From Euglena gracilis (Eukaryota): 64,000 nt of DNA. The position numbers and the translations under genes are program-made. The notes beneath the pieces are model-generated. The model saw only the letters and a list, made by a program, of their open reading frames with translations. It did not search any database and was not told the DNA's origin. The stretch spans positions 29,459,411 to 29,523,410 of the forward strand of contig CP154954.1 of the NCBI GenBank assembly GCA_039621445.1, given 5' to 3'. This document shows, piece by piece, positions 1 through 64,000 of the stretch. The first letter of the stretch is position 1; the number at the start of each line of letters is the position of its first letter.

Positions 1-637
1 ATTTCCCACGGTCAGGGGAAACAAAACCTGGCATTACGTTACGGAGGGCAGAAAACACGAGATTTTTGGCTTTCCACCAGACCTCAGCCCCGAAAAACAG
101 TGTTAATCCACATACACCCCAAAAGACCCTCCCCCAAAAATAAGACCCCCCCTGGGCCGATCAAGCAAAATTCAAAAATAAGACCCCCCATAAATAAGAC
201 CCCCCTGGCGGCGCGAAGCGCCGGGGACGGCGAAGATTTTTTCCTGAAAAATTACCAAAAACCCCAAATTCAGACGCAAAAGTGATGAAAATCAAAAAAT
301 TTTCAGATTTTTGAAGTTCAAAAAAAAATGTTTAAAATCAATTTACACCAATTTACACATGGCACAAAGCGCCGAAGGAAAAATTTTAGTGCTCTTTTGA
401 ACCTGAAAAATGGTGGTTTTTCAGGCCCGGTTCGGTCAAAAAAAACAAAAATGAGACCCCCTCCAAAAAAGACCCCCCTGGAGGCTTCCTGCAACACACC
501 CAAAATTAAGACCCGGGTCTTATTTGGGGGGGGGGGGACCATCATATAACCAACAGTTCAAAAACATGGGTTTGAAACCCCGGGGGGGATGGATTTGCAA
601 CATGCGATTTTGGTCAGCAGAGGGACGTGCAGCACAC

Positions 638-779
638 CGGGCAAGGTCCTTCTGTGTAAGCTGGAACACCGCCTGGTTTTGCTGCACGGTGCCCTGGAAC
701 AGCGCGACCTGCATGAAGCGCTCCGTCCCCTCCACCTTCCCCAGAAGACGGCTCAGCGTGTTGGTGGGCAGGTGGACCA
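638..779 (-). CDS. PPWD1: PPWD1 exon 12 (gene continues beyond the left edge; cyclophilin domain not in window)
   Basis: cacag|TG ... CG|gtgtgc; VVHLPTNTLSRLLGKVEGTERFMQVALFQG resembles PPWD1 [29 protein letters not shown]; phase matches exon 11. Confidence 0.92.
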
Positions 780-1295
780 CTGTGACGCAGCAGACAGGAC
801 ACAAAAATGCTTCCAGCCCCACATAAAATGCACTCCGCCGTGTTCCTTCATCACAACTGGAAGTGCGATGGCAGTTGCCGGATAATGGAATACCACCTCA
901 TGCTTGGAAATGAAAGCCCATTACACAAAACGTCGATTTGGGTCCATGGGTAACCCCCCCCAAATTGTCGCCCCCCCCCCAAGGGGGGTGACAAATAGGG
1001 GGGGGGTCACGTTATCAATAAGGCCCACCGCCCTCAACAGAGGTGTTAGGGAATACACCATAACAACCCCACAACATACAGCAAATGAATTCCGAATCTC
1101 GGTAGGCTTCAAAGAATAGAAGGGACGGGACAAAGTGCCCGAAACGGCCGAAAATTCCTCCCCCCCCCCTGGTCGCGGCATCACAAGCGGAAAATGAAAC
1201 ATGTCAACCATCAGGAGTAAGCAGAACCTTGTGAGAAAATGGGCACTGAACCCTTCTTCGCCTTTGTGCCTTCCGGGAATGGAGAAACCCCACAC

Positions 1296-1373
1296 CTTTG
1301 ATGCCCAACAGAGTGGCATAGATGAGGAAGTGCCCAGATTCATCAAAGGCCGTGTTGTATGGCCAGCAGGCTC
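1296..1373 (-). CDS. PPWD1: PPWD1 exon 11
   Basis: cacag|GA ... AAA G|gtgtgg; NTAFDESGHFLIYATLLGIK matches conserved FDETGHFVLYGTMLGIK. Confidence 0.93.
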
Positions 1374-2364
1374 CTGTGCAGCACGCCACAGGCACGGGGA
1401 GGCGCGCACTTCCCAAATGGCACACTCGAAAACATGCTGATGAAGGAAGGGTTTGCTTCAAGAAAAAGCTTACGATGAGAGCGCAAAGTACGAAATGTCA
1501 GGTCACGAGGCGTGCTTGTTCCAACCCAGCTCACTTGCCGGGGTCACAGTGGCCCAAAAGGCCAGGGGCCAACTTCCGAGAGGGACAAAATCGAGCCAAC
1601 GAGTGCTGGTATCCCAATGGGAGGATACACCTTGGGGCCAGAGATTCACTTAGACCCCGGGGGGGTTTTTTCTCAGCACATCCCGTCGGCCGTTGGTCAT
1701 CCCTTGGGCCCGAGGGCGGTCCTCAATGGGCGGTCCTTCAGGAAGAAGAAAAAAATCCGTGTCCCACATGGACCGCCCTGGACCTCCCACACACCACCCA
1801 GAGGGTTTCCGGGATTCCCGATCAGCCCTGAATCTGCTGAGCATTCAAAGAAGTCTTGTGATCTTTCGAAAGCGCACTTATACACGCAGGTCCGGTCTGC
1901 GAGGCTGTTTGAGGACCTTGCTTTTTGGATTTTTCCATTGACCGACTGATGACCTTTTTGGGACAGGGGGTACATTGCTCTTCCGGATTCAAACTGCACT
2001 GCTCACTTAATCCCGCATAACAGCAGCCCATGCTTTCAAATTCATTTATGTGTTGCATATCCCCAAATATGTATAATATACATTCAAATATGCTTACTGG
2101 GCCACGTGCATTTCCCATATTTGGTATTTCAGCACGTGGACTCAATTGCACCCCCCATCATGCTGGAGAAGGAGTAGCATGCTGCAACCCTGATTTGCCA
2201 ACAATGGCAATGCTGTTTGGCCGCTCTGGATCACAACAGAAGGAAGAGAGGAACGGTGTAATCACATGGTGGCATCCACAGATATGTGTGGCCCCCGTTG
2301 GGTCCCTGCCCCAATCACCTTTGGACACACAGGGGGGGGGGGCACAGAATGAGCGGGGGGGCAC

Positions 2365-2452
2365 CGGACGCCATGGCCACCTCCAACTCCTTCTCCACTG
2401 CCAGCCGGCGGCCGAAGTCGATGGGCTCCAAGGCATAGGGCCCCTCCCGGTC
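2365..2452 (-). CDS. PPWD1: PPWD1 exon 10
   Basis: cgcag|GAC ... TCC G|gtgccc; LEPIDFGRRLAVEKELE matches MEFGRRMAVERELE. Confidence 0.92.
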
Positions 2453-2492
2453 CTGCGACGACGAGAGAGCAGGCAGCTGGTCGGGGCGGAGG

Positions 2493-2772
2493 CACCGGTT
2501 TGTTTTATGATGCGGGGGGAGGGCCAACCACCCACCCACCACCCCCTGGGGACAGGGGTCCAGGGGGGGGGGGGGCTTGGGGGTACCCATTTTGGGGGGT
2601 CAATTTTGGTACAAAAAAAATTTGACGCTTCGCGCCGAAGACAGAGGAAAACCCCGCCTCCAGCGGGGGACCCACTGGGCCGAACCCCCCCCCCCCTGGG
2701 GGGTTTGGCCAGGACCCACCCAACCCCCCCCGGTTCATGAAACTGACAATTTGTATTATAAAAAAATCCCTG
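2493..2772. mobile_element. MITE with imperfect TIRs and perfect 8-bp TSD (hAT-like)
   Basis: GGCGGAGG at 2485-2492 and 2773-2780; ends CACCGGTTTGTTTTATGAT / ATTATAAAAAAATCCCTG. Confidence 0.7.
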
Positions 2773-3079
2773 GGCGGAGGAAATGGGGGGTGAGACACAA
2801 ATGCATCAATGGCAGCAAAGCTGTGAGGTGGTTAGGCGCCCTCAAAATGCAATGCGCTGCTGGAAAGAAATGTTGGCTACACCCATCCCTCCCCCCCCCC
2901 CACCTTGGAGGGTGGGCCAGCTGACGACTGGGCTGGACCACACCCGGAAAGAAAAACCAACCCCAACTTGAAGGGAGTTTGAAACCAGAAGCAGAACCCC
3001 CAAACCCTCGGAAAAATTCTTGAAAAAGCGGTCAATAACGGGTAAAATTTGGCGAACAACAAATTTAAAGGCGGTATTG

Positions 3080-3970
3080 GAAAAAAAATTCCGGAAACGG
3101 GGCCGGGGTCATGGTGATAATCTGCGGTTTTTACGGTCTACCCAGAGAGGGGGGCCGGGGGAGGGAGGGGTTGGACCCCCCCTTTTCCCCAGGGGTAAGC
3201 TTCGCTCTTACTCTAAAAAGATAAGAGCTCAGCGACCCCAAAAAACATCATATTAAAAAAAAAAAAAGTTTCGGTTTTTTTACCCGAAAATGACCTAAAA
3301 TCCATAGGATTCGGGCCCAAAACGAGGCGCTGGCGGGTCGAAAAACGCTAATATTCCGCTCAAAAACATTTTTTCCAGGTCCGGGAGACCAAAAAACATG
3401 ATTTTGGGCCAACAAATTTTTTTCGATTTTTTGGGATTTTTTTCGACTTCTTTTTCTGAAAACGGCTGAGTCTGACAGTGGAAAAAGTGACAAAATGTCC
3501 CAAATTGGCCGAAAAACGGCCGTATCTCGGGGGAGGCGGGGAGTTGCGAGGAAATCAAGATACCGGTAGATGGGGCATTCCAAGGGCTTCAAATTAGGTC
3601 GCCGGACATTTCCTTTGATTTTGCATCATTTCCGAGATATTTTGAAAGTATCAATTTTTGGGCCCGAAATAGCAGAGTCCAAAGGCGGGGGGCTCATCCA
3701 GGGGGGCGGGCCAATCCTATCCAGTTTGGACCCCTTCGCGGCTGAATAACTCAGGCCTGGCGGGGAGTTAGGGGTCAAATGGCGGTGATTCGGAAACTAG
3801 AAATCCAGTCGCTCGCGACTGAAAAAAAAATTACGGGAACGGGGCTGGGGTCATGGTGATAATCCGCGGTTTTCACGGTCTACCCGGGGGGGGGAGAGGA
3901 TGGGGTTGGACCCCCCTTTTCCCCAGGGGTAAGCTTCGCTCTTACTCTAAAGAGATAAGAGCTCAGCGTT
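3080..3970. repeat. High-copy interspersed repeat family (core GGTAAGCTTCGCTCTTACTCTAAAGAGATAAGAGCTCAGCG)
   Basis: Core or its reverse complement recurs near 3195, 3928, 19190, 20950, 30685, 40225 and 42105, with shared flanking modules. Confidence 0.8.
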
Positions 3971-4452
3971 ACTTCAAAGAAATGCAATTTTTGACCATTT
4001 CTTCCAAAAAATTTTGGCGCAACTTTGTTTCGGTCCAGCCCGGATTCGCCGGGGCCCCAACTTTATTTCGGCTGGGGGGGGGGGGGGGCGCAGCCCAACA
4101 GCGAGCTGTTGGCTGGGGAAAAAAGTGTTGGGTGGCCAAAACCTCTCTTGGGGGGAGGGGTCTGTTGCGGCTTGGTTCCAAAATAGATTTGTGCAACAAA
4201 TCATTACGAGTTCCCACCAGTAATCATACAACCACAATAACGGGCCGTTTTGCAAAAATTTGTGGGAAACGCCGGTGAGCCACCATTTCTGCGACGCGCT
4301 GGAAACCGAGGACAGCCCTTCCCGGCAAACAGGCTGCCGCCGAGGCCAGCGGCCATCCCCCAAGCACTGTCAGCCGCCTCCAGGCGTCACCCCACCCAGA
4401 GCACATCCCGGGCTCCCCTTGGGGCCGAGCCCCGCCCCGCCGGTCGGCACAC

Positions 4453-4608
4453 CTTCTGCAGCTCCGTGTGGGCGGCGATGGACTCGTTGTAGGCCCGGTA
4501 CCGGCGGCCGGTGAGGAAGCGGTACACCCGCAGCTGGCGGTCCTTGCCCCACATGGCGAACCACTGGCCGTCCCGGCTGAAGTCCAGGCTGTATGGCACC
4601 GTCCGCTC
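4453..4608 (-). CDS. PPWD1: PPWD1 exon 9
   Basis: ggcag|GAG ... AAG|gtgtgc; SLDFSRDGQWFAMWGKDRQLRVYRFLTGRRYRAYNES is a WD40 repeat matching PPWD1. Confidence 0.95.
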
Positions 4609-4975
4609 CTGCCAGGCAGGTGTGGGGGCTTCGGCGATGGCTGATGCAATGCGTTGCGGGGTGTTGCTTTGTTTGGGACGCGGGGTTGGCACCAAACCCA
4701 CCCAGAGGCAATTTTGGCTATAAAAAAAAAACTGGCACGTCTGGGGGATGGTTGGGGTTGGGGTCAGGCTTCTTTTTACCAACCCCGGGGGAGGGGGAGA
4801 GGGGTGCCTGCCCATAGCACCACAGGGGGGTCGGTTCTGGCCCGGTGCCCGCCGACCAAGCAGATTTTCCCTTGAAAATGGGCATTTTGGCGCCTTCGGC
4901 GGGGGGGGGGGGCATAGGACGACCCACCTGGGGGTCGAAATAAATGCCCTCCCATTTAGCACCCTCCTCCCCCGG

Positions 4976-6392
4976 GGGCAAGCACCTCCAGACACATGGG
5001 ATTTTGGTGGTGTTGTCGGGATTTGTCGGGATTTGTCGGGATTTGTCGGGATTTCAACAACGGAGGTGGGGTCCCGCCCACACAAATAAGGGGGCATCAG
5101 AGCAAAGCAACAAAGGGCACAAAAAGACGTTGGATCCACGAAGCCTTGCCCATGAATCGGGTTTCAACCAGTGATTTCAAATCCTTTGTTCAGGTAAATG
5201 AATGCTAAGGCTTGCAGAGTATCAGCACTCATGTTCAGACGGTCAGATGTTAAGATATGGCCCATTTTCGAAAAAGTTCGCTCAGCTTGAGTTGCAGATC
5301 GTGGGGAGAGCAAATACACAATGGCCACTGGTGTGAGGGAGAGGTGGACTAAAAAAATGCATTTTTATTGCACCTTGTCAAAGAACCTGGGGAAAAAAAT
5401 AAAGAATCAAAACGTGCAAAGATAAAATAGCAACCGGTCTGGGAAAGAAACATTCCACACTTTCATAAAAAAAATCTCCAACTTTGACATGGGAATGTTG
5501 CATGCTGCAAAAGCTTTGACAACATCTTTACAGAACTCTTGTTGTCGCAGCCCTTTAGGAAAAAAAATATCCATCTTTCCAGAGACCATCGGCCTTTTTG
5601 GGGTTGGTTCTTCCTTTGTCTCACTGGATTCACGCTTCAATGGGCTTTGGACCTTTTGACAAAAAAAAGTGGAAAAAAAAAGCAAAATGACAAAAAATGC
5701 AACCTGTATGATGATTGGATTTGGTGTGGAGACATTTGGTGTTGTACTGGCAACCAAAGCTGCACGCTCCACCCTCTTCTTCACCATTTGAGCATGACTG
5801 CTCTCGACCCATCTCTTCTCACACCCCTTGAATATCCAACGCAATGACTTGATTGTATTCATTGAAGCAACCAGAGACTTTGCACACAAATTGTAATAAA
5901 CCTTGCCTGGGGGGGAGGAATTGAGACACTGTTGGACAGAAGTGCACACCTGGAATACTGTGTCCATGTGGATCGCTCTCAGCAACATCTGTCCAGCCTT
6001 CAGAATGGCAATATGCCACCCACTCAGCAACACTTCGACGTGATGCATGAGTGCTCATGAGAAGACAAAGAGTCTTGGAAGAAAGCCAGACAGAGAGAGA
6101 GAGAGAGAGAGAGGAAATTGCACGTTTCCAATCAAATAAAACCATCCCGCTCACTTGGGAACACTGGCCATTCCTTTTACCCTTTGGTGGCTTTGCAAAA
6201 AAAAATTTCCGGTGTTGTCGGGATTTGTCGGGATTTGTCGGGATTTGTCGGGATTTGTCGAGATTTGTCGGGATTTGTCGGGATTTGTCGGAACCCCACC
6301 TCCAGAAGGCCAAAAAAGTGTTGTTGGGATTTGTCGGGATTTGTCGGGATTTGTCGGGTTTTGTCAGGATTTGTCGCTGGAGGTGCTTGCCC
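4976..6392. mobile_element. Internally deleted DNA transposon with subterminal decamer arrays
   Basis: Perfect 16-bp TIR GGGCAAGCACCTCCAG / CTGGAGGTGCTTGCCC; (GGATTTGTCG)n at about 5013-5054 and 6214-6375. Confidence 0.8.
5164..6048 (-). pseudogene. hAT-superfamily transposase remnant (CGGBP1-like N-terminus plus C-terminal dimerisation domain; core deleted)
   Basis: About 5347-5164 reads VAIVYLLSPRSATQAERTFSKMGHILTSDRLNMSADTLQALAFIYLN (hAT dimerisation pattern); ORF 5407-6048 has FCKDVVKAFAACNIPMSKLE and a decayed Zn finger; 51-nt GT-AG intron at 5653-5703. Confidence 0.8.
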
Positions 6393-6513
6393 AGGGGGGA
6401 TGAGCACTTCCTTAAAAAGAAGCCTGGTTGGGTCGGGAATCAGACCTGACCCCCCACCAGGTTGCCAACCTACAAGGAAAAAAAGTCTCCAAATACGCAG
6501 GCTGCCCAACCTC

Positions 6514-6545
<32 letters not shown>

Positions 6546-7156
6546 AGCAAGTTTCCATGCTTCGATTATATCATCAAATAAAATCAAGTAAAAAGCCATT
6601 GTTTTGCACAAAAGTGCTTCGTGCTCCTTTCTTAGGTGGCCAACCTCCACTTAACACGTAGTTGTCGTGTTCTTTTGAGCAACTGGTGTCTTTTTATTAT
6701 TGAAAATACAAATAAATGGCGACAAAACCCACATAATGAGGACTTTGAAAGTTAAAGTGCTCCAGAGCAGATGTCGCCACAACATTAAGCGCACCTTTCC
6801 CCCAAGTCAACACCGGAAAATGGTGAGGATCCACACACAGAGGGCCGGCGTGCAACCAGCAGTTCAAAAACCTGGACCCATAAACTCGGATTGCGCAAAA
6901 GACACAAAAAAAATACATGCTATTAAAAAAAATACATGGCACCAAATTTTTTTTGGATTGAAACTACTATCTGGCAGGGGTGTAAAACTGTCCACATCTT
7001 GAAATTACATTGCCCAAAGAGTAAAAATCTTTTGTTAGGTGCATCAAGGAAAGTATGTGATCAGTTGGATCCTGACATTGATTAGCCGTGAACTCTTCAG
7101 GAAAAAGAACCCTCAGAACAGCAAACTCTGATGACAATTTCGCTCAACACACTCAC

Positions 7157-7297
7157 CTTTCCGAAGTCATACAAGTCAGTGTCCAGCTTGCTTGAAAAGC
7201 GAAGCCCTTTGGCATCGAAGTGGTACGTGTCAGAGCTCCAGTATTCCACCATACCATCCTGGGACGCGCTCACCACGGTGTGGTAGACATGGTTGAA
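7157..7297 (-). CDS. PPWD1: PPWD1 exon 8
   Basis: ctcag|TTC ... AAG|gtgagt; FNHVYHTVVSASQDGMVEYWS...KLDTDLYDFGK matches [20 protein letters not shown]...KTDTDLYEFAK. Confidence 0.96.
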
Positions 7298-8077
7298 CTG
7301 AGAAAAAGGATGGGCATCAAAGCCACCAAAGTATGCCCAATTTCTCTGAGAACAAGAGCAGTCAACATTGACAAGAGCGGGTGTCCCGTTTTGGACGCTC
7401 TTTGGCGGTGCCAAAAAAAAAGTCAAAATGAACCTATGGTGGTGGTCTTTGTCATGATTTTTTTCATTTCAAACAAACCCCAGAAATTGACCATTACAAT
7501 ACCCCATCGTTTGCTTGTTTGTGAAATTTGGCTACCCCCGAAAGTGCTCCCCCAAAGGGTGTAGGATAGGCACACTGGGAAAAAGTATGGGAAAAAATAT
7601 TATGGGAAAATTGGGCAGTTTCCCGTGATTTTGTCTGGACTGTATGAACATATACATACATAACATATACATATATACGCATACAGGGCGGGGGTGAACT
7701 TTCACCCCCCCCCCACCTACCTGCACCCCCACCTTAGTTGCTCTAAAGCTTCTTGTCTGTTTATGGCTGGCGCTACCTTCACTTCTGGCCCAGTTTGCCG
7801 TGTGGTGAGTGGCAAGGGATCCCTTTCACCGGTGTTCTTTTGTTGCTCCACGTGGCCCCACCTACCCCATGCCTACTCCCGCCCCCCCCCCCCCCGGAAA
7901 CTGCCACCTGACAGGTTGGCCGGAACTGGGAACCCTGACGACTTTCTATCATCAAAGGTTGGCCAGTAACGGGGACCCTGGCAGTTTCCAGGGCGGGTCC
8001 CCAACAGGTTCTTGGGCATGGCAATTTCCCGGGGGGTAACCCTGACCCTAACCCTAACCACACAAATTCACCTTCGA

Positions 8078-8343
8078 CATACAGACATACATACATACAT
8101 GCATACATACATACATACATACATACATACATACATACATACATACATACATACATACATACATACATACATACATACATACATACATACATACATACAT
8201 ACATACATACATACATACATACATACATACATACATACATACATACATACATACATACATACATACATACATACATACATACATACATACATACATACAT
8301 ACATACATACATACATACATACATACATACATACATACATACA

Positions 8344-8371
<28 letters not shown>
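8078..8371. repeat. (TACA)n microsatellite
   Basis: Near-perfect tetranucleotide run of about 290 bp, preceded by CCCTAACCCTAA. Confidence 0.98.
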
Positions 8372-8374
<3 letters not shown>

Positions 8375-8526
8375 TATATATACCCCCCTCCCCCCTGGGG
8401 AGGGGGTCCAAGACTAAAAAAAAAACCCTTATACATACGTACAGACATATATACATGTATCAATGGGAAGTTTAATACTCCCAGGGGTATTACACTTCCC
8501 ACCCCCCCAGAGTTCCAGTGACACAC

Positions 8527-8578
8527 CTGGATGACCCGCACTGGTGTACTGTGGAGGTTCACATCCTGTAGGGGAGTT
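8527..8578 (-). CDS. PPWD1: PPWD1 exon 7
   Basis: (G)TPLQDVNLHSTPVRVIQ|gtgtgt aligns with PLHIFDKLHTSPLTQIR; 5' boundary set by the non-conventional intron. Confidence 0.85.
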
Positions 8579-9508
<930 letters not shown>

Positions 9509-9562
9509 CCAGCCCCATCATGCGGATCAAAGATGGTCATCGTGGGTTCTGTCCGATGGCAC
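9509..9562 (-). CDS. PPWD1: PPWD1 exon 6
   Basis: ccgaag|G TGC; (V)CHRTEPTMTIFDPHDGAG fills the slot of ASEKSTGKIFIYDGRG; phase matches exon 5. Confidence 0.8.
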
Positions 9563-10884
9563 CTTCGGAGGACGAGGGAATCAATTCTAACCCAGCTGTG
9601 CAGTTGGTGGAAAATACAGTTGGTTGTACAGTTGTACAGTTGGTGGAAAATATAAAAGAGATTGGTCAAAATTAAGTGCATATGGGTGTACTTTGGAATT
9701 TGCGGAGGGATCTGCGTTGCCTCTTTCCCCCTTGGCTAAAAACCGGAAAAGATGCATTAGAACCTGGGGGTGCTTGCTTTGCCACAGTATGGGCAAGAAC
9801 CCAAGGGGGGGGTGCTGAGGCAAACCCCTGATTGAAAAAATACAGCACTTCACGCGTAAAAAAAAAGAAGAAAAAGACGTCATTTTTGGGGTACACTGCT
9901 CAATGTGAAGGCATTAGGGCACAAAAATCAACAGCATCTCACCAAATCAAGCGTCAGAAAATTTCCCCAAGATCCTCACTTTCGACTTTTCTCATAGAAC
10001 TACAAGAGAGAAAGAGCTTCCTGGGAAAATTACCCTTAAAAAACATGGCTGGCAAACAGGGTGGTGGTGCTTAACCAAGGCAAGTGCTCAGACAGGGGGG
10101 GGGTTCGACCCCCCACCTGCCATCGAAGCCTGGGCACAGGCCCCGTACCAGGGGACATAAGGCATTTTGGGTACCGGAGGGGGGGGGGGCTGAATGGGAA
10201 CGATTGCCGACGGGAAAACTTCTGTTGGGAAAAATATTGGACAAATCCTTAAAATGGCAGGAAAAATTCTGGACGCCCACTTAAAACGACTGGGTGAAAA
10301 ATTACGACGAAAAAATCTCGTGAACGCATTTTTCAGGGAAATGCATCAAAATCCCCAGGATTACCAAATCCAACCTTGAAAAACTGGTGAAATCCCAAAC
10401 GTCAAATGGTGAAACAAAGCAAAAAAACAAAGTTTTGGGCAAAAAAAGTTGTCGAAAATGCAAACAAAAAATTTTGGTGCCAAGCGGCGGAAGGAAAAAT
10501 ATGACCTTTGGGGGGGTCCCGGATATCCCCTCGGGGTCGGTTTGGACCCTTCCTGGCAGGTGGGGGGGGTACAGACCCCCTGTCCAGGAGGGGGGGGGGG
10601 GGCGGAGGGGGACACCCCCACCGAACCCCGTACGCCCTCCTTATATCGAACCCTGTGACATGGCGTGTCCATGATACACCTCCTGTGTCAACCGCAGTTT
10701 CCCCACAATTTAATTTTTGCATTATTGCATTATCCATTTGAATTCTTTTTTTGACCTGATGTGCAAACATCCGAATTGTGGGAACGAAACACCCACCGCC
10801 GAGTTATTGCGAAACAGTTCTGTGCTGTCCTTGTCATGGATAAGCCGTGTCAAGGACGGGGGGGGGGGGGTAAGGAAAGCATAC

Positions 10885-10972
10885 ACAGCGAGCCGCGGCT
10901 TCGGATGCAAAGAAGGGCAGATCAACTCAATGGCTCCAGGGACGAACCCCAGTTTGATCATATTGATCATAT
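10885..10972 (-). CDS. PPWD1: PPWD1 exon 5
   Basis: tccag|AT ... GT|gtatgc; DMINMIKLGFVPG matches DMINMLKLGYFPG. Confidence 0.93.
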
Positions 10973-12572
10973 CTGGAGCAAAGATAATCACAATGATTCA
11001 GAATAAAGAAACATGCCTAAATAAGAATATAGAATAATAAAATAAGAATAAAATAAATAAAATAATAAATAAAATATAGTAGGAATTAAAAAAAGAATAG
11101 AATAAAGAGACATAGCAGCATGCGCACTTCTGAACACAAAAATTACGATGAATATCCAACTCCTGAGAAACACATCACTTCAGATTGTTCTTTGCGTCTT
11201 TCAGGATTTCGGGGATTGTTGGACAGAAAAGTGGGGGTGCAACCAAAGGGGTTTGGTGCATTTCTCCCTGATAAAAAGTGAATGGCAACTGGGTTGCTGA
11301 AGACCACCAACTCTTGTCCAGTGCAGAAAAATCTCAGCGGCCTTCAGCAACTTCTTTTGGGGCAAGAGGCTTGTATGAAGTTCAGGAGATACTGGATTGG
11401 GGGTTACTGGGTTATGGGAATGCAAAAAAAAAAATGAACAAAACCTGCTGGGTGGAATGCTTGGATCCCCCAAACTTGGATCCCAAAAGCAAAGAAATCG
11501 GGGGACCAGGAAATTCCCCCCATTTACCATCCCCCTCCTCTCGATTACACCCACCACGGAGGAGGTCCAGCCAAAAAATGCAACCCAGGGGGGGGTGCAA
11601 TCTAGGGGGGGTCCAATGAGGGGTCAATGAAGGGAGAGACCCGTGCACCACATGCAAGGCAACAAAAGACGAAGGAACCCTTACATTGGCTGCATTCTTG
11701 CAGAAGGCACATTTGTCACACGCAAAAAAAAACGCAAAACCCTCTCATCTTGCTGTGGTAAAAAAAAAATCAGCTTGGTCTGATGCATGGCGTTTGAGAA
11801 TCAAAAAAGTGCAGCCTGGGGGGGTGCAATTTAGAGGGGGGGGGATGGTAAGGGCACAATGCGCAAAGGGTGCTCAGTGCCGAAATAAAATGTGCCACAC
11901 CCTTGAGCCTCTGAAAATGACGTCGAAAAACGCACCTCTGAAAAGCCAGTTATACTGAACCGACTTCAAGAGGGCCGAAGCAATGTTTCAAAAATGCGCA
12001 CGCTGTGCACTTAAGCGGGAGGGAGGGGATTCTCTGTGTGGGGATCAAACCTTAATGCCATTCCACACAAACATTACAATCCTTGCAATGCCCACCACAG
12101 AGGTAAGTGTCCAGCCGGCTTTAGAGACCATAGATTCACTTAGTGACCCCATGGTTACCAGGGGGGGATTGGTGGGTGGATGGGTTTTGGCATCCACCCA
12201 CCTTTTCGTTTTTTTACAGCCAGGTGGAAAGATCATCCACCCACTTTTTCCCCTCAAAATCCACTGACCCCACCTCGAGTGGGGGTTGCCTGCTGGGAGA
12301 GACGCAGTTTTGCAATTTCACCTGGAAAACTCCACACTGGACCTGATTTTCCCCTGTGACTAAACTTTTCATTAGCTTGATGCCATTCCTTGATATTTTT
12401 TTGGCCAACAAATTCACCCAGAGCCAAAGCACCCCCCAAAAAGCAAAAGCACAATGGGAGTCCTCACATTCACTTTCACCCAGCGGTGGGGTTATGCAGC
12501 AATCCCTTCAAATTTTATGTGGACTACGGAGATGAACGCGGGGGCAATGATGGGCCGGATCAATACACACAC

Positions 12573-12671
12573 CAAAGTTGACGACATCAAAAACTTTCAC
12601 AGATTGATCTTCAGAAGCTGTGCATACGAGCTGTCCATCCCACCTCGACATGGCCATCCCAGACACCATGC
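12573..12671 (-). CDS. PPWD1: PPWD1 exon 4
   Basis: gccag|GC ... TTT G|gtgtgt; DGQLVCTASEDQSVKVFDVVNFD; preceded by 58-nt GT-AG intron 12672-12729. Confidence 0.95.
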
Positions 12672-12729
12672 CTGGCCAAAAAAAAAAAGAAGGGAAATAT
12701 TTTTTTAAACAAGAGGTTGCAGCACAAAC

Positions 12730-12766
12730 CTAAATGGGGGCGGAAATGCTTCACAAAAATGATGTC
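12730..12766 (-). CDS. PPWD1: PPWD1 exon 3
   Basis: DIIFVKHFRPHL(G)|gtttgt matches GIEFVKHFRSHLG. Confidence 0.93.
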
Positions 12767-12855
12767 AACGGCAGGCTTCTTTCCGGAGGCCATTTTGACT
12801 TTGGGTGAATGGATCTCCATCCCCCAAAAGGGATTGATTCAAAGGAAGCCCGATC
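12767..12855 (-). other. Non-conventional intron 2 of PPWD1 (89 nt)
   Basis: No GT/AG; T|GAT-CGGGCTTC ... GAAGCCTG-CCGTT|G with CGG at +4..+6 pairing CTG at -8..-6 and Y|R junctions; removal restores KKLPV-DIIFVKHF. Confidence 0.9.
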
Positions 12856-13025
12856 AACAGGAAGTTTCTTCCAGAACTTCAAATGCCCGTCAACAGAAAG
12901 AGTGACAATGAAATCTGTCTTTGGTGTCACCAGCACCATGCACAGACAATCTGTGTGCATATATGACCGCTCATACATAGCAGCATTGGGTAAACCATCC
13001 AAATGCAAGCGATCCGCATCAAGCT
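12856..13025 (-). CDS. PPWD1: PPWD1 exon 2
   Basis: ttgcag|AG; LDGLPNAAMYERSYMH...KTDFIVTLSVDGHLKFWKK is the hallmark PPWD1 N-terminus. Confidence 0.97.
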
Positions 13026-13064
13026 CTGCAAACAGGGGGAGAGCAGTGATATCATCTGTATTGT

Positions 13065-13210
13065 AAACTGTGTCCTGGACACCTGCTCGGGCGTGAGTTC
13101 GAAGCCTAGAACACCGGCTCGGGCGTGAGTCTGAGCCTAGAACAGCGGCTCAGGCGTCAGCCTGAGCCGGCTTTGGACTCACGCCGGAGCTGGTGTCTGG
13201 GACACAGTTT
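13065..13210. mobile_element. Small foldback MITE with internal tandem units
   Basis: AAACTGTGTCCTGGACACC / GGTGTCTGGGACACAGTTT; related sequence near 14160 and 38890. Confidence 0.6.
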
Positions 13211-13592
13211 TTGAAACTGTGCATTTGGGGCTCTTGACTTATGCCCAAGCCGGTGTACAGGACACACGGGATTGTCGATTTTTTTTGGCTGCAGGCTTTT
13301 CTAAATGTACCCCGGACAGCTCTCTGCCATTTGCACCAACGCGATCAAATTCTGGCTGGTTCAGAGGCTACCGCCGCCCCTTGAGAAGGTCCAGTAGCAC
13401 TCATAGCATTCTTTGGGGACAAGTTTGTCACTAGTTGCCCTAGTATTGTTCAAGCGAAAAAAAAGCAAACAGGTTGCACTGTTAGCTGCGAGGGATTTTC
13501 AAAAGGTTTGTGAACTGCGTGGGGCAACTTTGACACGTTGGACGACTGGCTATTGGCATTTGCTCTTTGGACAATGAAGATCCCATGCAGAC

Positions 13593-13939
13593 TTTCATTT
13601 AATTCGCCGCAACGAAGTTTGCCGCGGCGCAAAAAAAAATTATCCCATGGCGCACGCGGCACACAATCGAATTTTTGCCGCGGCACACCCGCGGCGCACC
13701 TGAAACGTTGCCGCGGCGCACCAACAATGCACCCGCGGCGCACCAATGACGTTCCCGCGGCACATGCTTTTTTGTCGCGGCACGGACAGGGGATAACGAG
13801 GACCGCTATGCCGCGGCGCTGCCGCGGTGCACGCGGCGTACAGAAAGCAATCTTCCACGGCACACGCGGTCACAAAATTTCCGGTGCCGCGGCGTACGTG
13901 GTGCAGAAAAAAAACTTTTCCGCGGCGCACTAAATGAAA
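13593..13939. mobile_element. MITE rich in CCGCGGCGCA motifs
   Basis: Imperfect TIR TTTCATTTAATTCGCCGC / GCGGCGCACTAAATGAAA. Confidence 0.55.
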
Positions 13940-16257
13940 ATCTGATCCCATGCCTTTTGATCACGGTGATCCGAAATTTGGATGGCAGCCGCCGTCCAAA
14001 GGAAGGAAATTTGCACCAGTGCCAAAATCCAGGATCGCCCCTGGCTCCCCTCAACGTTGACAACAAATCTCAACGCTTTGGCCGCTCTATTTAGGCACAC
14101 TGTTTGGAATTTGTTCATATTGTTTGGAATTGAGTCCAGGCCACTGAACTCGATGCGCACACCGGTTCGGGCGTGAGTCCAGAGCCCATATACATGGTTC
14201 CAAAGCATTTTGAGATTTCTGTTGTCAACTGAGGTTAAACAGTATCAAATCAGTTGTCTGATAATTCCCCCCCCCCCGACGTGTTCGGCCAAAATCAGGA
14301 AATGGTGACCTGTCTGATTCACCCCCCAAAACGCTTTTTTTCGCCGCTCCAGCCCTTTTTGAGGCTTCTTTTGGCACCAAGTGCTCAAAATCCAGGGGAA
14401 ACGGGGCAGACCCAAGTGAACATTTGAACACTGGGGTTGTGAATTTCAAATTGGGCAGGGAAAAAACAACCCCTTGGAGGAGAAATTACAACCTCTGAGG
14501 AAAAAAAATGTCCTTTTTTTGCACCCTGGACCCAAATTTTGTTGATAGTCTTTGTTTTCGGCTTCTAGGTGCGACCAAGGTGACCCGAAATGAAAACCGG
14601 ACAAAAGTTGTCCCCCTGGTTTTCGGCTGCTTGGGGGGGGGGGTTATCAGTCAGTTTATGGTATGCAGTCACACCTCTTAGGCTGACTGCACCATTGGCC
14701 CCAAAGATGGCATACACCATTTTTTCTATTTTTTTTGCATTCTGTTTACTCATCTTTTTATCCTTGCGGTCCATTTGCGGTCAAAAATAATGGTCCAAGT
14801 GGACAAGAACAATTGGAAAAAAAACAGGCAGGAACAATGGAAATGGGTAGAAATGGATAGGGCAATGATGACACCCAATGGACACAAACGATGGCCTCAG
14901 AAAGACACAGTTAATGACCACAGCGCGACACAAAAAATGGAGAAATATTTGTGGTGCAAACACATTCATTTCGTGAGTTGCAGGATGAATCCCCCCCTGG
15001 TTCCTGAAACACAGCTCGGGCCTGTTTCTGAACCAAAAAAATGGTGTGAAATGCCAAAGAATTGAAAAGGAGGTCACCTGACAATTTTGGATGCAAAATC
15101 CTAACCAAGGTGGAGTTGTTTTTCTCGCCATTTTTCAGGGTACCAGCCAGGTCTAAATGCCAGCTGGCCAAACCCTTGGCCCTGGATTGGTGATAGCTGG
15201 ATCTGGGGGGGCTGGGCCAGGATCAGGCCAGAACGGAAGACCTGGTGGGGGGGGTCGACCCCCCCCCACCCGGGAGGTGGGGGGTGGGGGGGGTCGACCC
15301 CCCCACCACAGCATTTTCACCAATTTTGGCCAACGGGGATGTTGGCCGGGGGAAATTTTTGAAACTTTTTTTTGAAAAACGAACCCAAAATACATGATTT
15401 TTTGAAGCCTGTTCAATCAGCATTTTGTTGCCTGAAAAGGGGCGAGATGGCGACAAGTTTTTTTTCTTCTTCAAAAATGGCGCGCCGCTGAAACTTCAAA
15501 TCCAACCCCATTCCTCACAAAATAATAATGGTTGTTTTGGAGCAGTTTTTTTTTTGCTGCCCAAAAGCGACAAAAAAGCCTGACCACCCTTGCCACCCAT
15601 ACTTTTTTTGTCCTCTTGAATTTATTATTCATGCCAAAATGGAGCCATGGGGACTTGGTCATCTAGTTGGGCACCCTCCCCCCTCCTCCCTATGCAATTC
15701 TTGGGCACCTTTTGGCCAAATATTTGCCAAAAATGCCAAAAAAAATTCGGCGCAAAGCGCCGGAAGGAAAATTTTGATCCTTTTGGGGGTCTCGGGTACC
15801 CCCCCCTCCCCCGGGGTCGGTCCAGACCCCTAAGCAGATGGGGGAAATCTGGACCGCCCCTTTGGTCCAGGAGAGCACCCCGATGGGACCCCGAAGGGCA
15901 ATCCTGGGCTGCAGGCTACTCAAGCACCTAAATCCCTCCCGGTGCATTTATTTGGGCACAAGCGGAAATTGGTTCAGTGTAACGTGGCTCTTCTGGGGGG
16001 TGCGCGCTTTTTTTTTTGGACTTCACTTTCGGATGCTCAGGGGTGTGGCATATTATATGGACACTGTGCACCCTTGGACACTGCGAATTTAAATGGGGGG
16101 ATTTCCATTATTGGAAATTTCAGGGTGCCTGTGCGGCGGACCGGTCTGCTGACAGCTTCCCGGGGAGGGGAGGGGAGGGGAGGGGCAGCACGCCATAAAT
16201 TAACCCTCGCCCCCGCCCAGCCCAGCCCCAGGGTATCAAGTGAGCGTTGGTTTTGTA

Positions 16258-16764
16258 CAGGGGGAAAGGAGGGGAAACGTCTAACCACCCTCCCCCCCCT
16301 AGGGGGGGGGTCCAGACCACCCCCCCCCCAGTGTCTGGAAAAACTAAAAAAACGTCACTTTTGATGACCAAAAAAATGACCTTAAAACTTTTTCCTCAAA
16401 AAATGGCCATTTCGCAAGGAAAAAGGTCAATTTTTGCTTTTTAAAAAAAGAAAACATGTTTTTTGTGTTTTTTTTTGGAACATTTGTTCTTTGTTGAAAA
16501 ACAAAAAAACGTCAACCCTGGCTCAATTCCACATGGTGTGCCAAGGGGGAGTGATTGAAGCTGCTTCCTGCCTTTCTGCTAAGTGTTTAAAGTGAAAACA
16601 CTGGCTACCATTCTTTTTACAAGAGACAAAAATTTCGCAAAATGCATCTGAATTTCGCAAAATGCATCATTGCCAGCCTCAATTGGACGAAAAATGTCGC
16701 AACTGTCTCGGGGGTAGGCAGTGCAGTTGTGATTTTCTGGGGACCCCCCCCCTCCCCCCCCCTG
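16258..16764. mobile_element. MITE with CAGGGGG/CCCCCTG ends flanked by TA
   Basis: TGTA|CAGGGGG ... CCCCCTG|TACA. Confidence 0.5.
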
Positions 16765-16920
16765 TACAGCTTCCAACCCCCCCCTCGGACCCCCCCTCCC
16801 CCCCCCTGTGCCTTGTCTCCTTTACCAACACCCGTGCCCTCCTTATGTTGAACCCTGCCAGAGATGCTATGATTTGAGGTGAAAAAAAATGCTGAATCCA
16901 AAAGCAGGGAGGAAACAAAC

Positions 16921-16984
16921 TTTTTCTTCGCTTCAAATCAGGTTCGCTGACGGAAGACGATGCGGCATCCACGCCTTCATCCAT
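16921..16984 (-). CDS. PPWD1: PPWD1 exon 1 (start codon)
   Basis: ATG..MDEGVDAASSSVSEPDLKRRK A|gtttgt; phase 1 joins exon 2 to give KRRKKLDADRLHLDGLP, matching KKRKVLEFERVYLDNLP. Confidence 0.85.
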
Positions 16985-17005
16985 AGTTGATGCTGAAAAG
17001 AAGAT
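16985..17005 (-). promoter_or_regulatory. Putative spliced-leader trans-splice acceptor of PPWD1
   Basis: Minus strand atcttcttttcag|catcaactATG: pyrimidine tract plus AG 8 nt before ATG. Confidence 0.55.
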
Positions 17006-17900
17006 GTGTATGTTGCGGGATTGATCAACAAACACTCAAAACGAGGACCAAGCGATCAACTGCAATTGACTGGGGTCTTGGTTTGATTTACGGTGCTTCC
17101 ACTTAATTAAGAATTAGAGCCAATGTGGGAATCACCGTTTCAAAAAAAAATTGACAAATCGTGGTTGGCTTTTGTTTTTTTAATTTATTTTTAAAACCAA
17201 AAAATGCCTAATCCTTAAATAGGACTAAGAACCACAATCGGCAACTTTTTGGATGGTGCTTTTTGTTGTTGTATTTTTTTCTGTTTCATCATCATCATCA
17301 TCATCATCATCATGACCCTGGCCCCGTTCCCTGCTTTTTTTTTCTTCAGGATTGACCCCCCCCCGAGAATTTGGGCTTGCTTCTTGTGAAGGCAAAACAG
17401 CGCAAAGCACATTGGATGCACCGGGACTCAAGCCCGAGTTTTCCGACGCAGCGGCCAGCACACATTCTTTGCCTTCATGCCAACAGCAGGACCCGAAAGT
17501 TGCCTCAGGTCTCGCTGAAGTCGTTAGAAATCATCAACAAAACTGGGTCTTCAGCATGAGTGACGGACATTGTATCAACCACCACAAGAATCGCCAGCTG
17601 AAGGCCAGCCCTTTGGCCGAAACCAACCAGCTTTTTGAATAGTTGAATAACTCTTTGCAATGAGACACCTCTACGACCCCCACCCCTCCAAAATACTCAC
17701 GGCCATCCCCCCCAGGACCCTGTCTTGGGAGGGTCCTGGGCCAGGGTTAGGGCAGAACGGGAAGGCCTGGTGGGTCGACCCCCCCAGCTGGGAGGGGGGG
17801 GGGGCCACCCACCACAGCATTTTCACCAATTTTGGCCAACGGGGATGTTGGCCGGGGAAAATTTTTGAAACTTTTTTTTGAAAAACGAACCAAAAATACA

Positions 17901-18075
17901 GGACTGAAAACACACATCCACCGGATCGAAAACACACATCCACCGGAATGAGAACGTACATCCATCAGTCTGGAAACACACATCCACCGGACTGAAAACA
18001 CACATCCACCGGACTGAAAATGCACATCCACCGGATTGAAAGCACATGTCCACCGAACTGAAAATGCACATCCAC
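17901..18075. repeat. Minisatellite, about 26-bp unit (CTGAAAACACACATCCACCGGA core)
   Basis: About 7 degenerate tandem copies. Confidence 0.85.
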
Positions 18076-18152
18076 CAGTGATTTTTTGATGGAAAACTAC
18101 ATTTTTTCACAAAAAAAAATCTCAGGGGGTGTTCCCCCCGCGTCCCCCCCGC

Positions 18153-18190
<38 letters not shown>

Positions 18191-21100
18191 CGTCCCGGAT
18201 TTTGGCCGGGCACGTTTTTTGGTCGACCAAAGGAAAATTACATACAAATTTAGGTGACGCCAAAGACAACGTGTGGGGGTGGTTGGGCCACGGTTCCCCC
18301 CCGCGTCCCCCCCGCGTCCCCCCCCCGCGTCCCCCCCCCCCCGCGTCCCGAACCACCCCATAAAAAATTTTTAGGTTAAAAATTTGTAGTTTTTAGGAGG
18401 GGTAAAAAAAAAACGAAGCTCAAAAAATGGACAAAATTTTGGCACAGTCCAATTTTACTGAGACTTTTTCTCTTGGATTTTTTTTATTTCAAATGGCTTT
18501 TTTGCATCAAAAACCGCTCAAAATCAAAATTTTGAGAAAATGTTGATATTTTGGAAGCAAGGCAGAACGGGAAACGGCCTCGGGGCAAGGTGGTGGGTGG
18601 GGGGGGTCGACCACCCCCCCCCACCACCTCTTCCCGTTGTTCTGGTGGCACCAATTTTTGGACCCCAAAATTTTTTCCCAGCACCTTAGGCGCCAGGTGT
18701 TTTTTTGACCCATTTTGGGACCCATACATGAGGTCCCCCCAAAACCCCCCCCAAACCCCCATTTTTTCAGGGTCCTAGGGGTCCTAGGGCGGTGGGGTCC
18801 TGGGGGTCTTGGGGGGGGCCTGGGTTGCCCTGGATCCTCTCCCCCAACCCCCCCCCCTCAGGCTTGTGGGGCGGCAATTTTTGCCATATGTGTCCCTCAA
18901 CCCCCCCCTTGCACCCTCACTTCCCATTTTGTAAGGAAACTATTTTGACTTTTTCGCCTTAGAAATGGCCGGGCTGGCGGGGCTGGTGATGTGTGGGGGT
19001 GAAACCGAACAAAATGGTTTTCCTAGTCTCAGCATTTTCGGAATTGCAAAATTCGATTTGAAAATTGGGGTCACTTGTGGAGTCCAAAAAAACGTCCGAA
19101 CTCGAAAAGTCCGTGTGACTGGCTGGGGGGGGGTCTGGGGGGCGGGGAGGTGGGTCCGCGGAGTCCGGGGTGGGGGGGTGGTACGGGGGGGGTCGCTGAG
19201 CTCTTATCCCTTTATGGGTAAGAGCGAAGCTTACCACTGCGGGAAACCCCCCCCCGAACCCCCCCCCCCGCCCTCCCCCCCCCCGGGTCGGGGCCACCTC
19301 GGGAACCGATGGATTATCACCATGATCCCGGCCCCGTTCCCGGATTTTTTTTTTTTTCAGTCGCAAGCGACTGATATACATTGATGATTGATGACAATTC
19401 TAGAATGCTTATTTCGGTGGTGGGAAGCACTCCATTGGGAAGGAGTGTAAACACCAGGTATATTTTTTCTCATCAGCCCCACTTCGGTGCTTGGGCATCG
19501 TGATTATCGAAGTCAGAAAAGAATTCAATTCAAACAAGCATGTTACTAGGTGCCTTCGGGGGGGGGGGGGAGCAAGCAAAAAGACCTGGTAGTATGTATC
19601 AAACAAAGAATCAGTTGCACATTGAAGGAAAAAAAATCAAAATAAATTGGTGGGAAAGCTCCAATTTCAGTCTTTAGACGATTGAAGCGATTGAAGCGTG
19701 CAGGGAGTGCTTGCAGGGAGCTCCGTGGCTAGCTGTGCCCTGCCTAACTTCGCTGACTGTGCTGTGAAGACAAGCCGCGGCCACCCAGCCCATATAGAGG
19801 TGCGCCGCCCCTGCCTCCCCAGCCAGGGGATGCTGAAGGCCCCAAGGGCACCCCCGGCGGGGGGCACCCCCAGGAGGCAAGCTGGCCGGAGGGGGCAAGG
19901 GCAAGGGCAAGGCACCCGAAGCGACTGGGGCGAGTGGGGATGAAGTGGTCGGGCCGTGGGCGGGCTTGAAAGGGAACGGGGATGGGCGGGCGCATTTCCG
20001 CAAGTGTCGTTCACACAAAATGTGCCCCTGGAGACCCGCTATCGCCCCCCCATATGGCTCAGTTTTGCGGCCCAAAACGGCCATTTTGGGGTGTTTTGGG
20101 GCTGTTTTTTTTTTCGGTCAAAAATCGATTTTTTCAAAATATCTCGACAATGAAGCAAAATCAAAGGAGGACCAAAAATCACCACCAACCATGCTTGACT
20201 TTTTCCCCGACTCTTCGTGGAGCCCGAGTTACGGCCATTTTTTCAGCCAACGGTCGTCCAGCTAATGAGAATTTTGCACCAGAAACACACCGACGCGGGC
20301 ACAGGTGGGACCAGTTCCCTCTCTGCCGGGAGGGAAAGGGGGGGTCGGGGGGCCAACGGCAGGCCCCCTACTAGGAGCAGCGCTGCTGGCGCACCATCAC
20401 GGGAGATAGGTATGCGGAGGGCCTGAAGCAGGGGGTATTGTTGAAGGCTCCTGAAAAAAAAAATTTCAACTTACGCCTGAAAAAAGTACCCCCTAATCCT
20501 GGGTTAGGGGGACGGGTGGAGAGGCAGAGGGAAAGGGAAACATGTGAGGGCCACATTTTCTCAACTTGCCGAAGCAGCCGAAGCAGCACTGGGTCCATTT
20601 CATTGTGCGAGATGTGCGCATGGAATTAACAACGCTCCGAGTTGTAAGCATCATCCGTGTTTGACAATCGCCCATATATCACCCGTGGCACTGCCCTCTC
20701 TTGGTTTATTTTGTCCATGCCCCCCCTTCAAAATCCGCCACCTGTGAACCGGGCCCCCAGGTTGGCCGCCCAGGCACCCCTCCCATCGTGGCCCGGGCCG
20801 GGCGCCATTGGGAGGTCAGCCAACAAGGGTTCTCTTCCCTGTCTTCAAGTCAGACGGTGGTGTGCGGACCACCCGAGGCCCCTAACCCCTGCCCCAATTG
20901 GCCAACTGGGCTCTGGCCAATTTGGGGGGTGGGGCAAATAGGGGGAGGGGGTCGCTGAGCTCTTATCTCTGTTGAGCAAGAGCGAAGCTTACCACCGGGG
21001 AAAAGGTGGGTCGAACTCCCCGCCAGGACATCCAAAGGTCCAAAAAAAATGGGGTCCACAACTGTGCATTCGGACGGAAGGCAAACGTTGGTATGGGCAC

Positions 21101-22396
21101 CACCCAATGCAAGGACCCGTGGGAGGCCGCTCCCGCCAGGGTTTGACGTTGGACCAGGTGGGGCAGGTGGTCCTCATCCTGGCTTGTCTGGGAACGGTGG
21201 GTGAGGTTTTCAGAGATTTGGCATGCATCAGGTTAGGGAGTTGGGATTTATTGTTTTTGCTGCTCGGGCAAGGGCGTTTGGTGTGAGGTTGCATTGCGAA
21301 CCTCGCTTCAACTCAGCGAAGGTTCCTGCACGAGGCTTTCGAAAGGCTGACGCAGGAAGCCACACACATATGGGTCCCACATCCCGAGGTCAATCGTCGA
21401 CCTGGTGATGGACAAAGGTGCAAGATGCCAGAATTTCTTGGAGTGTTGTTTTCAAATTATTCAATTTTTTGTCAAATGGAAATAATAAGAATTGTGGCCT
21501 TTCCTCAGATGATCTCAGTGGCAAAACACACCAGAACCTTCACCACAGATTCGCTGACCTTCAATGACCTCCGGTGCACTTTTCTCCAGATCATACTTGT
21601 ACTCATTTTCTTTAGAAAACCATCCCACCCACTAACCCACCCAAACCACAAAAAATCAGCCAGAAAAACTCCTGAAAGGTCTTGTCCTGGCCTTTGGCCT
21701 TCCCGTTTTTCCAGGAGAGAAAATTTCAGGTCAATTTTTTCCTTTGGTGCCAATCATTCCTTGTCAGTCCAATATCTCAACCCACGTTCTTTTGTCATAA
21801 TCCCATATAAACCAAACCAACGACAAGAAAAGAGGATTAGATCTGCATACCCTCCCAAAGTCCTGGGCATTAAAACGTTGGGGACATGAAACCCTATCCC
21901 ACTGGTATGAACAGGCCTCCCACCATCTTAGCGTTATGCCCAAGGATAGTAGTATGGGCTGCAAATTGTAATTCTCAAACACACATGCCCCCCCCTTGAT
22001 CGCATCCCCCATATTTGAGCCTCGAGATCTGGATTTTCAAATGCTGAAGTTTTTGGTGGGCTTTGGGGGGACCCCCCTAATTGACCCCCCATGATTGCAT
22101 GATTGGCCCTCGTCTTGGTCGGAGGGCCAATCGGGGGGTAATCATTGGCATGACACATGTTAACTCAATACAGATGATTATTTTTTATTGGGTTTATTCT
22201 TTGTCCGCTTTCCATTTCTCAGAATTGAAGGTTCAAAAACAAACTTCTGCAGAAAAAATGTTGCAATAATGCACCATTGCCCAAGCAAGGCAGCTGCAGT
22301 CAACAGAGTATAAATGATGGAGGGCACTGAAAGCGTTTCGAAGCTTCCATATGCCACTCCATTTTGTCCCAAGGTCATCAGGACTGGAGGGGGGGG

Positions 22397-22793
22397 CAGG
22401 GTTCGATATAAGGACAGGTGGGGGGGGGGGTCCGGACCCCCACCCCTGCGGGCAAGGAGGGGGGGGGGGGGGGGAGGGACACCCCCCACCTAAACAGTGG
22501 CGCGGTCCGGGTGACCGAAAAAAATTGACCCCCCAAAACGACCAAAAGTGCCATTTTGGGCACTCTTGGGGCAAAAATTTGCAAAAAAATGCAAAAAATT
22601 TTCGGCGCAAAGCGCCGGAGGAAAAAATTGACCCTTTTTGGGGGGTCCCGGGTACCCCCCCCCAGGGTCGGTCCGGACCCCCCTGGCAGGTGGGGGGGGG
22701 GGGGGACCGGACCCCCCTGCGGGCCAGGAGGGGGGGGGGGTGGGGGGACACCCCCCACCTAAACCATGTACGCCCTCCTTATATCAAACCCTG
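22397..22793. mobile_element. CAGGG-type MITE
   Basis: TIR CAGGGTTCGATATAAGG / CCTTATATCAAACCCTG in a G run; same right end near 10640-10656 and 16840-16857. Confidence 0.75.
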
Positions 22794-23674
22794 GGGGGGG
22801 GGGACAGAGCTGCATGGGAAGGCCAGGTGGACCAAAGGCAGGAAAAAACCCACCTTTAATGGTAATTTGCAAGCAGAATTTGGCGCAAAGACACCTCCGC
22901 ACATGTGCACTACTTTGCAAAAAAAAAATTTGGTTCTATCAGCACCAGCGGCCAACCATTTCATCAATATGTTTATTTCGCTATTTGTTGGGTTGATCCT
23001 TTGACTTGGTTTTTTGATGCAGTCACTGTTGTCCATTTTGGATTGCCTGGCTTCCAGGTGACCAGGCCAAAAGAAACCAAGACCAGCGCCCCCTTTCAGA
23101 AGCGCCATCAATGTCAATGCACACATTCAAAATCCTTTCCGACTTCCTACCAAGCCCTGGGGACCAGCCATTGGATTTTTGTGAAGTGCAAAAAAAAAAA
23201 TGGAATGCCTCAACAACGAGATAAACGGTGGCAACGCAGTGGGGGAGTGTGGTCATCTGTGCCATTCTGAAATCAAGAAAAAAACTGTCTGGGGTCGAGT
23301 TCCTTCAATGCAGGCTGTTTCTCTCTCACCAGAGGAACGGCATCTGCTCCAAAAGAATGAACAATGAACAAGCTCCAAGGAAATGAACCAAAAACAAAAA
23401 GCAGGCTGACATTCCATTTACAAAAAAAATAATATATATGGCAGCAAGATTTTACTTCCCCCCCCGGGGGCCAAGTAAAATCTCCGGGAGGGTGTCAATG
23501 AAAAACTTTGGGTTAATGATGGAATAGGGTAAGGGTTTGGCGTTCGGCCTAACTTGGCCTGACTTATGGACGGGTGTCAGGTGTACAAGTTAGGCCGAAC
23601 TCCAAACCTTAACCCCCACTTCTCAATAACGCAAAGAAATTTTGGACCCCTTTGGGGATATACATGCACGTATG

Positions 23675-23705
<31 letters not shown>

Positions 23706-23747
23706 GGCAGGTGGGAACTATAAGACCCCCGGGGGGGGTCCTAAACT

Positions 23748-24640
23748 ATATCTATATCTATATCTATATCTATATCTATATCTATATCTATATCTATATC
23801 TATATCTATATCTATATCTATATCTATATCTATATCTATATCTATATCTATATCTATATCTATATCTATATCTATATCTATCTATATCTATATCTATATC
23901 TATATCTATATCTATATCTGTGTCTATATCTATATCTATATCTATATCTATATCTATAAAAATATCTATATATATATATATATGTCTGCATCTATTATGT
24001 CTGCATATCATATGTGTGTGTGTGTGTATATATATGGCAGGTGGGAACTCTAAGACCCCCCCGGGGGGGGTCCTAAAGTTCACCCCACAATGGACACCCC
24101 TTTTATTTAAAGGAGTAGGGTTAGGTGCGCACATGCTAATTTGCGCTAATTGGCTATGTTGCGCTAATTGGCTATGTTGCGCAACATAGCCAATTAGCGC
24201 AACATAGCCAATTAGCGCAAATTAGCATGTGCGCGCCTAACCCTATACCTTCAATAATGGGGGTGTCCAGATATAGATATGGATATAGATATAGATATGG
24301 ATATAGATATAGATATAGATATAGATATAGATATGCATATAGATATAGATATACATATACATATACATATAGATATAGATATAGATATAGATATAGCTAT
24401 AGATATAGATATAGATATAGATATAGATATAGATATAGATATAGATATAGATATAGATATAGATATAGATATAGATATTGATATAGATATAGATATAGAT
24501 ATAGATATAGATATAGATATGGATATGGATATAGATATAGATAGATAGAGATATAGATAGAGATATAGATAGAGATATAGATATAGATATAGATATCAAT
24601 GTAGACATAGATACAAAAAGATATAGAAATAGATATAGAA
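23748..24640. repeat. (ATATCT)n at about 23748-23957 and complementary (ATATAG)n at about 24268-24640 around a palindromic element
   Basis: Hexanucleotide runs in opposite orientation. Confidence 0.95.
24116..24245. repeat. 130-bp loopless palindrome with TAGGGTTAGG ends
   Basis: 65-bp arms centred at 24180/24181 with one mismatch. Confidence 0.9.
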
Positions 24641-27600
24641 ACCCGAGGGGGGTTGTTATTTGGGGGGGATTCTAATTGGGGGGTTAATACACCTCCACAG
24701 AGGAAAGGGAAAAGGCAACGTGATAGACCCCACGCCAGCTGTGGGCGAAAACCCTAAGGAGCAAGCACACGCGGGGGCTTCCTCATGCTGCACACGCGAA
24801 CAACCTTAGGCACCGCCCACCACAAGGCACACGCCATCGCACAAGGTGCGGTGAGAGGCAGAGACAGCAGCATGCCCGAGCAACATTGTTCAGAAGGACA
24901 CCCTGGGGGGGCTGCCATCTACAAAAGAAAGGTGCTGATTGCAGGATTACATTTCATTGCAAGGTGATGATTGCTGATTGTGTTTCTTAAGTACCCCCCA
25001 GCCGGCCAGCTGGAAAAAAAGGAGCTAGCTGGACCCTCCCCCCAAGGGTGGGTCCAGGGAGGTTCCTGCTGGCTGCCAGGCTGGACCCCGCTGGCACCCA
25101 AAAACAGGTGTAAAAAAATCCCAAATCCAGCTGGGTTGGCATTTGTTTCAGCCATTGAGGTGAAAATCCAATACCAAAAACAGCCATTTTTTGGCCGTTT
25201 GTTGACCCCCCCCCCTTTTCAAAAAAGATTGGTCCAGCCCGGCTTTGCCGGGCTGTGAGATCTCCATAACCACTCCCCCCCTGTTGTCCCAACAACCTGC
25301 TCCCAGAAGGCAATTTGAATGTGCAAAGGAATTCCATTGGCCCGGTCAAAAATCCTCTGTTGGCCGGGGCCCAGGAACAAAGAGGGGGGCAATAGGGGGG
25401 GGGTACCACTCGACCCCCAGGGGGGGTCCACACACACATGCGCGCGCACGCGCGCACGCACGCACGTATACACAAGGGGGGGTGCTGGCTGGAAAAAAAA
25501 GGTGCTGGTTGGCTGCACCCCCCCCGGACAGGGTGGGATCCGGCTGAAGAAATTCCCTGGCCGGCTGGACCCAGTTGGGTCCAGCCAGCCCTTGACGAAA
25601 TGGTTGGTCCGGGCTGGGGGGATTTTCAAAAAATCAAATCAAAAACCAAAAAAAAAACTCATATTATAAATGATTGCCACATTTTCATTGGTTCAATTAA
25701 GCCGAAATCAAAGGCACACATTTCTGTTCCAATAGCTTTTTTTGTTATTTTTTTTTGAAAATAATAGCAAAGGTACAAAAAAAACGAGAAGGCAACTATT
25801 TTGCCATACTTTCACAATAATTTTTACCTTGCTGTTGCATGTCAATTAGGAATTATTTTCGTTCATTTTTTGAAAAGAAGCCCAAAGAAAGAAATGAAAA
25901 ATCTATTTTTATTCAGAATGATTTGAATATGTCAATCCAAAAAAAAAGCAAAGTACAAACAAAGTACTGGAGAAAGAGAGCTTCTTGGGGTTATTTTGGA
26001 TTTTAGATTTTCAAGGAATAGGTTATCTCGACAATGCACAGTGCTTTTGCAGGCTGGTGAATTTGAAGTCAACGGTCTGAAGCCCATCAGCTGCATTTGC
26101 AGCTCCAAGGGCTTGAAGCATGCGGGACCTTGCTTGTGTCCGTGCATCCTCTTGGGCCTGTGTGTTCGCAAGAGTTGGAATCAAGCAACCCAGATTGGAA
26201 AAGGCTGGACTACAACGGGGACTGAACAAAGCATGCTGAAAATGCAATTAAAATTGTATCACAAAGACAAAACATGTTTGCATCGATGCACGCGAAAATG
26301 GGGGAAATCAAAAATGCAGGTAAGATGAGCAAATTTGGGGGGAAGAGACAAAATTTCGAGGTTCTCTTGTCTCTGTGACATGAAACCCCTTCTTCCTCTT
26401 GACTCAGATTCGGAGGCGCGGCATGTCTGACGAGGACGCTCGGCCACCGGGGGGGAGGGGGGTGCCCATTTTGCCGTGCCGTGGTGGGGGTTGGACCCGG
26501 GTGGGGGGGTGCCGAACCTCCTTCAGGGTCGAAGATTTCCCTGGTCGGGGGGGCATCATTGGGGGAAAAAATTATTGGTGACACAGGGGAGAACATGTCA
26601 ACCTTGAAAACCCTCAAAAATTGAAAATATCATAGTTATGGTCAAGTCTCAGACGGGTTTGAGGCTTTCAAAACAAACAAACAAACAAACAAAAGACTGA
26701 CCCAAAATCCCTTCGTTGTTCTCCATGAAAACTTGGCTCGTTCATTGGCCCTTAGTTTCCCTGCTCGTTCAAACAAGTTCGTTGGACATGACTCTTATGA
26801 GAAAGAGAACAACCGTGGAGCCTCAATCAACCACTCCACATGACGAGGCAAGCGCCCGGGCATGGGCAAGACGAGCCCCAACACCATGGCCGGAAACCAC
26901 AGTGAGAAAGCCCAAGGAAGGACCAGCAGCAACGACAGCTGGACGGGCCGCCGGCCAAACTGGGACTGCGCACACCAGTGCCGGAGCTGGGCCCCGCAGG
27001 GCGCCAGCAGCTGCTGGATTGCCGGCGCGGTACGGGCTTGGATGGGGTGGAGGAAGCCGTCGACCACGCTTTGCCTCCACAGGGCCAGGCCCTGCAAAGC
27101 GGTTGGAATGGGTGCAGGTTTTGGAGCAAGGTCGGTGGGCACAAGCGGCAGGTCAACAGCAATCAATTGTGTTTTAATGCGCAGTTTGTCGAGCCCCAAA
27201 AACTATCATAGGTGCAGTGGACATGAACTTCCGACCGCTGTGGTGCCAATGGACAAACAATTTGAAACCAATACTTTTGAGGGGGGTGGTAAAATGCTCC
27301 TTTTGTTGTCTTATACCCAGAGCCATCTTATTCTTTGTGATGAAAATTCAAAAGTTCAGGGAAAATGGTCCATGCTGGCGGCAAAATGGGACAGAGATGC
27401 TAACTCTTTGGGCTGCACCAAAAGAAAAGGAGTTGAAACAAAATTAAGTTTCAAATATTTTTCTTTTAAAAACGAAATGCAGATAATGAAATGATTTTAG
27501 ATCTTAGAATCCCCCAAGTAAATGTTTATTGGGCAACAATTACAGGACAAAAATTACGGAAAAATTGTGTGGTTTTCCATAATTTTTGTTTCCAGTAATT

Positions 27601-29458
27601 TTTGTCCGCACTGTATGGTAGCTTTTTTCGATTTAGAAAACTTTGGGCATTTTTGTCAGTTTTGGTGACTTTTTCGAAGAAAAATGCCAAAAAAAAACTG
27701 GGGAAGCTCCAGGGGGTTGGAAATAGGGGATGGGGGTAAAATAGGGGACTGGCATGGCCAGGGGGTTCAAAATGGGGGGTGGGGGTAAAATGGGGTTGGC
27801 ACACGAGCACCGGCTAAGGGGGGGGGGGGTTGGAGCCGAAGGAACCAGAAAAACTTTTCGGGCGTTTTCACGTTTGTGGTCGACTCCTTGGAGTCCAGGG
27901 GTTGGTGGGGGCGAGTCTTGCATTTGAGGGGGGGGGGATTCAATAAGGGAGGGGGTCATCTTTCTGTACAGTGAAAGCAGAATGTTCACGAGAAACGGGT
28001 GCTCCAAAGAGCCAAGGTGAAGAAAAAAGCAAACACACACGCAACAACGACATGGTGTTTGAAACAGGTGGCCCTGTGGCTGAGACCGACCCCCCCCCAA
28101 TATAAGGGGAGTTTAGCTCCTGAGGTGGGGGGGGGGGTCATACCATGCCCCAACCCCCGATAGTGTCCCATACCCAGCAGCTTTCGGCACACAGCCGCAG
28201 AATTCAGTCACGTTGGATGGTACTCTTATTCTGGACGATCGTGTGGTCAGAAATTTGAAATATCTCTTGGTCAGATGTCGCAATCAATTTTCTGTTTTGC
28301 ACCTCGATCTAAAGCTCTTTTCAAAGGCGTTCAACAAGTGCCACAGAATTAAACCGGGCCGTGTGGCACCCTTGTTCAGAAATACACCTATAAATGCATA
28401 TGAGATGTGTTGCACAGAAAGCGCATTTTTCCATTTCACATTAAAAATGGCACACTGGAGCACAATGGAATGGTATGGTGAACTGAATTGCATGCACACC
28501 CTTAGGCTCTAAACCGTAAACAAGCATCGTGGGGTCTGTTGGGGGGGGGGGCAGGCGCCCCCACGATTCACAATTTGGCACCCAGTACCCGCCCCAAAGT
28601 ACCCCCCAAAAACATGGCTTTAAGCCCATATCACCTTTTCCAGGACCAGCAGGTTTCCTGAACGCAATCCCGGATACTGCTGTGGTATTTTTACAGAGTT
28701 GGTTTCTGGTTCACGATTAGCAGGGCAATATTTGGACCCCCCCCAAATAACCCGCTGATACTTGTAAACAGCCTGTTCACGATTTACAAGGAATTTTGGG
28801 GGTCAAAATAACGCGCTGATGATCACGAGCAGGCTGTCCAAGATTACCCATAACGAGAACCGTGTCCCAGGCACAGCCCGAACCGGCGTCTGAGGAATCA
28901 CGGTCAATTTCGACCCAAATACCCAAGTTTTGGACACTTTTGGGCGACTTTGGCCCAAATTGGCCGCCGGGCAAAATTGGTAGATTTCACACTTCTGTTG
29001 CCATGTTGCCCATCAAAAGCTCTTCTGAAGGGCTTTTGACAGATGGCCACAGAATTCAACCATAATGCATGGAGCTCTCATTTCAGCAATCTTGTATTCC
29101 AGAAATTGACGTACCATGCCCCCCCCCGGGCTATTCCCGTCCCCGGGACCCTTTACAGCCCAATGGGAACAGTACGGGGGGAACAGCTGGGGGGGGGGGA
29201 GACCTAGGTCCCCCCCCCGAGCTATTCCCATACCCGACCCTCGGGCAACCCAAAAGGGGTCATTTTTGGCAACTTTTTTGGATGTTCGCAAAAAAATGGT
29301 CAATTTTGAGCACATTTGCCAAAAAGTGATTTTTGAAAACGTCCCAAAAACGTCGATTTTTGAGCACTTTTTTGGGAAGTTTGTAAAAAGTGCTATGACA
29401 GCGAGCTATTCCCGTCCCCCCTATGGGAGCTCGGGGGGGGGGGGGGGGGGAGACAGCT

Positions 29459-29498
<40 letters not shown>

Positions 29499-30477
29499 TG
29501 GTATTAATTTGTTAAATCCCAGCTCAAATACTATTTAGCATATCAATCGAAAGCTCTCACCAATACCTTTCGCTTCGAACCCTCAGAACTCAGCCACACT
29601 GCAAAGCGCTCTGAAAATCACCGATCGCGTGTTCCGATCAGTCTTCACAAATTCAAAAATCCACTGCTCATCTGCCATGTTGCCCCTTAATTGAAAGCTC
29701 TGTTCAAGGGCTTTCAGCAGCTGGCCTTAGATATCAGCCATGCTACTGATGTTCTATTTCAGAAATTCCCCAAAATTGGCCAAAGGGAAATGATTGCCTA
29801 AAAACAACCAATTTCTGGCCGAAGACACTCAAAAAGCTGCTCAGATATGATTACCACAATGTCCACAAACCTTTTGGACACTTTCGCCCCTCCCCCCTGC
29901 CCGGGCAAATGGAGCCCGGGCATCAACCAAATGGGGGGGTGAGGATAACGTGGTAATGGGTGCATATGGGTGATACTCACAATTTTTATACAGAGAATCA
30001 CCAGAATGGGGAGTTTTCTGCGGAGAGTCCAAAAATGACCCTAATTGAACTCCCTAATTGAGAAAAAGGGAGTCCAATGGAGAGGTCCCACTGTGAAAAA
30101 GGGGAAACCCGCCCACCCTAACAGAAGCGCGGGGCCGCTACAAGCGCAGGGTCCAAATAAAAGCACCACCCCCCCCCCCCGCCGTCGAAGAGGGCGGTCC
30201 ACTACAAGCGCACCCCCCATTTTGATGAGATTTTTAAAGGAAATCGACAAAAAATCGGGCAGGCAGGGTCCAAATAGAAGCACACCCCCTGCCGCCAGAG
30301 ACGGCAGTCCGCTATTAACGCACCCGTGCTTCTATTAGGGGGGGGGGTTACTGGAAAGAAATGTGTTGAGAAGGACTGTAATGAAGACCTGAATCTGTGT
30401 TGACGATGTAAGAACGGCCGCCAGCAATGGGAATGAGCTTGCTAACAAACTCTCCTTCTCTGATTTGCAGCACTTAC

Positions 30478-30569
30478 CCATGTCGTCATGATGAAGACTG
30501 AAACCTCGGCGCCAGCCAAACCAGGAGGAGAAAAGCCATGTCGAGCCAGTGGAGTTTAGCATTGGTGCC
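30478..30569 (-). CDS. Candidate exon of an unidentified gene
   Basis: ttcttggcag|G ... ATG G|gtaagt; APMLNSTGSTWLFSSWFGWRRGFSLHHDDM; phase-compatible with 44311-44383; no recognised homology. Confidence 0.35.
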
Positions 30570-31659
30570 CTGCCAAGAAGGAGAATGCTGAGAAACTTGG
30601 AAAATTAATCATCAAGCGATAAACCACGGTGAACGTGACCCCAGCCCATATGTCACCCCCCCCTAATTGCCGCTCCCCTCCCAAGCTCTTATCGCTTTAT
30701 GGGTAAGAGCGAAGCTTACCCCTGGGGAAAGGGAGGGTCTAACCCCCCCCCTCTCCCCCCGCCCCCCCCCCCCCGGTCGGTGCCACCTCGGGAACCGGCA
30801 GATTATCACCATGATCCCGGCTCCGTTCTCGGAATTTTTTTTTCAATTGCGAGCGACTGGATTTCTAGTTTCTGAATCACCTCCGTTTGACCCCCAACTC
30901 CCCGCTAGGCCTGAGTTATTCACATGTGAAGGGGTCCAAACTGGGTAGGATTGGCCCCCCCTCTTCCGACTCTGCCATTTCGCCAGGGTCCAAAAATCAG
31001 TCAAAAAATCGATTTTTCGAAAATATCTCAAGAAAACGTACATCATCTCCGGAAATGTAGGTGTGACAAAATGTACCCCCGGAGGCCCTCTATTGACGCC
31101 CGTTCGCTGTTTTGGCCGCCGATGCGCCTGGCCCGTGTTCCGGCGCGCTTTTGCCGCCCAAAACGGCCATTTTGGGATGTTTTGGGGGTTGTTTTTCGGT
31201 CAAAAAATCGATTTTCTTCAAAATATCTCGACAATGAAGCAAAATCAAAGAAAATGTCCGGAGAGTAAAAATGAAGCCCTTGGAATACCCTATCCAACCA
31301 TGATTTACTTTTCCCCCAACTCTTCGTGCAGCCCGAGTTAGAGCCATTTTTCGGCCAAGTTTGGCCCATTTCAAGAGCCCTTTGGGGGTCAATGTTTCCA
31401 AAATATCTTTGAAATGAAGCAAACTCGAAGGAAATGTCCGGAGACCTAATTTGAAGACCTTAAATTGCTCAACAGTATTTTGATTTCCCCGCAACTCCCC
31501 CCCACCTTGCCCGAGTTACGGCCATTTTTCGGCCAATTTTGGCCATTTTGTACAGTTTTGGCCTGTTTTGACCCGGCCATTTTCGGCCATTTTCTGGCTT
31601 GGAATCTCTAACTCATTATTTCAACGCACACCAACAAGGTTGTCCCAAATGGTGGACTT

Positions 31660-32630
31660 TCGCTGCAGAGCTCCTTCGGTGTTGGGCCTTCCTGCTGCCA
31701 TGGACATCCTACCCAACGATGCGGATCATTGCTTGCGGGCAGCCCTCAGCGACCTCGGTCAAATGGCTCCACTGCCACAATGGGTTGATGACAAGAACCT
31801 GATCCCTCAGGCACAGTGTCCGCACAATTTGCAGCGGTGGTGGAATCAAGAAAGCATGCTTGCTCGCCAAAAAGCACTCCGTGACACACTAAATGGACCA
31901 GCTGCTGTACGGTTTGCTAGCCAAAGCCAACCGTACGCTATGGCATGGGCCGCTGTGACACCATAGCAGGGTATGCGCACCCTGCTGTCCACGGCTGAAT
32001 TTGGATGTTCACTTCGTTGGTCCCTTGGAATGTCTCTGACACCAATGGAAACGGACCCCAACACTTGTCCCAAATGCTTTGGACCGTGAGATTTTCTTGG
32101 ACATCACCTCGTTTGCTGCAAATCAAACTTCATCGACTGGCGGCACGGGGCTGTCCAGGACTCCCTGACAACCACAACTCAGAAAGCTGGTTTCACAGCC
32201 CGCAAAGAACAAAGAGCTGATGACTGTTCCCGCCCAGGAGACATTTTCATTCCTCGCTTGGACAGCGATGGCGCCGTGGCACGGATGTGACAATACAACA
32301 CACCCCTCCACAAAGTCACCCACCGCGGAACACAGAAAGCCTGTCTCAATGGCAAACACGACAGGATATCGAAAAGCATGCCAAATATGATGCAACTGGC
32401 CAACACCTGTGTTGGCGTTTGGTGCCATTTTTGATGGACTGCAACAGGGCATGGGACAAGAAGCTTTTCTTGATGTCCACCCTTCTAAAGGCCCTTCTTG
32501 GGCAGCGGGAAGGGTGGCAGCGTCGCGCCGCGGAGGCAAACATCTAACACGAGAGATCAGCAGACAGCTTGTTTGGAGCTTGTATTCTTCCAAAGACGAA
32601 CTCGGGCTGTCTTCTTTCCACTCTCTATGT
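31660..32630 (+). mobile_element. Decayed CRE-clade retrotransposon fragment (Zn knuckle and RLE)
   Basis: QRWW, CPKC..GHHLVCC..RHGAVQD, SRPGDIFIP motifs with stops and frameshifts; collinear with the C-terminus of the 1325-aa ORF. Confidence 0.85.
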
Positions 32631-32924
32631 TCGTGTTTGAAGGCCTTTGGGCAAATACCATGCCCCCCCCATATAAGACGCCCCCCCCCCCATATAACAA
32701 CTCTCCCTGGCCAACCAAAGGCCGGCCCTTTGGCCGGGACCAACCCCCCCCCCATATTAGACCCCCCCTGGGATTTTGGCTCCCGATAGGGGGGGGGGGT
32801 CTTACATTGGGGGGGCATGGTAACCTTGACCAATCCAGATATCAGGTGACCTGAACACCAAGCAATATCAAACTCCCTCCTTTTAATCCTACCACATGCT
32901 ACTGAAACAAACACTTTCCTGAAT

Positions 32925-33103
<179 letters not shown>

Positions 33104-33106
33104 TAC

Positions 33107-33571
33107 CAGGGGAGGGGAAATGCGCTCGCCCGGCCTCGGAAAAAATGCGCAAAAATGCGCAAAAATGCGCAAAAATGCGCAAAAATGCGCAAAAAAATGC
33201 GCAAAAAAATGCGCAAAAATGTGCAAAATCCGAGAAAAAATGCGCAAAGATCACGAAAATGCAAAAATTACCCAAAAACATGCAAAAATGGCACCAAATT
33301 TGAAGAAATTATGTAGAATAATGAGGAAAATGTAAATTTCAAAAAAAGTCGAAAATTTCAAATTTTTGCAAAAAATTGCAAAAATGGTCAAAAAATGCGA
33401 AAATTTTGGAAAATCACGAAAAATGTGCCAAAAAGCAAAAAAATGCGCTGAAAAAAATGAAAAAAAATGCGCAAAAAATGCGAAAAAATGCGCAAAAATG
33501 CGCATTTTTGGAAAATTTGAAAAAATGCGCAAAAAAATGCGAAAAAATGCGAAACGCATTCCCCCCCCCTG
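33107..33571. mobile_element. CAGGG-type MITE with AAAAATGCGC arrays
   Basis: CAGGGGAGGGGAAATGCG / CGCATTCCCCCCCCCTG; GATATAC on both sides; family member at 44565-45461 flanked by CCAGTG. Confidence 0.75.
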
Positions 33572-34009
33572 GATATACATATTTTTTATACATATATACA
33601 TACCGGTGCTGGCCTTATTCCGATGCAGCCTTATGTCGGACTCCTTTAAATCGTATTCAGTTTTTTGCGAACAAAATCCCGACGAACGCGGCCTGTTTGC
33701 GTGATAAAACCCTGACCTCATTTCACCATTTACGACTTTTCTCACCCACGGTATTAGGACTCCCGATGCTTTCGCGTTCTTTTTGACTAATTTTTTTTGA
33801 TCTGTGTCAATTTCTTTCAATTCATATTGTTTTTGATTCAATTTTTCAATTTGATTCAATGCTCATCCAATGTTTCATGTTTTTCTCTTTTCTTTGCAGA
33901 CTGATATGGACCAGTTCATCATAAGGACAAGGCAGGACATCGAGGACAAGGAGCTGGCTGCCATATCGGCCGAAAGAGCCCGGCTCCGGGGCGGACAGAA
34001 GCACAGCAA

Positions 34010-34925
34010 TCGCCCTCCAGCCAGATTGTCGGCAAGCCGAACATCCTCCCCCCCTCCGACCTACCTCGGGGGCTCGACTTTGGGATGATTGGATTTTTTT
34101 CCGAACCTCCCCCTTTTTGCCCTTCGGTGGGGATTTGCTCTTGGGTCGTGGTTCGGGGTTGGTTTGGACTACCACCGCCTTGGTCTTTAAGGGCTTGAGG
34201 CTGGTCTTCGCCGTTTCCAACACGGGAAATTGCCCAAAGGCTCGGCGGGTGATGTCCAACTCTTCGGTTGTCCGAAGGCGAGAAACCACAAACACAAAGA
34301 TGTCGTCCCCCGACATTTCATACTCGTGCCTTGTAAAATTCATGCATGCTCAATTCATTGTGGCTCCGTGAAGTGCCAAAAGCCTCTCCCTCCAGGCCTC
34401 GCTTGGGGTTTCGATCACATAGCCAGAAGCACACTCATGAACAGTCGGAAGTGCCCGAAAATAAGCTTCAATGTCGGCAAAAACTGCCGGACTACTCACC
34501 CTTGTGGGGAAAGTGACCCGAGTCCATGGGCGACTCACCCTCCGTTGTGCCGTCTCGTAAATCAACCGTTCCTGGAGTGACGGCGACAGTTTAGGAAAAA
34601 TCATCCTCCGCTCTTCAGCGGAGCTCCGCTCTGGGACGTCCCCCCGAAACAATTTACATTCTCCTCGAACCGCCGCCAATCCTGCAGGGTGATCCCCGCC
34701 CTGTCCTCACCAATCCTACGCTTTCCAACTTTGTCGGTGTTGCTTCAGGGAGTCTATGCCAAACTCCCGCCGGAGTTACTGGCGGAAACCTGCCAAAGTC
34801 AGCCTCAACTTCGCCTTAGTTGCTTCATCAAGGCAACTTTTGAACTCCTGAAGCAACACAAAATCTGAGGGGGGTGCTGGGGAAGTTTCGGCCATAACTT
34901 GCTCGAGCTCCTCCCATTCCCCGAA
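34010..34925 (-). pseudogene. Decayed ORF, possibly retroelement gag-like
   Basis: ORFs 34350-34679 and 33846-34343 are in frame across one stop; helical region, basic Pro/Lys linker, then CSACRQSG (partial knuckle). Confidence 0.35.
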
Positions 34926-35263
34926 CTTAGAAAAGTCCTAAAAAAAAAAAAAAAAAAAGAGGACAGGGCATCCTGCGCCACACGTCCGTGTTGATAGGAT
35001 GAGTCAGATATAATGGAAATGGGTTTGAGGGCACAGCAATGCGCAATGATAATGGGGGGGAGGGGCGGGGGGGGGGAGGGGGGGGCGCACCCCCCCCCCC
35101 CCCCCCACCAGTGATGATCAATTAACCGTCAACACGGGGACCAACCGATTAATTGCGATAAAAAATTAAAAAAAATAAAAAATAATAAAAAAATAAGAAA
35201 AAAAATAAAAATTTATCCAAAAAATAAAAAAAAAAATAATAAAAAAATTAAAAAAAAAAAATA

Positions 35264-35294
<31 letters not shown>

Positions 35295-35296
35295 GC

Positions 35297-35582
35297 AGGT
35301 TTGTGTGCCGTTTGTTCCATGAATGGGGGTTGAATGGTTGTTTCAAGGGCGAGGCCGACTGTTAAGCCAGGTTTGTGGTGGAGATTGCACGAGATTGTGC
35401 AGGAGGCATTTATGGGAGTATGGGCAATGGGAGGAGTGGTTGAGAAGCATTTTTGGAAAAGCGTGGACAAGTCAGTGAAGAAGCTCCCAACCAGCGGGTT
35501 TGATTTTCCCTTATGCCATTGGTACAGCCCCTGCATACCCTGGGCCTCCACTTGTCGTGCAACCAGCCCTTCCCTTGCCGCA
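35297..35582 (-). mobile_element. CRE-family 3' fragment, similar to about 37775-38065
   Basis: Shared sequence such as GTGGACAAGTCAGTGAAGAAGCTCCCAACCAGC. Confidence 0.7.
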
Positions 35583-35594
35583 AAAACCAAAAAG

Positions 35595-35629
<35 letters not shown>

Positions 35630-36345
35630 AAAAAAAAAAAAAAAAAAAAAAAAAAAAACGAAAAAAAAAAACCAAAAATTTCAGGTTTAAGTTGTTTTCA
35701 GGAGTGGTGATAAAACTGCAAAGTCAAAAAAACTGCCCCAAATTTTGGCACACTCAAATTTTATTGACATTTTTAATTTTATTGACATTTTTTCTCTTGG
35801 AAAATTTTTGGGATTTTCAAACATTTTTTTGCTTCAAAAACCTACGAGATTCAAACCTTTGAGAAAATTGTGAAATTTGGAAGGTGTGAAAAATGCGGTT
35901 TTGGGCCAACACAGGTCCCAAAATGGGTCCAAAATACACCCAGTGGGGTGGGTGTGGGGGATGGTGTGGGGGGGGGGGGGCAGGGTTGGCGTTTTTTTTG
36001 TTTTTTTTTTAAAAAAAATGTTTTTTTTAAAAAAAACGCCAAAAAAAAAACATCAAAAAAACAAAAAAAGAAATTTTCATTGAAAAAAACTCGTTATGAA
36101 ACACCCAAACCATACATCGAAGCCTACTAAGTTCAAAAATTGCCCAAAAATGGTCAAAAACATCCAAAAAGTGCAAAACAATGCAGCTTTATGACTTTTT
36201 TTCATTTATCGTAAATATCTTCCAAACATTGTCTTCGTTCCTTCCAGGCATTTGTGAAAAAATGAGCTAAAAAAAAAAAAAAAACATGCCGCCTCATGTC
36301 TTTTCTGGGGGAAAATCAACATGGGGTCTTATAGTTCCCACCTGC

Positions 36346-36377
<32 letters not shown>

Positions 36378-36382
<5 letters not shown>

Positions 36383-36677
36383 GGTGTAAACTTTAATACC
36401 CCCCCCCGGGGGGGGGTATTAAAGTTGACCCCGCGATGGCCACCCCATTATTGAAGGTATAGGGTTAGGTGCGCACATGCTGATTTGCGCTCATCGCCAA
36501 CGTTGCGCTAATCGGCTATGTTGCGCAACATGGCCAATTAGCGCAACGTTGCCGATGAGCGCAAATCCGCATGTGCCCACCCAACCCCATTCCTTTCATT
36601 AGGGGGGGGGGCCATTGGGGGGTCAACTTTAATCCCCCCCCCGGGGGGGGGGGGGGTATTAAAGTTTACACCTGCCA
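36378..36677. mobile_element. Foldback element in (TA)n
   Basis: TIR TGGCAGGTGTAAACTTTAATACCCCC / GGGGGTATTAAAGTTTACACCTGCCA; same family as about 24033-24270. Confidence 0.85.
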
Positions 36678-37123
36678 TATATATATACATATATATATAT
36701 ATACCATCCCCCCCCATTATGTACCCCCCCCATTGTGTACCCCCTGGGGGGGGGGTACATAATGGGGGGGGGGGAGGGTAGCTCACTGTCATAACACTTT
36801 TTCTAAAGAATTTCCCAAAAAAGTGCTCAAAAATCGACGTTTTTGGGACGTTTTCAAAAAGTGATATTTGGCAAATGTGCTGAAAATTGACCATTTATTG
36901 CGAACATCCAAAAAGTTGCCAAAAATGATCCCTTTTGGGCTGTTCGGTCGGTTCTGGGAATGGGACCTGGGTACCCCCCCCATTGTGTACCTCCCCCCCA
37001 TTATGTACCTCCCCCCCCCAATTTCGTCCTACCGGGGGGAGGTACATATTGGGGCGGGATGGTATATATATATAGATATATATATATATATAGATATATA
37101 GATATATATATATATAGATATAT

Positions 37124-37215
<92 letters not shown>

Positions 37216-37774
37216 ATATATAACCGGCGTGCACCGATTACCACCCCCCCCCCCTTATTGTCCCACCGACCTCTCCCCGGGAGGCCCGACCGGACAATAA
37301 GGGGGGGGACAATAAGGGGGTACCAAAGGAATTTCATTGGCCGGGCCAAAAAATCCCCTGTCGGCCGGGGCCCAGGGACAATAAGGGGGGGGGGACAATA
37401 AGGGGGGGGACAATAAGGGGGGGGGGGGTATGTATATGGTGCTCCGGTGGGTCAGAAATGTACATTCCACATCATCCCAAGGGGACTCAGTGGGACGTTC
37501 TATGTACAACATGTACAACACAGATAGAGGTCAAACGGAAGAATGTGAATGTGCTTGTTACAAAGGTGAGGTTGAACGTCATCTGACAACTATTGTAGAC
37601 GGAAGAGTATGTGCGTGCTTGTTACAAAGGTGAGGTAAGGTGGAGCCGTGCAAACATCGTGTGATTGTCAAGGTTAGATGTATTGGTAAGGGGAACCCCG
37701 CACTTTCGCCTCTTTGTGTTGTCGAATATTGATACCTTGTCGACCCGTGTCGCATTTTTGGCATTCTTTAGCTG

Positions 37775-40700
37775 GTTTGTGTGCCGTTTGTTCCATGAAT
37801 GGTGAATGGTTTGTTTCAAGGGCCGTACGGCCGACTGGTTAAGCCAGTTTTGTGGTGGAGATTGCACGGAGATTGCAGGAGGCATTTATGGAGAGTATGG
37901 CCAATGGGAGGAGGTGGTTGAAGAAGCATTTTGAAAATCGGTGGACAAGTCAGTGAAGAAGCTCCCAACCAGCTGTTTTGATATTTCCCTTGCCAATGTG
38001 GGTGACAGCCCCTGCCATACCTCTGCCTCCACTTGTCGTTGCAACCAGCCCTCCCTTTGGCCCAAAAGCCGTGGAATGAAGACATCACCAGGGCGGGAGT
38101 TGTCCTCAGCACGTTGCTCCTTTTTAGCCTGAAATCCAGCCCGTTGAGCGAGGGATGTCAAGGGGGGTGGTGCGGGTCATGGGGGGGTCACGGGGGGGGG
38201 GGGTTACCGGGGGAAGTATGCCACTTTGGAGGTAGCGGGAGGCAGCATCCATGATGTTGCATCCCATCACGAGAGGGGCGGCACGCATCCTGAAATCGGT
38301 GATTTTCGGGTCAAAAAGTGGTTATTTCTGGCCATTTGGGCCATTTTTTGAACAAAAAAAGTGCTTTTTGGTCCGAAAGTGGTCATTTTGGGTGATTTAT
38401 ATGTCCAAATGGTCATATTTTTTTCATTTTTTGAAAGAAAATTTTGTTAGGATTTTCTTGACCGTCACATTTTTTTGGGATGCATTTTGGGCCATTTTTG
38501 ATGGCCCAAAATGGCCATTTTTTGAAAAAATGGCCAAAAAATTCTGTTTTGGGTGTGGAAATGCACCAATTTGTTGGCACTTTTTTTAGGGGACAATATT
38601 TTTAGCCATTTTGGGTTTGAAGGTGCGTTGGGCGTTGGGTGCCAAAAAGGGGTTTGGTTGTCCAAATGGAAGGTGTGGTGAGGACAGGGTTGACGTTTTT
38701 TTTTGGTTTTTTTTAAAAAAAGAACAAACCAATGGGACATATTTTGGGTCAAAATTCAAACGCCAAAAAAAAACGCCATTGTTTGGGTTGAATTTTTTTT
38801 CACCTCAAATCTTTGGATTTCTTTCCATTTTTTTTACCATGTCAACCAGAAAATTGATGACAAGCGACCAAACCCGCCATCTGATACGAAAACTGTGTCC
38901 AGAACGCCGGTTTGGGCGTGAAGCCGTGTTCCAGAACGCCGGTTCGGGCGGCCCGAACCAGCGTTCTGGAACACGGCTTCACGCCCGAACCGGCGTTCTG
39001 GAACACGGCTTCACGCCCGATACCCATTTTTTCGAACATTTTGGAGCATTTTTGGGCTCCTTTGGGCGTATGGCCATGTCGATCGGCCGATTGAAGTTTT
39101 CACAGGTCTGGTGCCATGTTACCCATCAATTGAAAGCTCTTCTGAAGGGCTTTTGACAGATGGCCACAGGATTCAGCCATTATGCACACAGCGCTTATTT
39201 TCAGCGATCGTGCATTCCCAAATTTGACATCTTAATTTGTGAAAGCCCACACCTCAGGTGCCATACAGCATATCAATCGAAAGCTCTCGCCAAGAGCTTT
39301 CATTTGGTACCCACAGAACTCAGCTACACTGCAGAGCACTCTAAAAATCAGCGATCGCATTTTCCGACCCTGGGGGGTCGGCACGCTGTGGCGAGGTTTC
39401 CGGCTAGGGGGGGGGGGGGGGGGGGGTTGGGGTGGCGAGGGGGTCCCGGATGGGGGGGGAGGGGTGCGCGGGGGTTTGCCAAGAAAAATCTCTTTGGCGG
39501 GCCTCACATGGCGTGGCGAGGGGGTCTGAAAAGGGGGGGAGGGGGGGGTAAAACGTGGCGAGGGGGTCGGTGAGGGGGGGGGGGAGGGGTGTGCCGACCC
39601 CCCCCCTGTTTGCAAAGTCGAAATTCCTATGTTTCACCAGCCATGTTGCCCATCGATCGAAAGCTCTTCGCAGGGGCTTTGTATGCCGCCTTGAAAGATT
39701 GTTGAATTTGCAGCAGAGCAAGTAGTGACCGGAGACATCCAGACTGCCATGGCATTTTGGGGAAAGCAAAGAGGCATTGGAAGCGGGTTCAGTGAGAGCT
39801 ATTCCGATGCTCCAACGCAAGAGGCAACAAAATTCAGCAGAAGGCAACAGAGGGGGTGTCTGGGACGCGGGGGGGGGGGGGGACGGGGGTGGGGGGGGGG
39901 GGGGGGGGGGGGGGGGACGCGGGGGAGACGCCATTTTTGTGACGGTGAAATTAGGAATTTGCTGCGAGATTTTTTTCGCCAAATTAGGATTCTACCACAA
40001 CAAATTAGGACAAACCCACCCCAAATTAGGAATCACCCACCACAAATTAACGTGACCCCCCCTAAATGGCCCCCCCCTTGGGAGCGTTTTGACCCCCCTG
40101 GCGACAATTAGGGGGGGGTGACAATTAGGGGGGTTACTCAATTTACCCTACCCGTCCATGGGTCCATGGGTAACCCCCCCCCTAATTGTCGTCCCCCAAG
40201 GGGGGGGGGGCGACAATTAGGGGGGGTCGCTGAGCTCTTATCCCTTTATGGGTAAGAGCGAAGCTTACCACCGGCGAAACCCCCCCCGAACCCCCCCCCC
40301 CCCCGCCCCCCCCCCCCCGGGTCGGGGCCACCTCGGGAACGGACGGATTATCACCATGAGCGACTGGATTCCTAGTTTCCGAATCACCCGGGTTTGACCC
40401 CCAACTCCCCGCCAGGCCCGAGTTATTCACGCACGAAGGGGTCCAAACTCGGTAGGATTTACCAGGGTGTGACGTAGAGCTGAGCTCTTTGGGAGACCAC
40501 CCCGGCCCGGTGGCCCGGGAAAAAAACGGTCATTTTCGGCTCAAAAACAGGTTTTCCGGGTCAGGGAGGCCAAAAAACATCGTTTTGGGCAAAAAGAAAA
40601 TTTTCGTTTTTTTTTTGACTTTTTTGACCCGGTTTTGACCCAAAATCAATGGGTTGGCGGCCCAAAACGGGGCGCTGGCGGTCAAAAAACGCTCATTTTC

Positions 40701-43132
40701 GGCACAAAAACAGTTTTTCCGGGTCAGGGAGGTCCAAAAACATGGTTTTACGCAAAAAAAAATTTGATTTTTTTGAACTTTTTGGGCCCGGTTTTGACCC
40801 AAAGTCAATGGGTTGGCAGCCCAAAACGGGGCGCTGGAGGGTCGAAAAACACTCATTTTTGGCTCGAACACACCTTTCTCGGGTCCAGGAGGTCAAAAAA
40901 CATGGTTTTGGGCCAAAAAAATTCCATTTTTTTTGGACTTTTTGACCCAAAAATGGCTAAGTTCACCGGCCAGGGGGGTGGGCCCCAGCCAAAGGGGCAT
41001 GGGCCCAAAAACACTTTTTTTGATGTTCTGAAGTGAAAAAAAGTGTTTTTGAGCGTCAAAATTTTGGGTCCCGGACCCCCCTCGCCCTGCCGCCCTCGGA
41101 CCCGCCGCAGGGGTCCCCCGAATACCCAAAACTGGCCCAAAATCGCACAACCAGGCCACGGGAACCCCAAAAAACGGTCAACCCCCCCCCTTAAACCTAA
41201 TGATTTGACCCCTGGTTTGGGTCCCAAATCCTCGTCTAGCCCGAGATACGGCCAATTTACGGTTTCGGGCCCAAACAGGCCCGAAATGGCCAAAACTGGC
41301 CCAAAATCCCAAATCTCGGGCTAGGCGAGGAGTTGGCCCAAACCGCGCATACCGATCGATAGGGCGTCCAAAAGTTGTGGAAGGACGTCCTCTTTACTTT
41401 TCCTCAACTTCACAGCGTTTTTGAGATATTTTGAATTTTGAAAGCCCGGCAGCCCTCGAACCCCACCCCTGCAGGGGTCCCCGAATACCCAAAAATGGCC
41501 CAAAATCGCACAACCAGACCCCAAGAACCCCAAAAAACGGTCAACCCCCCCCTAAACCTAATGATTGACCCCCTGGTTTGGGTCCCAACTCCTCGTCTAG
41601 CCCGAGATACGGGCAAATTACGGTTTCGGGCCCCGAGCGGGCCCGAAATGGCCAAAACTGGCCAAACTGGCCCAAAACCACAAAACGGCCGTATCTCGGG
41701 CCAGGCGAGGAGTTGGCCCAAACCGCGCATACCGATCGATCGGGCGTCCCAAAGTTGTGGAAGGACGTCCTGATTGGATTTTCTGTACCCCAAAGTGAAT
41801 AGCCTATCGGTTAGGGGACGATCCCCAGTTTCTCCAGAGCCCTTTCGGTAACCCGCAACTCCCCGCCAGTCCGGAGATATGGCCCGAGCAAAAAAGTTGT
41901 CTACCGTTTTTTTTTCTGGGGAAATTGCAGGGTCGTTTTGGGGTCAAAAAATCGAAAAATTCAAAATAGCTCGAAAACGCTGCGGAGTTGCGAAAAAGTA
42001 ATGAACATCGATAATCCTCGGGTGCCCCGACCTACCCAGGGGGGGGCGGAGGGGCGGGGGGGGGGGGGCGGGGGGGCGGGGGGGCCGACCCCCCCCCGCC
42101 GGGGGGGTGAGCTTCGCTCTTACTCTAAAGAGATAAGAGCTCAGCGACCCAACCCCCCTGGATAAGCCCCCCCCCTTTGGACTCTGCCATTTCGGCCAAA
42201 AAAATGTCAATTTTCAAAATATCTCCAAAATGAAGCCAAGTCAAAGGAAATGTCCGGAGACCTAATTTGAAGCCCTTGGAACGCCCCATCTACTGGTATT
42301 TTGATTTCCCCGCAACTCCCCGCCTGGCCCGAGATACGGCCGTTTTTTGGCCAATTTAGGCCATTTTAGGCCATTTTAGGCCATTTTGTACACTTTTTCC
42401 ACTGTTTGACTCCGCCGTTTTCGGCCAAAAAATCGAAAAAAATCGAATTTTTTTTTTGCCCGAAACGATGCTTTTTGGCCTCCCGGACCCAGAAAACCTG
42501 TTTTTCAGCCGAAAACGAGCGTTTTCCGACCCGCCGGCGCCCCGTTTTGGGCCGCCGACCCATTGACTTTGGGTCAAAACCGGGTCGAAAAAGTCGAAAA
42601 AAAATCAAAAAATTTTTTTGGCCCGAAACGATGTTTTTTGGCCTCCTGGACCCAGAAAAACGGTTTTTGTGCCGAAAATGAGCGTTCTTCGACCCGCCAG
42701 CCCCCCGTTTTGGGCCACCGGCCGGGCCGCCGGGCCAGGCCAGGCCGCCGGACCGCCGGGCCGCCGGCCGGGCCGGGCCGCCGGCTGGGCCAGGCCGCCG
42801 GGCCGATGGCAGGCCGGGCCGGGCCGGGGTGGTCTCCCAAAGAGCTCAGCTCTACGTCACACCCTGGTGACATATAGGGGGGGGGGTCACGTTAGGAATC
42901 ACCCACACCAAATTAGGAATCACCAACCTCAAATTTGCCTGAAATTAGGAATCAGCCTTCTAAATTTGGCTGTCTCGAGAACAAAATTTTGGTTCCAAAG
43001 TGGGACGCGGGGGGGGACGCTGGGGGGACGCGGGGGGGACGCGGGGGACCCCCAGAGTGCGTGTTGTAGTGGAAGGAATTGCTGATGCCCATGCCGTTGC
43101 GTGTGGTTGACATTGGCTGGCGAATTGCACCT
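37775..43132 (-). mobile_element. CRE fragment split by nested insertions (pieces at about 43052-43132, 39680-39860, 37775-38165)
   Basis: QFASQCQPHATAWASAIP / LLPSAEFCCLLRWSIG..GHYLLCCK..RRH / KEQRAEDNSRPGDVFIP occur in protein order. Confidence 0.75.
40463..42866. mobile_element. 2.4-kb non-autonomous DNA transposon with long perfect TIR
   Basis: About 48-bp TIR CAGGGTGTGACGTAGAGCTGAGCTCTTTGGGAGACCACCCCGGCCCGG; no clear TSD. Confidence 0.85.
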
Positions 43133-44310
43133 GTTCCACACGTGACAAAGACTTGCTTAATTTTGACTGTCTTGCAGTGGCTAACTGAGAGTTCCACCAT
43201 TTTTGGGCTGTGTGTGGGCTTTGGAGATCAGGCGGTGAACTTTGGGTTTTTCGGGCGGGACCCCCCCACCCCCCCAGAATACAGGCCGAAACCTAGATGA
43301 CAGCCGAGAAACCCAGAAAACAGCCCAAAAACCCAAACCACAGTCCGAAAACCCAAAACACAACCTAAACCCCAGATGGAAGCAAAAAAACCATCACGCC
43401 CCCCAGAAAACTCAACCCAACCCAAAACCCCAGAACACAGCCCAAAAAGCCAGAACTCACCCAAAAAACCAAAAAAACAGCCCAAAAACCCCTCTCGCCT
43501 CCTTTAAAAAAGTTACTAGTGCTAGGGACATTTTTGCCAGTGGCAAAAGCTTTGAAAAAAATTGAATGCACATTCTTGGTCATTTTTAGGGGCTTTTTGG
43601 TCATCTTTGCCAAAAAAAGATGACAAAATATGTTTGCAGTCCCGATCATAGTCCCGATCCACTTCAAAAACATTCAAGAGCAATGAAACAAAAAAACATG
43701 GAAAAATGAATTATCGTTAACATGGGGAAGAGGGCGACGAGGGTGGAGGGATGAGGCCTGGGGGGGGGGGGGACAGCCCACTAAAAACTCACCCATTCTG
43801 ACCATCTCCCTTGGGAAAAAAAGGCACCCCCACCCGTGTCAGTTGGGGCGGGGGGTGAATTTGCCAGTGGGCGCCGAGCTTTGCTACACCTCTATCCGTC
43901 CTTTGCCATCAAAAGAACACCTGCCCCGGTGACTCAGCTTGCTTGCGACGGGCTCCCTTCACCAATGTGCCCTGCGAGAAGGGAATTGGCTGATTCAAAT
44001 CGGATGTTCAAAAACTCTTTCCACAATGGACAAACCACAACACCTGTTTGGCAAACCAATCACCTGGATGGGTGGGCGAAAGCGTCCAAAGAACAAAGCA
44101 ATGACAAAATAGAACAAAAAATATTGTTTTTTTTTGGGTGTTGTTCAATTTCCACTTCACCCCCTAAGAATGCATACATTGTTTGTTCCACGCCACTGGG
44201 ATTTCTCACTTCGAACTCTTAATTTTGCCCACAATAAGACATTTATGGATCCCCCCCATTTTTCAGCTTCAACCCAGAATGAGACAGGAGAGCGAAGCAG
44301 GCCAGCACAC

Positions 44311-44383
44311 CCTTGGCGTCCAGGGTCGAAGACAAGATGTGAGCTGGAAACACTGCCGGGGGCCCATCCCAATGGTTCATACC
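44311..44383 (-). CDS. Candidate exon of an unidentified gene
   Basis: ttggcag|GG ... GG|gtgtgc; YEPLGWAPGSVSSSHLVFDPGRQ; phase-compatible with 45531-45639. Confidence 0.35.
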
Positions 44384-45033
44384 CTGCCAACTGTCTCCGG
44401 ACAGCAATCGCAGGCATGACGAAGACCACTCCACCATGGTGTGGTGCCACCACACGCAGCACAAAAATGGGCGCCATGAACACCACACCCATTTCAGTTG
44501 TATCCGTTCCACACGATTGCCCGGTTTCTTTTCATTTATCACCTTCTTTTCTTCTGAACCAGTGCAGGGGGGGGGGGAATGCGCTGGGCGGCCCTCGGAA
44601 AAAATGCGCTGAGTTTGTACATTCCTAATGGAAAAAAGACTTAGAAAAATTTCCAACAATGAGCCCAAAATTAAACCAAAATCACCAAAAAAAGCTGAAA
44701 TGAAGGCATTTTTGGCCAAAAAAAGGCGTCACTCTCTGTTCAACATAACCAACAATGTCAGCCATGGTGTCTCTTACTTGTGACCAGGGGAGTAGGATTC
44801 AATGCGGGGTCTCTGAAAACCCTAATGTCCTCATCATCATTGGATGAATACCCACACCTCATCACCCAAAGCTTTTTTTTGAATATGGACAAAATGCCTC
44901 CAAAAGTGTAAAAAAAGGTGGGAAAATGGAAAAAATGCGCAAAAAAATTCTTTCAAAAAGGGGCAGAACAGAGCACAAATCAAACAACATAACTCAGCGT
45001 CAATGCAACATTGGTCAAGGAGCAATTTGATAA

Positions 45034-45280
45034 TACCACCTCCCCCCCCCCCTAATTGACCGTGGGACCTCTCCACGGGACCCCCCTTTTGGTCAATTAG
45101 GGGGGGGGTTCAATTAGGGGGGGGGGTTGGTCAATTAGGGGGGGGGGGTACCATCAATTAGGGGGTGCTTCAACACGGAATCCCCCCGGGTAGTCAATTA
45201 GGGGGGGGGGTCGAAAAAATTTTCCCCGGGGCGATCGGTCAATTAGGGGGGGGGGTCAATTAGGGGGGGGGGAGGTGGTA
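45034..45280. mobile_element. TA-bounded MITE with CAATTAGGGG repeats
   Basis: TACCACCTCCCC..TAATTGACC / GGTCAATTA..GGAGGTGGTA; relative at 62392-62781. Confidence 0.7.
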
Positions 45281-45530
45281 TACAATCAAAATCAAAAACA
45301 CCAAAATGAAACTGCAACATGTAAAAAAAGCCAGAAATTCTTAAGATGCAAAAAAATGCGCGAAAAAATCGAAAAAAAATGCGCAAAAAATGCGAAAAAA
45401 TGTGCATTTTCCCAAAAATCCGGAAAATGCGCAAAAATGCGAAACGCATTTCCCCCCCCTGCCAGTGCAGCGGATCGTTTTGGACCGGGGAAACGCTGGC
45501 AGTGGGACGGGGGCGAGATGGGGTAGGGAC

Positions 45531-45639
45531 GCGGTGCGGCGTAGACCAGGCTGTGCAGGGCGGGGCTGCCGAACAGCTCCAGCCCCTCGTCCTCGCTGCG
45601 CAGGTGGGGCAGGCTCCCCCGGCGGCGGGCAAAGCGGTC
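45531..45639 (-). CDS. Candidate exon of an unidentified gene
   Basis: ccctcgcag|GAC; GC3-rich DRFARRRGSLPHLRSEDEGLELFGSPALHSLVYAAP; GT at 45530. Confidence 0.4.
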
Positions 45640-46389
45640 CTGCGAGGGGGCGGGCAAACAGGGCAGTCCAGAAATGAAGCAAAAAGACCAGGGTGAGCTC
45701 CGGGCGCTGGAAATTCTTTGGGAATGCACCAAGACGTCCCAATATTGGGGGGGGGGGCACAGGCAATTTGAAAATTATTGGCCTTTTCCTTGCACAATAA
45801 TCCGGGAAAAAAACTGATTTTCTAGGCTTTGCCATGGCAGCTGGATTGGGGATCTGAATTGGTTTGAGTTGAATTGGTTTGAGGGACACCTGTGGAGGTC
45901 ATCTAGCACCTATGGTCATCCAGAGTCCCAGGCCCAATCGTGCCCAGTCACCCCCAGCACGCCAACAGAGATCCCAACCATCCCAACTTTGAGGGAGGTT
46001 GTTTGGCCATTTGTTGTTTGGCCACATTCTGGCGTTCTTTGCCCACTTTTTGCCCACTTTTAGCCCACTTTGGGCTGCTTCAACTTCTGGCTGTCACGAC
46101 ACCCTAACCCTAACGCTGGCCGCTTTTTTGCTGGGGGTCCACGACTAAAAAAAACCCCTGGTTCGGATACTTTTTGCTGGTTTTGACAATTCTTGGCCAA
46201 TTTCGCCAACGTTTGGTTGTTTGCTTTTGACTGCTTTTAGCAGCTTTCTGAAGCCTTTTGAGGACACTCTTGCCAACTCTTTTTTGCTCAGTGGCCAACA
46301 ATGGCCCCAAAGTGGCCAAAAGAAGCTAAAAAATGGCCTGAAAATCGCCCAGTCACAGAATGCAACATACGGGGGCCGTCAGTCAAAGC

Positions 46390-46832
46390 CAGGCTTTTGC
46401 TTAAGGGCCCGGGGGGGGGGGGGTGCTGGTTAGCCAATCGGCTAGACACTGGAAAAAGTGGACTAGCTAGACCCCCCCTCCCCCCACTAGGGGGGGGGGG
46501 GTCCGGGGGTCCCCTGGACTGGGAATTTTTTTTTCCTCCAGCGCACAGCGCCGGAGGAAAAATGAGGTTTTTAACAGGTTTTTGGCTGATTTTGTTCCAA
46601 AAATTCCCCAAAATGGCCAAAATGGGCATTTTTGGCCATTTTTGGGGGGTCCCAAAAAAATTTTTGGCGCTTCGCGCCGGTCACTGGAAAATTTTTTTCC
46701 ACTAGCTAGCCCTGCTAGCAGACCCCCTCCGGGGGGGATCTGCTAGAAAACCCACTAGCCAAATTTGGACTAGCTGCAGTCCAGCCCCCCCGGGGGGGGG
46801 GGGGGTACTGCAATCCCTTAAGCAAAAGCCTG
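46390..46832. mobile_element. CAGGCTT-type MITE with perfect 8-bp TSD (hAT-like)
   Basis: 18-bp TIR CAGGCTTTTGCTTAAGGG / CCCTTAAGCAAAAGCCTG; GTCAAAGC at 46382-46389 and 46833-46840. Confidence 0.92.
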
Positions 46833-46866
46833 GTCAAAGCCACTCCTGCCCAGTCATTTCATAGGT

Positions 46867-48410
46867 GCTTGGAGGTCATCCAATCGAGCCGATGGGTGTC
46901 ATTGCAAAAGCTCCGGATCAAAATCAACATTTTTAATCCTCCCCTCCAAGCTGCCTCCTGTCAGAATTTCACAATACCCAACTTTCTTGACCTACTGCAA
47001 GAATTTTACCAAAATTACCAAAACACTGAAAACCTTGAATCAACTCATCCAGGGGTTTTTTTTTTAAAACCGGGTGGGAGGGGTTGGCACCCACCCACCC
47101 CCAGAGGTGAGCCCCCCCTGGGGGGGGGCCCACCCACTTTTGCCCGAAAATGGCCAAAAAATGCCAAAAATAGCACCTTTTCAAAAATTTTCGGCGCCAA
47201 AAAAGATGTACCCACCAGCCCGTACCTCAACCCCCCGGGGGGGATCCAAGGGACAAGCCAAGGCTCTACGGGGAAGGCAGGTGGGGGAAGTCGAATCCCC
47301 CCCCCAGGCAAAGCCGGGTTGCTGGGTCGAGCCCTCCCAACCATACAATTGCTTACCGACCCCCCCGGGGGGGGGGGAGGGGGGGTCACTCCACTTTTTT
47401 AAAAACCAGTCAGTCACTCATTTTCAAAAAACCAGCCAGTCGGCCACTCAGAAAAACGGCCACTTTCCAGTCACTTTAGGCCCAAAATTTTTTTCCGGCG
47501 CCTTCGGTCACTCAAGCCACTTTTGCCCACTCCTGGCCGACCCCCCCCCGGGGGGGGGGGAGGGGTCCGGGCCAAAAACCAGTCAGTCACTCTGAAAAAA
47601 CCAGTCACCCACCCCCGCGGGGGGGGGGGGGTCGGTCAGTGCTTAAGCAATTGCCTGCACCCAACCCACCACAGCACCAAACAAACGAATCATTATCCAA
47701 AACAGTGTTCCAATCTAGCGGGCTTGCCATTCAGGAGCTGGGGCCGTGGCTGCAGCATCGCCCAGCATCGGAACCCCACCTCTGGTCTCCAAAAATCCAG
47801 CATCGCCCAGCATCATCAGAGGTGCTTGCTGATGCTGAACATGATACCCACTGGAGGGGAAAATCCCCCGTCCACAGAGCACATGCATTTGGCTCTCAGC
47901 AAAACCATTTGCACGAAAACATTTTGTGGGCTTTCTTTCCTTTCCTTTTGGTGCAACGCACGGCAATCTGGAACTGATTTCCTGGGCTTTGCCATTGTGC
48001 CGAAATTGGGGATCTGAATTGGTCTGAGGGTCACCTGTGGAGGTCATCCAATCGAGCCGATGGGTGTCATTGCAAAAGCTCCGGATCAAAATCAACATAA
48101 TCAATCCTCCCTTCCAAGCTGATTCATTTCACAATCCCCATGAGCTGGATCAACTAACTCATCCTTGCCTGGATGAGCCAGGGCTGGTACGGGGAAGGCG
48201 GGTGGGGGAAATTGAGCCCTCTCCGGGCAAAGCCACCCAACCCACCACAGCACCACACACAAACGAATCATTATCCAAAACAGCATTCCCGCCAGTCCAG
48301 CGTGCTTGCCATTCAGGAGGAGGGGCCGTGGCTGCCGGTGGAGGTCATCCAATCGAGCCTATGGGTGTCATTGCAGAGCTCCGGGCCAAACAGCAAAGCT
48401 AATCCTCCCT
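46867..48410. repeat. Local triplication of a unit with core GGAGGTCATCCAATCGAGCC
   Basis: Copies near 46870, 48039 and 48340; partial relative near 45810-45910. Confidence 0.8.
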
Positions 48411-49209
48411 CCCACCACACTGGCAGCCGTGGATGGCCGCCCCACCCGTTTTCTGTGGCCCTGGAGGGACGGATGCTGATCAGCCAGGGGAATCATTGTG
48501 CCATCACAGTGTGAACTCTGGTGTTGAGAAATATGATGTGCATCATGCAAACTTTTGCGCCTTGTCGGCTGTCAGTCCACCCAATGCCAATTCAGGGTAA
48601 CTGCATGTGAACAAACATCTGGGGCAAGACAATTGCGTTCTTGAAGGGACAATCCATCTCAAGCCATTGGGGCCATCAGACTCCAGACTCCGTACATGAA
48701 TCACAATTCATTTCGGTGGTGTGCAACGGTGGTGGTCATCACAAGGCACAGCGGCCACACATCTGGGGATGAATCCACCTGAACAAGTGGGGGATGTCCA
48801 GCCTTGTGGGGGGGGGGGGCTGTGAAATGGTCGCCTCCGGGGGGGTTTGGCGTGGCGAGGGGGGCCCGGATGGGGGGGGAGGGGTGCGCGGGGGTTTTCC
48901 AAGAAAATTTTCTTTGGCGCGGCTGACATGGCGTGGCAAGGGGGTCTGGAAAGGGGGGGGAGGGGGGTAAAATGGCATGGCGAGGGGGTCGGTGAGGGGG
49001 GGGGGGAGGGGTGTGCCGACCCCCCCCCAGGACAGCTCAAAACCCCAGAACACACCCAAACCAAAAACCCAGAGCACACCAAAAAACCTCTTCATTGGAA
49101 ATACGTGGACGAACTTCACCGGTGAACTTCACCGGTGAACTTCACCAGGGAAGTTTCTCCATGAAATTCCTTTAGGGGCAGAGCCCCCAACCCCTGCCAA
49201 ACCTCCTTT

Positions 49210-49900
49210 GTGCAGCTTGAATCAATGTGCAATCTTCCAGCCATTGCGGCAATGGAGCAACGGGTCCCAAAAGTGTCACAGCTTCTTGGAAGCAAGCAAG
49301 AGCATCCACTGGGGCGCGTTGGAAGGCTGATGGGATGCCCAAAGTATCAGGACCCCTCCTGATGTGAACAATTCCGGCAATGCGGGCTGGTACTCTAACA
49401 GAGCTGGGATCTGAAATACCCAAGCCAACCAGGCGGATGGGAAGGGTGATTTGTTCCCACCGTTGTGGAGTACAGGGTGCTCCCAATAGACCCTCGAAGC
49501 AATTGCGCAGGGTGGTGCAAGTGCTGAAGGCTGCGCATTCGGGACGACCCATCGACAATGAGGAGGCAGGAATTCGCAGGAGAACAGGCAACGCCGAGTA
49601 TCTTGCTCCATAGCTGGCGTTTTTTTTTGTTTTTTTATTAAAAAAAACGGGCAAAAAAAACGGCAAAAAAAAACAAAGGGGAAAATGATGGTCCAAATTT
49701 TGCCTTTGGTCGCAAGGGTGAACCAATCTTGAGAGAGGACAGCCTTCAGGAAGGCCCAAAGGGAGTGTAAGGTCAGCCATCTTGGATTTGCATTAAAGTT
49801 CCGTAATAATGTCACAAAAGTGCAAGTGACCTGGACAACTGACCCACGAGGAATGTGCACCAAGGTGGGCCCCAAACCAATTTCTTCAAAAGAAGGCGAC
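49210..49900 (-). mobile_element. Decayed CRE fragments (pre-RT and thumb regions)
   Basis: LVHIPRGSV..LWAFLKAVL and WEQITLPIRLVGLGISDP..PARIAGI parallel RHIPRAAV..WALFQKVTL and WTQCSLPLRMAGLGVKDP..PARMAGI. Confidence 0.8.
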
Positions 49901-50147
49901 AATGCTGCCCCGCCATCTGGGAATGCCCCCGGGGAAACAGAGCAAGACATAGCTGGCACTTCGTTTAAACGAAGTCAAAAAAAAACACGTTTTTTGGCCG
50001 TGCCAACCCCCCCTTCAAAAATCGGCCAAAAACCGGCGCCGAAAGCGCCGGGAAAAAAGTTTTAAGGCCTTTTTTTGGGTCTAAAAGGCCATTTTTGGTG
50101 TCAAATTTTCATCTGTCTGGGGGGGGGGGGGTCCCGAAAATCCCAAC

Positions 50148-51405
50148 TGAAACCGTGTTCAATCAACGATGTACAGCGTCGTGGAAAACCGTGTTCAGTT
50201 CACGTGTACAGCAAAAAAACGTGTTCTGAACACGTTTTTTGACGCCGTACACCTGGACGAACACGGTTTTCTGTGCAAAAAAAAAGTGTTCTGAATACGG
50301 TTTTCGACACCGTACACGCGTTCAGAACACGGTTTTCTGTGAGAAAACCGTGTTCTGAACACGTTTTCTGGCACCGTACACGTGGACGAACACGGTTTTC
50401 TGCCAGGAAACCGTGTTCACTGTGAAATGTGAAAAAATGTGTGATTACTGAGACCGTGAGAGGGATGATCGCAAACAAGGAGAATGGGCTCCCTTCCATC
50501 CGGCAGCTTTCTCGTCCAAAGCCTTCGCTGCCAGAGGGGCAAAGAAGGCTGGGGAGGAGGCCACAATTGGTGGGCCGTTGCGATCTGACACCCTGTATTC
50601 AAACACAAGGGAATTCAGGTACGCACGAAAGGACGAAATTGGCATGGAACGAACACGAATATTGGTGCCAGCCCTCTCTGTACGTACAGCAACGCATGCC
50701 AACTGCTGCTGAGGAGTTGAGTACAACTCCCGAGCATCAATACACCAGCGTGCCCACCCCAAAAAAACATACGTCCTGGCGTACTGTGTACTGGTGTACG
50801 TGGCGTGCTGCACCCCATGGGCTGCGCATACCCCCATGTACTCTGTGAAACAATTTAGGGCAGCCATTCGTTCCCGACGGTAATCTTTTACTGAGGTATT
50901 TCACCAAGCAAAGCGTCAACTTCCTCAGCTGGAGAGTTCACCTTTTGGAGGGCATCCACAAACTCCTTTACCGAGGGAGGGGAGGGCATCTGGCACTCAG
51001 CGAGGTTAGCCAGGCGCAACATGGCTGAGAACGAAGAAAGCAGGAGAGGAAAAGGGGGGAAATCCAAAAGTGAACACGTTTTTTGACGCCGTACACGTGG
51101 ACGAACACGGTTTTCTGTGAGAAAACCGTGTTCTGAACACACCCCCCGACACCGTACACGTGTTCAGAACACGGTTTTCCGTGAGAAAACCGTGTTCTGA
51201 ACACGTTTTCTGACACCGTACACGTGGACGAACACGGTTTTCTGCCAGAAAACCGTGATCTGAAAACGTTTTTTGTCAAAAAGCGTGTTGCCCCATTTTC
51301 GTACATGTGTTCACTATAATCGCATTTTTTTTTGCGCGAATCACGTGGACTTGAACACGGTTTTCCACATGACGCTGTACATCGTGGACTACGAACACGG
51401 TTTCA
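50148..51405. mobile_element. TIR element with AAAACCGTGTTC subterminal arrays and unique internal sequence
   Basis: TGAAACCGTGTTC..GATGTACAGCGTC mirrored at both ends; arrays at about 50150-50420 and 51070-51400. Confidence 0.75.
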
Positions 51406-51410
51406 ATTTT

Positions 51411-51505
51411 GTTTCGTGATCTGATTCCGCTTTTTCACAAAAAAAACGGGGGCGCCTTCAGCGCCCCCGGTTTTTTGGTGAAAAAGCGGGATCAGATCAC
51501 GAAAC
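51411..51505. repeat. 95-bp hairpin (mini foldback)
   Basis: GTTTCGTGATCTGAT..GGGGGCGC-loop-GCGCCCCC..ATCAGATCACGAAAC. Confidence 0.8.
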
Positions 51506-51699
51506 ACTTTACAGTACAGGGGGGGAGGGGGGGTCCCCCAAAAACCCCAATTGTACTGCCGTCTCCCCATTGGGCGCACGTAGATCGGAAGGTTGCAGAG
51601 CGTGCCTGTACGTACCTCCAACATCCCAGTAAAAATCCGCATTGCCAGAGCCACCTCCACCACCTGCGCGCACTCGTCTTGTAGCCTGAAATGAAGAAA

Positions 51700-52000
51700 G
51701 TGTCGACAAGGAGCGCCTTCTCAACCGGGTCGAAACTCTTGTCGGACACAGTGCCATCTCCGAGGCATGTCGTGCCACATGGAAAACTGTGCTGATGGCG
51801 CGACCACTTCGCCCATCAGCACTACTCTCCGGGGATGTGCAACCAAATCCAGGCCCGGCAACAAGCAGCAATGCCGTTCCACAAGCAGCACCCCTCCACC
51901 GCGCCTGCCCTTTCTTCCTCAGTTGCACATTTCAAACCTTTGATGAAGCAGCCATGCAACATCATGTTGATCGGATTCACGTATCCAGAGCGCAAATTCC
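51700..52000 (+). mobile_element. N-terminal fragment of a second CRE family with 2A-like motif and C2H2 finger
   Basis: LLSGDVQPNPGP (DVQPNPGP at 51834-51857) then CPFFLSC..HVDRIH, same order as in the large ORF. Confidence 0.7.
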
Positions 52001-52004
52001 GAAG

Positions 52005-52480
52005 AGACTTTGGCCGATTGCCATCCTGCCATGTGGCCAGCAGCAGGTCGGCGGGCCGTAGAGAGGTATTTGGCTGATTGGGTACCGGAACCTCACGCTG
52101 GACACTTTGGCTGTTTGTGGACAAGAGGTTGAATGAAGCGTCCTGGACGGCGTTGTGTCTGTTGGCAAAATTATTCCGGATGCAGCACATCTCGTGGTCA
52201 CCGTGGACGTCAGTGACGCTCTGGCATCCTGCGCACGTGCCGCTTAAGTCTGCCAGAGGCAGCCCCAACCACCATTTCAGCCCGATGCGGTAGTCTTCAG
52301 CATCAATCGTCGTGTGGAGGGCCTCGTGGGGTGCCACTGCCATCCCTCCATGACCGACACCATTGGCCTGTTCCATCAGGCGGGCCTGGTCTCTCGGCAA
52401 GGTTCGGTTTAGCAGGCCGTCCACCGTGGCACGTGATATCTAGGTCTGCCACCACCGCTGTGACGTGTGGTATCAAGAGG
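52005..52480 (-). mobile_element. CRE RLE-domain fragment
   Basis: LKWWLG..CAGC..GDHEMCC..RHNAVQD..LRPADLLL. Confidence 0.85.
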
Positions 52481-52576
52481 CGGAAGCGAAGGAAGCAGGT
52501 GTGAGCAATCGTTGGCTCTCGGGGTGTTGAGTCCAAGTGCGGACACCCCACCACCCAACTTTTTTTTTTTTTTTTA

Positions 52577-52836
52577 GGCACGGCTCGGCACGGCTCGGCA
52601 CGGCTCGGCACGGCTCGGCACGGCTCGGCACGGCTCGGCACGGCTCGGCACGGCTCGGCACGGCTCGGCACGGCTCGGCACGGCTCGGCACGGCTCGGCA
52701 CGGCTCGGCACGGCTCGGCACGGCTCGGCACGGCTCGGCACGGCTCGGCACGGCTCGGCACGGCTCGGCACGGCTCGGCACGGCTCGGCACGGCTCGGCA
52801 CGGCTCGGCACGGCTCGGCACGGCTCGGCACGGCTC
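52577..52836. repeat. (GGCACGGCTC)n satellite, about 26 units
   Basis: Perfect decamer array. Confidence 0.98.
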
Positions 52837-53066
52837 GCACGTGTCTCGCGCGTGTTGTGCCCGCGCGTCGCCCGTGCGTGCGTGTCGCCCGTGTCGGCGT
52901 GCTGTTCTTTGCCGTCGGGACGGGTCACCGCGAGCCGTTGCACCCGCCTGTCACTTGGGCGGTTTCACTTCGATTCTCGCTGGCCTTACCCAGAGGGGTG
53001 TGGGCCCTTTTCTATATTTTTTTTTTGCGTCGGAGATGGTGCTACCATGTCCTCTTCCGAGGGGTC

Positions 53067-53468
53067 TCACCTCGGGCGGGTGCACTGGATGCGAATGGGG
53101 CCGACTAGGGTCCCATCCTCGGCGTGACGCACTCTTTGCCATCCTTCCATGTCCACCGCCGCCACTGCGGTGGCTCCTTGTATGCTCCTGGTTCTCGACG
53201 GCATCTCTTGCGGCGTGGCTGTTGGAGGTAACTCCTCTTGCCCTCTGGTTGTAGCGGCGGCAGAGAGCTGTTCCGCCACAAAGGCCATCAAGGTTGCGGA
53301 TATACGTTGCCAAATGTCTGCGGCCATGTGCTGCCTTGCCCATCCTTGCTTGTCACCAAGGGCTTGCTTCACCAGACGGCCAAGGAGACCAGACCCCAAT
53401 GGGCCCAGGCCTGACCACGGATGGAAGGACAGAGGGCTGAATAACCATCCTGCGGCTTCACATACCGG
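53067..53468 (-). CDS. C-terminal part of the CRE RLE domain, separated by the insertion
   Basis: VCEAAGWLFSPLSFHPWSGLG..IWQRISATL continues EHKKVTKNQP in frame once 53469-55195 is removed. Confidence 0.85.
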   Translation of the reverse strand, partial: PVCEAAGWLFSPLSFHPWSGLGPLGSGLLGRLVKQALGDKQGWARQHMAADIWQRISATLMAFVAEQLSAAATTRGQEELPPTATPQEMPSRTRSIQGATAVAAVDMEGWQRVRHAEDGTLVGPIRIQCTRPR

Positions 53469-53841
53469 GGAGGCGGACGGACGGACGGACGGACGGCTGG
53501 TGAAAAAAGCGAAGGTCCGGACGGACGGCTGACCTTGTGGGCTTGGTCCAGACGGCTGAAGAAAATGCACTTGGTCCAGCTAGCCGGCTGGCCGGCTGGC
53601 CGGCTGGCCGGCTGGCCGGCTGGCCGGCCGGATGGGTCTTTGGAAGCGCAGGCGTCTCAGTGCACGCGAGTTTGGGCAGATATATACCAATTTTGTATGT
53701 CTGGTGTGGAGGACGGACGGCTAGAGAAAATTCCTTTCATCTGGACGGACGGCTGGACGGTGCTGGACGGACGTACGGAATCGGACCCAGGACCAACAAA
53801 GGAGAAAGGCTCGATTTTTTACATAGTTTTCATTTTAGCTT

Positions 53842-53913
53842 TCACTCATAGTGTAGCGGTCTGCACCCGGGACTTGGATTCCAACATCCCCGGTTCGATC
53901 CCGGGTGGGGCCT
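53842..53913 (+). pseudogene. tRNA-like sequence (Gln-like body, TGG in the anticodon position)
   Basis: A box TAGTGTAGCGG, B box GGTTCGATCC, T stem mostly intact; acceptor and anticodon stems mismatched. Confidence 0.7.
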
Positions 53914-54849
53914 TGAATTTTTAAGCTCGCGGACACTAAATTAGGATCGAAATTAGAGCGGTTTGGGACGAACTTTTCTAGGGCAGATGGAATTTCACTG
54001 GCGGACAGACATTTTAAATTCAGACAGAGGCACAATCAAAAGATGTTTTACTGTTTGAAATGATTGAAATCGAAGAGATGAGTTCATTTCGTGTGATAAG
54101 TTCGTGCTGATAGTTTCACAGTTGAAGGTATGTTCCCTGTTGTTGCTCCTGCTGTGTTCTTCTGGAGTGTTTGTAAACTGCCAAACATTTTTTGTAGGCG
54201 ACATGCATGCAGCTTCAGCATACTTTAGCATCATTTCATTTGTCTGTGGCATGCCTTCAAAATGGTTTTTACGACAGCATTCCAACAAATCCTGTGAAGG
54301 TTTTCTTCTGGACATTTCTGTGACATCTTTCATGCTACATCTGGCACATTTCATTGTTCATCTTTTGGATGATAAATGGGAGCCACAGGGATTTAGTTCA
54401 TGATTGAGTAAATGATGCTCATTTGGTTCATTTTTCACAGGACATTGAGATTAAGACAGAGTTCATTTCAATGGAAAGACTTCAAGTCAAAGATTCAATT
54501 GACAAAGTTGGATTTGAATGGAAAGAAGTTTTGAGACTGACCAAGTGTTTTGAAGTCAATTGAAGGTGTGCCTTTTTTCAAATGAGAAGTTTGTTCAAGA
54601 TGCTTGAAGGTTACCTTAATTGGTTTGTGCGGCCTTGATTTTTCTGTTGTCCATGTCCTTGTGTGTTGGTTTTTCAGTTTTTGAAGCTTTTTTGATGAAA
54701 TTTTCAAAAAGTGAAATTTTCAACTTGAAAATTGAACGCGCACAGGTTAAAATTTTTTGGGTTCCTGAACCTCAAAAACCGCAGTCCCCCTTTTTAAAAG
54801 AGGGAAGACCAAAAAGAATTTAAAATTTTTTGTTTTGAGAATGATATCA

Positions 54850-54921
54850 CCCCTTGTGGTATAGCGGTCGTGTGGTTAGTGTGTGACCGGTAGGTCGCGG
54901 GTTCGAATCCCGCCGGGGTTG
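54850..54921 (+). pseudogene. tRNA-like sequence (Pol III A/B boxes)
   Basis: TGGTATAGCGG and GCGGG-TTCGAAT-CCCGC; acceptor stem degenerate, anticodon loop non-standard. Confidence 0.7.
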
Positions 54922-55192
54922 GGGCAACTTTGTGTTTCCCCTAATTAGACACGACGAGTAGAGGGAAGCCGTGATTGAAGCCGTGATTGCTTTTCAGGAG
55001 GAAGTATTTTTTTTTGGTCCGGCCGGCTGGCAAGACAGACTTTGGTCCGGACGGCTGGCAAGACAGACATTGGTCCGGCTGGACGGACGGCTGGCGAAAA
55101 AATGCTTCGTCCGGACGGACGGCTGGGCGTCCAGCATAGGTCCGGCTGAAGAGGTCCGGACGGCTCGGACGGACGGACGGCCAGCCGCCCCC

Positions 55193-58100
55193 CGGTTGGT
55201 TCTTCGTGACCTTCTTGTGTTCCATTGCTGCCATGTTCTTTAAAGCAATATTCTCGTCCCATGACAAATCTTTCCGGAGGGGGTGGAACACTACAAGGTC
55301 GACTGCCAACGGCCCCACAGGGTCAACCCCTTGTAGGGCGACATCCGCTGGGCGCATCTTCCCACCGATGGCCACCTCTGTCTTGGTGTGCACACCATGT
55401 TCTCTGAGGACCATTGCCAGCGCGTCCCGCACAGCGTTGTGACGTTGCACGAGTTTGTTCTTTTTGCAGCATAGCAGGTGGTCCCCAAAGGGATCCATGG
55501 AGTCCCCACACAGGGGGCAAGGAGCACCAGACGAGCCCGGGAGGACCTTGGCGCCGAGCCACCATCGGAGGAGGAGGCGGTACTTTGTTGCTGGGATTTT
55601 GGTTCCCATGCCTTTGTTTGGTATCGTTTGGAGCCAGGCGGTTGTATGGGGCATCGATTGCAGTCGGAGGCGGCATTTGTCTCGTTGTGGCAAGATGTTC
55701 TTCAAAGCTTCTTTCCTTGCTTGGTGCACTTTGTCTGTCCACCATTGCTGCCTTCTGTGGTCTTCTTCAACGTCCGATGGTTGATTCTTCTCAATCCAAT
55801 CTGGCAGTGGCTCGAACTGAGGGCCGAGTGAGCCGCGCAGATCCACGGCCACCTTCTTGAAATCAGGGGGCAAGGCGCAGGCCTCGGGCGGAAACCGTAA
55901 CATTTGTGACCGCTGTTGTGCACATAGAATCCCTGCCATTCTGGCCGGTGCTTGGAGGACGAGGGGATCCTTCACCCCGAGGCCGGCCATGCGTAGGGGG
56001 AGTGAACACTGTGTCCATTGTGCATCATTTGATGCCGGCTGGCCCATGATGTCATCCCAGGTCTTCCGGATGATCCGCGCCGCTGCTTGGATTGGCTCCT
56101 GTAGGGTGTCCATGTTCATGGTTCGTAGGAAATGCATCACCTTGCAGGCATCAAGACAATATCGCAAGAGCACATGCTCAACCTGAGGATCTCCCAGGTT
56201 GGTGAGGACGTGACATGCTTCTTGGAGCTTGTCCACTGCCCCTTGCATCTCGGCTTTGCGGAAGGATGTTGAAAGTGGGTGTTCCACTGGGAAGCCGAGG
56301 ACCCGCAGCCCGTGGTCTGGCATCCACGGTACCCGCGGAATTGATCGCAACAAATCGAAATGGCTTCCATTTGATGTCGGTGTCTGTGCAGGACCCCACA
56401 AGCGGCATTTTTGGAGGTTGAGATGCACGCCAAGATGTGCAGAACTCACGCTGATGGTTGCCAATGCTGCCGCCAAGGTGTCCATGGAGCCCACCAGGTG
56501 ACCATCATCCAGATACCACACGTTCATCTTCAAATCTTTGGGCAGCGCCAGGACCACATCTTGCCACGCCAATGCAAAGAAGAGGGGACCCAAAGGGTCT
56601 CCTTGCTGCACTCCTTGCTCACTCGTCATTCGGTGCCCATGGTTGTAGAGGGCGGAGTGCTGAGCGTAAGACAAACGTGCCCATGCCTCAAGCTCTGGGG
56701 CCCGAATGCGTACTGCTTTCAGGAGGGCTTGCCGGTCAATTGCGTTGAACGCATTTTGTAGGTCCACTTGCAGGATTGCCCATGCATCTCCTTGGCCGTG
56801 TTCTGCAAAGGATTGCACCCCTTGGGCTATGGTCTCACAAGCCCCTTCGGTGGTGACTCCACATTGATGCGGGTGCAGCTCTGATGCCCGTTGCTTGACA
56901 CACGGTGAGGTCATGGCGAACTTGCTTACAAAGCGGCGGAGGGTGTTCCCCACTGCAATGGGGCGAATGTTCAGACTGTCATTGGGGCCGTCCTTCCTCA
57001 ATGGAATCAAGGTGGCCGATGAGATGAAGGGCATTGCTTGTGCTGGCAGTGACCCTTCCAGGGCCGCTTTGGAGAACGTGCGCAGCGCTGCCAACACCAT
57101 TGCCGCTGCACCGGCGTCCACACGCACTACATCCTGGAGGTGTTGGGGTCGGAGTCCATCAGGGCCTGCAGCGGCTGCTCTTGGAAAAGAGAGTAACGTC
57201 TCACGGAGAAACTTATTCAAGTCATGCTGCTCTTGAGAGGATTCCTCCTTTGGGAATGGAAACACTTTGGAGACAGGCTCCACAAAGATGACTTCTGGCC
57301 TTCTTGGATGCAGGTCTCTGAGCTTTGCCTGCACCTTGTGGTCCAACGGATCGTGCAACCCATCAGACATGAGATGGCGCACCGCCTTGCCAAATGCTCC
57401 ATCTTCCATCAAGCCCCGCAGCGTGTTCAGGAATGGGGCTTCCTGCAGCCTGTCCACTTTGTCCTCTAGGGATGGAGATGCCGTGCTTTTTTGCTTCTTG
57501 CGGTCCGGCCGAGGAATGCCTTGGCGAAACTCGTCCCACAAAGAAGCCAGGTCACCTGCCTTAAAGCGATCAACTTGTGATCTTATGAGTTGGGCGGCTT
57601 GTCCCTTGTGGCCCTTGCCACCTCGAGGCGACCAGAGGGTCACCTTTTGAAACAGGGCCCAATCTCGGAGTGCCTCCCACGATCGTTCAGAGCAGAGGCG
57701 CTGTTGCAGCTCAGCCCAGGCCACGCCCCACAATGTGACAGCCGCACGCGGGATGTGCCGGAACAGGGGCCTTGTGGTGGACAGAATCTCGTGAATTGCG
57801 GATGACATAAGCGCATTTGGGGCGTCCAATGGTGTGGATGGAGGCATGTGGTTGCTTGACGATGAGCTCGCGGCTGCATGGGCCGGTGGTGGGTGGCTTG
57901 CCGGCGGGAGACGGGTTGGGGTGGAGTCCGGTCGCACACGGTAACAATTCTCACTTGCACACCGTTTGCCTTCTGGGAGGAGCTTGAGGCAATGTCCACA
58001 CACCCAGCGTTGTGCGTCCCGCAACCAAGCAGACGAAGGCATCTCTCCTGCGGCGACGTGGACCATTGCTACATGGTTTGTGGCGAGCCGCTTTGTGTTC

Positions 58101-59253
58101 CATCCTTGAAAGCTGTGTCGGAGGGACTTGCAGCAGTGAGGAAACGGGCAATGGAAAAGGCCTGGGCCCTCTTCCTCGGAATCTGAGGAATCTGGACCGC
58201 GTTCTGCTCTTCGCTTACGTGCCCGGTGGTTTGGTCCTGCTGATGCGGAAGCTGCGGAGGAGGCGGACGGTGGTGGAGGCGCCAGGTTGATGACCGCTGC
58301 TGATTGATTCACCGCCATGAAAGCTGCCCCTGGATCTGAAGGCGAAGTCGGCCCAGGATTTGACTCGACATCTCCATCATTGCACAGGTCCCGCATCCAT
58401 GAACTTTGTGCTTGAAATGGGGACACTTGAAGACCTGGATCGCAAATGTGGAACCATGGAGGGAAAGCCAGGGAGGGGATGGAAAGGGGACGAATGGGGA
58501 TGGGAGATGGGGGCGAAAGGTAGCTCGGGATCGTGGCGATTGAGGTTGGTGGGCGAAAGTGAATGGTGGTGGGTGGACCGTGGCGGGGACGGGGTTGGGC
58601 ACATCTTGGGGTGGGAGGGGGGGGCGAGCCAGCAGTGGGGACTGCGGCAGCACCATGGGGACGGTCAGGCCCGCCCGGGCTCACCGAGGGAGAGATCCTT
58701 GGTGGCGTCTCCCTCGGATCCTCGCCCAACGTAAACCCCGTCACGGTGGGGGCCAGCCTGCTGGTGCTTTGGGGCGCTGGGGGGGACGGGTCCGCGGGAT
58801 GGCCAGCAGAGGGGACTGCGGCAGCACCATGGGGAGGGACAGGCCCGCCCGGGCTCACCGAGGGAGAGATCCTTGGTGGCGTCTCCCTCGGATCCTCGCC
58901 CAACGTAAACCCCGTCACGGTGGGGGCCAGCCTGCTGGTGCTTTGGGGCGTTGGGGGGACGGGTTCGCGGGATGGCCAGCAGTGGGGGCTGCGGCAGCAC
59001 CATGGGGAGGGACAGGCCCGCCCGGGCTCACCGAGGGAGAGATCCTTGGCGGCGTCTCCCTGGGATCCTCGCCCAACGTAAACCCCGTCACGGTGGGGGC
59101 CAGCCTGCTGGTGCTTTGGGGCGGTGGGGGGAATGGGGCTGCCCTCGGGGGGGAGGCGCAGGGAGACTCGCCCGGGCTCACCGGGGGTGGGATCCTTGGT
59201 GGCATCACCCCCGGGTCACGGCCCTTGCTACTCACTGGTTGGGCGCATCTCAT
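55193..59253 (-). CDS. CRE polyprotein: Pro-rich repeats, 2A, Zn fingers, reverse transcriptase, Zn knuckle, RLE (N-part)
   Basis: RPIAVG..RR, VDLQNAFN, GVQQGDPLGPLFF, WYLDD, CPLC..DHLLCC, RHNAVRD, RPADV..AVD; open from 58918; likely ATG at 59253 via one frameshift near a G run at about 58955. Confidence 0.93.
58349..58372 (-). other. 2A/StopGo motif DVESNPGP
   Basis: WMRDLCNDGDVESNPGP fits D(V/I)ExNPGP exactly, in frame. Confidence 0.85.
58626..59130 (-). repeat. About three tandem 174-bp units (58-aa Pro-rich repeat)
   Basis: CCAACGTAAACCCCGTCACGG recurs near 58726, 58900 and 59073. Confidence 0.92.
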
Positions 59254-59467
59254 AGTGGGGGCGTCCCCCTCTGGGGGCCCTGGGCGGCGGGCGGGGCGGG
59301 GCGCCTCTTGACAAATGGGTGGATCAGGGGCGTCCCCCTGCCCTGGGAAAGGTTGGAAGGGGTGGGAAGGCGGGGCAGGGAATGGTAGGCAGGGGCGGAG
59401 ATGACTACTGGAGGTGGACGTTCAGATTCGTATTGTGAATTCAAAAGGGAAACTGAAATGCTGGTGG

Positions 59468-59599
59468 CTCAGAAAGGCTGGTGGACCTTTCTTCTGGGTG
59501 TCGAAGGGCAAGTTAAGAATCAGCCAACTCCGGCGAAAAAAGGCACACTCAGAAACGGACTGCTTAGGATTCACGCAAAGCGCCTTGGCACTCAGAAAG
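59468..59599 (-). other. Cluster of three spliced-leader-like motifs
   Basis: Minus strand CTTTCTGAGTG (59599-59589), TTTCTGAGTGTGCCTTTTTTCG (59555-59534), CTTTCTGAG (59476-59468) versus Euglena SL ACTTTCTGAGTGTCTATTTTTTTTCG (recalled). Confidence 0.55.
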
Positions 59600-61730
59600 G
59601 ATCACAAATTTAGGAATCTCCCAACCACCCAACTACGCGAATATGCTGAAATCTTGGCGCGATGCATTGCATTTTCCTAACTCTCTTCATCAGACCAGAC
59701 CAGACGCGCGCCGCCAAAACATTATATATTCGGCAGCACTTCGTTCCCCTGCGTCATATGTTCAACGTGAGCCGTTCGTTCCCCTTTCGCTATCTTGCTG
59801 ACTACCAACAGCACAGGGGGGCAGGAAATTTTCCCTTGTGGCGGCCAACAAAGATGTCCAGCAGGATGCAACAATTGTGTATTTCAGCTGTGAGCCTCGT
59901 GGGAGCCAGCCAGCACCTTTTTCCAAGGCAGAATGCTGGTCGAAATCCCCAGAACACCTTCAAAAACACCATTTTCAGCGATCCGCATCAAAAAATTTTC
60001 GGTTAAGCCTGGCTTCACCAGGATGGCCCCAACTTTGGTGCTGTTTTTAAGATGTCAGGCTAAAGTGGGCCTAAATTTCGGCCTACTTCTAACCCAACTC
60101 CTTCAACAACCCTAAACTTTCCACTTAGAAAAACAGTACCCTCAGTCTGAATAAAACTTTCTTTGGCTTTTTTTTGCCCCTTCGAGGCAGGCATCATACC
60201 ACTGTGCCAAAAAATACCTTTGAACTGTCATGAGCCCGATCTCCGAGGACTTCAACTTCGATGTCGCAGTCTTTTCGATGGCAGAGTCCTTTGTGTGGAA
60301 GTATTTCGAGAAAGATCATACTGGGCGTGTATTTTTTGAGGTTGCTTTTTGTGTGTGTGTTTTTTTTGAATTTATAACAATCTTTTTTTCAAAAAAAAAA
60401 GTCCACGAGGGTTTGGAGGGAAGGAAGAATTACTGACCGCCCATGTTGGTCAATCACCTCTTGGGCAACAGGCCAAAACAAAGAGAATCCTCTGGCCCAG
60501 GGAATGAGTGTGCCATCTTTTGTGTCTAGTGCCTTTGTTTGCAACCTGACCTTGAAAAATTTTATGTTACACCTAACACCTGAGATTTTAACACTTCACA
60601 CCTCTAATTTTGTACTTTCGGTCAATTTTTTTTGCACTTTATCTCAAGAATGTTTGCACATGCCAACAATTTGTCTGCACTTTATCTCAAAAATGTTTGC
60701 ACTGAATCCCAAAAATATTTGCGTCCGTTCCGAAAATTTTTGCGCTCGGATCGGGTGTTTTGCACAGTTGTCCTTTGAAACTCCAATCGAAATGGATCTT
60801 TTTCCATAAAATGACGGAGGGCAAATTTTTCCGAAACAAGTGCAAACATTTTTGGGATGCAGTGCAAAAATTTTTGAGGCCTTTGGGCAATTTTTTTAGG
60901 GCGCTGGGCAAAATTTTGACAGGTCGTGGGCAAACATTTCAGACGCTAGGTGTAGTGATATTTGTTTGAAGCCCCCCCCCCGAATGTTCTGTGTGTTCGT
61001 TCGAAGGTCCGCAATGGAATATTCGAGGCAGCCTCACCACTGGACCCCTCCTTTTTCCTTACCCTCACCCCCCCCCCCATTTGGCTGATGGCCGGGCTCC
61101 CCTTTGGACCCACCTAACCAATTGGGGGGGGGGCATTTTGGCTCGTGCAAGCAACGACATTGGGGGGCGCTTGGGAGCTTGGAAAATGGAAAAGGTGCTG
61201 GCTGGACCGGGGGGGGGGGGGTAGGGGTGTGGTACTGGTGGCTGGCCCAAGTGATATGCAAAACCTGGCAGCCCATGTTTTGACGAGGCACATTTTTTGT
61301 TGGCCAAAAAAATACAGACAAATTTGAATGATGTCAAAGAAAACGTGTGCCCCCCCCCCCGCTTCCTGAACCACCCCCATGGTCAAATGTCATTTTTGCA
61401 TGGTTGGCCCCCATGTATGGTTGGCCAACACCCCCTCCCAAATTGATGGACCTTCCCTACAACATTGTAATTGAAAGTACCCCCAGGTTCCTTTTTAAGG
61501 CTCCAGGTCGCCCCACCCAAAGTCGGGACGCATTAGGGTATTTCAAAAAAAAATTCTTCACAGCTTCGCCCCAAAATTGAAACCGCCTCATATTACCCTC
61601 ACCCCCTGGGCGATTCCCTTATTCTGGTTCTCATCGTGTTTCACCGCAGTTACAGGTATCTGGGCTCCTCCAAGTGGTATTTAAAACAGTTATTTCTTTG
61701 TTTGGCGTAGAATGGCAGGACTCTCACAAT

Positions 61731-61753
61731 AATTTTGTTTTTCAGGGCACAAA
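61731..61753 (+). promoter_or_regulatory. Putative trans-splice acceptor of UGDH
   Basis: aattttgtttttcag|ggcacaaaATG, AG 8 nt before ATG as for PPWD1. Confidence 0.55.
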
Positions 61754-61840
61754 ATGGCTGACTTCAAAGTGAAGATTTTGTGCATTGGCGCTGGGTACGT
61801 TGGTGGTCCAACGATGGCAGTCATCGCTTTCAAATGTCCC
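61754..61840 (+). CDS. UGDH: UDP-glucose 6-dehydrogenase exon 1 (rest beyond right edge)
   Basis: MADFKVKILCIGAGYVGGPTMAVIAFKCP is the UGDH N-terminal Rossmann motif. Confidence 0.92.
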
Positions 61841-64000
61841 TGACAGGGTTTCACATCCCAGCAAAGACAGGAGGAGACCGTGACTTGGGGGTTGGGTGAA
61901 GAAACCCCTGGTTTTGGTCTCGAGATGGGACCACTGCAAGTTCAGCCTCCCCGGATGGCCTGGCGAAGCTGGATTGAATATTTTTTGAAAAAAAGAGTGA
62001 GAATGGCATGGCAATTTGAGGGATTTCGGTTTTAAGCTTTCAGTTCCAAATTTTGGCGGAAAAATTCCAACCCACTGGATTCGGGCCCCGGGCGGATATT
62101 GGCCATGCTTGCTCTGGAGGTTGGGCCGACCTAGGTCGGCACGGCCCAACCATGCTGTTATCGACCTCTGGAGGTCGACAGAAATGGCCACTGCACCGCA
62201 TTACCCCCCCCCTTTTCAAAGAACTGGTCGGCCCGACCTGTTGCAGTTGCCGACCATATGGTCGGCCTGACCAATTGGAGGTCGGGCCGACCATATGGTC
62301 GGTAGAAATGACCTCAATGGTTTTCCTTTTCAAAAGCATCCATCCAAACCCTTGGCCAAACCCCGGAACATAAGAAGGCCATTTTCGCATATACCCTCAC
62401 CCCCCCTAATTGCCCCCCCCCCCCAATTGGCTAATTGAGGGTCCCGTTGGACGGTCCATTAGCCAATTTGGGGGGGGGTCGGGCTTATTGCCCATTGGCC
62501 GGGGTTATCCCCCCCTAATTGTCCCCCCCCTAATTGGCTACCACTCCCCCCCTTATTTGACCCCCCCCCTTAATTGAGCATTTGGGTCCGGGGAGGAAAT
62601 TTTTTTAGGCGCCGAAGGCGCCGAAAAAATTTTTTGCCCTCTCGCAAAGCCAAATTTTCGACCCCCCCCCTTATTTGAGCATTTGGGGGGTCCCTTAGCC
62701 CGTGGGTGTGCTCAAATAAGGGGGGGGTAATTGGGGGTCCGAAGGAGCCCGGCCATTAGCCAAATAGGGGGGGTGAGGGTACCCATAAGCTAGGGGGCAT
62801 TGCAAAACAATTCCTGGTGGCGTTAACCCGTGGCCAAAAAGAATTTCTGACGTTATTTGAAGGGTTATATGAGTTGGGTTAGGGTTATGATTCTTATGCA
62901 AACAGCAGAACATTTCCTGCTCAACGTTGTTAGATTGGTCTCTACAAGGTTCCCAGCAATCCCAAAGAGCCGCCCAACTTGGGTTAAAAACATGGGGGGA
63001 CCTGAGCGAGGCGCCAGCAAGGGTCCCCCCATGTGCATTAACCCCAGTTGGGCGGCTCTTTGGGGTAGCTGGTACCGTGTAGGAGCCAATTTATCCCGTT
63101 TCTGAACAGCCGGCTGCAGCCCTCAAAAAATTTTCAGGCTTCAAAAAGAGGCACTTGCCAATGGAGCCCTGGATTCGGGCTTTCTTGCCTGTTTTCGAGG
63201 TGCCAGCCCGGTTCAGCTGCCAGTAGACCCCTTTTCCAGCCAGCACCTTTTTTCCCCTAGCGGTAACCCCCCCAGGGTCTTTAAGGAAACCCCTGGACTG
63301 AACCATTATTTCCAGAGTGGAAGTGTTGATTTTTGAGTCATTTTGGTCCCGGTGGCCAGAGACCGACCCTGGAGGGGTTGGGGAGTTGGGTGATTGGTTT
63401 TCCAGATCCCCCCCCCCGGGGGGGTGTTGCTGAGCAACGGTATAATTCTGATTAAGGATGTCAAGAATAAAACAACCTGTTTGTACCCGCCCCCCCCCCC
63501 TTGTCCCCTTGTCCACCGACCACCCCTACATACCGACCACCCCCCGGTCGGGGGTTGCAGGTTGGGGGGGGGGTGTACGACCACCCCCGGTCGGGGGTTG
63601 CAGGTGACCACCAAAATGTTTTTACCTCTCATGTGCTTGTCGACCAGCTTTTTTCCCGTGTTTCCTGTCCATTGAGTGTTCCTCGTGTTCCCTCCGGGGA
63701 GTCCTGTTTTGTTTGAGCATAGCACCTCTGTTGTTGCTATGGTTATTGGTCCCTTACCTCATGGGGAGAAATATTACCGTTATGAAATTGCACCTTTTTT
63801 TGGCTTTTGGTTTTGTTTTGGCCCTAGTGGTACGACCACCCCCGGTCGGGGGTTGCAGGTTGGGGGGGGGTGTACGACCCCCCCCCCCCGGTCGGGGGTC
63901 GTAGGAACCCGGTCGTTGGACAAGGGGGGGGGGGGGGCGGGTACAACAAGGCAATGGTTTTGCCAAATAAAAGTTTCATGCATGCTTTTTTGTTGGTTTT

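Follow-up and report, generated by a model that had tools for sequence, protein, structure and literature searches.

The window, by which we mean the whole 64-kb stretch of DNA analyzed here, contains a gene for PPWD1 on the minus strand, intron 12 of which extends past the window edge. The first intron of the gene (16920-13026) is a GT-AG intron of 3,895 nt, and the second is the 89-nt intron that is the subject of this study. RNA and DNA reads were mapped over positions 9410-17100, and PPWD1 introns 7 to 11 were placed by homology. The features around the second intron were the following:

12856..13025, minus strand: PPWD1 exon 2 (RNA contig piece 12854-13025)
12767..12855, minus strand: PPWD1 intron 2, nonconventional, 89 nt, with coordinates set according to the published code (GAU CGG ... 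CUG CCGUU, then G after the junction)
12852-12772, minus strand: core of intron 2, the putative element proper, 81 nt, with CGG and CTG at its ends
12860-12853, minus strand: upstream 8-mer CTGTTGAT, the putative left copy of a target duplication (5 exon nt and the first 3 intron nt)
12771-12764, minus strand: downstream 8-mer CCGTTGAC, the putative right copy (the last 5 intron nt and the first 3 exon nt)
12730..12766, minus strand: PPWD1 exon 3, 37 nt
12729-12672, minus strand: GT-AG intron 3 of PPWD1, 58 nt (RNA joint from 12670 to 12729, CT..AC on the plus strand)

No further nonconventional introns were found in the other genes of the window, for which long open frames were inspected by eye and searched with Pfam.

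Removal of intron 2 from the PPWD1 transcript

The initial annotation had postulated an 89-nt intron with borders other than GT-AG in PPWD1, and had named the mapping of RNA junctions as its check. The expected removal was found in runs X1, X12, and X20, in which RNA contigs and raw reads of the minus-strand gene joined position 12764 directly to position 12854, thereby skipping 89 nt with the ends TC..GA. One contig of X1 (depth 67.9), one of X12 (depth 49.8), and 6 raw reads of X20 with 6 distinct start places contained the joint. Run X20 is RNA on record, and X1 and X12 were taken as RNA runs since they cover exons only. None of the contigs in the DNA run X15 contained the joint, and a 2009-nt contig from this run spans the site unbroken. 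Furthermore, the euglenid relatives P0001-P0003 share the sequence KKLP[VIK]DIIFVKHF, which aligns without gaps over the intron 2 junction and contains no protein indel there.

A 5-nt ambiguity at the joint ("both = 5") makes six registers compatible with the RNA, from 12765-12853 through 12770-12858 and including 12855-12767, and none of the 6 corresponds to a GT-AG intron. The published splicing code for euglenid nonconventional introns is 5'-N3 CDG -/- CH'G N5-6 followed by R after the junction, with the 3-nt and 5-nt spacers demonstrated by knock-ins (Nomura et al. 2025, PMC12501133). In an earlier model, CAG was placed at +4..+6 and CTG at -8..-6 (Milanowski et al. 2014, 2016). In intron 2, CGG at 12852-12850 is matched with CTG at 12774-12772 through the pairs C-G, G.U, and G-C, the spacers are GAT (3 nt) on the 5' side and CCGTT (5 nt) on the 3' side, and exon 3 begins with the purine G at 12766. 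The initial annotation had likened this intron to a CAG...CTG transposon; its 5' triplet is CGG, and the CGG-CTG variant was spliced when knocked in (Nomura et al. 2025, PMC12501133).

The 89-nt stretch is present in the DNA, absent from the mature RNA, and bordered by neither GT-AG nor GC-AG, as are nonconventional introns by definition. The PPWD1 gene of this Euglena-type nuclear genome carries here a true nonconventional intron of the euglenid kind. We found no difference from the known euglenid nonconventional introns, with which it shares the non-GT-AG borders, the terminal stem, the 3-nt and 5-nt spacers, the purine, and the CGG-CTG variant. It is a new example of this class, in a gene that is not discussed in the published accounts cited here.

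The 81-nt core begins with CGGGCTTCCTTT and ends with AAAGAAGCCTG. Its terminal stem consists of 8 contiguous pairs (7 Watson-Crick pairs and 1 G.U), one mismatch, and 3 further pairs, and was recovered in the MFE and centroid structures of all 3 folds. Counted without gaps and with G.U included, 10 of 12 end positions are paired, and as DNA complementarity holds for 7 of the first 8 end bases, so that the core has inverted ends. The fold energy was unexceptional (z = -0.96, with 28 of 200 shuffles equally stable; z from -0.96 to -1.48 over folds). The core is located on an unbroken DNA contig at a single-copy depth of 46.4. No second copy of the core or of the other nonconventional intron of the gene, intron 6, was detected in the window, where the searches returned chance words (the best of 12 nt) and a microsatellite only. 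The core does therefore not belong to a young, high-copy family.

The two flanking 8-mers

It had been suggested that splicing removes an element and exactly 8 nt, and this agrees with the 89 nt missing from the RNA (81 + 8). The match of 6/8 that had been noted between the 8 nt before and after the core was confirmed on the minus strand, with CTGTTGAT (12860-12853) and CCGTTGAC (12771-12764) being identical at positions 1, 3, 4, 5, 6, and 7. When the length k of the compared flanks was varied from 4 to 12, 6 identities were obtained at k = 8 and 0 to 4 at the other values. The chance probability of a 6/8 match is 0.0042 at flat composition.

A simpler view is that intron 2 is an ordinary nonconventional intron without a transposon past, in which the likeness of the 8-mers reflects junction preferences and chance, and the likeness of the stems the needs of splicing. 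The junction preferences in print, a pyrimidine followed by a purine across the junction and then A, cover positions 5 to 8 of the 8-mers on both sides, and with these preferences the chance probability rises to about 0.017, using per-position match probabilities that are our own estimates. The nine GT-AG introns of PPWD1 gave 1, 3, 2, 2, 4, 5, 4, 4, and 5 identities out of 8 in the same register, and the value of 5/8 reached by 2 of the 9 has the same kind of cause. Moreover, the 3 + 5 spacing is demanded by splicing, so that a transposon is unnecessary to explain it, and the single-copy state of the core fits this view as well. However, the matches at positions 1, 3, and 4 carry no known preference. 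The 8-mer match is real, yet taken alone it is weak support for a duplication and only suggestive.

We noted that the identity at offset 89 continues past the 8-mer to 14/19, into the 3' arm of the stem, which would not be expected from a clean 8-bp duplication and counts against a transposon origin. The longer, imperfect repeat is better accommodated by the repair of a double-strand break, in which a staggered break is filled in, leaving short direct repeats of variable length with filler DNA captured between them; such variability suits repair better than a transposase. This is also the published reading of the recently gained gapC intron 4 in Euglena agilis strain ACOI 323, the eight-nucleotide direct repeats of which were attributed to break repair rather than to a duplicated target (Milanowski et al. 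2016, PMC4770533). The repeats in gapC are intact and the intron is missing in other strains, from which it follows that the gain was recent (PMC4770533). Both gapC intron 4 (PMC4770533) and intron 2 are nonconventional introns with 8-nt flanks, intact in the former and matching at 6/8 in the latter. It had been stated that a MITE origin was suggested before in general terms. This is indeed in print, but the statement is too modest, as 'TSD-like' repeats at nonconventional junctions are mentioned in the portions of the literature consulted, besides the one published 8-nt repeat.

Elements with CAG...CTG ends in the window

All statistics on elements presented here are derived from a single 64-kb window with two nonconventional introns. 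The features compared, of which the elements are given without strand, were:

13580..13952 (element 13588-13944), no strand: element A with its duplications, 357 bp, ends CAGACTTTCATTTA, in GT-AG intron 1 of PPWD1
46382..46840 (element 46390-46832), no strand: element B with its duplications, 443 bp, perfect 18-nt inverted ends CAGGCTTTTGCTTAAGGG
22397..22793, no strand: element C, 397 bp, ends CAGGGTTCGATATAAGGA (17/18), inside a G run
4765..6426, no strand: element G, 1662 bp, with 14-nt inverted ends that are free of mismatches and begin with CAGGCTTCTTT, within PPWD1 intron 8 (GT-AG)
8579..9508, minus strand: nonconventional intron 6 of PPWD1, 930 nt (AAU CAG ... UUG GCCUG, then A after the junction), containing a (GAT)67 array

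Elements with CAG...CTG inverted ends and 8-bp duplications do exist in the window, namely A and B, both of which have flanks identical at 8/8. Element A, with 11 of 12 complementary end bases, is bordered on both sides by a perfect copy of ATCCCATG, and element B by a perfect copy of GTCAAAGC. For both elements, all 8 flank positions were identical at k = 8, whereas the remaining lengths between 4 and 12 gave no more than 5 identities. The word depth of A was high, possibly due to internal 22-bp repeats, and a DNA contig enters the element for 54 nt at single-copy depth, for which reason we make no claim of a high copy number for A.

To place these flanks against background, all inverted-repeat pairs in the window with CAG...CTG ends (10 nt, at least 9 complementary) were collected, and 3 of the 212 pairs had 8/8 flanks versus 0.003 expected; none had so when the flanks of the same 212 pairs were shifted outward by 8 nt. 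In a refined control, in which tandem repeats were masked and flanks that continue the inverted repeat were filtered out, 8/8 flanks were observed for 3 of 183 CAG pairs; for the 63 other termini together the figure was 11 out of 29,777. In each of these 11 pairs the 8-mer contains at least 5 identical letters, mostly runs of A or G, whereas the 8-mers of A and B are complex. There were 23 pairs with the broader termini C[AGT]G...C[ACT]G and 8/8 flanks, 21 of which have 2 to 8 complementary bases among the 12 at their ends; the outliers are elements A (11/12) and B (12/12).

A further candidate, element D (36381-36674), was set aside since its inverted repeat continues into the flanks, so that its end does not lie at CAG. 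As a point against a transposon origin, elements F, H, and E, with 6/8 flanks, had been chosen by that score, and the displaced control also contained 3 pairs with at least 6/8. Searches for partners of the orphan ends at 61484, 10655, 16857, 14361, 13292, and 15582 returned noise only.

Family C has further right ends at 10638-10655 and 16840-16857. All three right ends agree through CTG and diverge immediately beyond it, and in the DNA run 25 loose ends diverge behind 10655. The word CAGGNTTNNNNNTAAGG, common to B, C, and G, occurs 7 times exactly and 9 times with at most 1 mismatch, versus 1.5 expected. Break repair does not predict inverted ends that belong to a fixed sequence family, a constant repeat length of 8 at the independent elements A and B, or multi-copy families that stop exactly at CTG, and we regard it as a quite improbable source of intron 2.

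The flanks of element G, GTTGGGGT and GTTGGGTC, are identical at 6/8 (7/8 with one G dropped) in G-rich, repeat-like surroundings. Intron 6 was recognized from an RNA loose end at 9507 (X1, X12, and 16 reads of X20), which continues from 8576 downward at a place that is unique in the window. It has TTG in place of the CHG of the code, and the MFE structure of the whole intron leaves its ends unpaired. Its flanking 8-mers, GCTGGAAT and GCCTGAAC, match at 5/8, and the register k = 9 (6/9) is about equal to k = 8.

Introns 2 and 6 have four ends in total, of which two are identical to the first 9 to 11 terminal bases of element G, and the remaining two have 9 to 10 matches to the first 12 bases of G. 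The intron 2 core has its terminal 11 nt in common with G, and 9 to 11 nt with intron 6. It is by these terminal ~9-12 nt only that intron 2 is linked to G and intron 6. With at most 1 mismatch, CAGGCTTCTYTT was found at 5 sites in the window versus 0.75 +/- 0.90 expected, a number that none of 100 shuffles reached. Two of the five sites are the ends of G, and the others are located at the 5' end of intron 6, at the 3' end of intron 2, and at position 14361. The continuous terminal stems of introns 2 and 6 contain 4 non-Watson-Crick pairs, each of which is G.U on the transcribed strand, as would be expected for the residue of a once perfect inverted repeat that has decayed under selection at the RNA level.

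These observations bear on the view of intron 2 as an ordinary nonconventional intron, which leaves unexplained both the perfect 8-bp duplications at the non-exonic elements A and B and the end identity of 9 to 11 nt with G, since published work describes the stem bases beyond CAGG as unconserved between non-homologous nonconventional introns. We consider an origin without a transposon unlikely.

The hAT transposons are characterized by an 8-bp target duplication and by short inverted ends that begin with CAG, and 8-bp duplications are made by other superfamilies too. Elements A and B resemble hAT elements in the 8-bp duplication, seen as 8/8 at k = 8 only, and in the CAG ends, and no hAT transposase was present in the frames of the window. 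What we take to be the five-base hAT terminal motif fits family C, and fits A, B, G, and the intron ends at 4 of 5 positions, which we treat as a lead only. A Pfam scan of 10 long frames of the window yielded no transposase and a single match, to RVT_1 (reverse transcriptase). A maize Ds element, which is of hAT type and non-autonomous, was reportedly described by Giroux and colleagues in 1994 as acting as an intron.

The reverse-transcriptase frame could also be taken to support the opposite direction of descent, in which the nonconventional introns came first, and elements A, B, C, and G arose when excised circular intron RNAs were copied back into DNA at new places. Excision of euglenid nonconventional introns as circles, by a machinery thought to be non-spliceosomal, is described in those parts of the published accounts that we consulted. 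However, the excised RNA would consist of the core and 8 nt, not of the core between two 8-mers. Furthermore, perfect target duplications of fixed length next to inverted ends are the hallmark of cut-and-paste DNA transposition, and we judge descent from copied intron RNAs to be very improbable.

Origin of intron 2 and of nonconventional splicing

In the pre-mRNA, the ends of intron 2 pair through CGGGCUUC and GAAGCCUG, and the nonconventional machinery cuts 3 nt upstream and 5 nt downstream of the stem, ahead of a purine. These cuts take out the 81-nt core and 8 nt with the reading frame kept; the RNA and the published code provide the demonstration of these removal steps. The core itself probably derives from a small non-coding DNA transposon with CAGG...CCTG ends that generated an 8-bp target duplication at insertion, in which case both flanking 8-mers would be the decayed duplication. 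Since the cut offsets sum to the length of the duplication, excision at the RNA level would restore the message as it was before the insertion, and an insertion into an exon would be silent in either orientation. Elements A, B, and G conform to the splicing code whichever strand is read, and removal according to the code would leave one 8-mer in each case. Intron 6 would represent a second, older copy from the same transposon group as intron 2, and element G in intron 8 a larger relative of this group.

We consider it likely, short of proof, that intron 2 originated from a transposon plus one copy of its duplication. The main weight for this origin lies with the other elements of the window, which support it more strongly than the 6/8 match does. 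The reading was put forward in the initial annotation, and what stands of it is the mode of removal, the spacing of 3 and 5 nt, the sister elements, and the shared end bases; the 5' CGG, the run-on of the repeat to 14/19, and the single-copy core speak against it, as do the 6/8 flanks of element G in G-rich sequence, the TTG, the k = 9 register, and the unpaired ends of intron 6, and the absence of a transposase from the 10 frames scanned. A metagenome scan with exon 2 gave no close euglenid genomic locus among 80 of 126 relatives; within these 80, the best metagenome relative reached 64% over the exon, and locus L070 45.6% to P0001.

In the portion of the source consulted, introners (Micromonas, Aureococcus, and dinoflagellates) and the MITE-derived noncanonical introns of Fritillaria borealis are described as short non-coding elements with inverted ends and duplications that become introns upon insertion into genes (PMC11282704). 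The duplication is there said to aid exact removal, as we propose for intron 2 (PMC11282704). The modes of removal differ, in that introners are excised by the spliceosome at splice sites provided by the element and the duplication (PMC11282704, as far as consulted), whereas for intron 2 end pairing and cuts at fixed distances are used, by machinery thought to be non-spliceosomal. Intron 2 has no GT/GC-AG removal sites and is in this respect not an introner.

Nonconventional introns account for 71.8% of all introns in Euglena agilis. The question of their origin dates from the 1990s, and in published accounts the origin is called unclear and the transposon theory untested; a paper from 2013 stated that transposable elements had yet to be identified in the genomes of euglenids. 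In those parts of the literature that were searched we found no statement of the link 3 + 5 = 8, of an assignment to hAT, or of duplication-bearing elements outside introns. Table S3 of PMC4770533 and the sliding-distance figure and datasets of PMC12501133 lay outside the search and may hold a repeat-length distribution.

A broader reading can be offered tentatively, and taken as a whole we think it somewhat more apt to fail than to hold. According to this reading, nonconventional splicing would be an RNA-level excision fitted to a single group of DNA transposons with CAGG...CCTG ends and 8-bp duplications. The inverted ends of the element would be the recognition stem, and the cuts would lie 3 and 5 nt outside it for the reason that their sum equals the length of the duplication, with the consequence that any exon insertion, in either orientation, would be removed from the message without a trace. 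The nonconventional introns, which number in the hundreds of thousands, would then be the exonic share of elements that are spread genome-wide, and the A, B, C, and G families the non-exonic share. The three G-type ends situated less than 8 kb apart at one gene would reflect local hopping.

The same window holds non-exonic elements that carry the terminal bases of the introns together with exact 8-bp duplications, and this is what the MITE hypothesis had lacked. The sum of 3 + 5 = 8 ties the length of the duplication to an experimentally defined splicing code, by which the idea of tamed transposons becomes directly testable. If true, this would mean that a eukaryote tolerates a massive invasion of its exons by transposons through a dedicated excision that is guided by the elements themselves, and that there is a second, non-spliceosomal route by which a transposon may become an intron.

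Splicing of PPWD1 introns 2 and 6

The gene for PPWD1, a peptidylprolyl isomerase domain and WD repeat protein, is located on the minus strand with its 5' two-thirds inside the window; exon 1 lies near positions 16921-16993 and the gene extends past position 637. A query with the translated exon 2 retrieved PPWD1 proteins, the top match being a eukprot record with the prefix GGOE (86% identity), which we take to be the Euglena longa transcriptome, followed by a JGI protein (84%) and a third record (67%), presumably from Rhabdomonas costata. By these matches, the organism belongs to the Euglena-type euglenids. Twelve exon pieces were placed by local tblastn with the GGOE protein, and two probable RNA contig sets (X1 and X12), raw RNA reads (X20) and a DNA run (X15) were mapped onto positions 9410-17100, where five RNA joints were identified:

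13025 to 16921, minus-strand gene, skips 3895 nt, GT-AG (CT..AC on the plus strand)
12764 to 12854, skips 89 nt, nonconventional (ends TC..GA)
12670 to 12729, minus-strand gene, skips 58 nt, GT-AG (CT..AC on the plus strand)
10972 to 12573, minus-strand gene, skips 1600 nt, GT-AG (CT..AC on the plus strand)
9560 to 10883, minus-strand gene, skips 1322 nt, GT-AG (CT..AC on the plus strand)

Introns 1, 3, 4 and 5 are GT-AG introns according to RNA and introns 7-11 according to homology, while introns 2 and 6 (2 of the 11 judgeable introns) are nonconventional.

The initial annotation had proposed an 89-nt non-GT-AG intron 2 with a paired core adjoined by 8-mers identical at 6/8, and a recheck of the sequence upheld the coordinates, the length, the two arms and the 6/8 identity; the core comprises 81 nt (12772-12852), with the 8-mers upstream at 12853-12860 and downstream at 12764-12771. 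The joint was found in one X1 contig (depth 67.9), one X12 contig (49.8) and six X20 reads with six distinct start places, and was absent from all X15 contigs, one of which (2009 nt, depth 46.4) spans the site without a break; the 89 nt are skipped in RNA and kept in DNA. Three euglenid proteins are gapless across the junction. Five letters fit on either side of the joint, so that six registers yield an identical mRNA.

From knock-ins in E. gracilis, Nomura et al. (2025; PMC12501133) derived the code 5'-N3 CDG -/- CH'G N5-6, with R after the junction; the required spacers are 3 nt (5') and 5 nt (3'), with 6 nt tolerated, and CGG-CTG introns were shown to be spliceable. One of the six registers, 12855-12767, reads GAT CGG ... 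CTG CCGTT with G after the junction and matches this code in full. The terminal stem of eight contiguous pairs (7 Watson-Crick, 1 G.U) was recovered in the MFE and centroid structures of all three folds; the fold energy of the whole stretch is unexceptional (z = -0.96; 28 of 200 shuffles fold equally well). In itself, intron 2 is a standard nonconventional intron, unremarkable within a class already known. Its core has no second copy within the window and is single copy in X15, which counts against a young origin.

At intron 6 (8579-9508, minus strand, 930 nt), the RNA match in X1, X12 and 16 X20 reads ends at 9507 and resumes with 30 letters that have a single place in the window, running downward from 8576. 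In the register of the code, the excised 930 nt begin with AAT CAG and end with TTG GCCTG, with A after the junction; the 3' triplet TTG departs from CHG. The terminal pairs are nine contiguous ones (6 Watson-Crick, 3 G.U), and the flanking 8-mers GCTGGAAT and GCCTGAAC are identical at 5/8 positions. In the MFE structure of the whole intron, the 5' arm pairs with an internal stretch rather than with the 3' end. This complementary stretch, GGAAGAGAGAAGC, at about 9120-9140 (minus strand), may be a remnant of the inner end of a composite element. The intron also contains a (GAT)67 microsatellite (9208-9407).

Further repeats were noted in the gene. Intron 7 contains an (ACAT)74 microsatellite (8077-8373). 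A 146-bp hairpin element (13065-13210; 42-nt arms, 86% complementary) lies 40 nt upstream of the intron 1 acceptor; its ends are not CAG/CTG, and related 31-mers occur at 13071, 13103, 13134 and 14151. X15 word depth was 4e3 to 1.6e5 at 10181-10694, 13522-14035, 15064-15834 and 16092-16862, as compared to about 46 in single-copy neighbours; these stretches are very high-copy G-/C-rich repeats in introns 1 and 4. RNA reads accumulate at 10590-10611 and 16744-16762.

Elements with CAG...CTG ends

A scan of the window for inverted repeats with a leading CAG and a closing CTG considered ends of 10 nt with at least 9 complementary bases and spans of 40-6000, and the 8 bases outside each end were compared. 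Among 212 pairs, the flanks were identical at 8/8 positions in three, against an expectation of 0.003, and at 6/8 in four, whereas flanks taken 8 nt further out gave none at 8, one at 7 and two at 6. With 4.6% of the window masked as tandem repeats, and with pairs removed whose flanks continue the inverted repeat, 8/8 flanks were found in 3 of 183 CAG pairs; for the remaining 63 termini the figure was 11 among 29,777, and all of these 11 had at least five identical letters per 8-mer, mostly runs of A or G. The three cases are:

13588-13944, element A, 357 bp, within GT-AG intron 1 of PPWD1, duplication ATCCCATG
46390-46832, element B, 443 bp, perfect 18-nt ends, duplication GTCAAAGC
22397-22793, element C, in a G run

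A search that started from the duplication gave 8/8 flanks in 23 of 549,369 C[AGT]G...C[ACT]G pairs; the end complementarity was 2-8/12 in 21 of these, the outliers being A and B at 11 and 12. Flank identity in A and B is 8 at a compared length of 8 and at most 5 at all other lengths from 4 to 12, with no match outside the 8 duplicated bases. The duplication of C is not judgeable because of the G run. Right ends of its family recur at two other places in the window (10655 and 16857); all three copies match up to CTG and diverge directly beyond, and in X15 there were 25 loose ends diverging behind 10655. From the duplications of A and B and the divergence of family C at CTG, it follows that mobile elements of this genome genuinely end in CAG...CTG and that these elements duplicate 8 bp.

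Two copies of another element, 36381-36674 and 24038-24263, have 27-nt perfect inverted repeats within a TA-rich microsatellite, and their flanks extend the inverted repeat, so that the true ends lie further out. A (CTATAT)40 microsatellite is located at 23746-23983. A hairpin cluster at 50184-51278 is made up of several nested copies of CAGAACACGGTTTTCT and of its complement; the flanks of one pair (50323-51199) are identical at 6/8.

hAT elements have CAG ends and make 8-bp duplications, which are also made by other superfamilies. No transposase was seen in the 10 window frames scanned, one of which matched a reverse transcriptase: this RVT_1 open frame (54944-59215, minus strand, 1424 aa, E 1.4e-12) looks like a retroelement, and its C-terminal part is similar, by eye, to the frames 49175-49974 and 51825-52439.

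Ends shared by elements and introns

The end motif CAGGCTTCTYTT occurs at five places with at most one mismatch, versus 0.75 +/- 0.90 expected, and none of 100 shuffles reached five. Two of these are intron ends (5' in intron 6, 3' in intron 2), one is an orphan at 14361, and the other two are the ends of a further element:

4765-6426, element G, 1662 bp, in GT-AG intron 8 of PPWD1, perfect 14-nt inverted ends

The flanks of G are identical at 6/8, or at 7/8 when a run of G is shortened by one, in G-rich surroundings. The remaining intron ends match the first 12 bases of G at 10/12 (intron 2, 5' end) and 9/12 (intron 6, 3' end). According to Milanowski et al. (2016; PMC4770533), conservation of the stem past CAG(G) is confined to groups of homologous introns; the common stretch of 9-11 nt is therefore better read as a sign of shared ancestry than as a requirement of splicing in general. 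All five motifs lie inside PPWD1 (4765-14372), in 10 kb of the 64-kb window, and this clustering could reflect local hopping, or such ends could have been kept only where the DNA is transcribed. Furthermore, CAGGNTTNNNNNTAAGG is common to B, C and G (7 exact matches; 9 with at most one mismatch versus 1.5 expected), which suggests that the three belong to a single larger group.

All four non-Watson-Crick pairs in the continuous terminal stems of introns 2 and 6 are G.U on the transcribed strand, the residue that a perfect DNA inverted repeat would leave when decaying under selection for an RNA stem. Elements A, B and G satisfy the splicing code in either orientation, and their removal according to this code would leave exactly one copy of the 8-mer.

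Origin of intron 2

Intron 2 is removed at the RNA level by cuts 3 and 5 nt outside the stem of its own ends. Its core probably descends from an old insertion of a CAGG...CCTG element, with the two 8-mers as the target duplication. Pairing of the ends and cutting 3 nt and 5 nt beyond the stem would then restore the original message, because 3 + 5 = 8.

Junction consensus combined with chance would also account for the 8-mers. With flat composition, 6/8 or better has P = 0.0042, but according to Milanowski et al. (2016; PMC4770533) both junctions favour a pyrimidine before and a purine after the cut, and the next exon favours A as its second base, preferences that coincide with positions 5-7 in both 8-mers; with our own rough estimates of the match probabilities, P rises to about 0.017 (introns 2 and 6 combined: 11/16, P about 0.003). 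In the same register, the nine GT-AG introns of PPWD1 gave 1, 3, 2, 2, 4, 5, 4, 4 and 5 of 8, reaching 5/8 because of the consensus at both junctions. It was also noted that the identity at offset 89 in intron 2 goes beyond the 8-mer (14/19, 12854-12872 versus 12765-12783, minus strand) and reaches the 3' stem arm, which the upstream exon thus resembles. A clean 8-bp duplication leaves that resemblance unexplained; no comparable extension was seen at intron 6. Taken alone, the decayed target-site duplication is therefore suggestive and no more. Consensus and chance leave A, B and the shared ends unexplained, and we consider them an unlikely source of the whole pattern.

For a gapC intron that E. 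agilis gained recently, published eight-nucleotide repeats have been read as traces of break repair (PMC4770533). Break repair predicts neither fixed ends nor a fixed length, and seems improbable here; that introns were copied back into DNA is more improbable still. The origin from a transposon with a target-site duplication, as proposed in the initial annotation, is partly supported: the observation on intron 2 is confirmed, and the interpretation is strengthened by the 8-bp duplications of A and B and the shared ends, evidence that the annotation did not contain.

The MITE hypothesis itself is already published (Milanowski et al. 2014), a review refers to "TSD-like" repeats and terms CAG/CTG TIRs (PMC11282704), and abundant junction repeats have been described as "slidable introns" (PMC12501133). 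For E. gracilis, the assembly paper puts DNA elements at 4.6% and unclassified repeats at 32.7%, and mentions neither MITEs nor hAT. In the literature searched, we found no statement that the spacer sum equals the duplication length, no non-exonic element with CAG...CTG ends and an 8-bp duplication, and no family relationship linking such elements to the termini of introns. Relevant repeat-length data may be contained in Table S3 of the 2016 study and in the sliding-distance data of the 2025 study. The value of these results lies not in intron 2 itself, but in a concrete, testable link to transposons.
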